From the NCBI GenBank assembly GCA_034666465.1, contig JAXDLT010000047.1, positions 1 to 52,177 of the forward strand: a stretch of 52,177 bases of DNA, given 5' to 3'. This DNA is from Chloroflexota bacterium. GTDB lineage: Bacteria; Chloroflexota; Dormibacteria; Aeolococcales; Aeolococcaceae. Positions 1 through 52,177 of the stretch are shown here, piece after piece. Position 1 is the stretch's first letter, and each line of letters starts with the position of its first letter. A model generated the notes under the pieces. The model worked only from the letters and a program-made list of their open reading frames with translations, was not told the origin of the DNA and searched no databases. A program made the translations under genes and the position numbers.

Positions 1-425
1 GAGCGCCAGCGCCGGCCCTCCGGCGGTGGATCGCCGGCGAGGATGGCCCGCACGATCGCCAGGTACTCGCGCATCTCGTCGACCGGGTGTCCGATCTCCT
101 GGCCGTGCCAGCCACCCATGGTGACCCGGTGGCCCACGCCCAACCCGAGGCGGAACCGACCGGCGGAGAGGTCGTCCAGGGTGGCCGCCGTCTGAGCCAT
201 GGACGCCGGTGAGCGATGGTAGATGGGAGCGACCGCGGTACCGAGCGAGATCCGTTCGGTCCGCATCGCCAGCCCCGCCAGCACCGTGAACGAGTCGCGG
301 GCCGCGATGTGCGAGCAGTTGACCGAGTCGTAGCCCAGCGCCTCGGCGAGCTGGGCGTGGCCGACCAGGGCGGCGAAGGACTCCCGGGCCGGGAGGAGAC
401 AGCTCAGGGCGCGGCGCGAGGTCAC
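1..425 (-). CDS. Luciferase-like (LLM class) flavin/F420-dependent oxidoreductase, N-terminal part only; the C-terminus runs off the left edge
   Basis: Not in the ORF track because there is no stop in the window. My own minus-strand translation from GTG at 425 reads VTSRRAL..AEALGYDSVNCSHIAARDSFTVLAGLAMRTERISLGTAVAPIYHRSPASMAQTAATLDDLSAGRFRLGLGVGH.., the usual N-terminal signature of LLM TIM-barrel oxidoreductases. The GTG overlaps the TGA of the upstream FAH gene (GTGA at 422-425). Confidence 0.7.
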   Translation of the reverse strand, partial: MTSRRALSCLLPARESFAALVGHAQLAEALGYDSVNCSHIAARDSFTVLAGLAMRTERISLGTAVAPIYHRSPASMAQTAATLDDLSAGRFRLGLGVGHRVTMGGWHGQEIGHPVDEMREYLAIVRAILAGDPPPEGRRWR

Positions 426-1261
426 GTGGCGACCAACGGGGTGCGCAGCTCGCCGACGCCCTCGATGGTGCTGACCAGCGTCGTGCCGCCGCGGAGGAAC
501 CGGGGCGGCGTGCGCGCCATGCCGACTCCGGGTGGCGTGCCGGTGAAGATCAGGTCGCCGGGCAGCAGCGGGCAGATGGCGGAGAGCCGGGCCACCAGCT
601 CGGGCACCGAGAAGACCATGTCACGGGTGCGGCCCTTCTGGAGCACCTCGCCATCGAGGCAGCAGGCGAGCGCCAGGTCGTCGGGATCGGCCAGCTCGTC
701 CGGCGTCACGATCGCCGGCCCGAACGGGCCGAACCCCGGGAAGGACTTGCCCAGCGAGAACTGGGGCACCGGACCGGCCAGCTGCACGGACCGCTCCGAC
801 AGGTCCTGCCCGACGGTCACACCCGCCACGTACGACCAGGCGCGCTCCGCGGCGACGTTCTCCGCCCGCCGGCCGATGACCGCGACCAGCTCGACCTCCC
901 AGTCCACCGTGCCACTGGGCAGCAGCACGGCGTCGTAGGGGCCGGTCAGACACGTGCGGAACTTGGTGAACACCGCCGGTGCCGACGGCACCGCGACGCC
1001 GGACTCGGCGGCGTGGTCGCGGTAGTTCAGCCCGATGCCGAAGACCTGGGCCGGGCGCACCAGCGGGGCGCCGACGTCGGCCGCTGTATAGGGCACCACC
1101 TCTCCACCGCCGTACCCCGCGGCCCAGTCCCTGAGCTCGTCCCACCGCGGCATCGCGTCGTCGGGATCGCGGGGGAACCGGCCATGGCTGGCCGTTTCGA
1201 CGTCCACCGCGCCGCCGTCCAGGAGGAGGGCCAACCGTCCGGATACCCGTGCTACACGCAT
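422..1261 (-). CDS. Fumarylacetoacetate hydrolase (FAH) family protein (2-keto-4-pentenoate hydratase / fumarylpyruvate hydrolase-like)
   Basis: 279-aa ORF with FAH-family strings VFGIGLNYRDHAAE, VDWEVELVAVIGRRA, GKSFPGFGPFGPAIVT and LIFTGTPPGVG. Its ATG lies 4 nt after the dioxygenase stop. Confidence 0.9.
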   Translation of the reverse strand: MRVARVSGRLALLLDGGAVDVETASHGRFPRDPDDAMPRWDELRDWAAGYGGGEVVPYTAADVGAPLVRPAQVFGIGLNYRDHAAESGVAVPSAPAVFTKFRTCLTGPYDAVLLPSGTVDWEVELVAVIGRRAENVAAERAWSYVAGVTVGQDLSERSVQLAGPVPQFSLGKSFPGFGPFGPAIVTPDELADPDDLALACCLDGEVLQKGRTRDMVFSVPELVARLSAICPLLPGDLIFTGTPPGVGMARTPPRFLRGGTTLVSTIEGVGELRTPLVAT

Positions 1262-1265
1262 GGCA

Positions 1266-2204
1266 TCACCCCCGAGCGTGCGAGGCGGTCATCAGCTCGG
1301 CGAGATCCTCGGGCTGGATGAACGAGGGCGGGGGTGGCGGGCCCCAGTTGTAGAGCCCCCGCGCGCCCTCGACGACCGACGGCTTCCACAGCGCGTCGGA
1401 CACGATGCAGTCCAGGTCGCTGTAGTACTCGCTGAAGTTGCCGGCCGGGTCACGCAGGTACCAGAAGAAGTTCGAGCCGATGTGGTGGCGGCCCAGTCCC
1501 CAGACGTGGCGTTCGGGATGGCCTTCGAGCATCCTCGTGGCACCCCGGCCGACCTCGTCGACGTCGTCGACCTCCCAGGCGGTGTGGTGGAGGAAGTTCA
1601 GCGGCGCCTGCTGCACCAGCAGATTGTGGTGGTCGGTGGAGCAGCGCATGAAGCTGGCCAGCCCGGGAACCTCGTCACTGATCCTGAACCCCAGCCCCTC
1701 GACGAAGAACCGCTGGGTTGTGGCGCGGTCGACCGAACCGATGACCACGTGTCCGAGCTTGCGGGGCTGCACCGGGGCCTCCCGTTCCACCGCCGGGGCG
1801 CGTCCGTTGGGGCGGTCGGCCCGGCCCGGCCCGTTGGTCGGCTCCGGCGCCACCGGTTGCTCCGTGATCTCCGGGGCGACGGTCACGGTGACCTCGAGGC
1901 CGGAGCCGGGATCCACCGTCCACAGGGCATCGCCGGTGCCCTCACAGGCGATGTCCAGCCGGGTGATGCCGGCCCGAAGCCGGCCGATGTCGTCCGCGTC
2001 ATGGGCGCCGACGCCGATGCGCACCAGCCCGCGACGGGATGCCGGAACGATCTCCAGCTGCTCGCCTCCGTCGCGGGTGGCGAACCGCACCGCCCCTTCC
2101 GGGGACGTGCCCGTTCGCGTGAGACCGAAGTCGGCGTAGTACGCCGCCGTCTCCTCGACGTTCGGGACACCCACGGTGATCGACGTCAACCGATGCAGGC
2201 TCAT
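1266..2204 (-). CDS. Two-domain VOC-superfamily extradiol ring-cleavage dioxygenase (catechol 2,3-dioxygenase-like)
   Basis: 312-aa ORF with SITVGVPNVEETAAYYADFGL (domain 1) and LGHVVIGSVDRATTQRFFVEGLGFRISDEV..HHTAWEVDDVDEV..RHHIGSNFFWYLRDPAGNFSEYYSDLD (domain 2, carrying His/His/Glu-type metal-ligand context). GGAG lies 7 nt before the ATG. Confidence 0.85.
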   Translation of the reverse strand: MSLHRLTSITVGVPNVEETAAYYADFGLTRTGTSPEGAVRFATRDGGEQLEIVPASRRGLVRIGVGAHDADDIGRLRAGITRLDIACEGTGDALWTVDPGSGLEVTVTVAPEITEQPVAPEPTNGPGRADRPNGRAPAVEREAPVQPRKLGHVVIGSVDRATTQRFFVEGLGFRISDEVPGLASFMRCSTDHHNLLVQQAPLNFLHHTAWEVDDVDEVGRGATRMLEGHPERHVWGLGRHHIGSNFFWYLRDPAGNFSEYYSDLDCIVSDALWKPSVVEGARGLYNWGPPPPPSFIQPEDLAELMTASHARG

Positions 2205-2249
2205 GGCGTGGCTCCAGGAGGCGCGACCCGGGAAGGGGGCTGGTCACTT

Positions 2250-2276
2250 CATCGATACGAGAGCATAATATCGAAA
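2250..2276. promoter_or_regulatory. AT-rich divergent promoter region with two TATCGATA-like boxes (putative GntR operator)
   Basis: cATCGATA at 2250-2257 and TATCGAaA at 2269-2276 sit in the 123-bp gap between the divergent dioxygenase and monooxygenase genes. A perfect TATCGATA recurs at 4090-4097, upstream of the GntR gene. Confidence 0.4.
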
Positions 2277-2327
2277 TTCTGATCCGGCAAGTCCCCCCGG
2301 GTGCCGACGGACGAAGGAGTGGTGGTG

Positions 2328-4103
2328 ATGGCCGACATCGAAGTTCCGGTCCTGATCGTGGGAGCGGGCCCCGCCGGGCTCGCCGCCTCCAACCTGCTCT
2401 CCCGGTACGGCGTGCGCCACCTCCTCGTCGAGAAGCACCCGGGCACCGCGCACACCCCCCGGGCCCACATCGTCAACCAGCGCACGGTCGAGATCCTCCG
2501 GCACATGGGCCTCGAGGAACGGCTGCGCGCCGTCGCCACCCCGAACGAGCTCATGGCCAACAACGTGTGGCACACGAGCCTCGCCGGGCTCGAGGTCGCC
2601 CGGCTGCACGCATGGGGCAGCGGCCCGGACCGGGCGGCGGACTACCGCAGGGCCAGCCCCTGCCCCATGGTCAACTGCCCGCAGACGGTGCTCGAACCGG
2701 TGCTGCTCGAGGCCGCCCGCGAGCGGCCCGAGGCCGACATCCGGTTCGGACACGAATTCCTCTCCTTCGTCCAGCACCCGGACGGCGTCAGCGCGACGAT
2801 GCGGGAGCGCGCGTCGGGGACCACCTACGAGGTCCGCTGCGACTACCTCATCGGGGCCGACGGGGGGCGCAGCCGGGTGGTGGAACAGGCGGGGCTGCCG
2901 ATCGAGGGCGAATCCGGACTGGCCACCGCCGTCAACGTGTGGTTCGAGGCCGACCTGGCCCGCCACCTGGCCCACCGGCCGGGGGTCCTGTACTGGCACG
3001 CCGCACCGGGCACGCCGTTCCTGACCGGCGCCGGCACGCTCATCTGCCACCGGCCGTGGAACGAGTTCGTGATGGTCTGCTCCTACGATCCCGCCACCGA
3101 GACCATCCCGCACAGCGAGGACTTCGCGGTCGAGCAGATCCGTCAGATCGTCGGTGACCCCACGATCGCGCCGGTGATCAAGGGCTTCTCCACCTGGACG
3201 ATCAACCATCAGGTCGCCGGGCGGTACCGCGACGGGCGCGTGCTGGCCATCGGCGATGCGGTCCATCGGCACCCACCCACCAACGGGCTCGGCCTGAACA
3301 CCTCCGTCGCCGACGCCTTCAACCTCACCTGGAAGCTCGCCATGGTGCTCCGCGGTCAGGCCGGTGCGGCTCTGCTCGACACCTACAGCAGCGAACGCCA
3401 GCCCGTCGGACGCCAGGTGGTGGACCGTGCAATGCAGAGCGCCCAGGAGATGGCCGCCGTCAAGGAGGCGCTCGGGTTCGTCCCCGACCAGTCCGAGGCC
3501 GACGGCTGGGCGGCGCTCGACGGGCTCTACCAACCGGGGCCCGCCGGCGACCGGCGCCGAGCCGCCCTGCGCGAGGCGCTGACGCTGATGAACTACCAGT
3601 TCAACGCCCACGGGGTCGACCTCGGCTACCGCTACCGCTCCGGTGCCATCGTGCCCGACGGCACCCCCGAACCTCTCCCCGACCGTGATCCGCAGCTGTA
3701 CTACCAGCCCACCACCTGGCCCGGCGCCCACCTCCCCCACGCCTGGCTGGACGGGCCGGGCCGGCGGATCTCCACCCTGGACCTGGTCGCCGGCACGCAT
3801 TTCAGCCTCCTCACCGGGATCGGAGGCGAGGGCTGGACCGCCGCCGCCCGCCGCGCCACGGAGGTCACCGGCGTCCCGATCGACGTCCATCACGTCGGCA
3901 CCCGGGACGGCCTGTGCGACAGCTACGGCGACTGGGCCGAACTGCGAGGGGTGCAGAGCACCGGAGCGCTGCTGGTTCGCCCCGACCGCCATGTCGCCTG
4001 GCGGGCGGAGCAGTACACCTCCGACGCCGCCACGGCCCTGTGCGACGCGGTGCAGCAACTTCTCGTGAATGTCCACACATCCGAGAAAATATCGATACAG
4101 TGA
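2328..4103 (+). CDS. FAD-dependent aromatic-ring (phenol-type, PheA/TfdB/MhpA-like) monooxygenase
   Basis: ORF 2301..4103. VLIVGAGPAGLAASNLLSRYGVRHLLVEK is a Rossmann GxGxxG motif, GDAVHRHPPTNGLGLNTSVADAFNLTWKL is the FAD-binding motif, and there is a long C-terminal thioredoxin-like tail. I prefer ATG 2328 (MADIEVP) because GAAGGAG lies 8 nt upstream. Confidence 0.9.
   Translation: MADIEVPVLIVGAGPAGLAASNLLSRYGVRHLLVEKHPGTAHTPRAHIVNQRTVEILRHMGLEERLRAVATPNELMANNVWHTSLAGLEVARLHAWGSGPDRAADYRRASPCPMVNCPQTVLEPVLLEAARERPEADIRFGHEFLSFVQHPDGVSATMRERASGTTYEVRCDYLIGADGGRSRVVEQAGLPIEGESGLATAVNVWFEADLARHLAHRPGVLYWHAAPGTPFLTGAGTLICHRPWNEFVMVCSYDPATETIPHSEDFAVEQIRQIVGDPTIAPVIKGFSTWTINHQVAGRYRDGRVLAIGDAVHRHPPTNGLGLNTSVADAFNLTWKLAMVLRGQAGAALLDTYSSERQPVGRQVVDRAMQSAQEMAAVKEALGFVPDQSEADGWAALDGLYQPGPAGDRRRAALREALTLMNYQFNAHGVDLGYRYRSGAIVPDGTPEPLPDRDPQLYYQPTTWPGAHLPHAWLDGPGRRISTLDLVAGTHFSLLTGIGGEGWTAAARRATEVTGVPIDVHHVGTRDGLCDSYGDWAELRGVQSTGALLVRPDRHVAWRAEQYTSDAATALCDAVQQLLVNVHTSEKISIQ
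4090..4097. promoter_or_regulatory. Perfect 8-bp palindrome TATCGATA, 45 nt upstream of the GntR start (putative autoregulatory operator)
   Basis: Read directly as aaaaTATCGATAcag. It overlaps the last codons of the monooxygenase gene and uses the same motif as 2250-2276. Confidence 0.35.
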
Positions 4104-4141
4104 TGGAGTGATTCCAGGATGAGGCGCAGTCTGAGCGACGG

Positions 4142-4861
4142 ATGAGCACGCGAACGGAAGCGGTCTACGACGAGCTGCGTCGCGAACTGCTCGACCTCAG
4201 CGGGCAGTTCGAGCCGGGCCAGCGGCTCAAGCTGCTCCCGCTCGCCGAGCGCTTCGACGCCAGCCTGTCGGTCATCCGCGAGGCGCTCACCCGGCTGGCC
4301 GGGCAGGGGCTGCTGGTGGCGACCCCGCAGCGCGGCTTCAGCGTGCGGGAGCTGTGCGTGGCCGACCTGGCCGACCTCACCGGGGTGCGGGTCCAGGTCG
4401 AGTCGCTCGCCCTCCGGCAGGCGCTCCAGAACGGTGACGTCGCGTGGGAGGCGGCCGTCGTCGCCGCCCACCACACCCTGGAGCGCACCCCCGTGGCGAA
4501 CCCCACGGGCGAGTTCAACGAGGACTGGTCGGCGGCGCACCGTGCCTTCCACGAGAGCCTGCTCGCGGGCTGCGGAAGTTCGCGACTCGAGGGCATCGTC
4601 ATCTCGCTGCGGGACAGCGCCGAACTCTACCGACGCTGGTACTGGGCGCTCACCCACGACCATGCCCGGGACATCGCCGGTGAACACCGCCGGCTGCGTG
4701 ACCTCGCCGTCACCCGGGACTCGGATCCGGCCGTCGCCGTGCTGACCGAGCACATCGAGCGGGCACCCCGCGAGCTGATCGTCTACGCCGAGCACCACGG
4801 TCTGGACGGGGGTCCTCCGCAGAGACCGGCCAAGCGCCCGACGGCTACACTCGGACCGTGA
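4142..4861 (+). CDS. GntR-family (FadR/FCD subfamily) transcriptional regulator
   Basis: 239 aa. The N-terminal winged helix reads LKLLPLAERFDASLSVIREALTRLAGQGLLVATPQRGFSV, followed by an all-helical FCD-like C-terminal domain. The stop overlaps the SDR start. Confidence 0.9.
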   Translation: MSTRTEAVYDELRRELLDLSGQFEPGQRLKLLPLAERFDASLSVIREALTRLAGQGLLVATPQRGFSVRELCVADLADLTGVRVQVESLALRQALQNGDVAWEAAVVAAHHTLERTPVANPTGEFNEDWSAAHRAFHESLLAGCGSSRLEGIVISLRDSAELYRRWYWALTHDHARDIAGEHRRLRDLAVTRDSDPAVAVLTEHIERAPRELIVYAEHHGLDGGPPQRPAKRPTATLGP

Positions 4862-5613
4862 CAGTTCTCGACGGGACCGTCGCGCTGGTGACCGGCGCGT
4901 CGAGCGGCATCGGCAGGGCGACGGCGTATGCACTGGCCGGCCAGGGGGCGGCGGTGGCCCTCGCCGCCCGCCGCAGGGAACGGCTCGAGGAGGTGGCGGC
5001 CGACATCCGCCAGCGAGGAGGCACGGCCCTCGTCATCGAGAGCGACGTGACCGACGAGCACCAGGCGTCCGGCGCGGTCGAACACGCGGTGTCCGAGCTC
5101 GGGAGGCTCGACACGCTGGTCAACAACGCCGGCACGATGCTGCTCGGGCCCGCCGCCGGCGCCCCGCTCGACGAGTGGCAGCGGATGGTGGAGCTGAACG
5201 TGCTCGGCCTCCTCTACTGCACGCACGCGGCGCTCCCGCATCTGCTCGAGGCCGTGGACCGGGAACCCCGGCGTGTGGCCGACGTCGTGAACATCAGCTC
5301 GGTGGCCGGACGCTTCGCCCGCAACGGCAACGCCGTCTACGCGCTGACAAAATTCGGGGTCGGCGCGTTCAGCGAGTCGCTCCGCCAGGAGGTGACGAGG
5401 CGGTACCTGCGAGTGTCGCTGGTCGAGCCGGGCGCGACCGCCACGGAGCTCGCGAGCCACAACCGTCCCGAGATTCTCGAGAGCATCCGCACCCAGTTCG
5501 GGCAGACGATGGCCGCTGAGGACATCGCCGACGCGATCACCTACATCGTCACGCGGCCCCGTCATGTCACCATCAACGAGATCCTGATCCGGCCGACCGA
5601 ACAGGAGCGCTGA
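4858..5613 (+). CDS. Short-chain dehydrogenase/reductase (SDR)
   Basis: 251 aa with VALVTGASSGIGRATA (TGxxxGxG), NNAG and SSVAG..YALTKF (YxxxK). The GTG at 4858 overlaps the GntR TGA (GTGA). Confidence 0.9.
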   Translation: MTVLDGTVALVTGASSGIGRATAYALAGQGAAVALAARRRERLEEVAADIRQRGGTALVIESDVTDEHQASGAVEHAVSELGRLDTLVNNAGTMLLGPAAGAPLDEWQRMVELNVLGLLYCTHAALPHLLEAVDREPRRVADVVNISSVAGRFARNGNAVYALTKFGVGAFSESLRQEVTRRYLRVSLVEPGATATELASHNRPEILESIRTQFGQTMAAEDIADAITYIVTRPRHVTINEILIRPTEQER

Positions 5614-5841
5614 CCGGACGGTCGGCCCGCCCTACGAGGGTTCCTTTCGGGCATCAGGCCGGCCGCCGCCAGGTGGAACAGCCCGGCAGCAGCTTGCGCC
5701 AAGCGCTCGACGGCAGCGTGGCGGCGAACGCCCGGGGCGACCCAGTCCCGTGATAGGTTTCGTCGCCGGAGCCGGGACGAGCGCACCGTCGGAGCACGGC
5801 CTCCTCACCGCGATCGTGGCACAACAGCGAAGGAATGCTCG

Positions 5842-6279
5842 ATGAGTCAGCTCTTCCATCAGGTCCTGCGTACCCACCAATGGATCTACGAGCACACCGA
5901 CGGCTTCCTCGGCCACCGGCTGCTCTTCGGTAACCCCACGCTGCTGCTGCGCACCACCGGCCGGCGCACCGGCCTGCCTCGCACCAACGCCCTCACCTAC
6001 GCCCGCGACGGCGACGCCTACCTGATCGTCGCCTCCAAGGGCGGCGCGCCCACACCTCCTGCGTGGCTGGCGAACCTGAAAGCCAACCCCGAGTGCGAGA
6101 TCCAGATCGGCCGCCACCGCCACCGCGTCACCGCCCGCCCAACCCTGCCCGACGACCCCGACTACGCGCGTCGCTGGACGATCGTCAACGCCGTGAACAA
6201 GCACCGGTACACGCAGTACCAGAAGAAGACGGAACGTCCCATCGCCATCGTCGAACTGCGGCCCACGCCCACAGCCTGA
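5842..6279 (+). CDS. Deazaflavin (F420H2)-dependent nitroreductase family protein (Ddn-like, split beta-barrel)
   Basis: 145 aa. LLLRTTGRRTGLPRTNALTYARDGDAYLIVASKGGAPTPPAWLANLKANPECEIQIG is the characteristic motif block of this family. GAAGGA lies 7 nt upstream of the ATG. Confidence 0.85.
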   Translation: MSQLFHQVLRTHQWIYEHTDGFLGHRLLFGNPTLLLRTTGRRTGLPRTNALTYARDGDAYLIVASKGGAPTPPAWLANLKANPECEIQIGRHRHRVTARPTLPDDPDYARRWTIVNAVNKHRYTQYQKKTERPIAIVELRPTPTA

Positions 6280-6321
6280 CACGTTGTAGGCCGGGGGCCC
6301 GGTGCCTGACCGTGGCGAAGG

Positions 6322-7212
6322 TCAACTCGATGGGGTCGGACCGTCCATCAACGCGCTGGCGTGATCGGCGACCCACTGGCGAAACGATCGCGGCGCAGAT
6401 CCGAGGATGTCGAACACCGTGGAGGTGATGAACGCCGGCCTTCCAATCGTGGCGCCCCACGCGGCGAGCAGCATGTCCACGACCGGGCGCGGCCAGCTTC
6501 CCTCCGTCTCGCTTCGAAACTCGTCCGGCGACAGCTCCTCAAATATGATCCGACGCCCCAGGACGTCACCGATGATGCTCACCTGCTCTGCCTGACTCAG
6601 TGACTCGGGGCCCGTGAGGACGTAGTCGCCTCCAGCATGTCCGTCCTGATACAGGGTCCGCGCCACGACGGCTGCCACGTCGCGGTCATCGACGGGTGCC
6701 GTCTCGGCAGCGCCGTACGGCCACCGGACGACACCGTCGGCGCGAATCGCAGTCGCCCACCAGAACAACGGGTTCGACGCGAACATCCCCGGCCGGATGA
6801 TCGTCGACTCGAGCCCGGCGGCCGCGATGAGCCGCTCGATATCGGCGTGGAGCACCGCCATTGGATTCGGTTGCTGGAAGAAAGGGTGCGGGGTCTGGTG
6901 CGGTGATGAGAGAAAGACGACACGCCGCGAGTGGGTTGCGAGACGCTCGACAACTGCCGGAGCAGTCGTCGGCGGGGCGGTCCAGACGAGGAAGACGGCA
7001 CTGACACCTCGCAGTCCTGCGTCGAGCGATTCGGGCACGGTGAGGTCGCCGGTGACGACTTCGACGTTCGCTGGCAGCGTCGCCGCCGCCTCGGAGCGAT
7101 GCGTGAGGGCGCGGACCGGCACGCCCGCGTCTATGAGTAGGTCGACGACGGCGCGCCCGACCCGGCCGGTCGCTCCGGTGACGAGCACCGGAGGCACTCG
7201 CGTCCGTGTCAT
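6322..7212 (-). CDS. NAD(P)H-binding NmrA/SDR-a5-like protein
   Basis: ORF 6322..7290. VLVTGATGRVGRAVVDLLIDAGVPVRALTHR is a Rossmann motif. I prefer ATG 7212 (MTRTRVPP), which has GAGG 5 nt upstream; the longer N-terminus looks non-coding. Confidence 0.8.
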   Translation of the reverse strand: MTRTRVPPVLVTGATGRVGRAVVDLLIDAGVPVRALTHRSEAAATLPANVEVVTGDLTVPESLDAGLRGVSAVFLVWTAPPTTAPAVVERLATHSRRVVFLSSPHQTPHPFFQQPNPMAVLHADIERLIAAAGLESTIIRPGMFASNPLFWWATAIRADGVVRWPYGAAETAPVDDRDVAAVVARTLYQDGHAGGDYVLTGPESLSQAEQVSIIGDVLGRRIIFEELSPDEFRSETEGSWPRPVVDMLLAAWGATIGRPAFITSTVFDILGSAPRSFRQWVADHASALMDGPTPSS

Positions 7213-7336
7213 GAGGACCTCGACGTCGTCCGCGGTCGGCGCACGGAATGAATCATGCCATCTTCCTGGGAGCGGATGAAGGTCAATCACGCGGCGTTGT
7301 TACGGACCACCAGCGCGAGCTCGGCCCTCCGCCCCG

Positions 7337-9007
7337 TCAGCGCGGGATGAAGGCGAGATGCTCGTGGACCGAGCGCACCGCGGCAGACCCCTCGCCGACC
7401 GCCGCCGCCACCCGCTTCACCGACCCGGAGCGGACGTCTCCCACCGCGAACAGCCCCGGCGAGCTCGTCTCGAACGGAAGAGGTCGCCGTCCGAGCGCTC
7501 GCCACCGCTCGTCGAGCCGGTCGTCGGTCAACGACCGGTCGGTGAGGACGAAGCCGCGGTCATCGAGGGCGGTGCACCCCGACAGCCACTCGGATGCGGG
7601 GTCGGCGCCGATGAACGAGAACAGCGACACGCAGGGCAGGGCCGCCTCGCCGGCGGATCCGGCGACGGTGACGCTGCCGAGCGTCTCGTCTCCGTCGAGC
7701 CCCACGATGTTGGTCTGGGTCATGACCTGCACATTGGGGTGATTCTCCAAACGGTCGACGAGGTAGCGGGACATCTGGGCGTCGAGCTCCGGCCCTCTGA
7801 TGACCACGGTCACCGGACTTCCCAGGTCGGCGAGGTAGGCCGCCGCCTGTCCGGCGGAGTTGCCGCCACCGACGACCACGACGGGGTTCCCGGCGCACTG
7901 GCGCGCCTCCACGTCGGTGGCGGCGTAGTAGACGCCTCTCCCCTCGAACTCCTGCAGGCGATCGACCATGAGCCGCCGGTAGCGAGCGCCCGATGCCACG
8001 ATCACCGCCCGCCCGGCGACGGAGGTGCGGTCGGAGAGGTCGATGACGAGATGGCCGGCCTCCTCCCGCAGCGCACTCGCCGCGCAGGGTGCGCTGAGCT
8101 GAGCGCCGAACTTCTCGGCCTGCACCAGCCCGCGCTGGGTGAGATCGCCGCCGGAGACGCCGAGGGGGAAGCCGAAGTAGTTCTCGATCCTCGAGCTCGT
8201 CCCGGCCTGGCCGCCGGAGGCGACACTGTCCAGCATCAGCGTCCGCAGGCCCTCGGACGCCCCGTAGACCGCCGCCGCGAGGCCCCCCGGCCCGGCGCCG
8301 ACGACGACGAGGTCGAAGCAGCGGCTGGGGAGGTTTCCCACCGTGAGCCCGAGGTACTCGGCGAGCGCCCCGGGGCTGGGCCGGCGGAGGACCGTGCCGG
8401 AGACGATGACGACCGGCAGCTCCGACGGCTGGATGCCGAACTCCCGAAGCAGGCTCTCCACCTGCGGGTCGGCGTCGGGGTCGAGCCACTCGTGGGGCAG
8501 GCGGCTCCGGGCGAGGAACTCGCGGACCTGGAGGGACTCCGGCGAGAACCGGGAGCCCACCACACGCGTGGCCGCCGCGGCGCCGGTGAGGAGCGCGGTC
8601 CGGCGGGCCATGAACGCGGCGAGGATCTTGTCGCTGAGCCTGGGCAGGGTGGCGATGACCCGCCGGAGCGCATCGGCCGGCACGACCAGGACCTCGCCGG
8701 CCTCGCCGACCCGCGCCGACACGAAGACCCTCTGGCGGGTGAGGAGGTTCAGCTCGCCGAGGAAGCGTCCGCGATCGTGGCTGGCGATGAGCCGCTCCTC
8801 GCCGCCGGCGCGGAGGACGATGTCCACCCGGCCCGAGAGGACGACGTAGAAGTCGTAGGCGGGGTCACCCTCGCGGTAGAGGTACTCGCCGACCTCGACC
8901 GTTCGACGGCTGCCGAGCGGCTCCAGAGATGCGAGCTCGGAGTCGTCGAGGGTCGGAAAGGCGGACTCGTCGGTCACCGCCGGGGTGGGAGGGTTCGGGG
9001 AGGTCAT
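7337..9007 (-). CDS. Cyclic-nucleotide-binding domain fused to a thioredoxin-reductase-like FAD/NAD(P) oxidoreductase
   Basis: 556 aa. The N-terminal cNMP-binding fold reads GEYLYREGDPAYDFYVVLSGRV..GRFLGELNLL. The C-terminal half has DLVVVGAGPGGLAAAVYGASEGL, VVVVGGGNSAGQAAAYL and GLFAVGDVR. I see no CxxC redox pair where TrxR has one (..ATDVEARQCAG..). Confidence 0.85.
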   Translation of the reverse strand: MTSPNPPTPAVTDESAFPTLDDSELASLEPLGSRRTVEVGEYLYREGDPAYDFYVVLSGRVDIVLRAGGEERLIASHDRGRFLGELNLLTRQRVFVSARVGEAGEVLVVPADALRRVIATLPRLSDKILAAFMARRTALLTGAAAATRVVGSRFSPESLQVREFLARSRLPHEWLDPDADPQVESLLREFGIQPSELPVVIVSGTVLRRPSPGALAEYLGLTVGNLPSRCFDLVVVGAGPGGLAAAVYGASEGLRTLMLDSVASGGQAGTSSRIENYFGFPLGVSGGDLTQRGLVQAEKFGAQLSAPCAASALREEAGHLVIDLSDRTSVAGRAVIVASGARYRRLMVDRLQEFEGRGVYYAATDVEARQCAGNPVVVVGGGNSAGQAAAYLADLGSPVTVVIRGPELDAQMSRYLVDRLENHPNVQVMTQTNIVGLDGDETLGSVTVAGSAGEAALPCVSLFSFIGADPASEWLSGCTALDDRGFVLTDRSLTDDRLDERWRALGRRPLPFETSSPGLFAVGDVRSGSVKRVAAAVGEGSAAVRSVHEHLAFIPR

Positions 9008-9717
9008 GGGTTCCTTCGTGGAGGCCGAGCCGGTCTCGGCCTGGTCGGTCGCGCGGCGGCGGCGCGGATGGTGGCGAGGGCGCCCTCGAGGGCAACCTCG
9101 AGCGGCGCGGCGTCGCGCCGAGTCTGCGAGAGCAGGAGGCCGCCCTGGAGCGCGGCGAGCACGGTCAGGGCGAGGGCGTGGGTGTCCGCGTCCGCACCGA
9201 GCAGCCCCTTCGTCCGCATGGCGTCGAGGCCCTCGCGGAACGCAGCCTCCCAGCGGTCGAACCCGCCGGCGAGGAGCTCGCGCGCCCGCTCGTCGACGTC
9301 GGCCAGCTCGGACGCCAGCGATCCGAGGGGGCAGCCCCCGTGGTGGCGTCGCCGCTGCACGTCGACGACGATCTCCCGCCAGGACTCCCAGGCCTCCCAG
9401 GAGTCCAGGTGGTGGAGATACGGTTCCTGAGCATCGAGCACCTCATCGGTCGCATGGCTGATCACCGCGCGGAGCAACTCCCCCCTGTCGGCGAAGTAGT
9501 GGTAGAGCTGGGAGCGGCCGACGCCGGCGGCCAGCCCCACGTCGTCGAGGCTGGTGCCCGCGACCCCGCGCTCGTAGACGAGCCTCGCCGCCGCGTCGAC
9601 GATGCGCGCGCGCGTCGCCCGCCCCTTGGACGTCACCGGGGACGAGTCCCTGGGGACCGGAGAGGAGCCCGTCATCGTCTCGGTTGCCGTCCGCGCTGGG
9701 TCACCTGCCTCGACCAC
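9004..9717 (-). CDS. TetR/AcrR-family transcriptional regulator
   Basis: 237 aa maximum. The HTH region reads RARIVDAAARLVYERGVAGTSLDDVGLAAGVGRSQLYHYF. The stop overlaps the ATG of the downstream flavoprotein gene (ATGA at 9004-9007). The start could be GTG 9717 or ATG 9675. Confidence 0.85.
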   Translation of the reverse strand: MVEAGDPARTATETMTGSSPVPRDSSPVTSKGRATRARIVDAAARLVYERGVAGTSLDDVGLAAGVGRSQLYHYFADRGELLRAVISHATDEVLDAQEPYLHHLDSWEAWESWREIVVDVQRRRHHGGCPLGSLASELADVDERARELLAGGFDRWEAAFREGLDAMRTKGLLGADADTHALALTVLAALQGGLLLSQTRRDAAPLEVALEGALATIRAAAARPTRPRPARPPRRNP

Positions 9718-9725
9718 AGCCTAGC

Positions 9726-9778
9726 AGAATGTACTTGACAGTACAATCGGTGGTAGGCTGTACCGGATAGTACATTCT
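9726..9778. promoter_or_regulatory. Twin 16-bp palindromic operators (TGTACTtgacAGTACA and TGTACCggatAGTACA), probable TetR binding sites
   Basis: Site 1 at 9730-9745 has perfect 6-4-6 architecture. Site 2 at 9759-9774 has one mismatch. Their centres are 29 bp apart. The outer 10-mers AGAATGTACT (9726-9735) and AGTACATTCT (9769-9778) are exact reverse complements. This is an AT-rich island immediately upstream of the TetR gene. Confidence 0.55.
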
Positions 9779-9800
9779 CTCCCTTCCCCGGAGGACCGCG

Positions 9801-9926
9801 ATGACCACCGCGAGCTACTTCGACGCCTACGAGAACCTCGCCATGACCCGCGACGGCAACGGCGCTCTCAGGGGTTCGGCGGGCCGAGGTACGGGAACTC
9901 GGTCAGCAGGTCGTGGTGTGATTTGA
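9801..9926 (+). pseudogene. Short ORF that looks like the 5' remnant of a truncated gene divergent from the TetR gene
   Basis: GGAGGA lies 5 nt before ATG 9801. The first 23 codons (MTTASYFDAYENLAMTRDGNGAL) have G/C at the third position in 22 of 23 codons. After about 9869, GC3 collapses and the ORF runs antisense into the DUF4331 3' end. Confidence 0.3.
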
Positions 9927-10851
9927 GGCCGGTCGGCGGGACCCTGCCGTTGGTCAGCCAGGCGAAGCGAAAGCTGTAGACGTCGTCGATGGGATGGCGG
10001 CCGTTGGGGTAGGCGACGGGCCTGCTGCGGTCGTACCGGAGGATGTCGGGCAGGAACATGAGGGCTTCCTGCCTGGCCTCGTCGGGCGGGTAGCCGCCCT
10101 TCTCCAGCACCGTGGACCACGGTCCCAGATAGTTGGCCACGTCGTCGGCGGGCTGCCGGGAGTTGTAGAGGTCCTTCTCGCCGTCGGGGGTGATGAACGG
10201 GTTGATGGTCGGGTTCCCGCCGCGGTCCATCTGCCTGAACGTTCCGTCCTGGGGCAGGCTGATCGTGGCCCAGACGCCGATCACCGGGCTCCCGCCCAGC
10301 ATGCCGTCCGGCACCTCCAGCACGATCGACAGGATGTTGTTGCCGGCGAAGTCGTCGTGCCCGGTCCATTGGAATCCGTGCAGGGCTCCCTCGATGTCGG
10401 CGAAGAACGGCTCGCTGCGCGCCCCGGCGAACACCCGGATCCCTCCGGCGTCGACGGGCTGCGCCATCGCATCGAAGGTGACCGGGACGGACGCGGTGAG
10501 CTCCTCGCCGGCCGGCCCCGTCTCGCGGGCCTGGGTGCCGCTGGCGTGGTGGACCGTCCCGGTCTGGACACCGTTCACGAGCTCGGAGAAGGTGAACGTG
10601 AAGGCGACGTCGGCCTGCGCGTCGCCGTCGTTGTCGATGTTGATCCGGTACACCGCATCCGGGTGAAAATCCCGGCTGGTGATGACCGTTGCGGGCAGCT
10701 CGATCGGGGGCCTGACCGTCGGGTTCGAGTCGATGATCAGCACCGTCCTGCCCGGGTGCTCTGCTGACCTGAAGGCGAACACGTCGGTGAGGTCCAGCCG
10801 CGTGTCATCGCCGGGAAACCTGAGATTGTCGGCGCTGAAGTGGTTCGACAT
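9868..10851 (-). CDS. DUF4331-family protein (function unknown)
   Basis: 327 aa. The N-terminus MSNHFSADNLRFPGDDTRLDLTDVFAFRS matches my recollection of the DUF4331 N-terminal signature. AGGAG lies 6 nt before the ATG, and the gene starts 33 nt downstream of the MLI-like gene. Confidence 0.7.
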   Translation of the reverse strand: MSNHFSADNLRFPGDDTRLDLTDVFAFRSAEHPGRTVLIIDSNPTVRPPIELPATVITSRDFHPDAVYRINIDNDGDAQADVAFTFTFSELVNGVQTGTVHHASGTQARETGPAGEELTASVPVTFDAMAQPVDAGGIRVFAGARSEPFFADIEGALHGFQWTGHDDFAGNNILSIVLEVPDGMLGGSPVIGVWATISLPQDGTFRQMDRGGNPTINPFITPDGEKDLYNSRQPADDVANYLGPWSTVLEKGGYPPDEARQEALMFLPDILRYDRSRPVAYPNGRHPIDDVYSFRFAWLTNGRVPPTGLKSHHDLLTEFPYLGPPNP

Positions 10852-10884
10852 CGTTGCTCCTGGATTGAGGTGGCTGGGTTTCGC

Positions 10885-11523
10885 TCACGCGCCCGCCGTC
10901 ATCCTGCCGGTGATCGCGGGGTCGTTCGGGTGCTGGCTGAGCGGGGTGGTGCCCACCGTCATCCAGGCATACAGCGGCAGCGACTCCATGATCGAGTGCA
11001 TCGCGGCAGGGTCGTGGGCTCGCCACAGGCCCAGCGTGCGCCACCTGCCCGGCTGGGCCGGCAGCGACCAGAGCCGGAGGAGGTGTCCCTTCTCGGCCAG
11101 CTCACGCGCACGTACCGCCTCGCGCGCCGTGGTGTCAGCGACGGTCTGGCAGGCTGTGCCATCGGGGACGGTGATGGTCAGGGTGATCAGAAACTCCATG
11201 GCTCGCTCCCTGGTTTCGGTGTGCGGATGATCCGGATCTCCGGGGTCATTCGGGTGAGGCGCGAGCGGTGCGACCTCATCTGTCCGCCACACACGCAGCG
11301 GCATCGAGGTGAGGACTTCCTCCAGCTGACCACCGTCAGCGGCGGCGAAGAGTCCGAGCGTGCGCCATTCCCCTGGTTGCAGTGGAGGACGCCACAGGCG
11401 AAGCAGGTGTCCCTGCGCGGCGAGCTCGCGGGAGCGTTCAGCCTCGCGTGCGCGGATGGCCTGGACCGTCTCGTCCGACGTCCCGTCGGGAACGTGGGTG
11501 GTCATCGTGACGAGATACTCCAT
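10885..11523 (-). CDS. Tandem (two-domain) muconolactone delta-isomerase-like protein
   Basis: ORF 10885..11598. I prefer ATG 11523 (MEYLVTM), which has AGGAGG upstream. There are two repeats of about 95 aa: MEYLVTMTTHVPDGT..GHLLRLWRPPLQPGEWRTLGLF..HPNDP and MEFLITLTITVPDGT..GHLLRLWSLPAQPGRWRTLGLW..HPNDP. Both resemble the MLI (CatC) ferredoxin-like fold family. Confidence 0.75.
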   Translation of the reverse strand: MEYLVTMTTHVPDGTSDETVQAIRAREAERSRELAAQGHLLRLWRPPLQPGEWRTLGLFAAADGGQLEEVLTSMPLRVWRTDEVAPLAPHPNDPGDPDHPHTETRERAMEFLITLTITVPDGTACQTVADTTAREAVRARELAEKGHLLRLWSLPAQPGRWRTLGLWRAHDPAAMHSIMESLPLYAWMTVGTTPLSQHPNDPAITGRMTAGA

Positions 11524-11646
11524 GGTTGGCGCCTCCTGGGTAGGCAGCAGTGCTCCGCATTGGCCCCATCCTGCCCCTGCCACCAGGACCGGCGCCACGA
11601 CCAGCTTCCTCTCTCCTGTTAGGCGCAGCCTCCCACGGCACGTACC

Positions 11647-12570
11647 ATGTCAGGCATGGAGCTGCGCCAACTCCGGTACTTCCTCGCGGTGGCCGAGGAG
11701 CTGAACTTCGGCCGGGCCGCCGAGCGACTGCTGATCGCCGGACCCTCCCTCTCTCAGCAGATCAAGGCGCTCGAACACGACCTGGGGGTGCGGCTCTTCG
11801 ACCGCGACCGCCGCTCGGTGGCCCTCACCCCAGCCGGCGCGGCCCTGCTCCCACACACCAGGGCGTTGCTGGAACGGGCCGCCGACCTGCGGCGCCGCGC
11901 CGGCCAGATGTCTGGCTCCGAACCGGTCCGGCTCGGCTACGTCAGCTGGCTGCCCGCAGACTTGACCGCCCGCACCTCCGCGGTAGCGCAGCTGCACATC
12001 GACGCCTGGATCGCGCCATCGCACACACAGACCGTCCGGGTCGCGGACGGCAGCCTGGACTTGGCGGTGTGCTGGGTCCGCACACAGGACCTGGAGCAGT
12101 ACGGGCTCATAGCCCGGCTCATCGGCGCCGACCGCCTCTACGCGGTCGCCACCGGTGACGACACCAGCGATGTCCGCGCCGAGGATACCGCTGTTCTCCT
12201 CGATGACGACATCACCTCCTGGGCATCCTGGAACCTCTATGCCGAACAACTGGCCCGTGACACCGGCGCCCGCGTGGTACGGATCTCCGACGGCGGCATC
12301 ACCGGCCCCGCCTTCTTCGACCACGTGCGCCGCAGCCGCAGCCCCATCGTCAACTCGCCCAAGGGCCAGGCCACGCCGCTTCCGCCCGACCTGGTCCGGC
12401 GCCCGGTGAGCGCCCCGGAGGTCTACTGGACCTGGTCATTGGTCTGGCGACGCGGCGAGGCGCGCGCCGCCGTCCTGGCGGTGGTGGACGGCCTCACCCA
12501 CGGGGTCGGCGACCTCGAAATCCATCCGCCGGACGCTTGGCTGCCCGACAGCGACCCGCACAACCAGTAG
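11647..12570 (+). CDS. LysR-family transcriptional regulator
   Basis: 307 aa with MELRQLRYFLAVAEELNFGRAAERLLIAGPSLSQQIKALEHDLGVRLFDRDRRSVALTPAG. It is divergent from the MLI-like/DUF4331 operon. ATG 11656 is an alternative start. Confidence 0.9.
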   Translation: MSGMELRQLRYFLAVAEELNFGRAAERLLIAGPSLSQQIKALEHDLGVRLFDRDRRSVALTPAGAALLPHTRALLERAADLRRRAGQMSGSEPVRLGYVSWLPADLTARTSAVAQLHIDAWIAPSHTQTVRVADGSLDLAVCWVRTQDLEQYGLIARLIGADRLYAVATGDDTSDVRAEDTAVLLDDDITSWASWNLYAEQLARDTGARVVRISDGGITGPAFFDHVRRSRSPIVNSPKGQATPLPPDLVRRPVSAPEVYWTWSLVWRRGEARAAVLAVVDGLTHGVGDLEIHPPDAWLPDSDPHNQ

Positions 12571-12686
12571 GTATCCCGCTGCAGACGGGGTGCCGCTCAG
12601 GCCGAGACACGCCGTGAACCGCGCTGGGTTCGGTGCAGACTCAGGGGGGGTTGACGGAGCAGTTCGGCGTGGCGCGTCGAGTGGTG

Positions 12687-12723
12687 GTTCGGTGACCGGT
12701 TCACCTCGAACCGGTCACCGAAC
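12687..12723. terminator. Perfect 16-bp stem / 5-nt loop hairpin between the convergent lysR-like and katG genes
   Basis: GTTCGGTGACCGGTTC-acctc-GAACCGGTCACCGAAC, read directly. It ends 12 nt from the katG stop codon. There is no U-tract, as is common in high-GC actinobacteria. Confidence 0.6.
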
Positions 12724-12734
12724 GGGAACGTCGA

Positions 12735-15390
<2,656 letters not shown>

Positions 15391-15399
15391 CGCGGGGGA

Positions 15400-15429
15400 A
15401 CCTTACGCCGCCTAGGTTGATCCTGTCAA
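15400..15429 (-). promoter_or_regulatory. furA promoter: TTGACA - 18 nt - TAAGGT, giving a (near-)leaderless transcript
   Basis: On the minus strand the -35 TTGACA is at 15424-15429 and the -10 TAAGGT is at 15400-15405. Only 9 nt separate the -10 from the furA ATG (15390), and there is no SD. Confidence 0.5.
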
Positions 15430-15431
15430 GG

Positions 15432-15450
15432 TTTTGGATAGTATCCAAAA
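15432..15450. promoter_or_regulatory. Perfect 19-bp palindrome TTTTGGATAgTATCCAAAA abutting the furA -35 (putative FurA box)
   Basis: Read directly. It has 9-1-9 symmetry, is AT-rich in a GC-rich background, and lies 2 nt upstream of the -35 hexamer. Confidence 0.6.
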
Positions 15451-15474
15451 AGGTCGGCCCGCGCAGGTTGGCGC

Positions 15475-17325
15475 TTATGCAGCCAGCACGCGCTCGTGAG
15501 CGAGCTGGGCGCCGAGAACATGGGCGAACAACTCCATCGCCGCCCGGACCGTGCCGGGGAGTTTCCGCTCCGCAGCGCTCGCGCCACCGATCCAGCCGAT
15601 GAGGCCGCCATCAGACCCGAACATCGGCACGCTCAGCTCGGTCAGGAGGCTCAGCGCTTCCGACAGTGGCCTGCAGTCACCGTCATCGGTCGGCGAGTAC
15701 GCGACGACCAACCCCTCTGGCACCACCAGCCGATCGCCATTGTGAACGTACCAGACCTTGCCCGCCCGTCCCTCGAGCCGGCGGAGCACATAGGTGCAGT
15801 CCAGGCCGCTGAGCTCCTGTAGATCTGCAAGCAACCGCCGGACCAGAGGCTCCAGATCCGGCTCCGCAGACACCACCTCGGAGATGGCGTCCAGCTGCTC
15901 ATCGCCCGTCTTCATGAGCACTCCGAAGGCCGCGAGGGCCATCGAGCGTCGGAATTTGCGTTCAAAAGTGGTGGGATCGACCGGACGGCTGAAGATGTAG
16001 CCCTGCGCCTCGTCACACCCGTGGAGACGCAGGAATGCGAGCTGGTCCGTGGTCTCAACGCCTTCAGCCACGACCCGCAGCCCCAAGCCGTGACCCATCG
16101 CGATGATGGCTCCCAGCAGCGGTGCCCTGTCGCCGCCCGTCACCAACTCGTCGACGAAGCCCTTGTCGATCTTCAGTGTATCCCCGGGGAAATGGCGAAG
16201 GGTGTCCAACATCGAATAGCCGGTGCCGAAGTCGTCGATGGCGACACGTACTCCCATCGCCTGAAGGCGGTGGACGGTCTTCGCAGTATTCTCGTGCCGG
16301 ACGGCCACTCGTTCGCTGAGTTCCACCTCCATCTGGCCCGGGGGCAGACCATGGCGGCGCAGGCTCTCCGCGACGCGGTCCACGACGCTTCCGTCGTCGA
16401 ATTGGCCACCCGAGGCGTTGACCGAGATGCGGACTGGAGGCAGTCCCGCGTCCCGCCAGGCCCTTGCCTGGGCACAGGCGGTGTCGATGACCCATGCATC
16501 GATGTCCGCGATCAGTCCGGCTCTCTCGGCGATGGGGATGAAGCGGTCCGGTCCGATGGTTCCGCGTACAGGGTGATCCCACCGGACCAGGGCTTCGGCG
16601 CCGACCATGCAGCCCGAACGCAGATCGACCAGGGGCTGGTACACGAGGCGCATCTCCCCACGCTCCACGGCGCGCCAGAGGTCACGCTCCAGAGCGGTCC
16701 GGTCGAGCAGGGCGTCGTGCATGCTGCGGTCGAAGACCACGCGACGACCCTTGCCGCTCTCCTTTGCTGAGCACATGGCAATGTCCGCGTTGCGCAGCAG
16801 CTGGTCGGGATCGGTCTCGTTGGCATGGGCCACTGCCACCCCAACGCTGACGCTGATGAAGACCTCACGCCCCTGAACGGTGAACGGCTGCCGTAGGGCG
16901 GCAAGAATCCGGTCCGCGACACGCTTGGCGTCGTCGACGCTGGCGACGTCCTCGAGCAGGACAGCGAACTCGTCGCCCCCGAGCCGCGCGGCGCTGTCAC
17001 CGGGGCGCAGGCACGCCCTCATCCGCTCAGCTGCCGCGATCAGCAGCTCGTCGCCTGCAGCGTGACCAAGGCCGTCGTTCACCTGCTTGAAGTTGTCGAG
17101 GTCGAGATAGAGAACCCCCGCCGCTGAACGCAGGCGCCCGACCCGAGCGAGGTTGATCGCGAGGCGGTCCAGGAAGAGCGCTCGGTTGGCGACGCCGGTC
17201 AGGGGATCGTGGAGGGCGTCTCGGGTGGCGCGCTCGGCGATGGCCTCGGCTTCGAGACGGGCTCGGCGCTCCCGTTCGTATTTGCGTCGCAGCCGCCGCG
17301 CCTCCTCCCGTTCGACCTCACACAT
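15475..17325 (-). CDS. GGDEF-EAL diguanylate cyclase/phosphodiesterase with an N-terminal coiled coil and a C-terminal GAF-like domain
   Basis: 616 aa with RLGGDEF, an RxxD I-site (RPGD) 5 residues upstream of it, GAEALVRW, DDFGTGYS, KIDKGFV and EGVET. About 155 extra residues follow the EAL domain. Confidence 0.9.
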   Translation of the reverse strand: MCEVEREEARRLRRKYERERRARLEAEAIAERATRDALHDPLTGVANRALFLDRLAINLARVGRLRSAAGVLYLDLDNFKQVNDGLGHAAGDELLIAAAERMRACLRPGDSAARLGGDEFAVLLEDVASVDDAKRVADRILAALRQPFTVQGREVFISVSVGVAVAHANETDPDQLLRNADIAMCSAKESGKGRRVVFDRSMHDALLDRTALERDLWRAVERGEMRLVYQPLVDLRSGCMVGAEALVRWDHPVRGTIGPDRFIPIAERAGLIADIDAWVIDTACAQARAWRDAGLPPVRISVNASGGQFDDGSVVDRVAESLRRHGLPPGQMEVELSERVAVRHENTAKTVHRLQAMGVRVAIDDFGTGYSMLDTLRHFPGDTLKIDKGFVDELVTGGDRAPLLGAIIAMGHGLGLRVVAEGVETTDQLAFLRLHGCDEAQGYIFSRPVDPTTFERKFRRSMALAAFGVLMKTGDEQLDAISEVVSAEPDLEPLVRRLLADLQELSGLDCTYVLRRLEGRAGKVWYVHNGDRLVVPEGLVVAYSPTDDGDCRPLSEALSLLTELSVPMFGSDGGLIGWIGGASAAERKLPGTVRAAMELFAHVLGAQLAHERVLAA

Positions 17326-17329
17326 ACCG

Positions 17330-17893
17330 TCAGGCCCCGGGAGACAGGGTGCAGGCGAGAACGCAGCGCACGTGGCCTTCGAGCATGCAGATGGGCTGTT
17401 CGATGCTCACCCGCTCGCCGAAATGGTCCGCCGCTCCCTCGATGAAACCCTCGGCCAACGCGCACAGACGCCGAGCCGACCGGTAACCGATGACGAGCCG
17501 ATCGGCGCCCTCGAGGCCTGCGACCGCATCGAAGTCGAACACCGGAGGGGTGGCACCCGGGTAGAGCTTGCGTACCTCAGGGTGGATGATCTCGTTGAGG
17601 GTGAGCAGGAACGAGCGAGCCGAGGAGTGCCCCGTGAAGAACATCGGGTAGCGCTGCGCGAGTAGAGGGATGGAGCGCCGGCCGAACCACCGCAACAGAC
17701 TCGCCTGGCCCTCGGTGGCACCGAGCTCGCTGGGCATGCACGTGAGCAGGGTCGAGAACTCCTCATCGCTGTAGTTGCCAAGCGACGTGTAGGCTCCATC
17801 GACCCCCGAGCGCTCGAGCACCTCTTCCCAGGCCGCCTCTCCGAACTCCTGCGTCACCGTCTCCTCGAAGAGGTTGAAGATGATGCCCTTCAT
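17330..17893 (-). CDS. Stand-alone H-NOX (heme nitric oxide/oxygen binding, HNOB) domain protein
   Basis: ORF 17330..18112. I prefer ATG 17893 (MKGIIFNLFEETV), which has GGAGGG 8 nt upstream. A candidate proximal His lies in IIHPEVRKLYPGATPPVF, and the Y-x-S-x-R motif (YRSAR) lies 33 residues later. The stop is 4 nt before the GGDEF-EAL ATG. Confidence 0.8.
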   Translation of the reverse strand: MKGIIFNLFEETVTQEFGEAAWEEVLERSGVDGAYTSLGNYSDEEFSTLLTCMPSELGATEGQASLLRWFGRRSIPLLAQRYPMFFTGHSSARSFLLTLNEIIHPEVRKLYPGATPPVFDFDAVAGLEGADRLVIGYRSARRLCALAEGFIEGAADHFGERVSIEQPICMLEGHVRCVLACTLSPGA

Positions 17894-18507
17894 TGACGTC
17901 GCCCTCCATACGACTGTCGTCTCTCGAACCGTCCCTCTGTCCTCCCGGGTGAGGCTCGACCCGGGACCAGGTCCGAGCGACCTGCTTGTCGCTGACGCCG
18001 GTACTGTACGCCACGCGCGCGCGGAGGTGGAGACGCCAAACCGGAGCCGGGACCAGTGGAGGGGATGGCGGCACCCGATTCTTGACGGGACGCCGGAGGA
18101 CAGCAGGCGCACTGAGGTGAGCGTCGGTAGTGAGCGCCATGGAGGTGAGTGTGGACCGCCGCGAGGGCGCTGAGGAGCGCGTGATCCGTTTGTGACGCTC
18201 TCGGCACGATGCCACCGGCCGGCGTGCCCGGCCTCTGCTCGCTGCCGTTGTGACGGGACTCACCGCAGTAACGTCACAGGAACAGGTGCCGTGCGCTACG
18301 CCGCGACCTTGCGCCAGGTGCCCGCGGAGTACGCCCAAGTGTCGGTGTATTTCACCGGCGAGCCCGCCGCATCGTTCGCTGCGCCTCCCCACAGCAGCGC
18401 CCCGAACGCAGCTCGTCAGGGCTCCGCTGGCACGACCTCCACGCGCACCACCTCGGTGGCCGCAACGGCGCGGCGCACGCCGGCCGCCTCGCGCGGTCAG
18501 GTGCCGA

Positions 18508-19380
18508 TCATCCGCCCGCGCCACCATGGCCGCTGACGTCGAGGAGGGTGATCGCCAGGACGCCGGGAATGGTTGTCGGAGTGCCGCCCTCATCGTCTCC
18601 CGCCTGGCTCGAGGTGAGGAGCCTGCTCCCGTTGACCGACAGGATGTAGGACGAGCGGGGATGGTCGCTCGACGCCTCCGAGTGGAGCACGATGAGGGCC
18701 AGTGTCCCGTTGAGGGCGGTGACATGGACGCCGTTGTCGACGGCGTCGCCGCGCGACATGGCACCGGTGTAGGTCGCGTCGCTCGCCGACTCCAGGAGGC
18801 CCACGGTCAGCAACGAGGCCCCTGGCGTGTCGCCGAGGAGCGCGAGGTCGACCAGTGCGGCGCGGGAGTGCGAGAAGGACGTGGACCGCTCGGCATCGAC
18901 GCCGCAGGTCGACCTCCAGTCGGCGATGGCGAGGCTGAGGAACGGGTTGACGGGCAGCGCCAGCAGCGCCCCCCTCTGCGAAGCATCGGAGACGCTCTCT
19001 CCTCCAGCGATCTCGTGGCCGACGAGGCGGATCGCACTGGCACTGCCATCGGGTCTCTGCGTGCCCGCGCGGGCGGTGGTGCAGCTGACGCAGGTCTGGA
19101 AGTACTCGACGTCGACGACGCTGCCCGCCGCGCCGCTCGTCGCAGCCGGTCGGGTGTCGCGGGTCCGGAGAGCGGGCGGGGTGGACGGGTCGCCGGTCGC
19201 CCCGGGAATCGCGGGGATCCCAGTGGCGGAAGTGGCGTGGCGTGCCTGCTGGACAGTCGGCCCGGCCGGTGGGCGGCCGGTCGGAGGTGTGACGCCGGCG
19301 AGGGCGATCGATCCTTCGCTGAGGATGAGCACGGCCGCCCCTGAGAACGCGAGACCGGCTCGCATGAAGTGCTCGATCAC
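18508..19380 (-). CDS. Hypothetical secreted protein (signal peptide, Pro/Thr-rich linker, about 200-aa domain of unknown function)
   Basis: 290 aa. The N-terminus MIEHFMRAGLAFSGAAVLILSEGSIALAGV is signal-peptide-like. It is the only frame here with balanced composition and high GC3. Confidence 0.6.
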   Translation of the reverse strand: MIEHFMRAGLAFSGAAVLILSEGSIALAGVTPPTGRPPAGPTVQQARHATSATGIPAIPGATGDPSTPPALRTRDTRPAATSGAAGSVVDVEYFQTCVSCTTARAGTQRPDGSASAIRLVGHEIAGGESVSDASQRGALLALPVNPFLSLAIADWRSTCGVDAERSTSFSHSRAALVDLALLGDTPGASLLTVGLLESASDATYTGAMSRGDAVDNGVHVTALNGTLALIVLHSEASSDHPRSSYILSVNGSRLLTSSQAGDDEGGTPTTIPGVLAITLLDVSGHGGAGG

Positions 19381-19450
19381 AGCGTGGACCCTCGTGGCTC
19401 GGGGGCGGCTGTCTCGAATACCGGCTGCCTCGGCCAGCGTGAAAGATCAC

Positions 19451-19479
19451 AGTATAGTAATAAACGTCAGGCTTGCCAA
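19451..19479 (-). promoter_or_regulatory. Strong sigma-70/SigA-type promoter TTGGCA - 17 nt - TATACT facing the secreted-protein gene
   Basis: On the minus strand the -35 is at 19474-19479 and the -10 is at 19451-19456, within an AT-rich island about 70 nt upstream of the 19380 start. Confidence 0.5.
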
Positions 19480-19531
19480 GGGCGCCACCGGCCCTTCCGG
19501 AACCGGCGATCGCCTTCCTCGAGGGCGTCGG

Positions 19532-20707
19532 TCAGCCAGGGTCACCGATGCCGCGGTCTCGAGCATGCAGCGCGGCCTGTGTACGGCTCTGTACGCCCAG
19601 CTTGTCGAAGATGCGCTTGACATGCGTCTTCACGGTGTTCTCGTGGATGCCGAGCCGGCGACCGATCTCCTTGTTGGCGCACCCCGCGACGATCAGCTCC
19701 AGGACGTCGTGCTCTCGGTTGGTCAGCGGTTCGGGCTCGACCGTCCGAGCCGGGGCGTTGGGCTGCAGCCGTGCATGGCGGGTGGCCCCGGAGACGCCGC
19801 CGGCAGGGAGATGGAACTCGAGAACGGCACCGGCGAGTCGGTCTGCGTCGTAGACAGGTGTGGAGACCGCATGGACCGCGGCACCCGCCGGCAGTGGCAC
19901 CTCGACGACAAACGCCTCGCCGCGGCCGACTGCGCTCTGGACCATCTGCCACAGGAGCGCCTGCGGCGAGCGCTCCAACAGGCGGGCGGCGGGAGCGTTG
20001 GTGATCATCGCCCGGTCGCCGAGCGCCACGACGGGCCGGTCCTCATCAGCCCGCATGGCTCGCAGGAAGCGCTGGAGGAGCAGACGCTCGTGCGCCGAGG
20101 CCTCCTCGTACAGCGCCCGCTCGATCTCCCGTGCCGCCTGCGTCACCAGAGGCAGGACGAGTGGATTCGCATGGCTGTGGAGACAGGTGACGTCGAGCAG
20201 ACCCTCGAGACGCTGCGAGATCGGATGGAACACCGGCGCCGCGTAGCAGGCCATCGGTTGCAGTGCCTCGGCGAAGTGCTCGCTGCCCAGCACGCTCAGG
20301 GCACGTCCCGCGGTCAGCGCGGTACCGATCGCATTGGTGCCGGTGGCGTGCTCGGCGTAGGCGAAGCCCGGGGCGAGCAGAATCCTGTCGAGGTGCGTCC
20401 GCACCGGTGCGTCCTCGGCACGACGGTGGATCACCTGGCCGTCCGCGTCGGTGAGGATGACACCCATGCCCATGCCCGAGAGTTGCGACGCGAGGCGATC
20501 CAGCACCGGGCCGGCGGCCCTCGCGAACCGGTTCTCCCGATCGACGTCGGGCGAGTACGGGACGTTGAACGTATCCGGAGTCAGACCGGCGACCTGCGAG
20601 CGATGCCACGAGGCGATGATCTCCTGGCGCACGATGCGCCGAGGTGCGCCACCCGTCAGGATGCGGTCCCTGTCCTCGGACACCGGATCCCGGGACTTCA
20701 CCAACAC
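19532..20707 (-). CDS. GAF-domain (AcoR-N-like) LuxR-family transcriptional regulator
   Basis: ORF 19532..20842. The N-terminal region reads RQEIIASWHRS..GMGVILTDADGQVI..GTNAIGTAL. The C-terminal LuxR HTH reads LTNREHDVLELIVAGCANKEIGRRLGIHENTVKTHVKRIFDKLGV. GC3 drops upstream of about 20707, so I prefer the GTG/TTG/GTG cluster at 20701-20707 as the start. The start remains uncertain. Confidence 0.8.
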   Translation of the reverse strand: MLVKSRDPVSEDRDRILTGGAPRRIVRQEIIASWHRSQVAGLTPDTFNVPYSPDVDRENRFARAAGPVLDRLASQLSGMGMGVILTDADGQVIHRRAEDAPVRTHLDRILLAPGFAYAEHATGTNAIGTALTAGRALSVLGSEHFAEALQPMACYAAPVFHPISQRLEGLLDVTCLHSHANPLVLPLVTQAAREIERALYEEASAHERLLLQRFLRAMRADEDRPVVALGDRAMITNAPAARLLERSPQALLWQMVQSAVGRGEAFVVEVPLPAGAAVHAVSTPVYDADRLAGAVLEFHLPAGGVSGATRHARLQPNAPARTVEPEPLTNREHDVLELIVAGCANKEIGRRLGIHENTVKTHVKRIFDKLGVQSRTQAALHARDRGIGDPG

Positions 20708-21020
20708 CCGCCCGGTTCCGGCGACGATCGGCCTGCCGGCCGTAGACGGTGCGATTCGCGGGCCGGACGCTGTCGGCCACTCGCAGGAAAGCTCACCACG
20801 GCGGTCCGTTCGGAGGGTCCAGAGGAGCACCAATCGTACCATGCCATGTCACAGCGGCCGATCCCGCGTGCGAGGAGCCGACCCTCAGACGAAGGGGTGA
20901 GACCCCGCTCATACCAACGGGTGACGCCGGCACCCCGCCTCCTCAGGCATCGTTCCCTGCGGTGCGAGTCGCGCGTATCGCGGCCGAGGAGGTGATGCCA
21001 CCGATGGGGAGGCGTGGATC

Positions 21021-23999
21021 ATGGTCGCCTACGACCGAGAGCCGCTGGACCCGAGCGCGGTGTCCTGGTCACCTCCGCACGCAGCGGGTGCGGTGGCGAC
21101 CGGGTCGGCGTCTCTCTCGATCCATCGCGGCACGGCGAGGGTGGTGACACCGACCACGACCGTGGCCGACGCCATCATCTCGACCGCGAGGACCACATCG
21201 ACGACCAGGCTGCAGGGCCGGAGCCGAGAGTGCCGGACCGTCGACCAGCTGGTCGCCGCCGCCCGTTCGGGGAGGAGCGGTGCCCTGCTCGTGCACGGCG
21301 CGCCGGGGATCGGCAAGTCCGCGCTCCTCGACCACGCGACGGAGGCCGCATCGGACTTCCGAGTCGCCCGCGCCGCCGGCGTCCAGTCGGAGATGGAGCT
21401 CGCCTTCGCCGGGCTGCACCAGTTCTGCGGGCAGATGCTCGGCCGCCTCCACCGGCTCCCCGGCCCCCAACGTGATGCGCTCAGCGCCGCCTTCGGTCTC
21501 ACCCCCGGCGTCGCGCCGGATCGCTTCCTCGTCGGCCTGGCCGTGCTCAGCCTGCTCGACGAGGTGGCCCAGGACCGGCCGCTGCTCGGGGTCGTCGAGG
21601 ACGCCCACTGGCTGGACCAGGCCTCCGCCCAGGTGCTCGCGTTCGTGGCCCGCCGCCTCCATGCCGTGCCGGTCGCCCTGATCTTCGCCGTACGCGACCC
21701 CGGTCCGGCGGCGGAGTTCGCGGGGATCCCCGAGCTGGAGCTCACCGGTCTGCCCGACGCCGACGCCCGCAGGCTGATCGCCTCGGTGATACCCGGACGG
21801 TTCGACGAACGGGTGCGCGACCGGATCGTCGCCGAGGCCCGGGGCAACCCGCTCGCCCTGCTCGAGCTGCATCACGGGCTGTCGGCCGCCGAGCTCGCCG
21901 GCGGCTTCGGGCTGACCGCCAGGCAGCCGCTGACCGGGCGGATCGAGGAGAGCTTCGTGCGCCGGATCGAGGCGCTCCCGGCGGAGACCCGACGGCTGCT
22001 CCTGATCGCGGCGGTCGAGCCCTGTGGCGAGCCGGCGCTGCTCCGGCGTGCGGCGGAACGGATGGGGATCGGCTGCGACGCCGCCGCCCCCGCCGAGGCC
22101 GACGGGCTGCTCCGCATCGGCGCACAGGTGAGCTTCCGTCACCCGCTGGTGCGCTCGGCGGTCCACCACGCGGCGTCTCCCGACGAGTGCCGGAGAGCCC
22201 ATCGCGCGCTCGCCGAGGCCATCGACCCCGACGTCAGTCCCGATCGCCGCGCCTGGCACCATGCCGAGGCGGCGCTCGGACCCGACGAGGAGGTCGCCGG
22301 CGACCTCGAGCGCTCGGCCGGAGAGGCCCGGACTCGGGGTGGCATGGCGGCGGCGGCAGCCTTCCTGGAGCGAGCCGCCGCGCTGACCCCCGATGCCACC
22401 CGCCGCGTGGAGCGCATCCTCGCCGCCGCCCGCGCCAAGCTGCGGGCCGGGGCGCCCGACGCGGCCCTGGGCCTGCTCGCCGTGGCCGAGGGGGGGCCGC
22501 TCGACGCCCTGCAGGGCGCCCGGCTGGAGCGGCTGCGCGCCGAGATCACCTTCGCCACCAGCCGCGGCAACGACGCCCCTCCCCTGCTCATCCGGGCGGC
22601 CAGGCGGCTCGAGCTCCTCGATCCACGGCTGGCACGGGAGACGTACCTCCAGGCGTTCGAGGCGGCGATGTTCGCCGGGAGGCTCGGCCGCGGCCGCGGG
22701 GTGCTGGACGTGGCCGACGCGGCCCGGGCAGCGCCCCCCGCCCCCGGCCCGCCACGCGCCGTCGACCTCCTCCTCGACGGCCTGGCGACGCTGCTCACCG
22801 AGGGATGGGCCGCCGGCGTGCCCCTGCTGCGGCGGGCCCTGGGCGCCGTCGAGGAGGAGGACGAGCGTCGATGGCTCCGCCTCGCCCGTGGCACCGCCGC
22901 CGACCTGTGGGAGGACGGCGCCACCCACGCGCTCGCCGCCCGCGAGGTCGAGCTCGCCCGCGAGGCGGGTGCTCTCACCCTGCTGCCGACCGCCCTCGAC
23001 CACCTCGCCGTCATCCACGTGCACGCCGGTGAGTTCGCCACGGCGGCGTCCCTGATCGAGGAGGCGGCCTCCATCACCGAGGCGACGGGCGGGGCCCCGA
23101 TCAGCGGCGGCGCCCTCGAGCTCGCCGCCTGGCGGGGACGAGCGGAGACGGCGGCGCTCGTCGACGCGTGCGTCGAGGACGCCGAAGCGCGTGGCGAGGG
23201 GATGCTCGTCACCCTCACGGAGTACGCCACCGCGGTGTTCGAGAACGGCCGCGGCAACTACGGCGCCGCCCTCGCCGCCGCGCGCCAGGCGTGCGAGCAC
23301 GGGGGGCTCGTCGGCGTCCGGGTGCTCCCCGAGCACGTCGAGGCGGCGGTGCGGGCGGGCCACCCGGAGGAGGCCGCCGCAGCCCTCGAGCGGCTCACCG
23401 AGCAGACCCAGGCGAGCCGGACGCAGTCCGCGCTCGGCCTCGAGGCCCGCTGTCGGGCGCTGCTCAGCGAGGGCGACCCCGCCGACGAGCTGTACCGCGA
23501 GGCCGTCGACCGGCTCGGCCGCTGCCGTGGTGCGGCGCAGCTCGCCCGCGCCCACCTCCTCTACGGGGAATGGCTGCGACGCGAGCGCCGGCGGCTGGAG
23601 GCGCGCGAGCAGCTGCGCACCGCCCGCGACACGTTCCTGTCGATGGGCGCCGAGGCCTTCGCCGCCCGCGCCGAGCGTGAGCTGCTCGCCACCGGCGAGC
23701 ACGCCCGCAGGCGCACGGTGGAGACGACCTTCGAGCTCACCCCACAGGAGCTGCAGATCGCGGGCCTGGCCCAGGCCGGCCTCTCCAACCAGGTGATCGC
23801 CGCCCGGCTCTTCATCAGCCCGCGCACCGTCGAGTACCACCTGCACAAGGTCTTCACCAAGCTCGGCATCGCCTCACGCACCCGGCTCCACCAGGCGCTG
23901 CTGCCGGAGCTGACCGGAGCTCCCGTGCGCAGCGAGCCGGGCCACGCCGCGGTGCCAGGTGCTGCCGCAGGCGAGCCGTTGGTGTGCGCGGGCGGCTGA
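21021..23999 (+). CDS. Large ATP-binding LuxR-family regulator (LAL / MalT-like: AAA+ P-loop, TPR-like middle, C-terminal LuxR HTH), paralog 1
   Basis: 992 aa maximum with HGAPGIGKSALLDHA (Walker A), VVEDAHWLD (Walker B) and LTPQELQIAGLAQAGLSNQVIAARLFISPRTVEYHLHKVFTKLGI. The start is uncertain; in-frame GTG 21162 would match the paralog's N-terminus better. Confidence 0.85.
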   Translation: MVAYDREPLDPSAVSWSPPHAAGAVATGSASLSIHRGTARVVTPTTTVADAIISTARTTSTTRLQGRSRECRTVDQLVAAARSGRSGALLVHGAPGIGKSALLDHATEAASDFRVARAAGVQSEMELAFAGLHQFCGQMLGRLHRLPGPQRDALSAAFGLTPGVAPDRFLVGLAVLSLLDEVAQDRPLLGVVEDAHWLDQASAQVLAFVARRLHAVPVALIFAVRDPGPAAEFAGIPELELTGLPDADARRLIASVIPGRFDERVRDRIVAEARGNPLALLELHHGLSAAELAGGFGLTARQPLTGRIEESFVRRIEALPAETRRLLLIAAVEPCGEPALLRRAAERMGIGCDAAAPAEADGLLRIGAQVSFRHPLVRSAVHHAASPDECRRAHRALAEAIDPDVSPDRRAWHHAEAALGPDEEVAGDLERSAGEARTRGGMAAAAAFLERAAALTPDATRRVERILAAARAKLRAGAPDAALGLLAVAEGGPLDALQGARLERLRAEITFATSRGNDAPPLLIRAARRLELLDPRLARETYLQAFEAAMFAGRLGRGRGVLDVADAARAAPPAPGPPRAVDLLLDGLATLLTEGWAAGVPLLRRALGAVEEEDERRWLRLARGTAADLWEDGATHALAAREVELAREAGALTLLPTALDHLAVIHVHAGEFATAASLIEEAASITEATGGAPISGGALELAAWRGRAETAALVDACVEDAEARGEGMLVTLTEYATAVFENGRGNYGAALAAARQACEHGGLVGVRVLPEHVEAAVRAGHPEEAAAALERLTEQTQASRTQSALGLEARCRALLSEGDPADELYREAVDRLGRCRGAAQLARAHLLYGEWLRRERRRLEAREQLRTARDTFLSMGAEAFAARAERELLATGEHARRRTVETTFELTPQELQIAGLAQAGLSNQVIAARLFISPRTVEYHLHKVFTKLGIASRTRLHQALLPELTGAPVRSEPGHAAVPGAAAGEPLVCAGG

Positions 24000-24031
24000 C
24001 GTCGGCGACGGGCAGGCTGAGGCGGTCGGAC

Positions 24032-24349
24032 CTACCGCGCGAGCTCCGACATCGTCGACCACCCCTCGGCCACCTCGACATTGATGATCGTCGGCGCCTC
24101 GGCGAGCACGCTGGGGAACCAGGCGATGAACTCCTTGAAGTGGTCGGTCTGAACGTGCTTGTCGCTTGCCTCACGGGAGGCGAAGCCCTCGACCGCCGCG
24201 AACTGGTTGGAGCTCTCGATGCTCTCGTAGCACCTGAACTCCGGGCCGCCGGGCTCCTGCCGGACCGCCTCCGAGTAGCGCTTGACCCCGCTCAGCCAGT
24301 CATCGCGCCGATCTGGACGGATGGATATCTTCAGGACGATGAGGATCAT
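24032..24349 (-). CDS. Antibiotic-biosynthesis-monooxygenase (ABM) / Dabb-fold small protein
   Basis: This is the C-terminal 105 aa of ORF 24032..24802: MILIVLKISIRPDRRDDWLSGVKRYSEAVRQEPGGPEFRCYESIESSNQFAAVEGFASREASDKHVQTDHFKEF. GGGAGGAG lies 7 nt before ATG 24349. Confidence 0.8.
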   Translation of the reverse strand: MILIVLKISIRPDRRDDWLSGVKRYSEAVRQEPGGPEFRCYESIESSNQFAAVEGFASREASDKHVQTDHFKEFIAWFPSVLAEAPTIINVEVAEGWSTMSELAR

Positions 24350-24444
24350 GCGCTGCTCCTCCCGCTCGGGGTGGCTCCTTGCGCGTCGCAGTCCAGCAGG
24401 ACAGGCGCACGCGAGATGATGCACGGCGACGGGATGGGAGCGTC

Positions 24445-25905
24445 TCAGGTGCGCAGCTGCAGGGACTTGGTCTCCAGGAACTCCTCCAGGCCCCACCGCC
24501 CCAGCTCGCGTCCCAGCCCCGACTGCTTGTAGCCGCCAAACGGCGCGAGAGGGTTGAATCCGCCACCGTTGACCTCGACCTGGCCGGTGCGCATGCGCCG
24601 GGCGAAGGCGCGGGCGCGCTCCTCGTCGGCCGACCACACCGCGCCGGCGAGGCCGTAGACGGTGCCGTTGGCGATGCGCAGCGCCTCCTCCTCGTCGTCG
24701 TAGGGCATGATCGCCAGCACCGGCCCGAAGATCTCCTCCTGGGCGATCGTCATCTCCGGGGTGACGTCGGCGAAGATCGTGGGCCGCACGTAGTAGCCGC
24801 ACGGCAGCCCCTCGGGCGCCGCGGCGCCGCCGGTCACCATGCGTGCCCCCTCGGCGAGACCGCGCTCGATGTAGCCGCGCACCCGCTCGCGCTGCGAGGC
24901 GGAGGCCAGCGGCCCCAGCCGTGCGTCCTCGCTGAGCGGGTCGCCGAGAGGCAGGCGCTCGGCCGCCGTCACCGCCAGGGCCACGACCTCATCCTGGCGC
25001 GCGCGCGGCACCACCAGGCGGGTGAGTGCGGTGCAGGTCTGCCCGCTGTTGAGGAAGGCGTTGCTCACACCGCTGCCCACCGCGCGTGCCAGGTCGGCGT
25101 CGTCGAGGAGGACGTTCGCGGACTTGCCGCCGAGCTCCAGGGCGACCCGCTTCACCGACTGCGCGGCCAGCTCGGCGACGCGCCGGCCCGCACGGGTCGA
25201 CCCGGTGAAGGAGACCATGTCGACCCGGGGGTGGGAGGCGAGCGCCTCGCCGACCACCGGCCCGGTGCCGCTCACCAGGTTGTAGACGCCGGGCGGGAGG
25301 CCGATCTCGTCGAGCACCTCGGCGAGCACGAACGCGCTGAGCGGCGCCACCTCGCTGGGCTTGTGGACCATCGTGCAGCCCGCGGCGAGCGCGGGCGCGA
25401 GCTTGGCGACGGTCTGGTGGAGCGGGTAGTTCCACGGCGTGATGGCGGCCACCACGCCCACCGGCTCGCGCACCACCAGGGAGTTGCCGACGCGCTCCTC
25501 GAAGGCGAAGTCCTCGAGGAGCTGCGCGAACAGGCCGGCGACCATGGCGGGCAGCCCCGCCTGGATCATGGTCGACATGCGCAGCGGCATGCCCACCTCC
25601 GTGGCGATGAGCCGGGCCAGCTCGTCGCCGCGAGCCGCCAGCCCCGCCTGGAGGCGGCGCAGCAGGGCGGCGCGCTCCGCCGGCGTGGTCGCCGACCACG
25701 CCGGGAAGGCGCGGGCGGCGGCGGCCACGGCCCGCTCGGCGTCGGCCGCGGTGCCCTCCGGGACGCTGCCGATCACCTCCTCCGTGGCGGCCCCCACCAC
25801 CTCGAGGCGTCCCGCCCCACTCGACTGCACCCAGGCGCCATCGACGAAGAGGGCGTCACGGTGGAGGGCGCCGGCGACGCCGCCACGGGTGTCGGTCTCC
25901 GTCAT
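24445..25905 (-). CDS. NAD(P)+-dependent aldehyde dehydrogenase
   Basis: ORF 24445..26274. The start is ATG 25905 (MTETDT), with AGGAGG 9 nt upstream. Motifs present: [20 protein letters not shown], and [10 protein letters not shown] (catalytic Cys). Confidence 0.9.
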
Positions 25906-25981
25906 CGTCGCGACCTCCTGCCAGGTGGAACGGAGCCGATTCTGACGGAGGCGGCTCGCAGGCTGCCGGCCGGTGGAGCGA

Positions 25982-26323
25982 TCAGCCCGTCCCGCCGCCG
26001 AGCGGCGCGATGGCCAGGTCGAGGGCGGGCTCCTCCACGGCCCTCGCCCGATGCGCCTGCGCCCTGACCCTGCAGCGCGACGAGCAGTACTGCGGCCTGC
26101 GACCACGGCCGGCCCACGAGAGCGCCGTCCCGCACTCGACGCACGAGAGGGTTCGGGATGCGGCACCGTCCGGTCTGGGCGCCCCCACGACGTCGACCGC
26201 CGGCTCGGGAGGATCGACGCCCATGCCGGCCGGGTCCATCGGGGTGGTGGATCGGCGGACATCGGGCGGTCCACACCTGCAGGGCGGCCAGACAGGGCAG
26301 TCGCAGAGGGGCTTGATCAGCAT
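25982..26323 (-). CDS. Small zinc-ribbon-like protein (CxxC ... YCSxxCRxRAxxxR), function unknown
   Basis: This is the C-terminal end of the otherwise spurious ORF 25982..28327: ..[37 protein letters not shown]... The start is uncertain; ATG 26323 or ATG 26239 are candidates. Confidence 0.4.
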
Positions 26324-26397
26324 GCGAACAAATGTACGCCCTCCCCTGCCGCCCGTCAACTCCGCCGAGGTGCGACGCCTCGGGTCCGCCCCCGCCG

Positions 26398-27237
26398 TCA
26401 GCCGCCGGCGGCCGGGCGCAGCGCGATGCCGAACTCGACGGCGAACGCCCGCCGTGGCGCGACGACACCGGCCAGCTCGGTGGGCCGGGGGGTGACGACC
26501 AGCTCGGGCTTCACGGCGCCGATGACGTCGTCCTCCAACCAGGGATCGCCGGCGATGAAGAGCATGGTGGTCAGCGCCTCGTGGCCCTCGGCGCTCGCCT
26601 TCACGTGGATGTGCGCGGGGCGGTTGTCGTGCCGGCCGAGCGAGGTGAGGAGGGCGGAGACGGGGCCGCCGGTGGTCGCGATCCGGTACGGACCGGGGAC
26701 GACGGTGCGCACCTCGTACCGCCCCTGCGCGTCGCACCGCACGCGTCCGCGCAGGTTGTACTCGGGCTGCGCGGGATCCTGATTCTCGTAGAGACCGTGC
26801 TGGTTGGCCTGCCAGACGTCGAGGACCGCGCCCGCCAGGGGCGCGCCCGACACCGCCTCGACGACCCGTCCGCGCATCAGCAGCGCATCCTCCCCCTGGT
26901 CGGCGTGGTCGAGCACCGCGGGGGTGTCGAGGATCGGGGCACCGGGCCGGTGGAGCGGACCCTCGACGTTGCTCGGCGTCGCTCCTCCGGCATCGGCCGG
27001 CTGGCCGAGCGCGTCGACCAGGATCGAGGTGTGGGTGACGTCGCTCAGGAGCATGAACTCCTCGGCCCCGCCCACCTCGGTGAGGAAGCGGACCAGCGCG
27101 TGGAGCTCCGGCTCGGTGAGGCGCAGCTCGCGGACCAGCTCGTGGACGGCGGTGACGGCGCGGAGGACGCAGGCACGCAGCCGCTCGGTCGTCTCGGGGC
27201 CGGTGGTGAGGCGGGGGGGAGTGGTCGCAGAGGTCAT
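26398..27237 (-). CDS. Intradiol ring-cleavage dioxygenase (hydroxyquinol/catechol 1,2-dioxygenase family)
   Basis: 279 aa. The Dioxygenase_N-like region reads LTEPELHALVRFLTEVG. Also present: VLDVWQANQHGLYENQ, GRYEVRTVVPGPY and RPAHIHVKASAEGH. AGGAG lies 8 nt before the ATG. Confidence 0.9.
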   Translation of the reverse strand: MTSATTPPRLTTGPETTERLRACVLRAVTAVHELVRELRLTEPELHALVRFLTEVGGAEEFMLLSDVTHTSILVDALGQPADAGGATPSNVEGPLHRPGAPILDTPAVLDHADQGEDALLMRGRVVEAVSGAPLAGAVLDVWQANQHGLYENQDPAQPEYNLRGRVRCDAQGRYEVRTVVPGPYRIATTGGPVSALLTSLGRHDNRPAHIHVKASAEGHEALTTMLFIAGDPWLEDDVIGAVKPELVVTPRPTELAGVVAPRRAFAVEFGIALRPAAGG

Positions 27238-27258
27238 CTCGTCGTCTCCTGGACCGGG

Positions 27259-28347
27259 TCAGCGCTGTGTGGCGGCGAGGCGGGTGGCCGGCGGGCTGCC
27301 TCGATATGCATCGTCGAGCATCGCGCGAATGCGGTCGCGGCCGCCGGCGAGGGGATCGTCCTCGCTGACGGCGGCGATGCGGTCGGCGGCCTCGTCGAGC
27401 GCGCCGGCGGGCATGCCGACCCCGGCGAGCGCGGTGGGCAGGCGCATGGACGACGCCAGGTCGAAGAGCGCCTCGGCCGGCTCGCCGCCGAGCACCGCGG
27501 CGAGCTGCGCCATCGCACGGGGAGCGCGCGGCGACACCAGCGCGACGGCGTGGGGGAGCACGATGCCGTGGGTCTCGGCGTGGGGCAGGTTCCAGCCGCC
27601 GCCGAGGACGTGGCAGGTTCGGTGGTGGATGCCGGTGCCGACCTGGGCGAGCGCGGTGCCGGCCAGGCAGGCTCCGGTGAGGCACTCGGCGTGCCCGGCG
27701 ACGTCCCCGGGGTCGGCGACGACGCGCGGCAGGCCGTGCAGGAGGCGGCGCATTCCCTCGACGGCCAGGGCCGAGGTGATCGGGTTGGCGGCGGTCACCC
27801 AGAGTGCCTCGGCGCAGTGGGCGAGCGCGTTCATGCCCGACGCGCCCGCGAGCCCTGCCGGCATCCCGACGCAGAGGTCGGGGTCGTAGACGACGGCGCG
27901 GGGAAGAACCCGGAGGTCGCGTCCGGTCTCCTTGCGGCCGTCGCGCGTGCGCCCATGGATCGGCGTCATCTCCGACCCCGAGTACGTCGTCGGGACGGCC
28001 ACGAGCGGCACGTCGAGCTCGAGAACGACGGCCTTGCCGAGGCCGGTGGCGGAGCCGCCCCCCACGCTGACGACGGCGTCCGCCGCGGCGGCGCGGCCAC
28101 GCTCGATCGCCTGGATCGCGACGAGCTCGGGCACGTGCTGCGCAGAGCCGGGGATGACGGCGGCAACCCGGTCGCCGAGCTGGGCACCGATGCTCGCGAG
28201 CGCGGCAGCGGTGGACCGGCCGCCGGCGATGAGCAGGACGCGTCGCGCCCCGAGCCGCTCGACCTCGGCCCCGACACGGCCGAGGGCGCCGCGGCCGGAG
28301 ACGACCCGCGCGGGCAGCGCCTCCCATGTGTACGGCTCGCCGGTCAC
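27259..28347 (-). CDS. Maleylacetate reductase (iron-containing alcohol dehydrogenase family)
   Basis: This is the C-terminal 362 aa of ORF 27259..29415, with VVSVGGGSATGLGKAV, LVAVPTTYSGSEMT, MNALAHCAEAL and GIHHRTCHVLGG. GTG 28347 overlaps the TGA of the DUF429 gene (GTGA). Confidence 0.85.
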   Translation of the reverse strand: MTGEPYTWEALPARVVSGRGALGRVGAEVERLGARRVLLIAGGRSTAAALASIGAQLGDRVAAVIPGSAQHVPELVAIQAIERGRAAAADAVVSVGGGSATGLGKAVVLELDVPLVAVPTTYSGSEMTPIHGRTRDGRKETGRDLRVLPRAVVYDPDLCVGMPAGLAGASGMNALAHCAEALWVTAANPITSALAVEGMRRLLHGLPRVVADPGDVAGHAECLTGACLAGTALAQVGTGIHHRTCHVLGGGWNLPHAETHGIVLPHAVALVSPRAPRAMAQLAAVLGGEPAEALFDLASSMRLPTALAGVGMPAGALDEAADRIAAVSEDDPLAGGRDRIRAMLDDAYRGSPPATRLAATQR

Positions 28348-29117
28348 GGTGTCGGGAGGTGGTGGAGACGGATCCTCTCCGCCAGCCTGGGAAGGCTCCC
28401 TCGTCTCGGGAGGGCGATCCAGCCCTCGACCGCCGCCAGCTCGCGCTGTTCCGGCGGGATGTCGTGGCAGAGGCCGGCGATCCTGGCTCGTGCGACGAGG
28501 CTCGCCACCAGGGCGTCGAACGCGTTGTCGTTCCGCGCGATGCAGCGCCAGTGCTCGTCGTCGCCGCGAAGCCACGGGGCCGCGTCGCGGAGGCCGGCCA
28601 CCAGGGTGGCGAGGGCGGCCGCCCCGGCGAGGCGCTTGTACCTCGTCGCCGTGAGCCCCCAGACCCGCAGGGCGCCCGCCGGGTAGACCTCGACGATGGG
28701 ACCGTCCCCGGTCCGATCGATCCCGGTGAGGAGCCTGGCCATGCGCATCGTCGGGTAGGCGATCCTGTCCGTCGAGACGCTGAGCGGGCGCCGGCCGGTC
28801 ACCTCCCGGACCGCCAGGTCCGTCGCTCGCAGCTCGAGAACGTGGGGGCCGTGCTCGCCCCAGGCCTCGCCTCGGTGGTGCCGTGAGAGCGCGCTCACGA
28901 AGGCGTCCGGCCAGCCCAGCGGCACGTCGATGCCGGTCTTGTCCGCCTGCTCTCCGATGATCGCGCGGATGGTGTCGTCGGTGACGCCCTCTGCGATCCG
29001 GCGGATGGCGGCTTCCCCGTGCTTCCACTCCACCCAGCAGGCGGCGGTGCCCTCCGACCGACTCGCCACGTCCAGGCCCACGGTCAGCATGGCGGTATGG
29101 TGCCAGCACCGGCTCAC
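28344..29117 (-). CDS. DUF429-family protein (predicted RNase-H-like fold, function unknown)
   Basis: 257 aa with LTVGLDVASRSEG, GIDVPLGWP, EVYPAGALRVWG, NAFDALVASLVA and EGWIALP. These match my recollection of DUF429. The start may be ATG 29090 (MLTVGLD). Confidence 0.7.
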   Translation of the reverse strand: MSRCWHHTAMLTVGLDVASRSEGTAACWVEWKHGEAAIRRIAEGVTDDTIRAIIGEQADKTGIDVPLGWPDAFVSALSRHHRGEAWGEHGPHVLELRATDLAVREVTGRRPLSVSTDRIAYPTMRMARLLTGIDRTGDGPIVEVYPAGALRVWGLTATRYKRLAGAAALATLVAGLRDAAPWLRGDDEHWRCIARNDNAFDALVASLVARARIAGLCHDIPPEQRELAAVEGWIALPRRGSLPRLAERIRLHHLPTP

Positions 29118-29185
29118 GCCGGTGGTGAGCCCGCCGCAGCGCCGCCGGACACCGGCCGGCTGCGAAAGACGCTGAGAGGGACCGA

Positions 29186-30001
<816 letters not shown>

Positions 30002-30899
30002 GCCGCAGACCGACCTGGAGGCTCCGCCGGCCTGGCGGACCTTCCCCAGCCGGCTCACGACGCTCTGCCTGGTCGAGCTGCGCAAGATCCGCCACGACCG
30101 GACCGAGCTCTACACCCGAGCCATCCAGCCGGCGCTCTGGCTGCTCATCTACGGCGAGACGATGTCGCAGCTCCGCGCCATCCCCACCGGCGGCCGCTCC
30201 TACCTCGACTTCCTCGCCCCGGGGATCATGGCCCAGTCGGCGCTCTTCATCGCCATCTTCTTCGGCATCCAGATCATCTGGGAGCGGGACGCCGGCATCC
30301 TCACCAAGCTGCTCACCACGCCCACCTCGCGCGCGGCGCTGGTCTGCGGCAAGGCCTTCGCCGCCGGCGCCCGCGCCACCCCCCAGGTGATCATCGTCCT
30401 CGCCCTCAGCGCGATCCTGCGCATCGGGCTCGACTGGAACCCGCTCCACCTCCTCGGCACGCTGGTCGTGGTGGTGCTCGGCGCCGCGTTCTTCTCGCTG
30501 CTCTCGGTGTCGATCGCGGGCGTGGTGCTGAAGCGCGACCGCCTCATGGGCATCGGCCAGGCCATCACCATGCCCCTCTTCTTCGCCTCCAACGCCCTCT
30601 ATCCGGCGCAGCTCATGCCCGGCTGGCTGCGCGGGCTGAGCACGGTGAACCCGCTGAGCTACGAGGTCGACGCTCTCCGCGGCATGCTCCTGGGCACCCC
30701 GAGCGCCCTCGCCCTCGACCTCGCGGTCCTCGTCGCCGCGACGGTCGCCGCCGTGGCGGTCGCCTCCGCTCTGCTCCACCGGCTGGCCCAGTAGCCGGCC
30801 GGCGCCGGCGCCACCCGGACAGCCGCTCCCGCCCCAGCCCAGCCCGCCGCGCCGCAGGATCGCGGGATTCGGCACCCTGCCCCACCCTCTCCGGCATCG

Positions 30900-32090
30900 T
30901 CACGGCTCCTCCCCACCGGCACCGACCTCGACGCGCTCGAGCAGGGCGCGACTCCGACTGCGCAGGTCGCCGAGAGCCGGACCGAGCCGACCGCGGACGA
31001 TGCGCACCAGCTCGGCGAAGTCCTCTGCGGATCGGGTCGCATCGTCGACCTCCCGGACGGCGTCCGCCAGTGCCGCGCGCGCCGGGGCGGCGTGCGGGTT
31101 GGCGTGCTGGATGCGCCGATAGAGCTCCGGCTCGGCGACGCTGATGCGGGCGACGAGCAGGAGAAGTGCCTGGAAGGGAGGCGTTGCCAGCCGCCAGCCG
31201 CCCTCGCCCGTCAGAGCGGCGAGGGCGCGACCGACCGCCAGGATGGCGGCATGGACCACCGCCTGGGTGAGCGCCACCTCGCGGTCGTGCTCGTCGGCCC
31301 CCAGCCTCACCACCGTCGCGCCGGCCGCCTCCACGATGGCGAGGAGCTGCCGCGTGTGGGGCCCCGACCGGAGCGGCACGGCGGCCACGCGCCTCCCGGC
31401 GAAGCCGAGGTCCGGGGAGAACAGCGGGTTGAGGCTCAGGATCTCGACGTCGCCGCGGGCACCCCCGGCCCACGTCGCGACCGGGGTCTTCACCGACGTC
31501 GTGTCGGCGATCAGCGCCCCCCGCGGCAGCGACCGATGGAGCACCTCCATCACCGCCACCGCCCCGGCGTCGGGCACGCAGACGACCACCCAGTCGCAGC
31601 GGGCGGCGGCGGCCTCGACGGCACCTCCCGGGCACGTCGCATCGCCGACGATGTCTCCCTCCGCGCCGTCCCCACCGGGACGGAGATCCACCCCGACGAC
31701 CTCGACTCCCGCCCCCCGCAGCAGCTCCGCCATCGATGCCCCCACGCCGCCGCGGGCGCCGACGACCATCGCGCGCGCGACCGGTCCTCGATGCGGAGGA
31801 CGTCCGCTGCCCGCGATCTCCCGCACGATCTCGTGCTCGCGAGCGCAGGTGGCCGCGATCACCACCTCGTAGACGCTGCGCACGAACTGCGGCTGCAGAC
31901 CGTGGACGACGGCCCGCTCGGAGCAGCGCCGCAGGACTCCCTCGACCCGGGCCCGCTGCATGACGGGAATCCCCTCGCGGGCCTTGTGCCCCGCCACCGC
32001 CTCGCAGATTCGCATCCGCGCCCCCAGAAGGGAGACGAGCTGCTCGTCGATTCCATCGATCTGCGCGCGACAGGAATCGAGGTCGCTCAC
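30900..32090 (-). CDS. Chorismate-mutase (AroQ) / prephenate-dehydrogenase-like fusion protein; candidate PapB-PapC (4-amino-4-deoxychorismate mutase / 4-amino-4-deoxyprephenate dehydrogenase)
   Basis: This is the C-terminal 396 aa of ORF 30900..32300. The AroQ helix reads CRAQIDGIDEQLVSLLGARMRI. The Rossmann motif reads MVVGARGGVGASMAELL. The TyrA-like block reads ILSLNPLFSPD...EHDREVALTQAVVH. GTG 32090 overlaps the PabAB TGA (GTGA). Confidence 0.8.
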   Translation of the reverse strand: MSDLDSCRAQIDGIDEQLVSLLGARMRICEAVAGHKAREGIPVMQRARVEGVLRRCSERAVVHGLQPQFVRSVYEVVIAATCAREHEIVREIAGSGRPPHRGPVARAMVVGARGGVGASMAELLRGAGVEVVGVDLRPGGDGAEGDIVGDATCPGGAVEAAAARCDWVVVCVPDAGAVAVMEVLHRSLPRGALIADTTSVKTPVATWAGGARGDVEILSLNPLFSPDLGFAGRRVAAVPLRSGPHTRQLLAIVEAAGATVVRLGADEHDREVALTQAVVHAAILAVGRALAALTGEGGWRLATPPFQALLLLVARISVAEPELYRRIQHANPHAAPARAALADAVREVDDATRSAEDFAELVRIVRGRLGPALGDLRSRSRALLERVEVGAGGEEP

Positions 32091-34228
32091 CGTCGAGCCT
32101 CCGCGCCGGTGCGCAGAAGCCTCAGAGAGCGAGCCAGCGCTGCGGCCTTGAGCATGGTCTCGTCGAACTCCAGGTCGGGGTCGGACAGGGCGACGATGGC
32201 GCCCCCGACCCCGATCGTGGTCCGTTCCGGGGTCGCGACCGCGGTTCGGATGACGATGCTCAGCTCGGCGGCCCCATCGAGGCCCAGCCAGCCGATGCAC
32301 CCGGAGTACACCCCACGAGGCCCTGGCTCCAGCCGGTCGAGGATCTCCAGCGTGCGAGCCTTCGGAGCGCCGGTCATCGAGCCCCCGGGAAACGCGGCGC
32401 GCAGGCAGTCGACCACGTTTCGATCAGGACGCAGGAGCCCGCTGACGGTGCTGACGAGGTGATGCACCGTGGCGAACGACTCGACGTCCATCAGGGTGGG
32501 GACGCCGACACTGCCGAGTTGACAGACAGACCCCAGGTCGTTGCGGAGGAGATCGACGATCATGAGGTGCTCGGCTCGGTCCTTCACGCTCGAGGCGAGG
32601 AGGTCGCGCAGCCGTGCATCCTCGGTCGGATCGTCACTGCGCCCTGCGGTTCCCTTGATCGGCTTCGCCGACACACGACCGTCCTGGGTGATGCGCAGGA
32701 ATCGCTCGGGCGAGGACGAGAGCACCGCGAGGGAACCGAAGCGCAGGTACGCCGCGTAGGGGGCCGGGCTCACGCTGCGGAGGATGCGGTAGAGGTCGAG
32801 TGGACGCCGCACCGCGCCCGTGGAGATCTCGTTGGTGAGGCAGATCTCGTAGCTCTCGCCCTCGTCGATCTCGCGCTTGCACCGGGAGATGTCGTCCAGG
32901 TAGCCGGCCCTCTCGCGGCGCAGGGTCAGGGTCGTCGGGCCCTCGTGTCCCCCCGCCGGCGGGCGCGGAGTGGGGGGCGTGCGCTCCAGCCGCACCGTCA
33001 CCTCCTCGAACCATCGCTCCGCTGTGTCGCCATCCCCGGGCGCCGTCAGCGCCACGAGGTGGAGCCTGCTCTCGAGATGGTCGAACACCAGGCAGCGATC
33101 GGCGAGGATGACGGCCGCGTCCGGATACGGCGACGGGTGCGTCGAGGGGTACCCGCAGTCATGCTTGAGCTCATACCCGAGGTAGCCGACGAACCCGCCC
33201 TGGAACTCGAAGGGCAGGTCACCGCTCAACGAGGCGGCGGCCTTCAGCTCGCTGTCGAGCAGGTCGAGGATGCGCCCACTCCACTGCTCGGTGACGCCTC
33301 CACGTGCGACGGTGACCGTGCGCTCCTCCATCTCGTAGATCAGAACGGCGCTGGATGGACCGGTGGCGGACCCCATGTAGCTGAACCGTCCCACCCCGGG
33401 GCCGCGGAGCGCGCTGTCGAGCCAGAAGGCGTGCTGGGCCTCCCCGAAGAGTTCGACGAAGACCGCCTCGGGGTCGTGGAAGACGGAGAGAGCGCGCGTC
33501 GTCAGACGGAGCGCACCCAGGCCCAGGCGCGATCCCGTGCGCCCGGTGTCCCTGCCCGGACGGGTCACGCAGTGAGCGTCAGCGCCGGGATCCGTCCAGC
33601 CCGCGCGCTCGGGCTGCGCAGCTCGCCGGTCGGCGCGAACGGCGGAGCCGTGGGCGTGGCTCAGGGCGAGGAAATTGTGGATCAGCGTCGTGCCGTGCTC
33701 GGTGCCGATCGACTCGGGATGGAACTGCACTCCCCACAACGGCAGGCTCCGGTGCCGGATGCCCATGAGAACGCCGTCATCGCTCCACGCGGTGACCTCG
33801 AGCTCCTGTGGCACGTCACCGCCGATCGCGAGGGAGTGATAGCGCATGGCCGCGAACCCCTGCGGGATCTCGTGGAACAGCGCGGACCCGTTGTGCGTCA
33901 CCCGGCTGGTGCGTCCGTGCATCGCCTCGGGCGCGTGACCGACGTGCGCGCCGTGGTAGTGGCCGAGACCCTGGTGGCCAAGGCAGACTCCGAGCACGGG
34001 CCGGCCAAGTCCGGTCACCGCAGTCCTGCAGACACCGAAGTCGCGCGCACGACCGGGGTGGCCGGGGCCGGGAGAGACGATGATCGCATCGACGTGGAGC
34101 ATCGCGAGCTCGTCGGGTGTGATCGCGTCGTTTCTCACCACGCGCGGCCATCGTCCCAGCGCCTCACCGACCATCTGAACCAGGTTGAAGGTGAAGGAGT
34201 CGTAGTTGTCGATCACCAGCACGTTCAT
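32087..34228 (-). CDS. pabAB: Fused aminodeoxychorismate synthase (glutamine amidotransferase + chorismate-binding component I)
   Basis: 713 aa. The N-terminal GATase reads MNVLVIDNYDSFTFNLVQ..GVCLGHQ..VQFHPES. The C-terminal chorismate-binding block reads YEICLTNE..PAPYAAYL..SSSPERFL..IKGT..GGSMTGAPK..RGVYSGCIGW. Confidence 0.9.
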   Translation of the reverse strand: MNVLVIDNYDSFTFNLVQMVGEALGRWPRVVRNDAITPDELAMLHVDAIIVSPGPGHPGRARDFGVCRTAVTGLGRPVLGVCLGHQGLGHYHGAHVGHAPEAMHGRTSRVTHNGSALFHEIPQGFAAMRYHSLAIGGDVPQELEVTAWSDDGVLMGIRHRSLPLWGVQFHPESIGTEHGTTLIHNFLALSHAHGSAVRADRRAAQPERAGWTDPGADAHCVTRPGRDTGRTGSRLGLGALRLTTRALSVFHDPEAVFVELFGEAQHAFWLDSALRGPGVGRFSYMGSATGPSSAVLIYEMEERTVTVARGGVTEQWSGRILDLLDSELKAAASLSGDLPFEFQGGFVGYLGYELKHDCGYPSTHPSPYPDAAVILADRCLVFDHLESRLHLVALTAPGDGDTAERWFEEVTVRLERTPPTPRPPAGGHEGPTTLTLRRERAGYLDDISRCKREIDEGESYEICLTNEISTGAVRRPLDLYRILRSVSPAPYAAYLRFGSLAVLSSSPERFLRITQDGRVSAKPIKGTAGRSDDPTEDARLRDLLASSVKDRAEHLMIVDLLRNDLGSVCQLGSVGVPTLMDVESFATVHHLVSTVSGLLRPDRNVVDCLRAAFPGGSMTGAPKARTLEILDRLEPGPRGVYSGCIGWLGLDGAAELSIVIRTAVATPERTTIGVGGAIVALSDPDLEFDETMLKAAALARSLRLLRTGAEARR

Positions 34229-34301
34229 GCGGCGATATTCTGCGTCAGCCCTGCGGTGGGGCCACGCGGCGCGGAGGGAGCGGAGGGGTCCGTGACCCCC
34301 G

Positions 34302-35270
34302 TCAGACGCTCTCGGGCGAGGGTCCGCCGACGGGCACGGCGTCGCGCATGATGTCGTCGATGCGGCTCAGCAGCTCGTCGTCGAGCTCAAGATCCGCGGC
34401 GGCGACGGCGTCGTCGACGTGGTCGGGGCTGCGGGTGCCGACGATGGCGACGTGGACCGCCGGATTGGCCAGCGTCCAGGCGACAGCCAGGCGGCTGACG
34501 CCGACGCCGAGCTCGTCGTGGGCGAGTTGCTCGAGCGCGGCGACCACCTCCAGGTTGCGCCGGTAGGGCTCGCCGCGGAAGACCGTGCTCCTGCCACGCC
34601 AGTCGTCCGGCGTGAAGCGATGGCCGGCGTTGAGGCGGCCGCTCAGCAGACCGTGGGCGAGCGGACCATAGGCGAGGACGCCGATGTCGTGCTCCGTCGT
34701 GTACGGCAGGATCTCCCGTTCGATGTCGCGGCGGAACAGGTGGTACGGGGGCTGGAGCGTCTCGACGGGGAGCGTGGCGCTGAAGGCGTCCATCTCCTCG
34801 GGGCTGAAGTTGGACACGCCGACGTGTCGCACCTTCCCCTCGGCCACCAGCTCGGCGAGAGCGCCCGCGGTCTCCTCGAACGGGATCTTCGGATCCGGCC
34901 AGTGCACCTGATAGAGGTCGACGTACTCGGTGTCGAGCGCGCCGAGGCTCTCCTCGACGCCCTTGCGAATCCACTCCGGGCTGGAGTCCCGCACGATGCC
35001 GTCGCCGGCGGGTCGCAGCCCGCCCTTGGTCGCGACGACGACCTGGTCGCGCGGCCGCCCCTCGAGGGCACGGGCGAGCAGGCGCTCGGAGGCGCCGAAG
35101 CCGTAGCCCTGGGCGGTGTCGAAGAGGGTCACGCCCCGGTCGGCGGCGCGGCGGATCGCGGCGATGGCGGCGGACTCGTCGGTCGTCCCCCAGTCACCCC
35201 CGAGCTGCCAGGTGCCGAAGGCGACGCGCGACACCATGAGGTCGCTCCGTCCCAGCCTGATCTGCCTCAT
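34302..35270 (-). CDS. Aldo/keto reductase
   Basis: ORF 34302..35531. The start is ATG 35270 (MRQIRLGRSDLMVSRVAFGTWQLGG), with GGAGGG 8 nt upstream. Also present: LFDTAQGYGFGASE and YQVHWPD. Confidence 0.9.
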   Translation of the reverse strand: MRQIRLGRSDLMVSRVAFGTWQLGGDWGTTDESAAIAAIRRAADRGVTLFDTAQGYGFGASERLLARALEGRPRDQVVVATKGGLRPAGDGIVRDSSPEWIRKGVEESLGALDTEYVDLYQVHWPDPKIPFEETAGALAELVAEGKVRHVGVSNFSPEEMDAFSATLPVETLQPPYHLFRRDIEREILPYTTEHDIGVLAYGPLAHGLLSGRLNAGHRFTPDDWRGRSTVFRGEPYRRNLEVVAALEQLAHDELGVGVSRLAVAWTLANPAVHVAIVGTRSPDHVDDAVAAADLELDDELLSRIDDIMRDAVPVGGPSPESV

Positions 35271-35472
35271 CGCGCCGCCCTCCGGCCGAAGCCGTGTCAT
35301 CCCGTGGTGTCTCGCATCGTCGCAGCAGGCGTTGCATCGATGTTGCACCGCACCCCAGGGGGGTGACTGGGGACCAGACCAGGGGGCTCCCCGATGCGAA
35401 CACCGCGCCGCGATGTGACCATGGTGTCCACAGTCACACCACCGGGTCCGTAACACGAGCGAGGTACCGACC

Positions 35473-35898
35473 GTGACCAGTGTCGCCGCACCCGCAAGCA
35501 CCGTCCGAGGTCCCTCGATCGATCGGGCCACGGCTGACTACTCCCGGCACCGCGGCGCGTGGCTCGCCGGCCGCCGTCTCCAGGAGGCACGGCGGCGCGC
35601 CGTCCGCGCCGTGGACGCCCTCATCGAGACGGTCGAGGAGATCAACCTGTCCGGCCGTGGCCGGCAGCACGACCCCCTGATCCCCCATCGCCTCCGCCGG
35701 CTCGAGGTCGAGATCGGCCGGCCGGTGCCCGAGGCGGTGCGCCGTGCGCGGAACGCGCACAAGCTGCACGCCGCGCTGATGGACTGGCAGGAGGAGCTCC
35801 TCGACGAGGCGTGCCCCGCCCGCGAGCTCCACGGTGCCGTGGACGAGGCCCCGACGGAGCGGTTGGTGGACTGGTCACGCGGCGAGGACCCGGCCTGA
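35473..35898 (+). CDS. Hypothetical protein (helical, charged; no family recognised)
   Basis: 141-aa ORF with a GTG start, high GC3 and balanced composition (..LIETVEEINLSGRGRQHDPLIPHRLRRLEVEIG..LHAALMDWQEELLDEA..). It is divergent from the AKR-pabAB operon. Confidence 0.5.
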   Translation: MTSVAAPASTVRGPSIDRATADYSRHRGAWLAGRRLQEARRRAVRAVDALIETVEEINLSGRGRQHDPLIPHRLRRLEVEIGRPVPEAVRRARNAHKLHAALMDWQEELLDEACPARELHGAVDEAPTERLVDWSRGEDPA

Positions 35899-36015
35899 GC
35901 ACACGTGCTCCAGCACCCTGGGGACGCGAGCCCGCCGCCGCCGGATCACCGTCCCAGGCGAGGTCGTTCCCGGAGATGCGGGGCTTCCACCCGGTTCCCT
36001 CCGCCGGTCCAGCCG

Positions 36016-38778
36016 TCATGAGGTGGAAGAGTAGGCGTCCCCCGCGACGCCGGGGATGAGGTTCCCGAGCTCGGTGCGCGAGCCGATGCCGAGCTTGGCG
36101 AAGACCTTGCCGAGGTGGTACTCGACAGTGCGCGGGCTGAGGAAGAGGCGGGCGCCGATCTCCTGGTTGGAGAGACCCTCGTGCGCGAACCGCGCGATCT
36201 GCATCTCCTGCGCGGTGAGCCGGTCGCCGGACTCGACCCTCGGCTTGAGCGCGCGCGAACCGGCGGCGAGCAGCTCGCGCGCGGCACGGTCCGCGAAGGC
36301 CTTCGCGCCCATCGACACGAACATCTCGTGCGCGATGCGCAGCTGCTCGCGGGCGTCCAGCTTCCGGCGCTCGCCTCGCAGCCACTCGCCGTAGAGGAGA
36401 TGGGCGCGGGCGAGGTGGGGCGTGGTGCGGGTGCGGCTCAGCCGGTCGAGCGCCTCACGGAACAGGTCCTCGGCGTCCCGGCCCTCCGTGACGAGCGCGA
36501 GGGAGCAGGCACGCAGTCCCAGTGCCAGCTCGGTCCCGCTGCACCGAGTGAGCTCGGACAGCAGCTGGAGAAAGGGACGCGCGAGCTCGACCTGGCCGCT
36601 TCGGGCCGCCGCCTCGACCAGCTCGGGCAGTGCCGAGCTGATGGTCTCTCCGGAGGCACACGCGCGCTGTGCGGCGGCCAGTGCGGTGCCATGGTTCCCC
36701 AGGCCGTTGTGGAGGATGGCGGCCGAGTACTCGACGATGGTGATCGCCACGCCCTCGCCCCGAGCCTCGGCGTCCTCGAGCATCTCCTCGGCAAGCCGGG
36801 TGTGCTCGCCCTCGTGGCCGCGCCAGGCGGCGAGGTAGACCTCGGCGAAGGAGATGGGCGGGGTGCCGGTCGCGGCGGTGATCGACGTCTTCTCCTCGAC
36901 CATCGCCGCGGTCGTGGCGAAGTCGCCGGTCAGCATGGTCGCCCCGGCCAGAAGGGTGAGAAGGAGGGGAAGGTGGATCAACGCGCCGGTGTCGCGAGCG
37001 GACTGCACCGCACGCGTGGCGAGGGTGAGCCCGGCCTCGTACTCCCACAGCTGCCACGCGGTGCGCACCGCGAGTCCCAGCCAGCGGAGGTCGTCGCTGT
37101 GGCGATAGGCGCTGAGCGCCCGCTTCAGCGTCGGGACTCCCGCCGCGCACCCCTCGGTGAGCAGCGCGGCGAGGCCGTCGAGCAGCAGGTCGCTCGCCTG
37201 CGGCGGGCCTGGCGCCGGCGGGGCGGCACGAGCCGCCGCGGCCACCTCGAGCACCCCCCGGTCGCCTGGCCGAGACCCGGCGAACAGCGCCGCCTCCAGC
37301 GCCTCGAGGTAGGTCTCGCGTGCCAGCCGGATGTCGAGTGGCTCGAGCCTTCGCGCCGCGCTGAGCAGCAGGGGGGGCGCATCCCCACCACGCCGGGTGA
37401 CAAAGGCGATCCGTGCGCGGATCCGCTCCAGCTCGGCGCGTCCCATCTCGTCGAGACGTCCCACGTCCGCCGCGTCGAGCAGCCCCGACGCCGCCCCGGC
37501 CGATCCCGCGTCGATGTCGGCCCGGGCGGCGGCGAGCAGGCGCTCGGCCCGGCGGCCCGGGTCGGGGGTGAGGGCGACCGCCCGCTCGAGGAGGGCCGCC
37601 GCCGCCAGCAGGCTTCCTCGACCCTGGGCACGCGCCGCGGAGCGCTCGAGCTCGTCCGCGAGCTGCTCGTCCGGGCCGAGCGCAGCGTGGGCGCGGTGCC
37701 ATGCCCGGCGTTCGGGGTCGAGGCCGGGGTCCATGACGTCGGCGAGCGCCCCGTGGACGGTGCGGAGCTGGGCCGGAGACGCCGCCCGAGAGACCGCGGA
37801 GCGCACCAGGGGATGGCGAAAGGCGACGCGGGGGCTGAGCACCACCAGCCCGTCGGCCTCCGCCGGCGCTGCCGCGTCGACGCCGATGCCGAGCCGCGCC
37901 GCCGCCCGCCACAGCACCTGCGGCTCGCCGGTGGGCTCGACCGCCGCCGCGAGCAGCAGCAGCCGGGTCGCGGGGGGCAGCTGCTCGACCCGCCCCATGA
38001 AGCTCTCCTCGATCCGGTGGGGGACCGGCGGTGGGCCCGGCAGGCCGACCCCGGTGACCAGCTCCGCCGGCTCGAGACCGTGGGGGAGCTCGAGCAGGGC
38101 GAGCGGGTTCCCGCGGGTCTCGGCGACGATGCGGTCGCGCACGCGCGCGTCGAGCCTGCCCGGGGTGACCGAGTCGAGCAGCTCGCGGGCATCCCGGTCC
38201 GGCAGGCCCTGGACGCGGAGCTCCGAGAGACCCTCGAACTCCGGTGCCGCGCAGGGCTCGCGGATCGCGAGGAGCATGACGACGGACTCCGCCTGCAGCC
38301 GGCGTGCGGCGATGGCGAGCACCTGGGCCGACTCCCGGTCGAGCCATTGGGCGTCCTCGACGACGCACAGGAGGGGCCGCTCCTCGGCGACGTCGGCCAG
38401 GAGGCTGAGCACGGCGAGGCCGACGAGGAAGCGATCGGGTGCGGCGCCCGCGGTCAGCCCGAAGGCGGACCCCAGCGCGTCGCGCTGGGGCGCAGGCAGA
38501 CGACCCAGCCGGTGGAGCATCTGTCCGCAGAGCTGATGCACGCCGGCGAACGGCAGCTCCATCTCGGGCTCCACGCCGGTGACGCGGGCGACGCGAAAGC
38601 CGGACGTCGTCTCGACGGCGTGGTCGAGGAGGGCGGTCTTGCCGATTCCCGCCTCGCCGCGGAGCACCAGCACGCCGCTCCGCCCCTCGTGGACGGCCCC
38701 GAGCAGGCGGTCGAGAGCGTCGCACTCCCTGCGGCGATCGCGCAGTGTCCTCCGGCCCAGCGGCCCGCTCTCGACCAT
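36016..38778 (-). CDS. Large ATP-binding LuxR-family regulator (LAL / MalT-like), paralog 2
   Basis: 920 aa with RGEAGIGKTALLDHA, VVEDAQWLD and LTAQEMQIARFAHEGLSNQEIGARLFLSPRTVEYHLGKVFAKLGI. It is collinear by eye with the 21021..23999 product along its whole length. Confidence 0.9.
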   Translation of the reverse strand: MVESGPLGRRTLRDRRRECDALDRLLGAVHEGRSGVLVLRGEAGIGKTALLDHAVETTSGFRVARVTGVEPEMELPFAGVHQLCGQMLHRLGRLPAPQRDALGSAFGLTAGAAPDRFLVGLAVLSLLADVAEERPLLCVVEDAQWLDRESAQVLAIAARRLQAESVVMLLAIREPCAAPEFEGLSELRVQGLPDRDARELLDSVTPGRLDARVRDRIVAETRGNPLALLELPHGLEPAELVTGVGLPGPPPVPHRIEESFMGRVEQLPPATRLLLLAAAVEPTGEPQVLWRAAARLGIGVDAAAPAEADGLVVLSPRVAFRHPLVRSAVSRAASPAQLRTVHGALADVMDPGLDPERRAWHRAHAALGPDEQLADELERSAARAQGRGSLLAAAALLERAVALTPDPGRRAERLLAAARADIDAGSAGAASGLLDAADVGRLDEMGRAELERIRARIAFVTRRGGDAPPLLLSAARRLEPLDIRLARETYLEALEAALFAGSRPGDRGVLEVAAAARAAPPAPGPPQASDLLLDGLAALLTEGCAAGVPTLKRALSAYRHSDDLRWLGLAVRTAWQLWEYEAGLTLATRAVQSARDTGALIHLPLLLTLLAGATMLTGDFATTAAMVEEKTSITAATGTPPISFAEVYLAAWRGHEGEHTRLAEEMLEDAEARGEGVAITIVEYSAAILHNGLGNHGTALAAAQRACASGETISSALPELVEAAARSGQVELARPFLQLLSELTRCSGTELALGLRACSLALVTEGRDAEDLFREALDRLSRTRTTPHLARAHLLYGEWLRGERRKLDAREQLRIAHEMFVSMGAKAFADRAARELLAAGSRALKPRVESGDRLTAQEMQIARFAHEGLSNQEIGARLFLSPRTVEYHLGKVFAKLGIGSRTELGNLIPGVAGDAYSSTS

Positions 38779-38971
38779 GGCTGAGGCTGGATCCTACGGC
38801 ACCAGGGAGCTCGTCGCGTCCGTCAGGGCCGAGAGCGAGCCACGGGATGTGGCCGGCAGCCCGCGGTCACGTCGCATCGTTCGAGAGGACGGGCTCAGTG
38901 CGGCGACCGGCCCATCCAGCCCGCCAGGCGGTCGTGGGCCGGCGCACCCTCGGGCACGGGCACCTCCGCGG

Positions 38972-39928
38972 TCACCTCTGGTCGTCGCGCGAGGTGATCC
39001 GGTCGATCTCTGCCAGATCATCAGCGGTGGGCTGCCACTCACCGCCCAGGACGTTGGCGGCGACCTGCTCCGGGGACGTGGCGCCGGCGATCACCGAGGC
39101 GACGGCCGGCTTCGCAGCCAGGCCGCCGATGGCCACGTCGAGCATGGTGATCCCACGCTCGCGGGCGAAGGCCTCGAGCGCTTCCAGCACGTCGAAGGTC
39201 CTGTCGGTGAGCACCGACTCGCGCTTCCACGCCTGGATCCGGCTGCCGTCCGGTGGGGCCTCGCCACGTCGGTACTTGCCGGTGAGCAGGCCGCTGGCCA
39301 GCGGGAAGTAGGGAAGCAGACCGATCCCGTACCGCTCCAGGGCCGGGACGAGGTGGGCCTCGATCCGGCGCTCCAGCAGGCTGTACTCGTTCTGCGCGCT
39401 GATGAAGCGCTCGAGGTTCCGGGTGCGCGCGATCCACTCCGCGTCGACGGTCTGCCAACCGCTGAAGTTCGAATGCCCCACATAGCGGACCTTGCCCTCG
39501 TGCACGAGATCGTCCAGCGTGGACAGGGTCTCCTCGATCGGGGTGCTGGGGTCGGGCTGGTGGATCTGATAGAGATCGATCCAGTCGGTGCGCAGCCGGC
39601 GCAACGAGCTCTCGACCGCCCGGCGGATGTAGCGGCGCGATCCGCGCGCGCCCCAGTCGAGACCGTTGTCCTGGCCGAGCCGGCGCACGTCACTGCCGAA
39701 CTTGGTCGCGATCACGACGTCGTCCCGCCTGCCCTGCAGGATCTCCCCGAGGCGCTGCTCCGAATCGCCGTACGAGTCCGAGGTGTCGAACAGGGTGATG
39801 CCGCGATCGAGGGCGGCATGCACCACGGCCCGGCTCTCCGCGAGATCGAGCTTCAGGCCGAAGTTGTTGGTACCGAGGCCGACCACCGAGACGGCGAGAC
39901 CGGAGTTCCCCAGACGGCGTAGCCTCAT
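38972..39928 (-). CDS. Aldo/keto reductase
   Basis: ORF 38972..40276. The start is ATG 39928 (MRLRRLGNSGLAVSVVGLGTNNFG) or ATG 39934. Also present: LFDTSDSYGDSEQ and YQIHQPD. Confidence 0.9.
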   Translation of the reverse strand: MRLRRLGNSGLAVSVVGLGTNNFGLKLDLAESRAVVHAALDRGITLFDTSDSYGDSEQRLGEILQGRRDDVVIATKFGSDVRRLGQDNGLDWGARGSRRYIRRAVESSLRRLRTDWIDLYQIHQPDPSTPIEETLSTLDDLVHEGKVRYVGHSNFSGWQTVDAEWIARTRNLERFISAQNEYSLLERRIEAHLVPALERYGIGLLPYFPLASGLLTGKYRRGEAPPDGSRIQAWKRESVLTDRTFDVLEALEAFARERGITMLDVAIGGLAAKPAVASVIAGATSPEQVAANVLGGEWQPTADDLAEIDRITSRDDQR

Positions 39929-40043
39929 ACCCATCCCACCCCGTTGCGTCGTGTCCTGAATGCGTGCCCGGTCGCGCTCGATCGCCGATCCACAGGGTAC
40001 GCCGGACGACCTGCCCCGGGAACGCGGGTCTCGGCAGCCGGAG

Positions 40044-40071
40044 TTGACATGCACCCTTCTGGCTGCATAAT
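40044..40071 (+). promoter_or_regulatory. Promoter TTGACA - 16 nt - CATAAT, predicting a leaderless mRNA starting at or near ATG 40078
   Basis: The -35 is at 40044-40049 and the -10 is at 40066-40071. The ATG lies 6 nt after the -10, and there is no SD before that ATG. Confidence 0.5.
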
Positions 40072-40077
40072 GGCGAC

Positions 40078-40914
40078 ATGCAGTCAAGCGGCTGCCTGGC
40101 TCGGCAAGTGGATCGGAGGATGGACGCAGTCTTTCGGGCTCTCGCCGATCCGAGCCGCCGCCGGCTCCTCGACCGCCTGAACGACCACAACGGTCAGACG
40201 TTGCGTGAGCTGTGCTCCGGCCTGGACATCGCCCGCCAGTCGGTGACCAAACACCTCGCCATCCTGGAGGCGGCACACCTGATCACGACGGCCCGGAGGG
40301 GCCGGGAGAAGCTGCACTACCTGAACGCTGCACCGATCAACGACATCGCCGACCGATGGATCCACCGATACCACCGCGAGCGGGCGCATGCGCTCGCCGA
40401 TCTCAAACGAGTGCTGGAGGGCGACGCCGTGCCACAGACCGAATTCATGTACACCACCTACATCCGGACCACGCCGGAAACGCTCTGGCAGGCCCTCACC
40501 GATCCGGTCTTCACGCTCCGCTACTGGGGCATCGGCCTCGAGTCGGACTGGAAGGTCGGCTCCACCATCAGGCTGCAGTGGGGACCGGGCGAGGAGTTCT
40601 GCGAGGTCGACCAGGTGGTCCTGGAATCGGAGCCGTACCGGCGCCTGTCCTACCGGTGGCACAACTACCAGCCTCAGCACGCGGCGATGTTCGGCTGGTC
40701 ACCCGAACGGTTCGCCGAGCTGGTCAGGGAGAGGCGCTCCAAGGTGACCTTCAAGCTCGAGCCGCTCGGCGACACCGTCAGACTGACCGTCACGCACGAC
40801 GACTTCGAGCCCGACAGCGAGATGCTGAAGGGGACGCGGGAGGGGTGGCCGGCCATCCTGTCCAACCTCAAGACCCTGCTCGAGACCGGCCAGTCGCTGC
40901 CGCTTCCGGCCTGA
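40078..40914 (+). CDS. ArsR-family HTH regulator fused to an SRPBCC/AHSA1 (Aha1-like) ligand-binding domain
   Basis: 278 aa with FRALADPSRRRLLDRLNDHNGQTLRELCSGLDIARQSVTKHLAILEAAHLI, followed by TPETLWQALTDPVFTLRYWG... ATG 40120 is an alternative start. Confidence 0.85.
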   Translation: MQSSGCLARQVDRRMDAVFRALADPSRRRLLDRLNDHNGQTLRELCSGLDIARQSVTKHLAILEAAHLITTARRGREKLHYLNAAPINDIADRWIHRYHRERAHALADLKRVLEGDAVPQTEFMYTTYIRTTPETLWQALTDPVFTLRYWGIGLESDWKVGSTIRLQWGPGEEFCEVDQVVLESEPYRRLSYRWHNYQPQHAAMFGWSPERFAELVRERRSKVTFKLEPLGDTVRLTVTHDDFEPDSEMLKGTREGWPAILSNLKTLLETGQSLPLPA

Positions 40915-40926
40915 CGAGGACGAGCC

Positions 40927-41313
40927 ATGCCGCCGGACGCGATCGCCCCCGACGGATCGGAGATCCACCTCCTCGTGCCGGCCTCCGGCCACAGTCCGGA
41001 GAGCGACCCGCTGCACGACGCCCTGAGGGCGAGCCTGGTCGAGGTCCGCCTCCCCACCGGACGCACCAGCACGGCCGTGCGACACCGAACCGTCGAGGAG
41101 ATCTGGTATTTCCTGGCCGGCATCGGACGGGTCTGGCGACGGTCGCCAGACGGCACGGTCCACGCCATGCCGGTGAGCCCTGGGTCCGTGGTCACGATCC
41201 CCACGGGCTGGGCGTTCCAGTTCCGGGCCACTGAGAATCTCCGGTTCCTGTGCTACACCTCGCCACCGTGGCCAGGCGAGAACGAGGCGGAATCGGTCTC
41301 ACCACTCGCGTGA
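40927..41313 (+). CDS. Cupin-domain protein
   Basis: 128 aa with AVRHRTVEEIWYFLAGIGRVW..VSPGSVVTIPTGWAFQF (two cupin motifs). GAGGA lies 6 nt before the ATG. Confidence 0.7.
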   Translation: MPPDAIAPDGSEIHLLVPASGHSPESDPLHDALRASLVEVRLPTGRTSTAVRHRTVEEIWYFLAGIGRVWRRSPDGTVHAMPVSPGSVVTIPTGWAFQFRATENLRFLCYTSPPWPGENEAESVSPLA

Positions 41314-41382
41314 GGCGCGCCCTCCGGGCGACGCGACGCCGCGAGTTACCCTTCGAAGTGCGGACGGTATCGGAGGTCGGCG

Positions 41383-41868
41383 ATGACGAGCGACGGTGTA
41401 GCCCCGCTGCCCGGTGAGGACGCCTACGCGCACGCGCTGGACGCGGCGCGACGTGCGCCCACGCGACACGTGCCCCGACACGTCGGGAAGGAGCAGGTCA
41501 TTGCAGAGGTGCACGGCTCCGGCCGGATGGGACGCGCAAACGCCTGGCTGGCGGTGAGGATCACCAGGATCGTCGGCACCATGTACTGTGCCTACCTCTT
41601 CACCGTCATCGCCTTCGTCGCACTGCCCTCGGCCATCCTGCAGGGCTCGCCGACGGTCCTGGTCAACTGGGTGTCGTCGAACTTCCTGCAGCTGGTGCTG
41701 CTCCCCATCATCATCGTCGGCCAGAACGTGATCTCGACGGCACAGGACGCGCGGGCGGCGGCCGACCACGTGACGCTGACGGCACTGCACCAGATGAACG
41801 TCCAGCAGCTGCAGATCCTCGAGGGTCAGGAGACGATCCTCGAGGCACTCAGGAGCAGGGCAGGCTGA
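41383..41868 (+). CDS. Small two-TM membrane protein (DUF1003-like)
   Basis: 161 aa with two hydrophobic helices (IVGTMYCAYLFTVIAFVAL; FLQLVLLPIIIVGQNVI) and a C-terminal coiled segment. GGAGG lies 6 nt before the ATG. The family assignment is from memory only. Confidence 0.55.
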   Translation: MTSDGVAPLPGEDAYAHALDAARRAPTRHVPRHVGKEQVIAEVHGSGRMGRANAWLAVRITRIVGTMYCAYLFTVIAFVALPSAILQGSPTVLVNWVSSNFLQLVLLPIIIVGQNVISTAQDARAAADHVTLTALHQMNVQQLQILEGQETILEALRSRAG

Positions 41869-41905
41869 CCCGGCCTCCGGTGATGTCACGGCGCGGTGAC
41901 GGGCT

Positions 41906-41932
41906 GATATATATCGGCGACATGAGTATACT
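41906..41932 (+). promoter_or_regulatory. AT-rich element upstream of the PadR coding region: palindrome GATATATATC plus a TATACT -10-like hexamer
   Basis: GATATATATC at 41906-41915 is a perfect 10-bp palindrome. TATACT is at 41927-41932, 7 nt before ATG 41940. Confidence 0.4.
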
Positions 41933-41939
41933 GCCGGCC

Positions 41940-42278
41940 ATGAGACGCACCATGCAGGAGCCCACCTACTTCACCCTGGCGGCACTGCTCGACGGCCCCC
42001 TCCACGGCTACGCGATCATCTGCCGGGTCCACGAGCTGTCCGAGCAGCAGCTGCGGCTGACCGCCGGCACCCTCTACGGCGCTCTCGAGCGCCTCAGCGG
42101 CGAGGGCCTGGTCGAGGCGACCGGCCAGGAGATCGTGGACGGGCGCGCCCGCCGTTACTACCGCCTCACCGGCGCCGGGCGGACGGCACTGCAGGCGGAA
42201 GCAAGCCGCCTCGCCCAGGCTGCATCGGTCGTCGTCGAGCGCGTGGGGCGCACCACCGCACTGAGAGGGACCGTCTGA
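41940..42278 (+). CDS. PadR-family transcriptional regulator
   Basis: ORF 41880..42278 with YFTLAALLDGPLHGYAIICRV..GTLYGALERLSGEGLVEA..RRYYRLTGAGR. I prefer ATG 41940 (or ATG 41951), because the upstream 60 nt contain promoter-like AT-rich sequence. Confidence 0.8.
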   Translation: MRRTMQEPTYFTLAALLDGPLHGYAIICRVHELSEQQLRLTAGTLYGALERLSGEGLVEATGQEIVDGRARRYYRLTGAGRTALQAEASRLAQAASVVVERVGRTTALRGTV

Positions 42279-43183
42279 TGCTGTCGCTCGAGAGCACCTA
42301 CCGCCGCCTGCTGTGCACCTATCCGGGCGAGTACCGGCGTGAGCACGAGGAGGAGATCGTCGCCACCCTGGTCGAGGCCGCCGAGCCCGGCCGGCGCCGG
42401 CCCAGCCTGCGCGAGGCCCGCGACCTGCTCGCCGGCGGCCTGCGCACCCGCGGCATGCTCGCCGTCCGCGAGGGCGGCCGTGCGCTCTGGGCGGACGGCC
42501 TCCGCCTCGGCGTGCTGCTGCTGCTGGCGACGCGCATCGGCGACTTCACCTGGTGGATCGGCTCCACCGGCGGCCTCCTTCCCCTGTCGCTCAGCATCTG
42601 GGTCGCCCCGGTGGTCCTCGCCCTCGCCCTGGTCGCGGTGCTGCGTGGCGGGGCCCGGAGCAGCCTCGTCCTGGTGCTCCTCGGCGGGCTGGCGTCGACG
42701 TCCCTCTCGCAGCCCCATACCCTCCTCGACACCATCTCGCCGATCGCTCCGCTGGAGTCCTTCAGCACGGTGCTGATCGCGCTGGCCGCCGCTCTGCTGG
42801 TCGCGCAGTGGTCCACCCAGCGCGCTCGCCGGCCGTGGCCGCTGTGGATCGCCCCGGCCCTGGTCGCCGGCCCCGAGCTCTGCCGGCGGGCCATCGGGGC
42901 GCTGACGTCCTCCTCCGCCGTGCCCTACCTCGCCATCGAGCCCGCCCTGGCACTGCTGCTGCCATGCGCGCTGCTGGTGGCGGTCGCGCTGATCGCCCGT
43001 GATCCACGGCCGAGCATCGCCGCCGCCGTGTACGCCGCCGCCTCCCTCGTTCACGCCGCGTACCTCCCCAGCGGCAGGCTCGACGCCGGCTGGGAGCTCA
43101 TCCTGCCGGTGGTGATGCTCACGGTCGGCGTCATCACCACCGCGGCGATCATGCCTCGCGGAGGGCGCCTGGTCCGGGGCTGA
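42278..43183 (+). CDS. PadR-associated polytopic membrane protein (function unknown)
   Basis: 301 aa. The cytoplasmic N-terminus reads YRRLLCTYPGEYRREHEEEIVATLVEAAE, followed by about 6 hydrophobic segments. The ATG shares its A with the PadR TGA. Confidence 0.65.
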   Translation: MLSLESTYRRLLCTYPGEYRREHEEEIVATLVEAAEPGRRRPSLREARDLLAGGLRTRGMLAVREGGRALWADGLRLGVLLLLATRIGDFTWWIGSTGGLLPLSLSIWVAPVVLALALVAVLRGGARSSLVLVLLGGLASTSLSQPHTLLDTISPIAPLESFSTVLIALAAALLVAQWSTQRARRPWPLWIAPALVAGPELCRRAIGALTSSSAVPYLAIEPALALLLPCALLVAVALIARDPRPSIAAAVYAAASLVHAAYLPSGRLDAGWELILPVVMLTVGVITTAAIMPRGGRLVRG

Positions 43184-43226
43184 CCGACCAGCCCAGCCAT
43201 GATCAGACTCGTGCCCGGAATAATGC

Positions 43227-43250
43227 TGATAAACTGGATCAAGTTTATCA
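43227..43250. promoter_or_regulatory. 24-bp perfect inverted repeat TGATAAACT-ggatca-AGTTTATCA upstream of the DUF4395 gene (putative operator)
   Basis: Read directly. It has 9-bp arms, lies in a roughly 50-bp AT-rich island, and ends 21 nt before ATG 43272. Confidence 0.45.
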
Positions 43251-43271
43251 ACTATCCGCCGAGAGGGGCCC

Positions 43272-43763
43272 ATGTTCCGGTTTCCCAACCCCGTCGACGA
43301 GCACGCCGCCCGCGTCGTCGCCCTGGGCGTCGTGGCGCTCTCGGTGCTGATCCTCGCCACCGGGCAGCACTGGCTGCTGGTGCCCCTCGCCTACGGCTTC
43401 CTCGCCCGCGTCCTCACCGGGCCCCGGCTCAGCCCCCTCGGCCTGCTCGCCACCCGCGTGGTCGCCCCGCGGCTGCCGGTGCGGCCCCGCCTCGTCGCCG
43501 GACCGCCGAAGCGCTTCGCCCAGGGCATCGGACTGGCCTTCAGCGCCACCGCGGCGCTGCTCGCCCTCGGCCTCCACCTCGACGGTGCCGCGGACATCGT
43601 CCTGCTCGGGCTGACCATGGCGGCGAGCCTCGAGGCGTTCGCCGGGATCTGTCTCGGCTGCAGGGTCTTCGCCCTGGCGATGCGCCTCGGCGTGATCCCC
43701 ACCGCGGTGTGCGAGGCGTGCAACGACCTCTCCGCCCGGCGGCTCACGCACACGGCGTCCTAG
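43272..43763 (+). CDS. DUF4395-family membrane protein
   Basis: 163 aa with FPNPVDEHAARVVALGVVAL...PPKRFAQGIGLAFS...AFAGICLGCRVF, matching my recollection of DUF4395. Confidence 0.7.
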   Translation: MFRFPNPVDEHAARVVALGVVALSVLILATGQHWLLVPLAYGFLARVLTGPRLSPLGLLATRVVAPRLPVRPRLVAGPPKRFAQGIGLAFSATAALLALGLHLDGAADIVLLGLTMAASLEAFAGICLGCRVFALAMRLGVIPTAVCEACNDLSARRLTHTAS

Positions 43764-44704
43764 GAGCGCTCGCCCACGCTCAGCACCAGCTTGCCGCGCA
43801 CGGCACGCTGCAGGATGCGGCGATGCGCCTCCGCGCCCTGCTCCAGCGGGATCACGTCGTCGATGGGGACGTGCAGCCGGCCCTGCGCGAGCGCCTCGAC
43901 GACCTTCTCGAGCACGGGCCGGACCTCCCGCTCCGGCTCGAGCAGCCCCGCGTAGGAGAGGATCGACAGGCCCCTCGAGTAGACGGCGCGGACGTTGACG
44001 TCCGCGCGGTCGCCCGCCGAGGCACCGAAGATGGCGACGCGCCCGTGGGGAGCCAGCGCCTCGACGGCGGCGGCGGTGAAGCCGTCGCCCAGCGGGTCGA
44101 ACACCACCTGCGGCCGAAGGGCGCCGGCGAGACCGGCGAGCTCGTCGGGGCCGCAGACGAGCACGTCCTCGGCGCCCTGGTCCCTGATCCACCCGGCCTT
44201 CGCCGGGCTGCCGGTCTGCCCGTACGCGGTCGCACCCGCCCGGCGTGCCAGCTGGAGGATCAGGGAGCCGACACCGCCGCTGGCGCCGAGGACCAGCACC
44301 GTCTCTCCCCCCTGCACCCGCGCGACGTCGTGCACGAGGCGCCACGCGGTGCGGCCCGCGACGGGAACCGCCGCCACCTGCACGGGGTCGACGCCGTCGG
44401 GGAGCGGCAGCAGCGCGTCCTCGGGGACGGCCGCCCGCTCCGCATAGAGTCCCGGCCGGCGCACCCCCAGGCCGTGGCCCCAGACGAGCACGCGCCGTCC
44501 GTCCACGCGACCGGTCGCCTCGGTCCCCGGAATCCACGGCAGGGGCAGATCGGGCCGGGTCCTCCCCGTCGCCAGCCAGACGTCCAGGGGGTCGACGCCC
44601 GCATACTCGATGTCGACCACCCTCTCGCCGGGTTCCGGTCGGGGCTCGTCGACGTCGTCGAGGACGAGTGGCTCACCGAAACGGTGGATGCGCAGCGCCT
44701 TCAT
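43760..44704 (-). CDS. NADPH:quinone oxidoreductase / zinc-type alcohol dehydrogenase-like (MDR superfamily)
   Basis: ORF 43760..44821. The start is ATG 44704 (MKALRIHRFGEP), with GGAGGA 8 nt upstream. Also present: VLVLGASGGVGSLILQLARRAGA. Confidence 0.85.
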   Translation of the reverse strand: MKALRIHRFGEPLVLDDVDEPRPEPGERVVDIEYAGVDPLDVWLATGRTRPDLPLPWIPGTEATGRVDGRRVLVWGHGLGVRRPGLYAERAAVPEDALLPLPDGVDPVQVAAVPVAGRTAWRLVHDVARVQGGETVLVLGASGGVGSLILQLARRAGATAYGQTGSPAKAGWIRDQGAEDVLVCGPDELAGLAGALRPQVVFDPLGDGFTAAAVEALAPHGRVAIFGASAGDRADVNVRAVYSRGLSILSYAGLLEPEREVRPVLEKVVEALAQGRLHVPIDDVIPLEQGAEAHRRILQRAVRGKLVLSVGERS

Positions 44705-44802
44705 GCTCTCGGTCCTCCGGCCAGGTCCCGGCTCAACGATGCACGGCGCGCACCCCGGGTGGCAACCTGCGCCCGGCGGTGCACACACAGGGAGGCCCGA
44801 TC

Positions 44803-45219
44803 GTGGACTGGAAGCTCGCACTCGTCGTCGTTCCCGTCTCCGAGGTGGACCGCGCCAAGGCCTTCTACATCGAGAAGGCCGGGTTCACCCTGGACGTCGA
44901 CCACAGCGCCGGCGACGACTTTCGCGTCGTGCAGCTGACACCGCCGGGGTCGGCGTGCTCGATCGCCCTCATGAGGAACACGGAGTCGGCGGGCTCCGTC
45001 CAGGGCCTCCACCTGACCGTCTCCGACATCGACGCCGCCCATGCCGAGCTCGTCGGACGCGGGACCGACGCCGGGGAGATCTACCATTTCGAGGCGGGCC
45101 GTCAGGTGGACGGGCCCGATCCGCACCGCGGCGACTACGGCTCGTTCCTCTCCTTCTCCGACCCGGACGGCAACCGCTGGCTCGTGCAGGAGGTCGGGCG
45201 ATCGGAGCCCGGCGCGTGA
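44803..45219 (+). CDS. VOC/glyoxalase-family protein
   Basis: This is the C-terminal 138 aa of ORF 44245..45219: VDWKLALVVVPVSEVDRAKAFYIEKAGFTLDVDHS..FLSFSDPDGNRWLVQE. It starts at GTG 44803, with GGGAGG about 8 nt upstream. Confidence 0.8.
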   Translation: MDWKLALVVVPVSEVDRAKAFYIEKAGFTLDVDHSAGDDFRVVQLTPPGSACSIALMRNTESAGSVQGLHLTVSDIDAAHAELVGRGTDAGEIYHFEAGRQVDGPDPHRGDYGSFLSFSDPDGNRWLVQEVGRSEPGA

Positions 45220-45226
45220 CCCGGGA

Positions 45227-45550
45227 TCAGCTGACCTCGAGCAGCTCGATCTCGAAGTGGAGGGTGGAGCGGGGCGGGATCACGGGCGGGGCGCCCTGAT
45301 CCCCATAGCCCAGCTCGGCGGGGATGACGAGCCTGCGCACGCCGCCGACGCGCATCCCGGCGACACCCTGGTCCCATCCCTGGATCACCCGTCCGCCGCC
45401 CAGGAGGAACGAGAAGGGCCCTCGATCGCGGGAGGAGTCGAACCTGCTGCCGTTGTCCAGCGTGCCCGTGTAATGAACCGTCACCGTCCCACCCGGGCGC
45501 GCCTCCGCTCCGGTACCGATCGTGACGTCCTCGATCGTCAGATCAGCCAT
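45227..45550 (-). CDS. FKBP-type peptidyl-prolyl cis-trans isomerase
   Basis: 107 aa with VTVHYTGTLDNGSRFDSSRDRGPFSFLLGGGRVIQGWDQGVAGMRVGGVRRLVIPAELGYG. Confidence 0.9.
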   Translation of the reverse strand: MADLTIEDVTIGTGAEARPGGTVTVHYTGTLDNGSRFDSSRDRGPFSFLLGGGRVIQGWDQGVAGMRVGGVRRLVIPAELGYGDQGAPPVIPPRSTLHFEIELLEVS

Positions 45551-45589
45551 CGTGTGCTCCCGTGGTCGGCAGAGCGCGACACCACGAGT

Positions 45590-45605
45590 ATGACCGTCCG
45601 GTCAT
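45590..45605. promoter_or_regulatory. 16-bp palindrome ATGACCGtcCGGTCAT about 45 nt upstream of the FKBP gene
   Basis: Read directly. It has 7-bp arms and a 2-nt spacer. Confidence 0.3.
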
Positions 45606-45829
45606 GGCGTCGAGCCGGGCACCGGCACATCTCGGAAGCGTTCTCCTGGGCCGCCTCCGAGGCCTGGGGGCCGAGGGCGCGCAGCCTGGCCGCCGCCGCG
45701 TCGACCAGCGTGCCCAGGGTGACGGTGTGGGGCTCCCCACTCCCCTCTCTCGATGCCCGATTCGCGTCAAGTCTGTCTCCCGACGCGACGCGACGTCAAT
45801 GGAACCCGGGCATCGGGGGAGCGCTCAAC

Positions 45830-46195
45830 TCAGGGCATCCGCCCCAGCGCGGAGTTCAGGCGAGCCATGGCCTCCGCCCTGCGCCTCGTCTCGGGATCCA
45901 TCTCCTCGGCCTTCTCGGGCTTCCGGCCGGGAGCCGGCCCGGACGCCGGCGCGGGGGCCGGCGAGGCGGTGCCGGACGCCCATTCGCCGAGGTTGGGGCC
46001 GTCGCCGGGGGTCGGCTCGGTGAAGTCGCGACGCTCGCGAATGTTGCTGACGGGGTTGCTGGCATGGTCCATGCAGTCCTGGACTGCATCCTCACGGTCG
46101 CGTCGCGGTGAGCCGTTGTAGCAGTTGGGGCACATCGCGACGAACAGACGATTGCCGAGCGCGTCCTTGATCTCAGCGATCCTGGTCTTGTGCAT
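45830..46195 (-). CDS. Hypothetical protein (single CPNC pair, Pro/Ala-rich middle)
   Basis: 121-aa ORF with high GC3 and protein-like N- and C-terminal segments (MHKTRIAEIKDALGNRLFVAMCPNCYNG...; ...MDPETRRRAEAMARLNSALG). Confidence 0.5.
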   Translation of the reverse strand: MHKTRIAEIKDALGNRLFVAMCPNCYNGSPRRDREDAVQDCMDHASNPVSNIRERRDFTEPTPGDGPNLGEWASGTASPAPAPASGPAPGRKPEKAEEMDPETRRRAEAMARLNSALGRMP

Positions 46196-46345
46196 CGCCC
46201 GTCATGGTACCTCCCGCTCTGCGGCGACGCTCCCGAGCCGGTCGCCGGCTCGATCCGCAGCGGGGCCGAGCCCTGCCGGTGACGAGCGGCCACCGGACGG
46301 TCGCCGCTATGGTGGTCGGCGATCCCGCCACGGAGGAGGCCACGA

Positions 46346-46750
46346 ATGCGAGTCACCCGCGTCCGACCGGAGAGCCAGCTCGGCGACCCCGAGCGGTTCA
46401 ACGGCACCGTCTGGATCGACCAGATCGCGGTGGGCAACGCCCCCTCACGGGTCGTCTCCAACAGCGTCCACTTCACCCCGGGCGCACGCACCGCGTGGCA
46501 CACGCATCCCTTCGGCCAGGTGCTCCACGTCGTGGAGGGCGCCGGACGGGTCGGCCAGCGTGGTGGCCCGGTCCACGAGGTGAGCGCCGGCGACACCGTC
46601 GTCACCGAGCCCGGCGAGTGCCACTGGCACGGGGCGGCGCCACGTCATTTCATGACTCACATCGGCATCACCGAGACCGACGAGGACGGCAGCACCGCCG
46701 ACTGGGGAGCCCATGTGACCGACGCCGAATACCTGAGCTCCACCGGCTAG
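46346..46750 (+). CDS. Cupin-domain protein
   Basis: 134 aa with VHFTPGARTAWHTHPFGQVLHVVEGAGRV..AGDTVVTEPGECHWHGA. GGAGGAGG lies upstream of the ATG. Confidence 0.8.
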   Translation: MRVTRVRPESQLGDPERFNGTVWIDQIAVGNAPSRVVSNSVHFTPGARTAWHTHPFGQVLHVVEGAGRVGQRGGPVHEVSAGDTVVTEPGECHWHGAAPRHFMTHIGITETDEDGSTADWGAHVTDAEYLSSTG

Positions 46751-46837
46751 GGGTCCTCGGCGACGGCGGCCACACCTCACTCGTCCAGCGCACCGGCCAC
46801 TGCGGAAGCAGCGGGAACGGGATACCCTCCACCGCTC

Positions 46838-49585
46838 GTGATCGACCACCGCGGCGACGTCCTCTTCCTGCCTGCCGACCCCCCTCGCCTGGGAGCGTTC
46901 GCCCTGTGGCGGCCGCCCCCGCAGGGGATCGGGACCGCCTCGGCCGTCGGGGTCGTCCACCCCGACACCGGCCAGCTGCGCACGCGCTCGGTGCCGGCGC
47001 GGCACCTGCCCGTCGCCGAGGCCATCCCCTGGCTGGCGGCTCTGCGCGGGGATGAGCCCGTGGCTCCGAGCCAGCTCGCCTGGGCGGCCGCCGTCCAGGC
47101 GGCGGTGGCCCTGGTGGCCCAGGGACGCCTTCGACCCGGCGTGAGCCCCCGCGGCTTCGGTGCCTGGTTCGTGGGGCCGCTCGACTCCGCCGACGAGGCG
47201 TGGCTCGACCGGCTCGCGCGCGCCTTCCCCGCCCTTGCGCATGCCGTCCCCCTGCTCGGCGACGGCACCCGCCTGCGCACCCCGCGGCACCTGATCACGG
47301 CGTGCTGGGACGCCGTCGCCGATGCCCTGGTGCGCACCGCCGGGGCGCTGCAGGTGTGCCTGGAGCCCTCCCTCGCCAGCCGGGTGCCGGTGAGCGCGGA
47401 GCACCTGCGGCCATGGCTCGAGAGCGTGCCGCAGGTGCAACCGCTGGCCGTCGTCGCCGGGCTCCGCGTGGTCCTTCCCGACGAGCCGGGCATCCCCCCC
47501 GCCATCGTGCTGCAGCTCCGGCGCCGGGACGACCCCACGGTCGTCATCGATGCCGCGAACCTTCGCACCGCGCCACCCGCGCTCCGCCGCCGGCTGGCCG
47601 CCGCAGAGCTGGACATCGAGCTCGCCCTGCACCGGGGAGCGCGCCGCTGGCCGCCCCTGGCGCGCCTCGCGTGGCCCTCCGGCCCGGGGCGGACCGAGCT
47701 CTCCGAGGAGGAGCTGGGCTCACTGCTCGAGGCGGCCGAGGCGCTCGCCGGCCTCGGGGTCGAGGTGCACTGGCCCGCCTCGCTGACCGACCGGACCCTG
47801 TCGCTTCGCGCGGTGGTGGGCCGCGGCAACGCCCTGGAGCTGCACGGGGCGGAGGGCTTCAGCCTGGACGGGCTCCTCGACTTCCGGTGGGAGCTGACCC
47901 TCGGGGGCACGACGCTCAGCACCGAGGAGATGGACGCGCTCGCCGAGGGGCGGCGCGCCATCGTCCGGCTGCGCGACGGCTGGGCGGTCGCCGACCCGCG
48001 CCTGGTCGACCGCCTGCAGCAGCGTCCGACGGAGCGCCTGCGTCCCGGCGACGCGCTCGCCGTCGCCCTCACCGGGACGCTGGAGGTGGGCGGCTCGGTC
48101 GTCACGGCGCGCGCCGAGGGTGAGCTGGAGCGCCTGGGCCGGCGTCTCGCCGAGGTCGCGTCGCCGCAGGAGGTGGCCGACCCGGAGGGCCTCCAGGCCA
48201 CGCTCCGCGGCTACCAGCGCCGGGGCCTCGCCTGGCTCCTGGGGATGTGCGAGCTGGGGATGGGTGGATGCCTGGCGGACGACATGGGGCTGGGCAAGAC
48301 CATCCAGATCATCGCCCTCCATCTCGCCCGAGGGCGCGGCCCCATGCTGGTCGTCTGTCCGGCCTCGCTGCTCGGCAACTGGGCGCGGGAGCTGGGCAGC
48401 TTCGCGCCCGCCGTCCCCGTCCGCCGCTACCACGGCGACGGGCGGCACCTCGACGGGCTGGCGCCCACCGAGGTGGTCCTCGTCACCTACGGCGTGGCCC
48501 GCCGCGACCGGGCCAGCCTCGCCGCCGTCCGCTGGGACCTGGTGGTGGCCGACGAGGCGCAGCACATGAAGAACCCGCACTCGCGCACCGCCCGCGAGCT
48601 CCGCGGCATCCCCTCGCAGGCGCGGGTGGCGCTCACCGGGACGCCGGTCGAGAACCGCCTCCTCGACCTCTGGTCGATCCTCGACTGGACCACGCCGGGC
48701 CTGCTCGGCCCGCTCGAGACCTTCCGGCGGCGGATCGCCGCTCCGATCGAGCAGGAGGGCGACGCCGCCGCCGCCGAGCGCCTCGGCCGCATGGTCCGCC
48801 CCTTCCTGCTCCGGCGCACCAAGCGGGACCCGGAGATCGCTCCGGAGCTGCCGCCGAAGACCGAGCTCGACGTGGTCGTGCCCCTCACCCCCGAGCAGGC
48901 CAGCCTCTACGAGGCAGTGGTCCGCGAGGCCCTCGCACAGATCCGGAGCACCGCCGGGATCCAGCGGCGGGGGCTGGTCCTCCAGCTCCTCACCGGCCTC
49001 AAGCAGATCTGCAACCACCCCGCGCAGTACCTGCGCGAGAGCACCCCCCTGCGCGGCCGGTCGGGCAAGCTCGAGGCCCTCGACGAGCTGGTCGAGGTCA
49101 TCGTCGCGGAGGGCGAGGCGGTCCTCGTGTTCACCCAGTACGTGGCCATGGCACGCCTCCTCGAGGCCCACCTCGCCGAGCAGGGCGTCGGCACCCTCTT
49201 CCTCCACGGCGGGGTCGAGGCGCAGCGTCGCGACGCGCTGGTGCGGCGCTTCCAGGAGGGGGAGGTGCCGGTCTTCCTGCTCTCGCTGCGCGCCGGCGGC
49301 GTGGGCCTCAACCTCACCCGCGCCACCCATGTGGTGCACTACGACCGCTGGTGGAACCCGGCGGTCGAGGACCAGGCGACCGACCGCGCCCACCGCATCG
49401 GCCAGGACCGGCCGGTCCAGGTCCACCGCCTGGTGGCCGAGGGAACGGTCGAGGACCGCATCGCGGCGCTGCTCCGGTCCAAGCGCGAGCTGGCCGAGAG
49501 CGTCGTCGGAGCGGGCGAGGCCTGGCTCACCGAGCTCTCCACCGCCGAGCTGGCCGAGCTCGTCTCCCTGCAGCGGACATCGTGA
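46838..49585 (+). CDS. SNF2-family (Swi2/Snf2, HelZ/RapA-like) helicase/ATPase with a long N-terminal domain
   Basis: 915 aa with LADDMGLGKTIQ (motif I), VVADEAQHMKN (motif II, DEAQ), LTGTPVENRL, and the C-terminal helicase lobe LLSLRAGGVGLNLTRATHVVHYDRWWNPAVEDQATDRAHRIGQ. Confidence 0.9.
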   Translation: MIDHRGDVLFLPADPPRLGAFALWRPPPQGIGTASAVGVVHPDTGQLRTRSVPARHLPVAEAIPWLAALRGDEPVAPSQLAWAAAVQAAVALVAQGRLRPGVSPRGFGAWFVGPLDSADEAWLDRLARAFPALAHAVPLLGDGTRLRTPRHLITACWDAVADALVRTAGALQVCLEPSLASRVPVSAEHLRPWLESVPQVQPLAVVAGLRVVLPDEPGIPPAIVLQLRRRDDPTVVIDAANLRTAPPALRRRLAAAELDIELALHRGARRWPPLARLAWPSGPGRTELSEEELGSLLEAAEALAGLGVEVHWPASLTDRTLSLRAVVGRGNALELHGAEGFSLDGLLDFRWELTLGGTTLSTEEMDALAEGRRAIVRLRDGWAVADPRLVDRLQQRPTERLRPGDALAVALTGTLEVGGSVVTARAEGELERLGRRLAEVASPQEVADPEGLQATLRGYQRRGLAWLLGMCELGMGGCLADDMGLGKTIQIIALHLARGRGPMLVVCPASLLGNWARELGSFAPAVPVRRYHGDGRHLDGLAPTEVVLVTYGVARRDRASLAAVRWDLVVADEAQHMKNPHSRTARELRGIPSQARVALTGTPVENRLLDLWSILDWTTPGLLGPLETFRRRIAAPIEQEGDAAAAERLGRMVRPFLLRRTKRDPEIAPELPPKTELDVVVPLTPEQASLYEAVVREALAQIRSTAGIQRRGLVLQLLTGLKQICNHPAQYLRESTPLRGRSGKLEALDELVEVIVAEGEAVLVFTQYVAMARLLEAHLAEQGVGTLFLHGGVEAQRRDALVRRFQEGEVPVFLLSLRAGGVGLNLTRATHVVHYDRWWNPAVEDQATDRAHRIGQDRPVQVHRLVAEGTVEDRIAALLRSKRELAESVVGAGEAWLTELSTAELAELVSLQRTS

Positions 49586-50925
49586 GCAAGGGGCGCGGGC
49601 TGCGTGCCCACAGCGTGGTCGAGCCGGGCACCGCGGTCGGTGCCACGGTCCTGGGGGCGGCGTGGCTGGCCAGCCTGAGCATCCCGCGGCTGGGGGGACG
49701 CTCGGCGGCGGACCGCGGTCGCGAGCTGGCGGAGAGCGGCGCGGTGGGTGTCCTCACCTGGGAGCCGGGCCGCCTGTCGGCCCGCGTGCAGCGCGACGGG
49801 GGTGAGATCCGCCCCGTGGCGCTTCGCGTCGAGCGCCTGGGACTGCCCGCGTGGCGGAGCATCGTCGCGGCGATGGCCAGGGCCCCCAGGCTGCTCGCGG
49901 CCGTCCTGGACGGGGAGCTGCCCGACGAGCTGGTGACCGCCGCGGGTGACGTCGACGGGCTGGTGCCGGCGCCGGCCGAGGTGCGCATCACCTGCGGCTG
50001 CTCCTCGGGGCCGGGCCTCTGCGACCACGCCGCCGCCGTCTGGTACGTGGCCGCCCGCGCGATCGACCTCAGGCCGGCGCAGCTGCTCGACCTGCGCGGC
50101 TACGACAGCGACCTGACCGGCGCGGTGCACCGGCGGGTGCTGCGCAACCGGACCCAGGCGGCGCGCACCGCGCAGGATCCCGGCGTGGACCCGGTCGCGG
50201 CCTTCGCACGGGTGCCGGACCCCCTCCCCCCGCGACTGGCGCTGCCGGTGCGGCCGGGGACGCCCGAGTCGCTCCCGGCACGCCCGCCCGCGGGGCTCAG
50301 GATCCGGCCGGAGGACGTCCAGGCGCTCGCCGCCGACGCGGCGCGCCGCGCCTGGGAGCTGGGGATGGGAACCGGCGACGGCGATCTCGGGCTCGACCCC
50401 GACACCGACCTCGCCCGGCGCGTCTCCCCCCTGGTCGACGACCATGCCCGGCTGATCGCGCTCGCCAACGCCACCGGCCGCGACGCGTGGGCGCTGGCCC
50501 GGCTCGGACTGGCCTGGAGAGCCGCAGGGGCGGCCGCCGTCGAGATCCTCCTGCGTCCCTGGTCGCCGCCGCAGGAGTGGCTGGCACCGGCGGTGGTCGC
50601 CCTCGGCGGGCTGGGACCGGCGCGCTGCCGGCGCAACCGCGTCACCGCCGAGGCGGGCGGGGTGGAGCTGCGCCTCGGCCGGGACCGGCGCTGGTTCCTC
50701 CTGGAGCGTGAGGGGGACACCTGGGTGCTCCGGGATCCGCCCCTCGCCGACCCCGCGGACGCGCTGCGGCGGGCGGGTCTGGCGGCGGCGGCGGCCGCTC
50801 CGGCGGTCGCGGCCGAGCCTGCCGATGCCCGGGAGGCGGCCGATCTCCGTGCCGGTGCCGCATGGGGCCGGCCGGGCCGCGACGCGGCGCCCGGCGACGC
50901 GACGCAGCTCAGGCTTCCGTGGTGA
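49582..50925 (+). CDS. SWIM zinc-finger protein
   Basis: This is the C-terminal 447 aa of ORF 48247..50925. The CxC..CxH motif is ITCGCSSGPGLCDHAAAV. GTG 49582 overlaps the SNF2 TGA (GTGA). Confidence 0.8.
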   Translation: MSKGRGLRAHSVVEPGTAVGATVLGAAWLASLSIPRLGGRSAADRGRELAESGAVGVLTWEPGRLSARVQRDGGEIRPVALRVERLGLPAWRSIVAAMARAPRLLAAVLDGELPDELVTAAGDVDGLVPAPAEVRITCGCSSGPGLCDHAAAVWYVAARAIDLRPAQLLDLRGYDSDLTGAVHRRVLRNRTQAARTAQDPGVDPVAAFARVPDPLPPRLALPVRPGTPESLPARPPAGLRIRPEDVQALAADAARRAWELGMGTGDGDLGLDPDTDLARRVSPLVDDHARLIALANATGRDAWALARLGLAWRAAGAAAVEILLRPWSPPQEWLAPAVVALGGLGPARCRRNRVTAEAGGVELRLGRDRRWFLLEREGDTWVLRDPPLADPADALRRAGLAAAAAAPAVAAEPADAREAADLRAGAAWGRPGRDAAPGDATQLRLPW

Positions 50926-50953
50926 CGCGGCCCACGCCGGGCTCCGGTCCTCC

Positions 50954-51325
50954 TCAGAGGACGGCGCGGTGCTCCTCGATGACCTCACGCGCGCGGCGCC
51001 GCAGCCGGTCGACATCCTCGGCCGCCGTCGCCGCCAGAATGCTGAGGCTGGTCTGCCGCATCGGCGACGAGTGGAGGCGTTCGGCGTGGTCGAGCTCGAC
51101 GGCCACGGTCGGAGCCACGCTGCGCAGAACGGTGCGCTCTCCGGTCGAGAGGGCGGAGATGGACAGCCTGGTGCGGGGGATCCCCGGTCGCTGGAGGACC
51201 AGGGGCTGCCGGGGAGCCGCGGGTCGCTCCCAGAGCGGGGTGCCCATCACCGGCCCGATGCCGGGGCGGCGGTAGCCGCTGATGACGTCCTGGATGAGGG
51301 GGTATCGCTCGATTCGGTTCGTCAT
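50954..51325 (-). CDS. Hypothetical protein
   Basis: 123-aa ORF with AGGAG 5 nt before the ATG. No family recognised. Confidence 0.5.
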   Translation of the reverse strand: MTNRIERYPLIQDVISGYRRPGIGPVMGTPLWERPAAPRQPLVLQRPGIPRTRLSISALSTGERTVLRSVAPTVAVELDHAERLHSSPMRQTSLSILAATAAEDVDRLRRRAREVIEEHRAVL

Positions 51326-51486
51326 TCTTCTCCTGTTCTGTGCGGCGTCAGCATAGCGTCATCACCGGCACGGGACGCTCACGGGACCGCACCACCTTGG
51401 TTCCGAACGGCCCGCGGCTGGACCGAACGCCGCGAGTGTCACACTGGGTGAGGACCAGCTCGCCGTTCTGACCGAGGAGGCCGACC

Positions 51487-52177
51487 GTGCTACGTGCCCT
51501 GCTCCTCGCCCCCCCGGGGGCGGGCAAGGGGACACAGGGGGAGCGGATCGCGCAGGTCTACGGCGTGCCCCACCTGGCGACCGGTGACCTCCTCCGGCGG
51601 CACGTGGCCGAGGCGACCCCGCTCGGTTCCGAGGCGAAGGGCTTCATGGACCGGGGCGAGCTCCTCCCCGACCGGCTCGTGGTCGACGTCATCGCCGGCC
51701 GCATCGCCGGACCCAGGCCCCTGGCCGGGTTCGTCCTCGACGGCTTTCCCCGCACGCTGACCCAGGCCATCCAGTCGTACGAGTGGGGGCGGCTGAGGGG
51801 GCGGACCTTCCACGCCGTCATCTCGCTCCAGGTGCCCGAGGACGAGCTGGTCCGCAGGCTCGTGGAGCGGGGACGGAGCTCGGGCCGCACCGACGACACC
51901 GAGGAGACCATCCGGCATCGCCTCGCCGTCTACGCGGAGCACACCGCGCCGCTCCTCGACTTCTACCGGGGACGCGACATCCTGGTCGAGGTCGACGGGA
52001 CCGGGCCGGTGCCCGAGGTGACGGCGCGCATCCGTGACGCCCTGAGCCCTCTCGACCTCCCGGTGACACGCACGGTCCACCACGTCAGCCAGTCCAACCC
52101 GAGGGGCCCGTCCCAGCAGGACGTGCCCGCCCTCCTCCGGCGGATGGCGGACACGATCGAGAGGCTCAGGCCCGCCA
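51487..52177 (+). CDS. adk: Adenylate kinase-like protein (short-lid type) with a C-terminal extension; the 3' end runs off the window
   Basis: Not in the ORF track because there is no stop in the window. My own translation from GTG 51487 (GAGGAGG 6 nt upstream) reads VLRALLLAPPGAGKGTQGERIAQVYGVPHLATGDLLRRHV..GFVLDGFPRT..RGRSSGRTDDTEETIRHRLAVY.. and stays open for at least 230 codons. Confidence 0.8.
   Translation, partial: MLRALLLAPPGAGKGTQGERIAQVYGVPHLATGDLLRRHVAEATPLGSEAKGFMDRGELLPDRLVVDVIAGRIAGPRPLAGFVLDGFPRTLTQAIQSYEWGRLRGRTFHAVISLQVPEDELVRRLVERGRSSGRTDDTEETIRHRLAVYAEHTAPLLDFYRGRDILVEVDGTGPVPEVTARIRDALSPLDLPVTRTVHHVSQSNPRGPSQQDVPALLRRMADTIERLRPA

Follow-up and report, generated by a model that had tools for sequence, protein, structure and literature searches.

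A two-gene H-NOX/GGDEF-EAL module from a probable uncultured Dormibacterota/Chloroflexota-type soil bacterium

Results

The hnoX gene and its product

The stretch of DNA considered here (the window, 52,177 nucleotides) carries a gene for an H-NOX protein, hnoX, followed on the same strand by a gene for a GGDEF-EAL protein, referred to below as the partner, and then by furA and katG (Table 1). Translation of hnoX gives a protein beginning MKGIIFNLFEETV, and the sequence GGAGGG is present 8 nt upstream of its ATG. The protein matches the Pfam HNOB profile (PF07700, E=2.1e-34) over its full length, positions 1-163, and scores 119.2 bits where the curated threshold is 25.5, in agreement with the preliminary description of a stand-alone H-NOX. 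The nearest solved structures found by phmmer in the PDB are those of Shewanella oneidensis (So) H-NOX (2kii and 4u99, E~1e-20), which is 31% identical to the window protein.

Table 1. Features of the hnoX locus and the adjoining furA-katG block
Feature	Position	Strand	Basis
hnoX, stand-alone 187-aa H-NOX (haem NO-binding) sensor	17330..17893	(-)	Pfam HNOB and residue mapping
Partner, putatively bifunctional 616-aa H-NOX-associated c-di-GMP enzyme (helix at the N-terminus, then GGDEF, EAL, and a degenerate GAF)	15475..17325	(-)	Pfam
Partner N-terminal charged helix, residues ~8-38, RRLRRKYERERRARLEAEAIAERATRDAL, motif RERxARxEAExI[AS]E	17212..17304	(-)	Conserved motif
Partner GGDEF (diguanylate cyclase) domain, residues 37-193	16747..17217	(-)	Pfam, E=4.9e-47
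Partner EAL (c-di-GMP phosphodiesterase) domain, residues 214-448	15982..16686	(-)	Pfam, E=9.7e-73
Partner C-terminal degenerate GAF, residues ~490-616, after a ~40-aa helical linker	15478..15858	(-)	Sensitive search and predicted fold
furA promoter/operator region, directly past the partner stop codon	15400..15450	(-)	Read from sequence
furA	14953-15390	(-)	Pfam FUR
katG	12735-14960	(-)	Pfam peroxidase

Alignment to So and Tt H-NOX places the proximal haem-ligating histidine at His104 (So His103, Tt His102), the haem-distorting proline at Pro117 (Tt Pro115), and the Y-x-S-x-R propionate motif at Tyr137-Ser139-Arg141 (Tt Tyr131-Ser133-Arg135). Tyr137 lies 33 residues past His104, and the mapping thus upholds the earlier assignment of the proximal histidine and of the YRSAR motif. 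In the distal pocket, Phe9, Ser74, and Leu146 take the places of Tt Trp9, Asn74, and Tyr140, leaving the protein without the O2-stabilising tyrosine. A zinc site of three cysteines and a glutamine is complete (Cys144, Gln166, Cys169, and Cys177, corresponding to So Cys139, His161, Cys164, and Cys172). In an alignment of 53 sequences, which joins 50 relatives to the window protein and to So and Tt H-NOX as references, these key residues are kept in 50-53. The histidine, proline, tyrosine, and serine of the haem site are invariant, and all three zinc-site cysteines are found in 50; the fourth zinc ligand is glutamine in 31 and histidine in 20, and the position of the distal tyrosine is leucine or phenylalanine in 51. 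The published zinc site of H-NOX groups 2 and 3 is 3Cys+His/Gln (PMC7108781), and with its four ligands in place the window protein would fall under that definition of sequence similarity network (SSN) group 2/3. In Vc H-NOX the site consists of Cys149, Gln171, Cys174, and either Cys177 or Cys182, the numbering in the paper being inconsistent. From these residues, the window H-NOX is predicted to bind both haem and zinc.

The GGDEF-EAL partner

Within the partner, the GGDEF motif occupies residues 116-120, five residues after an RxxD I-site (RPGD, 107-110), and the other active-site residues of the domain are present (Asp75/Asp77, Asn83, Asp92, and Arg114). The EAL domain likewise has Glu244 (EAL, 244-246), Arg248, Asn303, Glu335/Glu338, Lys385, and Gln441, together with DDFGTGYS (364-371, including Asp364/Asp365) and EGVET (421-425, including Glu421). 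All the catalytic motifs named in the preliminary description can be read in the translation, the Pfam profiles for GGDEF and EAL both match (Table 1), and the catalytic and metal-binding residues of the two domains, like the RxxD I-site, are invariant among orthologues (alignment A1). On this sequence evidence, the enzyme may be active in both directions, as a cyclase and as a phosphodiesterase. The earlier observation of an H-NOX with a GGDEF-EAL protein is confirmed, and nothing in it is due to chance.

No sensor domain stands ahead of the cyclase; a charged helix of ~38 residues leads straight into GGDEF. The partner lacks a PAS domain, as first described. An N-terminal PAS domain is, however, not usual in this setting as had been supposed, the usual partner of this H-NOX subfamily being a helix-GAF-GGDEF-EAL protein.

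The extra C-terminal domain that had been described is real, since residues ~458-616 have no significant Pfam match: the best is GAF, which at E=0.13 and 13.2 bits stays below the threshold of 22.4. When the last 159 residues were used in a word-indexed homology search, the window's own fragment alone was found, and an exhaustive phmmer search of the region against 1.84 billion representatives gave 98 matches at E<=1e-3; 31 of the 44 matches that were scanned carry GAF_2. Single-sequence AlphaFold prediction of the domain was unusable (pLDDT 39.8), and an alignment of the subfamily (A4) was therefore supplied to AF2, which raised pLDDT to 89.1. The best Foldseek matches to this fold in the PDB are phytochrome GAF domains (probability 1.00, TM ~0.68), and the earlier suggestion to look for GAF was therefore right. 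Relative to its own GAF subfamily, the domain has an 18-residue deletion, seen in alignment A4, and both family-conserved cysteines are gone, one with the deleted DTLC and the other through replacement of GTLCGAS by GWIGGAS. It is 35% identical to a "TLCGAS"-type GAF as against 13-17% to the N-terminal GAFs of relatives. The region does not differ from the remainder of the gene in base composition (GC1/2/3 of.74/.46/.81), and 7 of the 10 nucleotide differences that variant L055 has there are synonymous. Dimerisation or scaffolding is a more likely role for this domain than ligand sensing.

Linkage and distribution of the pair

The linkage of the two genes is operon-like. The TGA of hnoX is followed by CGGT and then by the ATG of the partner, and this 4-nt gap between co-oriented genes, as noted before, sets them in translational juxtaposition. 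Seven independent metagenome contigs have exactly this gene order and spacing, and their copies of the two genes are identical or nearly so, with mostly synonymous differences. Partner orthologues lie 3' of hnoX in three further loci, L059 and L061 (49-50% identical) and L066 (44%), where the two genes overlap by 23 nt, and orthologous hnoX-partner pairs are retained at 44-67% identity.

Among 51 related loci from species-representative genomes, 29 have a GGDEF-EAL gene immediately after hnoX, and these 29 include 16 of the 23 loci labelled Actinomycetota; examples with that label come from Conexibacter sp. DBS9H8 (a complete genome), Solirubrobacterales, Acidimicrobiia, and Frankiales. The expectation that such pairs would be rare beyond Proteobacteria and a few other phyla is not supported by these counts. 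The preliminary description had also asked whether the pairs might be both common and already characterised in related actinobacteria. They are common; they have been noted in the literature, where none is characterised. Actinobacterial H-NOX sequences were flagged in sequence similarity networks in 2020 and 2022, a literature search for H-NOX in Dormibacterota found no papers, and the circuit remains uncharacterised in the sense first proposed, with no pair from a Gram-positive-type lineage characterised in the literature.

In an NJ tree without support values, partner architecture follows the H-NOX clades. The uncharacterised helix-GAF-GGDEF-EAL loci of Conexibacter, Solirubrobacterales, Sphingomonas, and Chloroflexia have H-NOX proteins 50-56% identical to that of the window, and their partners share with the window partner the RERxARxEAExI[AS]E helix at the N-terminus and the GGDEF-EAL core. 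They differ from the window partner in having a GAF between helix and GGDEF and nothing past EAL, whereas the clade of the window (with L066, P0127, and P0156) has no N-terminal GAF and carries the C-terminal GAF, which is from a different subfamily and is cut down to one helix in L059 and L061. The hnoX-partner module shows signs of horizontal spread.

The motif at the N-terminus of the partner

The near-invariant helix at the start of the partners has the motif RERxARxEAExI[AS]E. Of 32 GGDEF-EAL partners, 28 have it at 37-98 nt past the hnoX end, as do 12 of 24 other loci; histidine kinases make up nine of the ten motif-bearing partners scanned from the latter. A scan of 1.03 million six-frame residues (L001-L051) returned 38 matches, all on the hnoX strand, and among the matches listed, all lie directly 3' of hnoX. 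The window has a single match in 104,350 six-frame residues. In a control set of 97 GAF/GGDEF proteins, two have the motif, one of these being a clade member. Within the related loci, the motif is thus specific to hnoX neighbours, and it is common to cyclase and kinase partners. Across the orthologues of the window partner, the first 45 residues are ~71% invariant, compared with 49-50% identity overall (alignment A1).

The furA-katG block and other surroundings

The furA and katG genes lie 85 nt downstream of the partner on the same strand. Upstream of furA are a palindrome (TTTTGGATAC/TATCCAAAA, 15450-15432) and a promoter consisting of TTGACA (15429-15424), an 18-nt spacer, and TAAGGT (15405-15400), with the furA ATG at 15390. 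This promoter/operator lies within the block, which is 93-96% identical at the nucleotide level in contigs without hnoX; the same block stands without hnoX or cyclase in L064, L065, and L067, and the closest hnoX relatives (L059, L061, and L066) have no furA-katG. One H-NOX match and one KatG match come from contigs of the same length (5542 bp), which proved to be an accident. We regard the promoter/operator as context, with no demonstrated part in the H-NOX module. A functional link to furA-katG by conserved synteny was rejected because the adjacency is limited to this lineage, and any functional tie between the two is speculative.

Rfam searches of the whole window and, permissively, of 15300-19600, including the 614-nt region upstream of hnoX, gave no credible match, for example to a c-di-GMP riboswitch. 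Scanning 12500-21200 for consensus promoters and terminators gave one promoter-like and one terminator-like match, no more than in shuffled sequence and uninformative at 70% GC. The katG terminator hairpin was the sole meaningful feature among repeats flanking the furA-katG block, with no terminal repeats of the mobile-element type.

Host lineage

For nine window proteins, cluster mates at 90% identity or more are named, almost all of them from Chloroflexi/Chloroflexota or Candidatus Dormibacteraeota MAGs. These proteins include a dioxygenase, FurA, an aldehyde dehydrogenase, ABM, KatG, an FAA hydrolase, a thioredoxin reductase, and an SNF2 helicase, the mate of the last having its name given as "Candidatus ..." alone. 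Only one Actinomycetota-named MAG is found among these mates, and the actinobacterial-type genome first suggested is not borne out. KatG by itself had pointed to Dormibacteraeota/Chloroflexi MAGs, and it was dropped as sole marker because the furA-katG block, 93-96% identical between contigs, is found between unrelated flanks; the taxonomy was therefore re-tested on other genes through their cluster mates at the 90% level. An uncultured soil bacterium of Dormibacterota/Chloroflexota type is the probable host, an assignment that follows MAG names and is not a formal classification.

Discussion

H-NOX/c-di-GMP switches are a textbook route from NO to bacterial biofilm decisions, and to our knowledge those characterised are all proteobacterial. 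In the SwH-NOX/SwDGC pair (HaCE, H-NOX-associated c-di-GMP processing enzyme), as at the window locus, a stand-alone NO-type H-NOX is encoded beside a bifunctional GGDEF-EAL enzyme. SwDGC has a PAS-type region at its N-terminus, whereas the window partner has a 38-residue helix before GGDEF and a degenerate GAF at its C-terminus; the host phylum also differs, and the two are likened by description. In Legionella pneumophila (Hnox1/Lpg1057) and Dinoroseobacter shibae (H-NOX/Dgc1), H-NOX likewise adjoins a diguanylate cyclase. The published account describes direct protein-protein regulation for SwH-NOX/SwDGC, Lpg1056/Lpg1057, and D. shibae H-NOX/Dgc1 (PMC8846402). According to the same account, NO turns SwDGC of Shewanella woodyi from a cyclase into a phosphodiesterase, and in the Legionella and D. 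shibae systems NO-bound H-NOX inhibits the cyclase, with regulation described for cyclase activity alone (PMC8846402). Compared with the latter two proteobacterial systems, the GGDEF and EAL domains of the window partner both look catalytically competent. The locus differs only modestly from a known system and belongs to an expected module type. Together with some 50 related loci, it shows the module to be widespread in soil lineages of Terrabacteria type (Actinomycetota and Chloroflexota, and probably Dormibacterota), and the window partner is a minimal version in which nothing but a single helix precedes the cyclase domain.

The domain identities, residue conservation, operon-like linkage, and specificity of the helix motif at this locus are best explained, and quite probably explained, by a sensor-effector module of the H-NOX/HaCE type, made up of two translationally juxtaposed genes and with a proposed helix-docking switch. 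The H-NOX would use His104 and the Y-S-R propionate clamp to hold haem, and it should ignore O2 and bind NO because its distal pocket is hydrophobic, with Leu146 replacing the O2-stabilising tyrosine. It would dock in trans on the RERxARxEAExI[AS]E helix of the partner. Rearrangement of the H-NOX, triggered either by breaking of the Fe-His linkage on NO binding or by oxidation of the zinc-thiolate site, might then alter the register or packing of the helices in the partner dimer, and this change could toggle the enzyme between making c-di-GMP through GGDEF, with feedback limitation at the RxxD I-site, and hydrolysing it through EAL. If the module behaves like that of Shewanella woodyi, c-di-GMP would fall when the sensor is liganded. 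We infer where the H-NOX docks, in which direction it regulates, and which physiological signal it reads. A conceptual analogue is soluble guanylate cyclase (sGC), the NO receptor of animals, in which H-NOX movement reaches a nucleotide cyclase via signalling helices; H-NOX repositioning there acts through coiled-coil helices (PMC6839917). In sGC the H-NOX belongs to the same polypeptide as PAS and coiled-coil domains and the product is cGMP, whereas the window sensor is a separate polypeptide and the nucleotide is c-di-GMP.

NO is the most likely signal, with oxidant sensing a serious rival. The preliminary description had proposed NO or O2; NO is retained as the likeliest, with some uncertainty, and O2 is set aside. 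The fold and haem ligands are common to the window protein and the Tt H-NOX of obligate anaerobes, but O2 binding across the H-NOX family depends mainly on the distal tyrosine (PMC12329717), and the Trp9/Asn74/Tyr140 hydrogen-bond network of Tt H-NOX is replaced throughout in the window protein, with leucine or phenylalanine at the tyrosine position in nearly all relatives. The window H-NOX is also stand-alone, with no MCP fusion. O2 sensing was therefore rejected on the distal-pocket residues and is almost certainly not the function. Hardly more credible is the idea that recent transfer brought in the pair as a cassette that is now decaying and has no regulated function in this host, for example with a non-haem H-NOX or a dead enzyme. 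Low GC3 in hnoX (0.846) and the partner (0.80), against 0.911 +/- 0.022 for other window genes, would fit such decay, as would the degenerate C-terminal GAF, reduced to one helix in two relatives, and the indels between strains in the region (L063). A neighbouring regulator gene, however, also has low GC3 (0.834), and the bias may therefore mark a gene class rather than decay. The catalytic and cofactor-binding residues are all intact, the genes recur nearly unchanged with mostly synonymous differences, and orthologous pairs have been retained to considerable divergence, all of which makes decay highly improbable.

The alternative to NO that deserves most weight is an oxidant or redox sensor, in which oxidation of the Cys144/Cys169/Cys177 zinc-thiolate site, or of the haem iron, would activate the H-NOX and couple c-di-GMP to oxidative stress. 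It is a serious alternative because the zinc-thiolate site is intact, of the Vc H-NOX type and kept in most relatives, and because there is a precedent in Caulobacter. In this aerobic, non-denitrifying host, oxidation and not NO activates H-NOX; the Fe(II)-NO form of Cc H-NOX is inactive, and thiol oxidation activates it (PMC12329717). Haem-free Vibrio cholerae H-NOX is a further oxidation-activated precedent. Compared by published description, Caulobacter crescentus H-NOX/HnoK (SSN group 3) shares the NO-type haem pocket and 3Cys zinc site with the window protein, but HnoK is a histidine kinase where the window partner is a GGDEF-EAL enzyme, and the Caulobacter protein has His160 as its fourth zinc ligand where the window protein has Gln166. 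The published group of Cc H-NOX also takes in actinobacterial sequences, to which the window H-NOX is likened by its zinc site, and because this group 3 protein, the nearest characterised subfamily member named in the literature, is not NO-activated, NO is perhaps not the signal here either. An oxidant sensor would suit life as an aerobe in soil and a place beside furA-katG, and the 52-kb window showed no gene for generating or detoxifying NO. Against this, the furA-katG adjacency is unconserved, being absent from the closest hnoX relatives, and furA has its own promoter and operator; moreover, the haem-binding and NO-type pocket residues are all kept, and both modes may coexist. Oxidant sensing is thus a possible but not the favoured reading, and NO sensing is preferred. 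With its intact zinc-thiolate site and apparently aerobic, non-denitrifying host, the module is a good test of the recent claim that some H-NOX proteins sense oxidants and not NO.

We propose the N-terminal helix as a candidate H-NOX docking and signalling element on the strength of its conservation and genomic association. A charged stalk helix ahead of GGDEF or HisKA domains also serves dimerisation, and this alone could explain part of the conservation. A bolder version, which we consider doubtful, is that the helix is a dedicated, portable H-NOX receiver and that the module in aerobic lineages from soil, like the present one, reports oxidant stress through the zinc-thiolate site, coupling c-di-GMP to the furA-katG peroxide response. 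If it were true, one H-NOX subfamily would plug into GGDEF-EAL enzymes, GAF-containing kinases, and hybrid kinases, and the helix would be a functional trans equivalent of the sGC signalling helix. The helix motif offers a concrete, mutable candidate for the long-sought contact site of H-NOX on its partner enzymes.

H-NOX Sensor and GGDEF-EAL Partner

The hnoX gene is preceded by a Shine-Dalgarno sequence (GGAGGG) 8 nt upstream, and between its TGA stop and the ATG of the partner gene lie the four nucleotides CGGT, as read from the sequence. Translation, Pfam searches, and motif reading bear out the coordinates and sequence features of the preliminary description, and the HNOB search that it proposed for the 187-aa protein returned a match (E=2.1e-34) covering the entire profile. 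Among solved structures, the NO-sensing Shewanella oneidensis (So) H-NOX ranks first (E ~1e-20), ahead of those from Tt and Nostoc. Residues were mapped by aligning the window protein with So H-NOX, Tt H-NOX (the sequence used is identical to PDB 1u4h), and six relatives. A larger alignment of 53 H-NOX sequences (50 relatives, the window protein, and the So and Tt references) shows the His, Pro, Tyr, and Ser in every sequence and the three Cys residues in 50. Judged by its residues, the pocket is predicted to be of the hydrophobic, NO-selective type; the rationale for NO selectivity in the distal pocket has been described (PMC12329717). The fourth zinc ligand is His or Gln in sequence similarity network groups 2 and 3, being Gln171 in Vibrio cholerae (PMC7108781).

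Features of the hnoX-partner locus and its surroundings
Feature	Position	Strand	Details
hnoX	17330-17893	-	187 aa, start MKGIIFNLFEETV
H-NOX His104	residue 104		proximal ligand; = Tt H102/So H103
H-NOX Pro117	residue 117		= Tt P115
H-NOX propionate clamp	Y137/S139/R141		YxSxR
H-NOX distal residues	F9, S74, L146		replace O2-stabilizing triad W9, N74, Y140 of Tt H-NOX
H-NOX zinc site	C144, C169, C177, Gln166		complete, S. oneidensis/V. cholerae type; Gln166 = So His161 position (alignment)
Partner gene	15475-17325	-	616 aa
Partner helix motif	17212-17304		RERxARxEAExI[AS]E
GGDEF domain	residues 37-193		Pfam E=4.9e-47
RxxD I-site	residues 107-110		RPGD, exactly five residues before GGDEF
GGDEF motif	residues 116-120		R114 before
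Metal and guanine-binding residues			GGDEF domain, in LDLDNFKQVNDGLGHAAGD
EAL domain	residues 214-448		Pfam E=9.7e-73
EAL-side residues	244-248, 303, 335/338		EAL-x-R, N303, ExxE
EAL-side motifs	364-371, 385-387, 421-425, 441-443		DDFGTGYS, KID, EGVET, QGY
furA	14953-15390	-	downstream of partner
katG	12735-14960	-	downstream of furA
Palindrome and promoter elements	15400-15450		AT-rich palindrome TTTTGGATAC/TATCCAAAA, then TTGACA-18 nt-TAAGGT; 10 nt before furA ATG
Inverted repeat	12687-12723		perfect, 16 bp, 5-nt loop; just past katG stop, block ends right after
290-aa protein gene	18508-19380	-	upstream of hnoX, conserved

All of the GGDEF and EAL motif residues listed in the table are invariant among aligned orthologues, and on sequence grounds the partner is predicted to be bifunctional. 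Its residues 1-38 form one charged helix, MCEVEREEARRLRRKYERERRARLEAEAIAERATRDAL, with no sensor domain before GGDEF. The partner lacks an N-terminal PAS domain, in agreement with the preliminary description. The accompanying view that a PAS domain is usual in such partners does not hold for this H-NOX subfamily, in which the usual architecture is helix-GAF-GGDEF-EAL and not PAS-GGDEF-EAL.

A Helix Motif Common to H-NOX Partners

Alignment of N termini showed that the charged helix is alike in partners with or without a GAF domain after it. With a loose pattern, R-x(0,1)-[AEK]-R-x(1,2)-[AE]-E-x-[IVL]-[AS]-[EQ], the motif is detected 37-98 nt downstream of hnoX in 28 of 32 GGDEF-EAL partners and in 12 of 24 other loci. 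Where these other loci bear the motif, the downstream gene encodes a histidine kinase in nine of the 10 cases scanned, with the architecture helix-GAF-HisKA-HATPase, helix-HisKA-HATPase, or a hybrid kinase with two receiver domains and an Hpt domain. Kinase partners occur, for example, at L018, L028, and L029. The motif is common to GGDEF-EAL and histidine kinase partners, and across 51 related hnoX loci (L001-L051) it spans at least five phyla. Six-frame translation of these loci (1.03 million residues) gives 38 matches, all 38 on the hnoX strand, and every helix motif among the matches listed sits just after hnoX. The window gives a single match in 104,350 six-frame residues, at the partner N terminus, and 97 unrelated GAF/GGDEF/EAL proteins give two, one of them itself in the partner clade of the window.

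Twenty-one aligned helices show little or no variation at R, E-R, A-R, A-E, I, E, and R across about 18 consecutive positions, a degree of conservation that exceeds the need of a heptad coiled coil. A nonexhaustive check of the H-NOX literature found no description of the motif. We infer that H-NOX probably touches its partner at this helix and regulates it from there. An analogue is soluble guanylate cyclase, where H-NOX works through coiled-coil helices (PMC6839917).

A Degenerate GAF Domain at the C Terminus

The preliminary description noted an extra C-terminal domain and suggested a GAF search. The best Pfam match of residues ~458-616 is indeed GAF, at a subthreshold E=0.13. A word-indexed homology search with this region found no relatives; an exhaustive phmmer search, covering 1.84 billion representatives, gave 98 matching proteins at E<=1e-3, and in a scanned subset of 44 of them GAF_2 is present in 31 and GGDEF in 28. 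In the GAF alignment (A4), the region falls in a two-cysteine subfamily (PEGLxVPWxDTLC...GTLCGAS), with an 18-residue deletion that takes out the first Cys segment and GWIGGAS in place of GTLCGAS. The AlphaFold pLDDT of the domain is ~40 from the single sequence and 89.1 with A4 as input, and the top PDB matches of the model in Foldseek are phytochrome GAF domains (probability 1.00, TM about 0.68). The C-terminal domain is thus a GAF in degenerate form, and its role is more probably structural than one of binding a ligand.

This stretch of the gene is coding and under constraint, since its codon-position GC pattern is that of the remaining partner gene, seven of 10 nucleotide differences there in strain variant L055 are synonymous, and diverged versions exist elsewhere. 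These occur in L066, a close hnoX relative whose 626-aa partner carries a further reduced domain, in P0127 (51% identical, with the same deletion), and in P0156. Two other close relatives, L059 and L061, keep the first GAF helix only.

The GAF subfamily itself (P0128-P0223; alignment A4) lies mostly N-terminal to GGDEF(-EAL) and has two strongly conserved cysteines (PEGLxVPWxDTLCRRAL ... GTLCGAS), which suggests a thiol-based or cofactor-binding sensor. The window domain descends from this subfamily, with both cysteines gone.

Distribution and Relation to Known Systems

Database relatives of the H-NOX number more than 2,500, many of them 55-68% identical. The 51 loci, with H-NOX proteins 38-60% identical, came from scanning a single genome for each species. 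Twenty-three carry an Actinomycetota label, including Conexibacter sp. DBS9H8 (complete genome), Solirubrobacterales, Acidimicrobiia, Frankiales, and Nanopelagicales; the others come from Alphaproteobacteria (Sphingomonas, Novosphingobium), Verrucomicrobiota, Chloroflexota, Acidobacteriota, and one Steroidobacteraceae MAG. By tblastn, a GGDEF-EAL gene lies directly downstream of hnoX at 29 of the 51 loci and at 16 of the 23 Actinomycetota-labeled ones; the preliminary description took such pairs to be described essentially in Proteobacteria and a few other phyla and not in high-GC Gram-positives.

The short helix-GGDEF-EAL form is in the minority, found in L001 (Steroidobacteraceae), L002 (Vicinamibacterales), L003 (Frankiales), and L026 (Acidimicrobiales) as well as in L059, L061, and L066, the closest relatives of the window; the C-terminal extension is confined to the immediate clade of the window. 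A neighbor-joining tree, which carries no support values, places L066, L061, and L059 nearest the window and L001, L002, and L003 next, together a clade of mixed taxa with one partner architecture. This pattern fits a co-transfer of hnoX and its partner. Their GC3 values (0.846 and 0.80) are 3-5 SD under that of 19 other window genes (0.911 +/- 0.022). Horizontal acquisition would agree with such values but is not proven by them, because the neighboring MimR-GAF-LuxR gene is low as well (0.834).

Known H-NOX/c-di-GMP systems, namely S. woodyi HaCE (H-NOX-associated c-di-GMP processing enzyme), Legionella pneumophila Hnox1/Lpg1057, and D. shibae Dgc1 (PMC8846402), are of the same kind as the window pair. 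Actinobacterial H-NOX proteins have been recorded in sequence networks, whose authors stated that no Gram-positive H-NOX had been reported as an NO sensor. The window pair is set apart from the known systems by its probable host phylum, its minimal helix-only N terminus, and its C-terminal degenerate GAF, a modest difference; at the subfamily level, the helix motif common to partners is a further one.

Mechanism and Signal

We consider it probable that the module is an H-NOX/HaCE-type switch in which H-NOX acts on the partner helix to toggle synthesis against hydrolysis. H-NOX loaded with heme and zinc would dock onto the N-terminal helix and, once activated, would tip the enzyme dimer between making c-di-GMP and breaking it down. 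That the cassette is decaying is disfavored by the residue evidence, as is O2 as the signal, given the replacement of the Tt triad. Sensing of an oxidant instead of NO is rather unlikely but a serious rival, because the zinc-thiolate site is intact, because the NO-bound form of Caulobacter H-NOX was found in 2025 to be inactive and thiol oxidation to activate it (PMC12329717), and because the host is apparently aerobic, with no NO-related genes in the 52-kb window. The pocket, however, is of the NO type. The NO and oxidant modes are not mutually exclusive.

Host Lineage and Neighborhood

The window makes up the whole of an NCBI contig of 52,177 bp, and the locus is also present in about 30 JGI metagenome blocks; samples with the contig include 3300044810 and 3300064040. 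Taxonomy was judged by named cluster mates at least 90% identical to window proteins. Those of the dioxygenase, FurA, aldehyde dehydrogenase, ABM protein, FAA hydrolase, and thioredoxin reductase are Chloroflexi/Chloroflexota bacterium MAGs, with a Candidatus Dormibacteraeota bacterium among the aldehyde dehydrogenase mates and one Actinomycetota bacterium among those of FAA hydrolase; the SNF2 helicase mate is a MAG whose name begins "Candidatus." KatG is 93-94% identical to proteins of Dormibacteraeota and Chloroflexi MAGs; its identity to those of Acidimicrobiaceae and Pseudonocardiaceae is 85-88%. Within the Bacillati, Candidatus Dormiibacterota forms a phylum of its own. The host is therefore most likely of an uncultured Dormibacterota/Chloroflexota type; an Actinomycetota host, as the "actinobacterial-type genome" of the preliminary description implied, appears unlikely. 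The traits that look actinobacterial (70% GC, F420H2-dependent quinone reductase, LAL-type regulators, and furA-katG) are evidently common to the host lineage too.

A block bounded at 12659/12681 and 15461/15464, beginning 11-14 nt past the cyclase stop, shares 93-96% nucleotide identity with contigs L064 (a Dormibacteraeota MAG), L065, and L067, whose flanks are unrelated to the window and contain neither hnoX nor cyclase. The breakpoints repeat at ~12659-12681 and ~15461-15464, and furA-katG has the look of a cassette that recombines or is exchanged horizontally. The palindrome before furA is likely a FurA box with a near-leaderless promoter, and the hairpin behind katG is likely a terminator. 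Because the same block occurs elsewhere without hnoX, the closest hnoX relatives (L059, L061, and L066) lack furA-katG, and the block carries an operator-like palindrome and a promoter for furA itself, the adjacency is lineage-specific and is weak evidence of shared function. The unit spans the furA operator/promoter to the katG hairpin, and its flanks are wholly different among Dormibacteraeota/Chloroflexi MAG and metagenome contigs. Strain variant L055 departs from the window immediately past katG.

Upstream of hnoX, the 290-aa protein has no Pfam family match; it has a hydrophobic N-terminal segment and a Pro-rich linker. Its gene is upstream of hnoX in every strain variant (L052-L058 and L063), and a 614-nt noncoding gap separates the two; an Rfam scan of the window found no element. 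A MimR_N-GAF-LuxR regulator gene is also upstream. In L063 (H-NOX 92% identical), the ABM gene is joined straight to the 290-aa gene, and the MimR_N-GAF-LuxR and 992-aa AAA_16-GerE (LAL) regulators are missing, an indel of about 4.5 kb (window 19532-23999).

Genes for aromatic-compound catabolism lie around the locus at 1-5613 and 24445-27237 (FAA hydrolase, glyoxalase-type dioxygenase, FAD aromatic-ring hydroxylase, catechol/protocatechuate dioxygenase, and aldehyde dehydrogenase). At 7337-9007(-), adjoined by a TetR regulator, a 556-aa protein joins a cyclic-nucleotide-binding domain to a thioredoxin-reductase-like pyridine nucleotide-disulfide oxidoreductase and is predicted to be an unusual cNMP-regulated redox enzyme. 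Also encoded in the window are a PabA-PabB fusion (32087-34228) and two LAL regulators of large size.

Follow-up and report, generated by a model that had tools for sequence, protein, structure and literature searches.

A PapABC-type gene module with a fused PapB-PapC protein on a Chloroflexota contig, most likely for the formation of 4-aminophenylpyruvate

The minus-strand genes following an aldo/keto reductase (AKR) gene in the window, which is the whole analyzed stretch of 52,177 nucleotides, most likely form a PapABC-type module that, judged from the sequence, would convert chorismate to 4-aminophenylpyruvate, the precursor of p-aminophenylalanine (PAPA). A fused PabAB protein would use chorismate and glutamine-derived ammonia for the synthesis of 4-amino-4-deoxychorismate (ADC), which the N-terminal AroQ domain of the subsequent fusion protein (PapB/CmlD type) would transform into 4-amino-4-deoxyprephenate by a Claisen rearrangement. 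Oxidative decarboxylation with NAD+ by the C-terminal TyrA-fold domain (PapC/CmlC type) would yield 4-aminophenylpyruvate, and a general aromatic aminotransferase encoded elsewhere may perform the step to p-aminophenylalanine. The module is located within a small accessory block with LAL regulators on both flanks and no NRPS. This kind of enzyme set is well known from chloramphenicol biosynthesis. A previous sequence-only reading of the region had preferred a Pap-type route over the synthesis of PABA for folate or of tyrosine, and similarity to the Cml proteins, active-site signatures, synteny with PabAB and the distance from TyrA in the tree all argue for this preference.

The gene layout was that of the previous reading. 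The AKR gene, pabAB and the gene for the AroQ/TyrA-like fusion follow each other on the minus strand, with 73 nt between the AKR stop codon and the ATG of PabAB (Table 1). The fusion comprises 396 aa (32090..30900, minus strand). The GTGA overlap between both pap genes was confirmed: the TGA of pabAB (32089..32087) shares bases with the GTG of the fusion (32090..32088), and a GGAGG is positioned 7 nt 5' of this GTG. The GC3 values of AKR, pabAB and the fusion were between 0.86 and 0.93, which is of the coding type in all three frames. A 6-bp hairpin, GGGGTC-cgt-GACCCC, had been indicated just behind the AKR stop codon and is indeed present at 34285-34299, but it did not exceed chance expectation and was discarded as a feature. 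The fold of the 73-nt spacer was no more stable than that of shuffled sequences (z = 0.69), the hairpin has no terminator-like tail, and no terminator-like site was called between AKR and pabAB.

Table 1. Positions of the features of the PapABC-type module and its neighborhood in the window
Feature	Position	Strand	Basis
AKR gene, first of the run	34302..35270	-	322 aa, AKR11-like, PF00248 E = 2e-80
Spacer between AKR and pabAB, 73 nt, with 6-bp hairpin	34229..34301	-	Sequence read
Fused PabAB (PapA/CmlB-type, predicted 4-amino-4-deoxychorismate synthase)	32087..34228	-	713 aa; Pfam, TIGR00553
GTGA stop/start overlap, coupling of pabAB to papBC	32087..32090	-	Sequence read
PapB (CmlD-like) AroQ domain, residues 1-95, predicted 4-amino-4-deoxychorismate mutase	31806..32090	-	CM_2
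PapB-PapC linker, residues about 96-105	31776..31805	-	Predicted model; comparison with L004 and L005
PapC (CmlC-like) TyrA-fold domain, residues about 106-396, predicted NAD-dependent 4-amino-4-deoxyprephenate dehydrogenase	30900..31775	-	PDH_N, PDH_C
Codon of Asn221 in the PapC domain	31428-31430	-	
DrrA/DrrB-like ABC-2 exporter pair	29186..30001 and about 29892..30794; indel 29139..30893	+	Pfam, NCBIfam
DUF429, maleylacetate reductase and intradiol dioxygenase operon	26398..29117	-	Pfam, PDB matches
LAL-type regulator (AAA_16 and LuxR) flanking the block	21021..23999	+	Pfam
Second LAL-type regulator flanking the block	36016..38778	-	Pfam

PabAB contains the Pfam domains GATase (PF00117), Anth_synt_I_N (PF04715) and Chorismate_bind (PF00425). 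It reached 338.6 bits with the NCBIfam model TIGR00553 (pabB), above the cutoff of 328.4, and stayed below the cutoffs of all trpE models. The motif with the lysine residue of ADC synthases, PIKGT, was present (AKPIKGTAGR), together with the GATase motifs GVCLGHQ and FHPES. We take this lysine residue to be the catalytic one (K274 in PabB from Escherichia coli), replaced by alanine in anthranilate and ADIC synthases. The protein was 48% identical to CmlB from S. venezuelae over 680 aa, and its combination of a GATase domain, a chorismate-binding (MST) domain and the catalytic-Lys motif places it among the fused PabAB ADC synthases. Pfam scans of about 45 ORFs revealed no Aminotran_4 (PabC) gene in the 52-kb window, as the previous reading had stated. 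PabAB could nevertheless be the only ADC synthase of the cell, with a distantly encoded PabC channeling ADC to folate synthesis and PapBC drawing off a part of the pool. Such a dual use fits all data on PapBC, and fused PabAB proteins serve the primary metabolism in many actinobacteria. It is unlikely, however, since cmlB in the S. venezuelae cluster is an additional copy beside a primary homologue (PMC4249514), and since both the flanking SARP and LAL regulators and the way pabAB is translationally coupled to papBC speak for a dedicated use.

The mutase half of the fusion was matched by CM_2 (PF01817) at residues 7-85 (E = 1e-19) and was 30% identical to CmlD. Its predicted model displays the three helices of the AroQ fold at residues 2-39, 46-62 and 67-95, with pLDDT values between 85 and 96. 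Two motifs, PVMQRARV and ATCAREHE, correspond to P-x-M-Q-x-x-R-[IVM] and x-C-x-x-E, both of which also occur in CmlD. Of the mutase genes in pap loci, 71 in number, all but one had the first motif; the canonical AroQ motif is x-D-x-x-R-E, and a canonical AroQ aligned alongside showed E-D-x-x-R-E. For the second, 39 of these 71 genes could be scored, and the final position was Glu in 37 and Gln in 2 of them. The M-Q core was also present in 17 of 17 fusion clusters, one of them with Gln instead of Arg. These PapB motifs, and likewise the Asn signature of PapC described below, were derived in the present analysis and are not curated definitions. The equivalents of D48, E52 and Q88 of canonical AroQ are Q, V and E in the window mutase, and these substitutions may handle the 4-amino group. 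The dN/dS ratio of the mutase domain was 0.44 in comparison to contig L005 and 1.22 in comparison to contig L003, the latter being a noisy estimate from 95 codons.

The AroQ fold is shared by the isochorismate-pyruvate lyase PchB, which was among the weak PDB and NCBIfam matches. A PchB-like domain acting on ADC as a pyruvate lyase would produce PABA without PabC, in agreement with the lack of PabC in the window, and would leave some other task to the TyrA-like domain. This is very unlikely, because the diagnostic motifs are common to CmlD/PapB and the window domain, because the mutase is constantly paired with an Asn-type dehydrogenase, and because papBC from S. venezuelae together with pabAB from C. 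glutamicum led in E. coli to the formation of PAPA and not of PABA (PMC6148955). An ADC mutase of the PapB type remains the preferred assignment.

The dehydrogenase half carries PDH_N and PDH_C (Pfam) at residues 124-353 of the fusion and was 45% identical to CmlC (PapC) from S. venezuelae. The closest Foldseek match of the predicted model (mean pLDDT of 92) was TyrA from H. influenzae (2PV7, TM 0.81), and the domain has the TyrA fold with the Rossmann NAD site and the Ser and Arg binding residues. GARGGVG, Ser199 and Arg315, which is the Arg residue for the ring carboxylate, were invariant in the family alignments. The catalytic His of TyrA (H197 in E. coli) polarizes the 4-hydroxyl group of prephenate. 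In the HMMER alignment to 2PV7, Asn221 occupies the position of this His, and CmlC also possesses an Asn there (VGLNPMFAP). The same was true for 145 of 172 family members, with the His retained in 19. The true TyrA proteins, clusters P0026 and P0027, kept the His and were placed on tree branches of more than 3 substitutions per site. An H197N exchange in E. coli TyrA reportedly decreases the dehydrogenase activity by orders of magnitude. Asn221 may have a role in handling the 4-amino group, and it is on the basis of such sequence features that we infer the catalytic activities of PabAB and of both halves of the fusion.

The fusion did not reach the cutoff of any TyrA equivalog model. Its best NCBIfam match was PRK11199, the model for the bifunctional chorismate mutase/prephenate dehydrogenase, with 108.7 bits and a cutoff of 273. 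No PapB- or PapC-specific model was among the NCBIfam matches to the fusion, which were TyrA and chorismate-mutase models and related ones for isochorismate lyase, all below cutoff. Most homologues carry the JGI label "prephenate dehydrogenase." The nearest stand-alone homologues (45-58% identity) are located in clusters composed of PabAB, CM_2 and PDH genes, and some of them were labeled 4-amino-4-deoxyprephenate dehydrogenase by JGI.

These top matches in NCBIfam and in structure would also be expected if the fusion served tyrosine synthesis as a T-protein-like chorismate mutase/prephenate dehydrogenase, with PabAB working for folate synthesis and PabC encoded elsewhere. TyrA from E. coli and H. 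influenzae is built like the window fusion, with an AroQ domain at the N-terminus that a short linker connects to the TyrA dehydrogenase, and both have kept the Ser and Arg residues for substrate binding. Such a housekeeping function is very improbable, however, because the score is far below the equivalog cutoff, Asn stands in place of the catalytic His, the mutase is devoid of the D48, E52 and Q88 equivalents, the true TyrA proteins are distant in the tree, and the locus is situated among antibiotic-type regulators. The window fusion arose independently of the T-protein, from split pap genes. Decay into a pseudogene was also rejected: the ORFs are intact, dN/dS was about 0.3 for pabAB and for the dehydrogenase domain, and the predicted model is a confident one.

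The PapABC-type assignment agrees with the known systems. In S. venezuelae ATCC 10712, cmlB, cmlC and cmlD are adjacent in the cml locus (L056), and deletion of cmlC or cmlB abolishes chloramphenicol production (PMC4249514). CmlB, CmlC and CmlD, equivalent to PapA, PapC and PapB, and also PapABC from S. pristinaespiralis and Pseudomonas fluorescens SBW25 belong to the same three enzyme families as the window proteins. With the PapABC genes from S. venezuelae and P. fluorescens, E. coli forms PAPA by means of its own aminotransferases. The cml locus and the window have in common the Asn-for-His exchange, M-Q-x-x-R-V and C-x-x-E, and the adjacent, translationally coupled position of the three genes, but the order is A-B-C in the window and B (PabAB)-C-D (mutase) in cml. 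PapB and PapC are separate proteins in all characterized systems (PMC4249514, PMC4863162, PMC7570522) and form a single polypeptide in the window.

As the previous reading had noted, no NRPS or aminotransferase gene was found by the Pfam scans of about 45 ORFs in the 52-kb window, and the scans of the window revealed also no DAHP synthase, ligase, beta-hydroxylase, N-oxygenase or halogenase. The missing NRPS, DAHP synthase, beta-hydroxylase, N-oxygenase and halogenase distinguish the window from cml, and the missing dedicated aminotransferase, DAHP synthase, NRPS and ligase distinguish it from cml and from the Mycolicibacterium-type pap cluster. The dnacin B1 cluster of Actinosynnema pretiosum resembles the window in that it harbors a PapABC trio, DinV/DinE/DinF, and no cluster-encoded aminotransferase, the last transamination being left to a TyrB-type enzyme from outside the cluster (PMC7570522). 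These are separate proteins inside an NRPS cluster, in contrast to the situation in the window.

Synteny in other genomes was evaluated with a scan pattern taken from an 11-sequence alignment. An Asn-type dehydrogenase was present in 80 named genomes, of which 72 encode PabAB and 67 a CM_2 mutase within 10 kb of it; because the pattern itself demanded the Asn, these counts are valid for Asn-type genes only. PapABC modules proved to be widespread among the Actinomycetota, and PapB/PapC fusions recur.

The same fused ORF was found in the protein clusters P0004 (12 member sequences), P0005 and P0006, which come from JGI, ENA and Logan assemblies, and in contig L003 with the same 4-nt overlap to pabAB. 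With no fewer than three independent assemblies containing this ORF, an assembly error can be dismissed as the source of the fusion. In a Chloroflexota MAG relative with about 90% identity, papB and papC are separate genes with a spacer of roughly 30 nt and a stop codon between them. Because this nearest relative has the split genes, the fusion is recent, the linker being the result of the loss of the roughly 30-nt spacer. The related contigs L004 and L005 contain about 30 extra nt at the position of the linker, including the TGA stop codon of papB, and about 70 nt instead of the 4-nt overlap at the pabAB/papB junction. Residues 96-101 of the linker were the sole segment of the model with a pLDDT below 50. 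In its architecture, the resulting protein copies the T-protein from E. coli for the amino series.

At least 17 other clusters at 50% identity are PapB/PapC fusions, with both domain orders represented (PDH-CM in eight of them), and one of these other fusions is also translationally coupled to PabAB. A PapB-PapC fusion had been regarded as an unusual format in the sequence-only reading, which holds in relation to the characterized pathways but not in view of these database clusters. P0030, from a metagenome (L085), is like the window protein a CM-PDH fusion with an Asn-type dehydrogenase and an M-Q-type mutase, and its start overlaps the end of PabAB. It was 38% identical to the window fusion, is the product of an independent fusion event, and is encoded in the context of NRPS-like, formyltransferase and carbamoyltransferase genes. 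Neither a report on a fused PapB-PapC protein nor a structural study of PapC was found in the literature outside subscription journals. A contig scan of metagenomes with the fusion (pattern QIDGIDEQ) yielded generic gut AroQ mutases (22-33% identity) and no close relative.

The surroundings of the module are variable. The closest solved relatives of the AKR are GSP69/YhdN and IolS from B. subtilis. L004 and L005 encode the AKR with 96% identity and have a SARP regulator gene between it and pabAB: the alignment of the window with these contigs breaks at 34259-34262, and the relatives carry there a SARP gene of 2.2 kb. L005 contains beside the AKR gene a 77%-identical homologue of the second LAL regulator in the opposite relative orientation. 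The exporter pair (ABC_tran and ABC2_membrane in Pfam; top NCBIfam models TIGR01188, drrA, and TIGR01247, drrB) is convergent with papBC. The previous reading had listed this DrrAB pair as part of the context; the pair is present, but as a 1.75-kb window-specific indel, which is missing in L003, L004 and L005. In these contigs the flanks meet within about 0-28 nt, and papC abuts or overlaps the DUF429 operon. The flanking LAL regulators, SARP in the clusters of the relatives and DrrAB in the window suggest a setting of secondary metabolism, which counts for the Pap reading.

In the DUF429 operon, the maleylacetate reductase was matched by the PDB entries 3W5S and 3HL0 (E about 1e-82) and the dioxygenase by catechol or hydroxyquinol 1,2-dioxygenases. 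The DUF429 protein had no NCBIfam match and no meaningful PDB match, its family of more than 1,000 members has only the label "predicted nuclease with RNase H fold," and an 82%-identical DUF429 protein was found in an unrelated context. Homologues of the AKR, DUF429, maleylacetate reductase, dioxygenase and ALDH were found neither at the other 76 pap loci of named genomes nor at the metagenome pap loci L001 and L002. Because these partners are missing from other pap loci, neighbor conservation gives no hint of the end product. The products suggested in the previous reading, 4-aminophenyl-ethanol, -acetate or -lactate, are guesses. Any functional tie of the operon to the pap genes is hypothetical. 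It seems quite improbable that papABC forms one transcription unit with the genes for DUF429, maleylacetate reductase and intradiol dioxygenase that, together with AKR, ALDH and ABM, would generate a new metabolite independently of an NRPS, in which a chorismate-derived amino-aromatic compound would be hydroxylated, ring-cleaved to a product of the amino-muconate/maleylacetate type and exported by the acquired DrrAB pump.

The exchange of His by Asn together with M-Q-x-x-R-V and C-x-x-E provides simple discriminators of PapC and PapB from TyrA and AroQ. A natural PapB-PapC protein on a single polypeptide is an analogue of the T-protein for the amino series and could be suited for the engineering of aromatic amines. 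Nothing known is overturned by the module, which is a modest addition to a well-known kind of enzyme. If confirmed, it would mean that the p-aminophenylalanine branch of the shikimate pathway reaches an uncultured soil lineage of the Chloroflexota type, in a minimal context without NRPS.

The three minus-strand ORFs of the region have a coding-type GC3 of 0.86 to 0.93 in a window with a G+C content of about 72%. The ADC synthase with fused GATase and chorismate-binding parts described in the sequence-only reading was confirmed by its Pfam domains (see the table), by a score that passes the curated threshold of TIGR00553, the NCBIfam equivalog for pabB, and by its motifs. The translation contains the amidotransferase motifs GVCLGHQ and FHPES as well as PIKGT, the ADC-synthase lysine motif (K274 in E. 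coli PabB), and all NCBIfam trpE models scored the protein below their own cutoffs. The described overlap of its stop codon with the start of an AroQ-mutase/TyrA-like fusion also held, with the TGA of pabAB and the GTG of papBC overlapping at 32090-32087 and GGAGG located 7 nt upstream of this GTG, as did the position of the aldo/keto reductase (AKR) gene upstream of pabAB. The 6-bp hairpin noted downstream of the AKR stop exists, but the AKR-pabAB spacer did not fold better than shuffled sequence (z = 0.69) and no terminator-like site was called in it; therefore, the hairpin carries no weight. As had been stated, PabC (Aminotran_4), NRPS, and aminotransferase genes were not found by Pfam among the approximately 45 ORFs of the entire window.

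Features of the pap region, its surroundings, and a compared mycobacterial locus
Feature	Position	Strand	Description
AKR gene	35270..34302	(-)	Stop 73 nt upstream of pabAB
SARP gene of relatives	window 34259-34262; L005:5473-7720; L004:1262-3244		Gene absent from the window
PabAB, 713 aa	34228..32087	(-)	Pfam GATase, Anth_synt_I_N, Chorismate_bind
papBC fusion, 396 aa	32090..30900	(-)	Pfam AroQ CM_2, residues 7-85; PDH_N/PDH_C, residues 124-353
DrrA/DrrB-like pair	30893-29139		ABC-2 exporter, convergent with papBC; clean 1.75-kb indel against L003, L004, and L005 (BLASTN)
Aromatic-catabolism genes	422-4861 and 10885-11649		FAA-hydrolase-family, glyoxalase-type dioxygenase, FAD aromatic-ring hydroxylase, GntR regulator; 254-aa ORF with two muconolactone-isomerase repeats
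L043 pap cluster	L043 6223-20075		AMP-binding, papB, pabAB, papC, class I/II aminotransferase, AMP-binding, MFS, ATP-grasp, DAHP synthase, FAD/NAD(P)-binding protein

A word-indexed and an exhaustive HMMER search for homologues of the dehydrogenase half yielded a large family, with 197 clusters at E < 1e-30. Most members are stand-alone and some 300 aa long, and several bear the JGI label 4-amino-4-deoxyprephenate dehydrogenase. The adjacent cmlB, cmlC, and cmlD genes of Streptomyces venezuelae encode the nearest characterized counterparts used for comparison, with 48% identity to the window PabAB, 45% to the dehydrogenase domain, and 30% to the mutase domain. In the study that names these three genes, chloramphenicol production is abolished by deletion of cmlC or cmlB (PMC4249514), and S. 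venezuelae papBC together with a pabAB leads to p-aminophenylalanine in E. coli (PMC6148955). In the HMMER alignment, Asn221 of the window protein occupies the position of the catalytic His of Haemophilus influenzae TyrA (2PV7), and CmlC possesses the same Asn, in VGLNPMFAP. Asn was present here in 145 of the 172 aligned family members and His in 19; the substitution is a trait of the family rather than a defect. Ser199 and Arg315, which correspond to Ser and the ring-carboxylate Arg in TyrA, were invariant in the alignments. The AlphaFold model of the fusion was confident (mean pLDDT 92.3) and comprised the three helices of the AroQ domain, a TyrA fold, and between them a linker that is disordered (residues 96 to 101). 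Its top PDB match was H. influenzae TyrA (TM 0.81), and no PapC structure was among the solved relatives matched in the PDB by sequence or structure. In the tree, which the sequence-only reading had proposed as a check, the fusion grouped with the Asn-type proteins, and the bona fide TyrAs P0026 and P0027 were on branches of more than 3 substitutions per site. The dehydrogenase half is of the PapC/CmlC type, not TyrA.

In the mutase half, P-V-M-Q-R-A-R-V aligns with x-x-x-D-x-x-R-E of canonical AroQ mutases, and T-C-A-R-E is at the site that corresponds to S84...Q88 of E. coli chorismate mutase. CmlD shows the same pattern, whereas the T-protein-like P0026 kept P-E-R-E. M-Q-x-x-R-[IVM] was found in 70 of the 71 mutase genes beside Asn-type dehydrogenases; the x-C-x-x-E position, scorable in 39 of the 71, contained Glu in 37 and Gln in 2. 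In the E. coli enzyme, contacts to the C4 substituent and to the ether oxygen are made from these positions, and we infer that the substitutions adapt the site to a 4-amino group. This half is of the PapB/CmlD type. The dN/dS value of the mutase domain (31806-32090, 95 codons) was 1.22 versus L003 and 0.44 versus L005, two contigs with close relatives of the locus, and about 0.2 to 0.4 for all other genes; the high value versus L003 is a noisy one and, with just 95 codons, may be noise.

A scan of GTDB species genomes yielded 80 loci, the chloramphenicol locus of S. venezuelae ATCC 10712 among them. Within 10 kb of the dehydrogenase gene, PabAB was present in 72 and a mutase in 67 of the 80 named genomes, including Mycobacterium/Mycolicibacterium, Rhodococcus, Lentzea, Microbispora, and Streptomyces; these counts apply to Asn-type genes, since the scan pattern itself demanded the Asn. 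The nearest stand-alone homologues are likewise in PabAB, CM_2, and PDH clusters (L001 and L002). This synteny supports the Pap pathway reading. A pap cluster type widespread in mycobacteria, represented by Mycolicibacterium rhodesiae JS60 (L043), contains no conventional NRPS; therefore, such Pap modules are not rare. The L001 and L002 soil metagenome contigs represent an uncharacterized cluster type, in which PabAB, PapB, and PapC are accompanied by a biopterin-dependent aromatic hydroxylase, an ATP-grasp ligase, a sulfotransferase, and an asparagine synthase.

The papB-papC fusion is real: the fused ORF recurs in the clusters P0004 (12 member sequences), P0005, and P0006 and on L003. L004 and L005 (Chloroflexota MAG, RYN_342), with about 90% identity, instead have two genes, papB for 107 aa and papC for 306 aa. 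Between them lie some 30 additional nt that include the TGA of papB, while the window reads through at this junction as ...GSGRPPHRGPVARAMVVG... The pabAB-papB gap is about 70 nt in L004 and L005, compared to the GTGA overlap in the window and L003. Judged from these alignments, the fusion is recent. The sequence-only reading had called a fused PapB-PapC unusual. This stands for the characterized systems, in which both are separate proteins (PMC4249514, PMC4863162, PMC7570522), and no report of such a fusion was found in the openly accessible literature, but 17 more fusion clusters (nine CM-PDH and eight PDH-CM, all with the M-Q motif) occurred among the best 150 representative clusters. One of these, P0030 (38% identical), has its start in overlap with the 3' end of PabAB, next to a gene of more than 2,200 aa.

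The DrrAB-like exporter noted nearby is present but specific to the window; in L003, L004, and L005, the papC end and the DUF429 start are only about 0 to 28 nt apart. A DrrA-like ABC ATPase, 44 to 46% identical to that of the window, is encoded about 2 kb downstream of an Asn-type PapC-like gene in six Rhodococcus/Rhodococcoides loci (L041, L045, L055, L057, L061, and L075), which have no PabAB or mutase gene within 10 kb. In the window, DUF429 is adjoined by a maleylacetate reductase gene (PDB match, E ~1e-82), followed by an intradiol dioxygenase gene, a small Cys-rich ORF, the aldehyde dehydrogenase gene already reported, and an ABM-like ORF; more aromatic-catabolism genes are located elsewhere in the window. 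An 82%-identical DUF429 was found in an unrelated context, and no other locus compared had the neighbors of the window pap block next to its pap genes. In the 90%-identical relative L003 (5388-6678), no more than the first 53 or so codons of the intradiol dioxygenase gene remain. In place of the rest stands an unrelated sequence of about 1.3 kb with ORFs of 291 and 178 aa and a faint NTP_transf_2 match, which means a disrupted gene or a chimeric assembly. In L004 and L005, but not in the window, the AKR gene is separated from pabAB by the gene for a 660-aa SARP-type regulator (Trans_reg_C, BTAD, AAA_16). LAL regulators are on both flanks of the block. A LAL regulator with the small ORF 35419-35898 (window 35346-38801) has the opposite orientation versus the AKR gene in L005:703-4126, which suggests an inversion, possibly between two inverted LAL paralogues.

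The locus is very probably a PapABC module with a recently fused PapB-PapC, for which a predicted Pap-type route is the best reading. The earlier preference for this route over folate PABA or tyrosine synthesis agrees with the similarity to CmlB/C/D, the Asn and M-Q signatures, the synteny, and the tree. Neither the enzymes nor the pathway are new, PapB-PapC fusions turn up repeatedly in databases, and the module occurs widely. Mildly new are the minimal context without NRPS or aminotransferase, the host lineage, and the sequence discriminators of PapC/PapB versus TyrA/AroQ.
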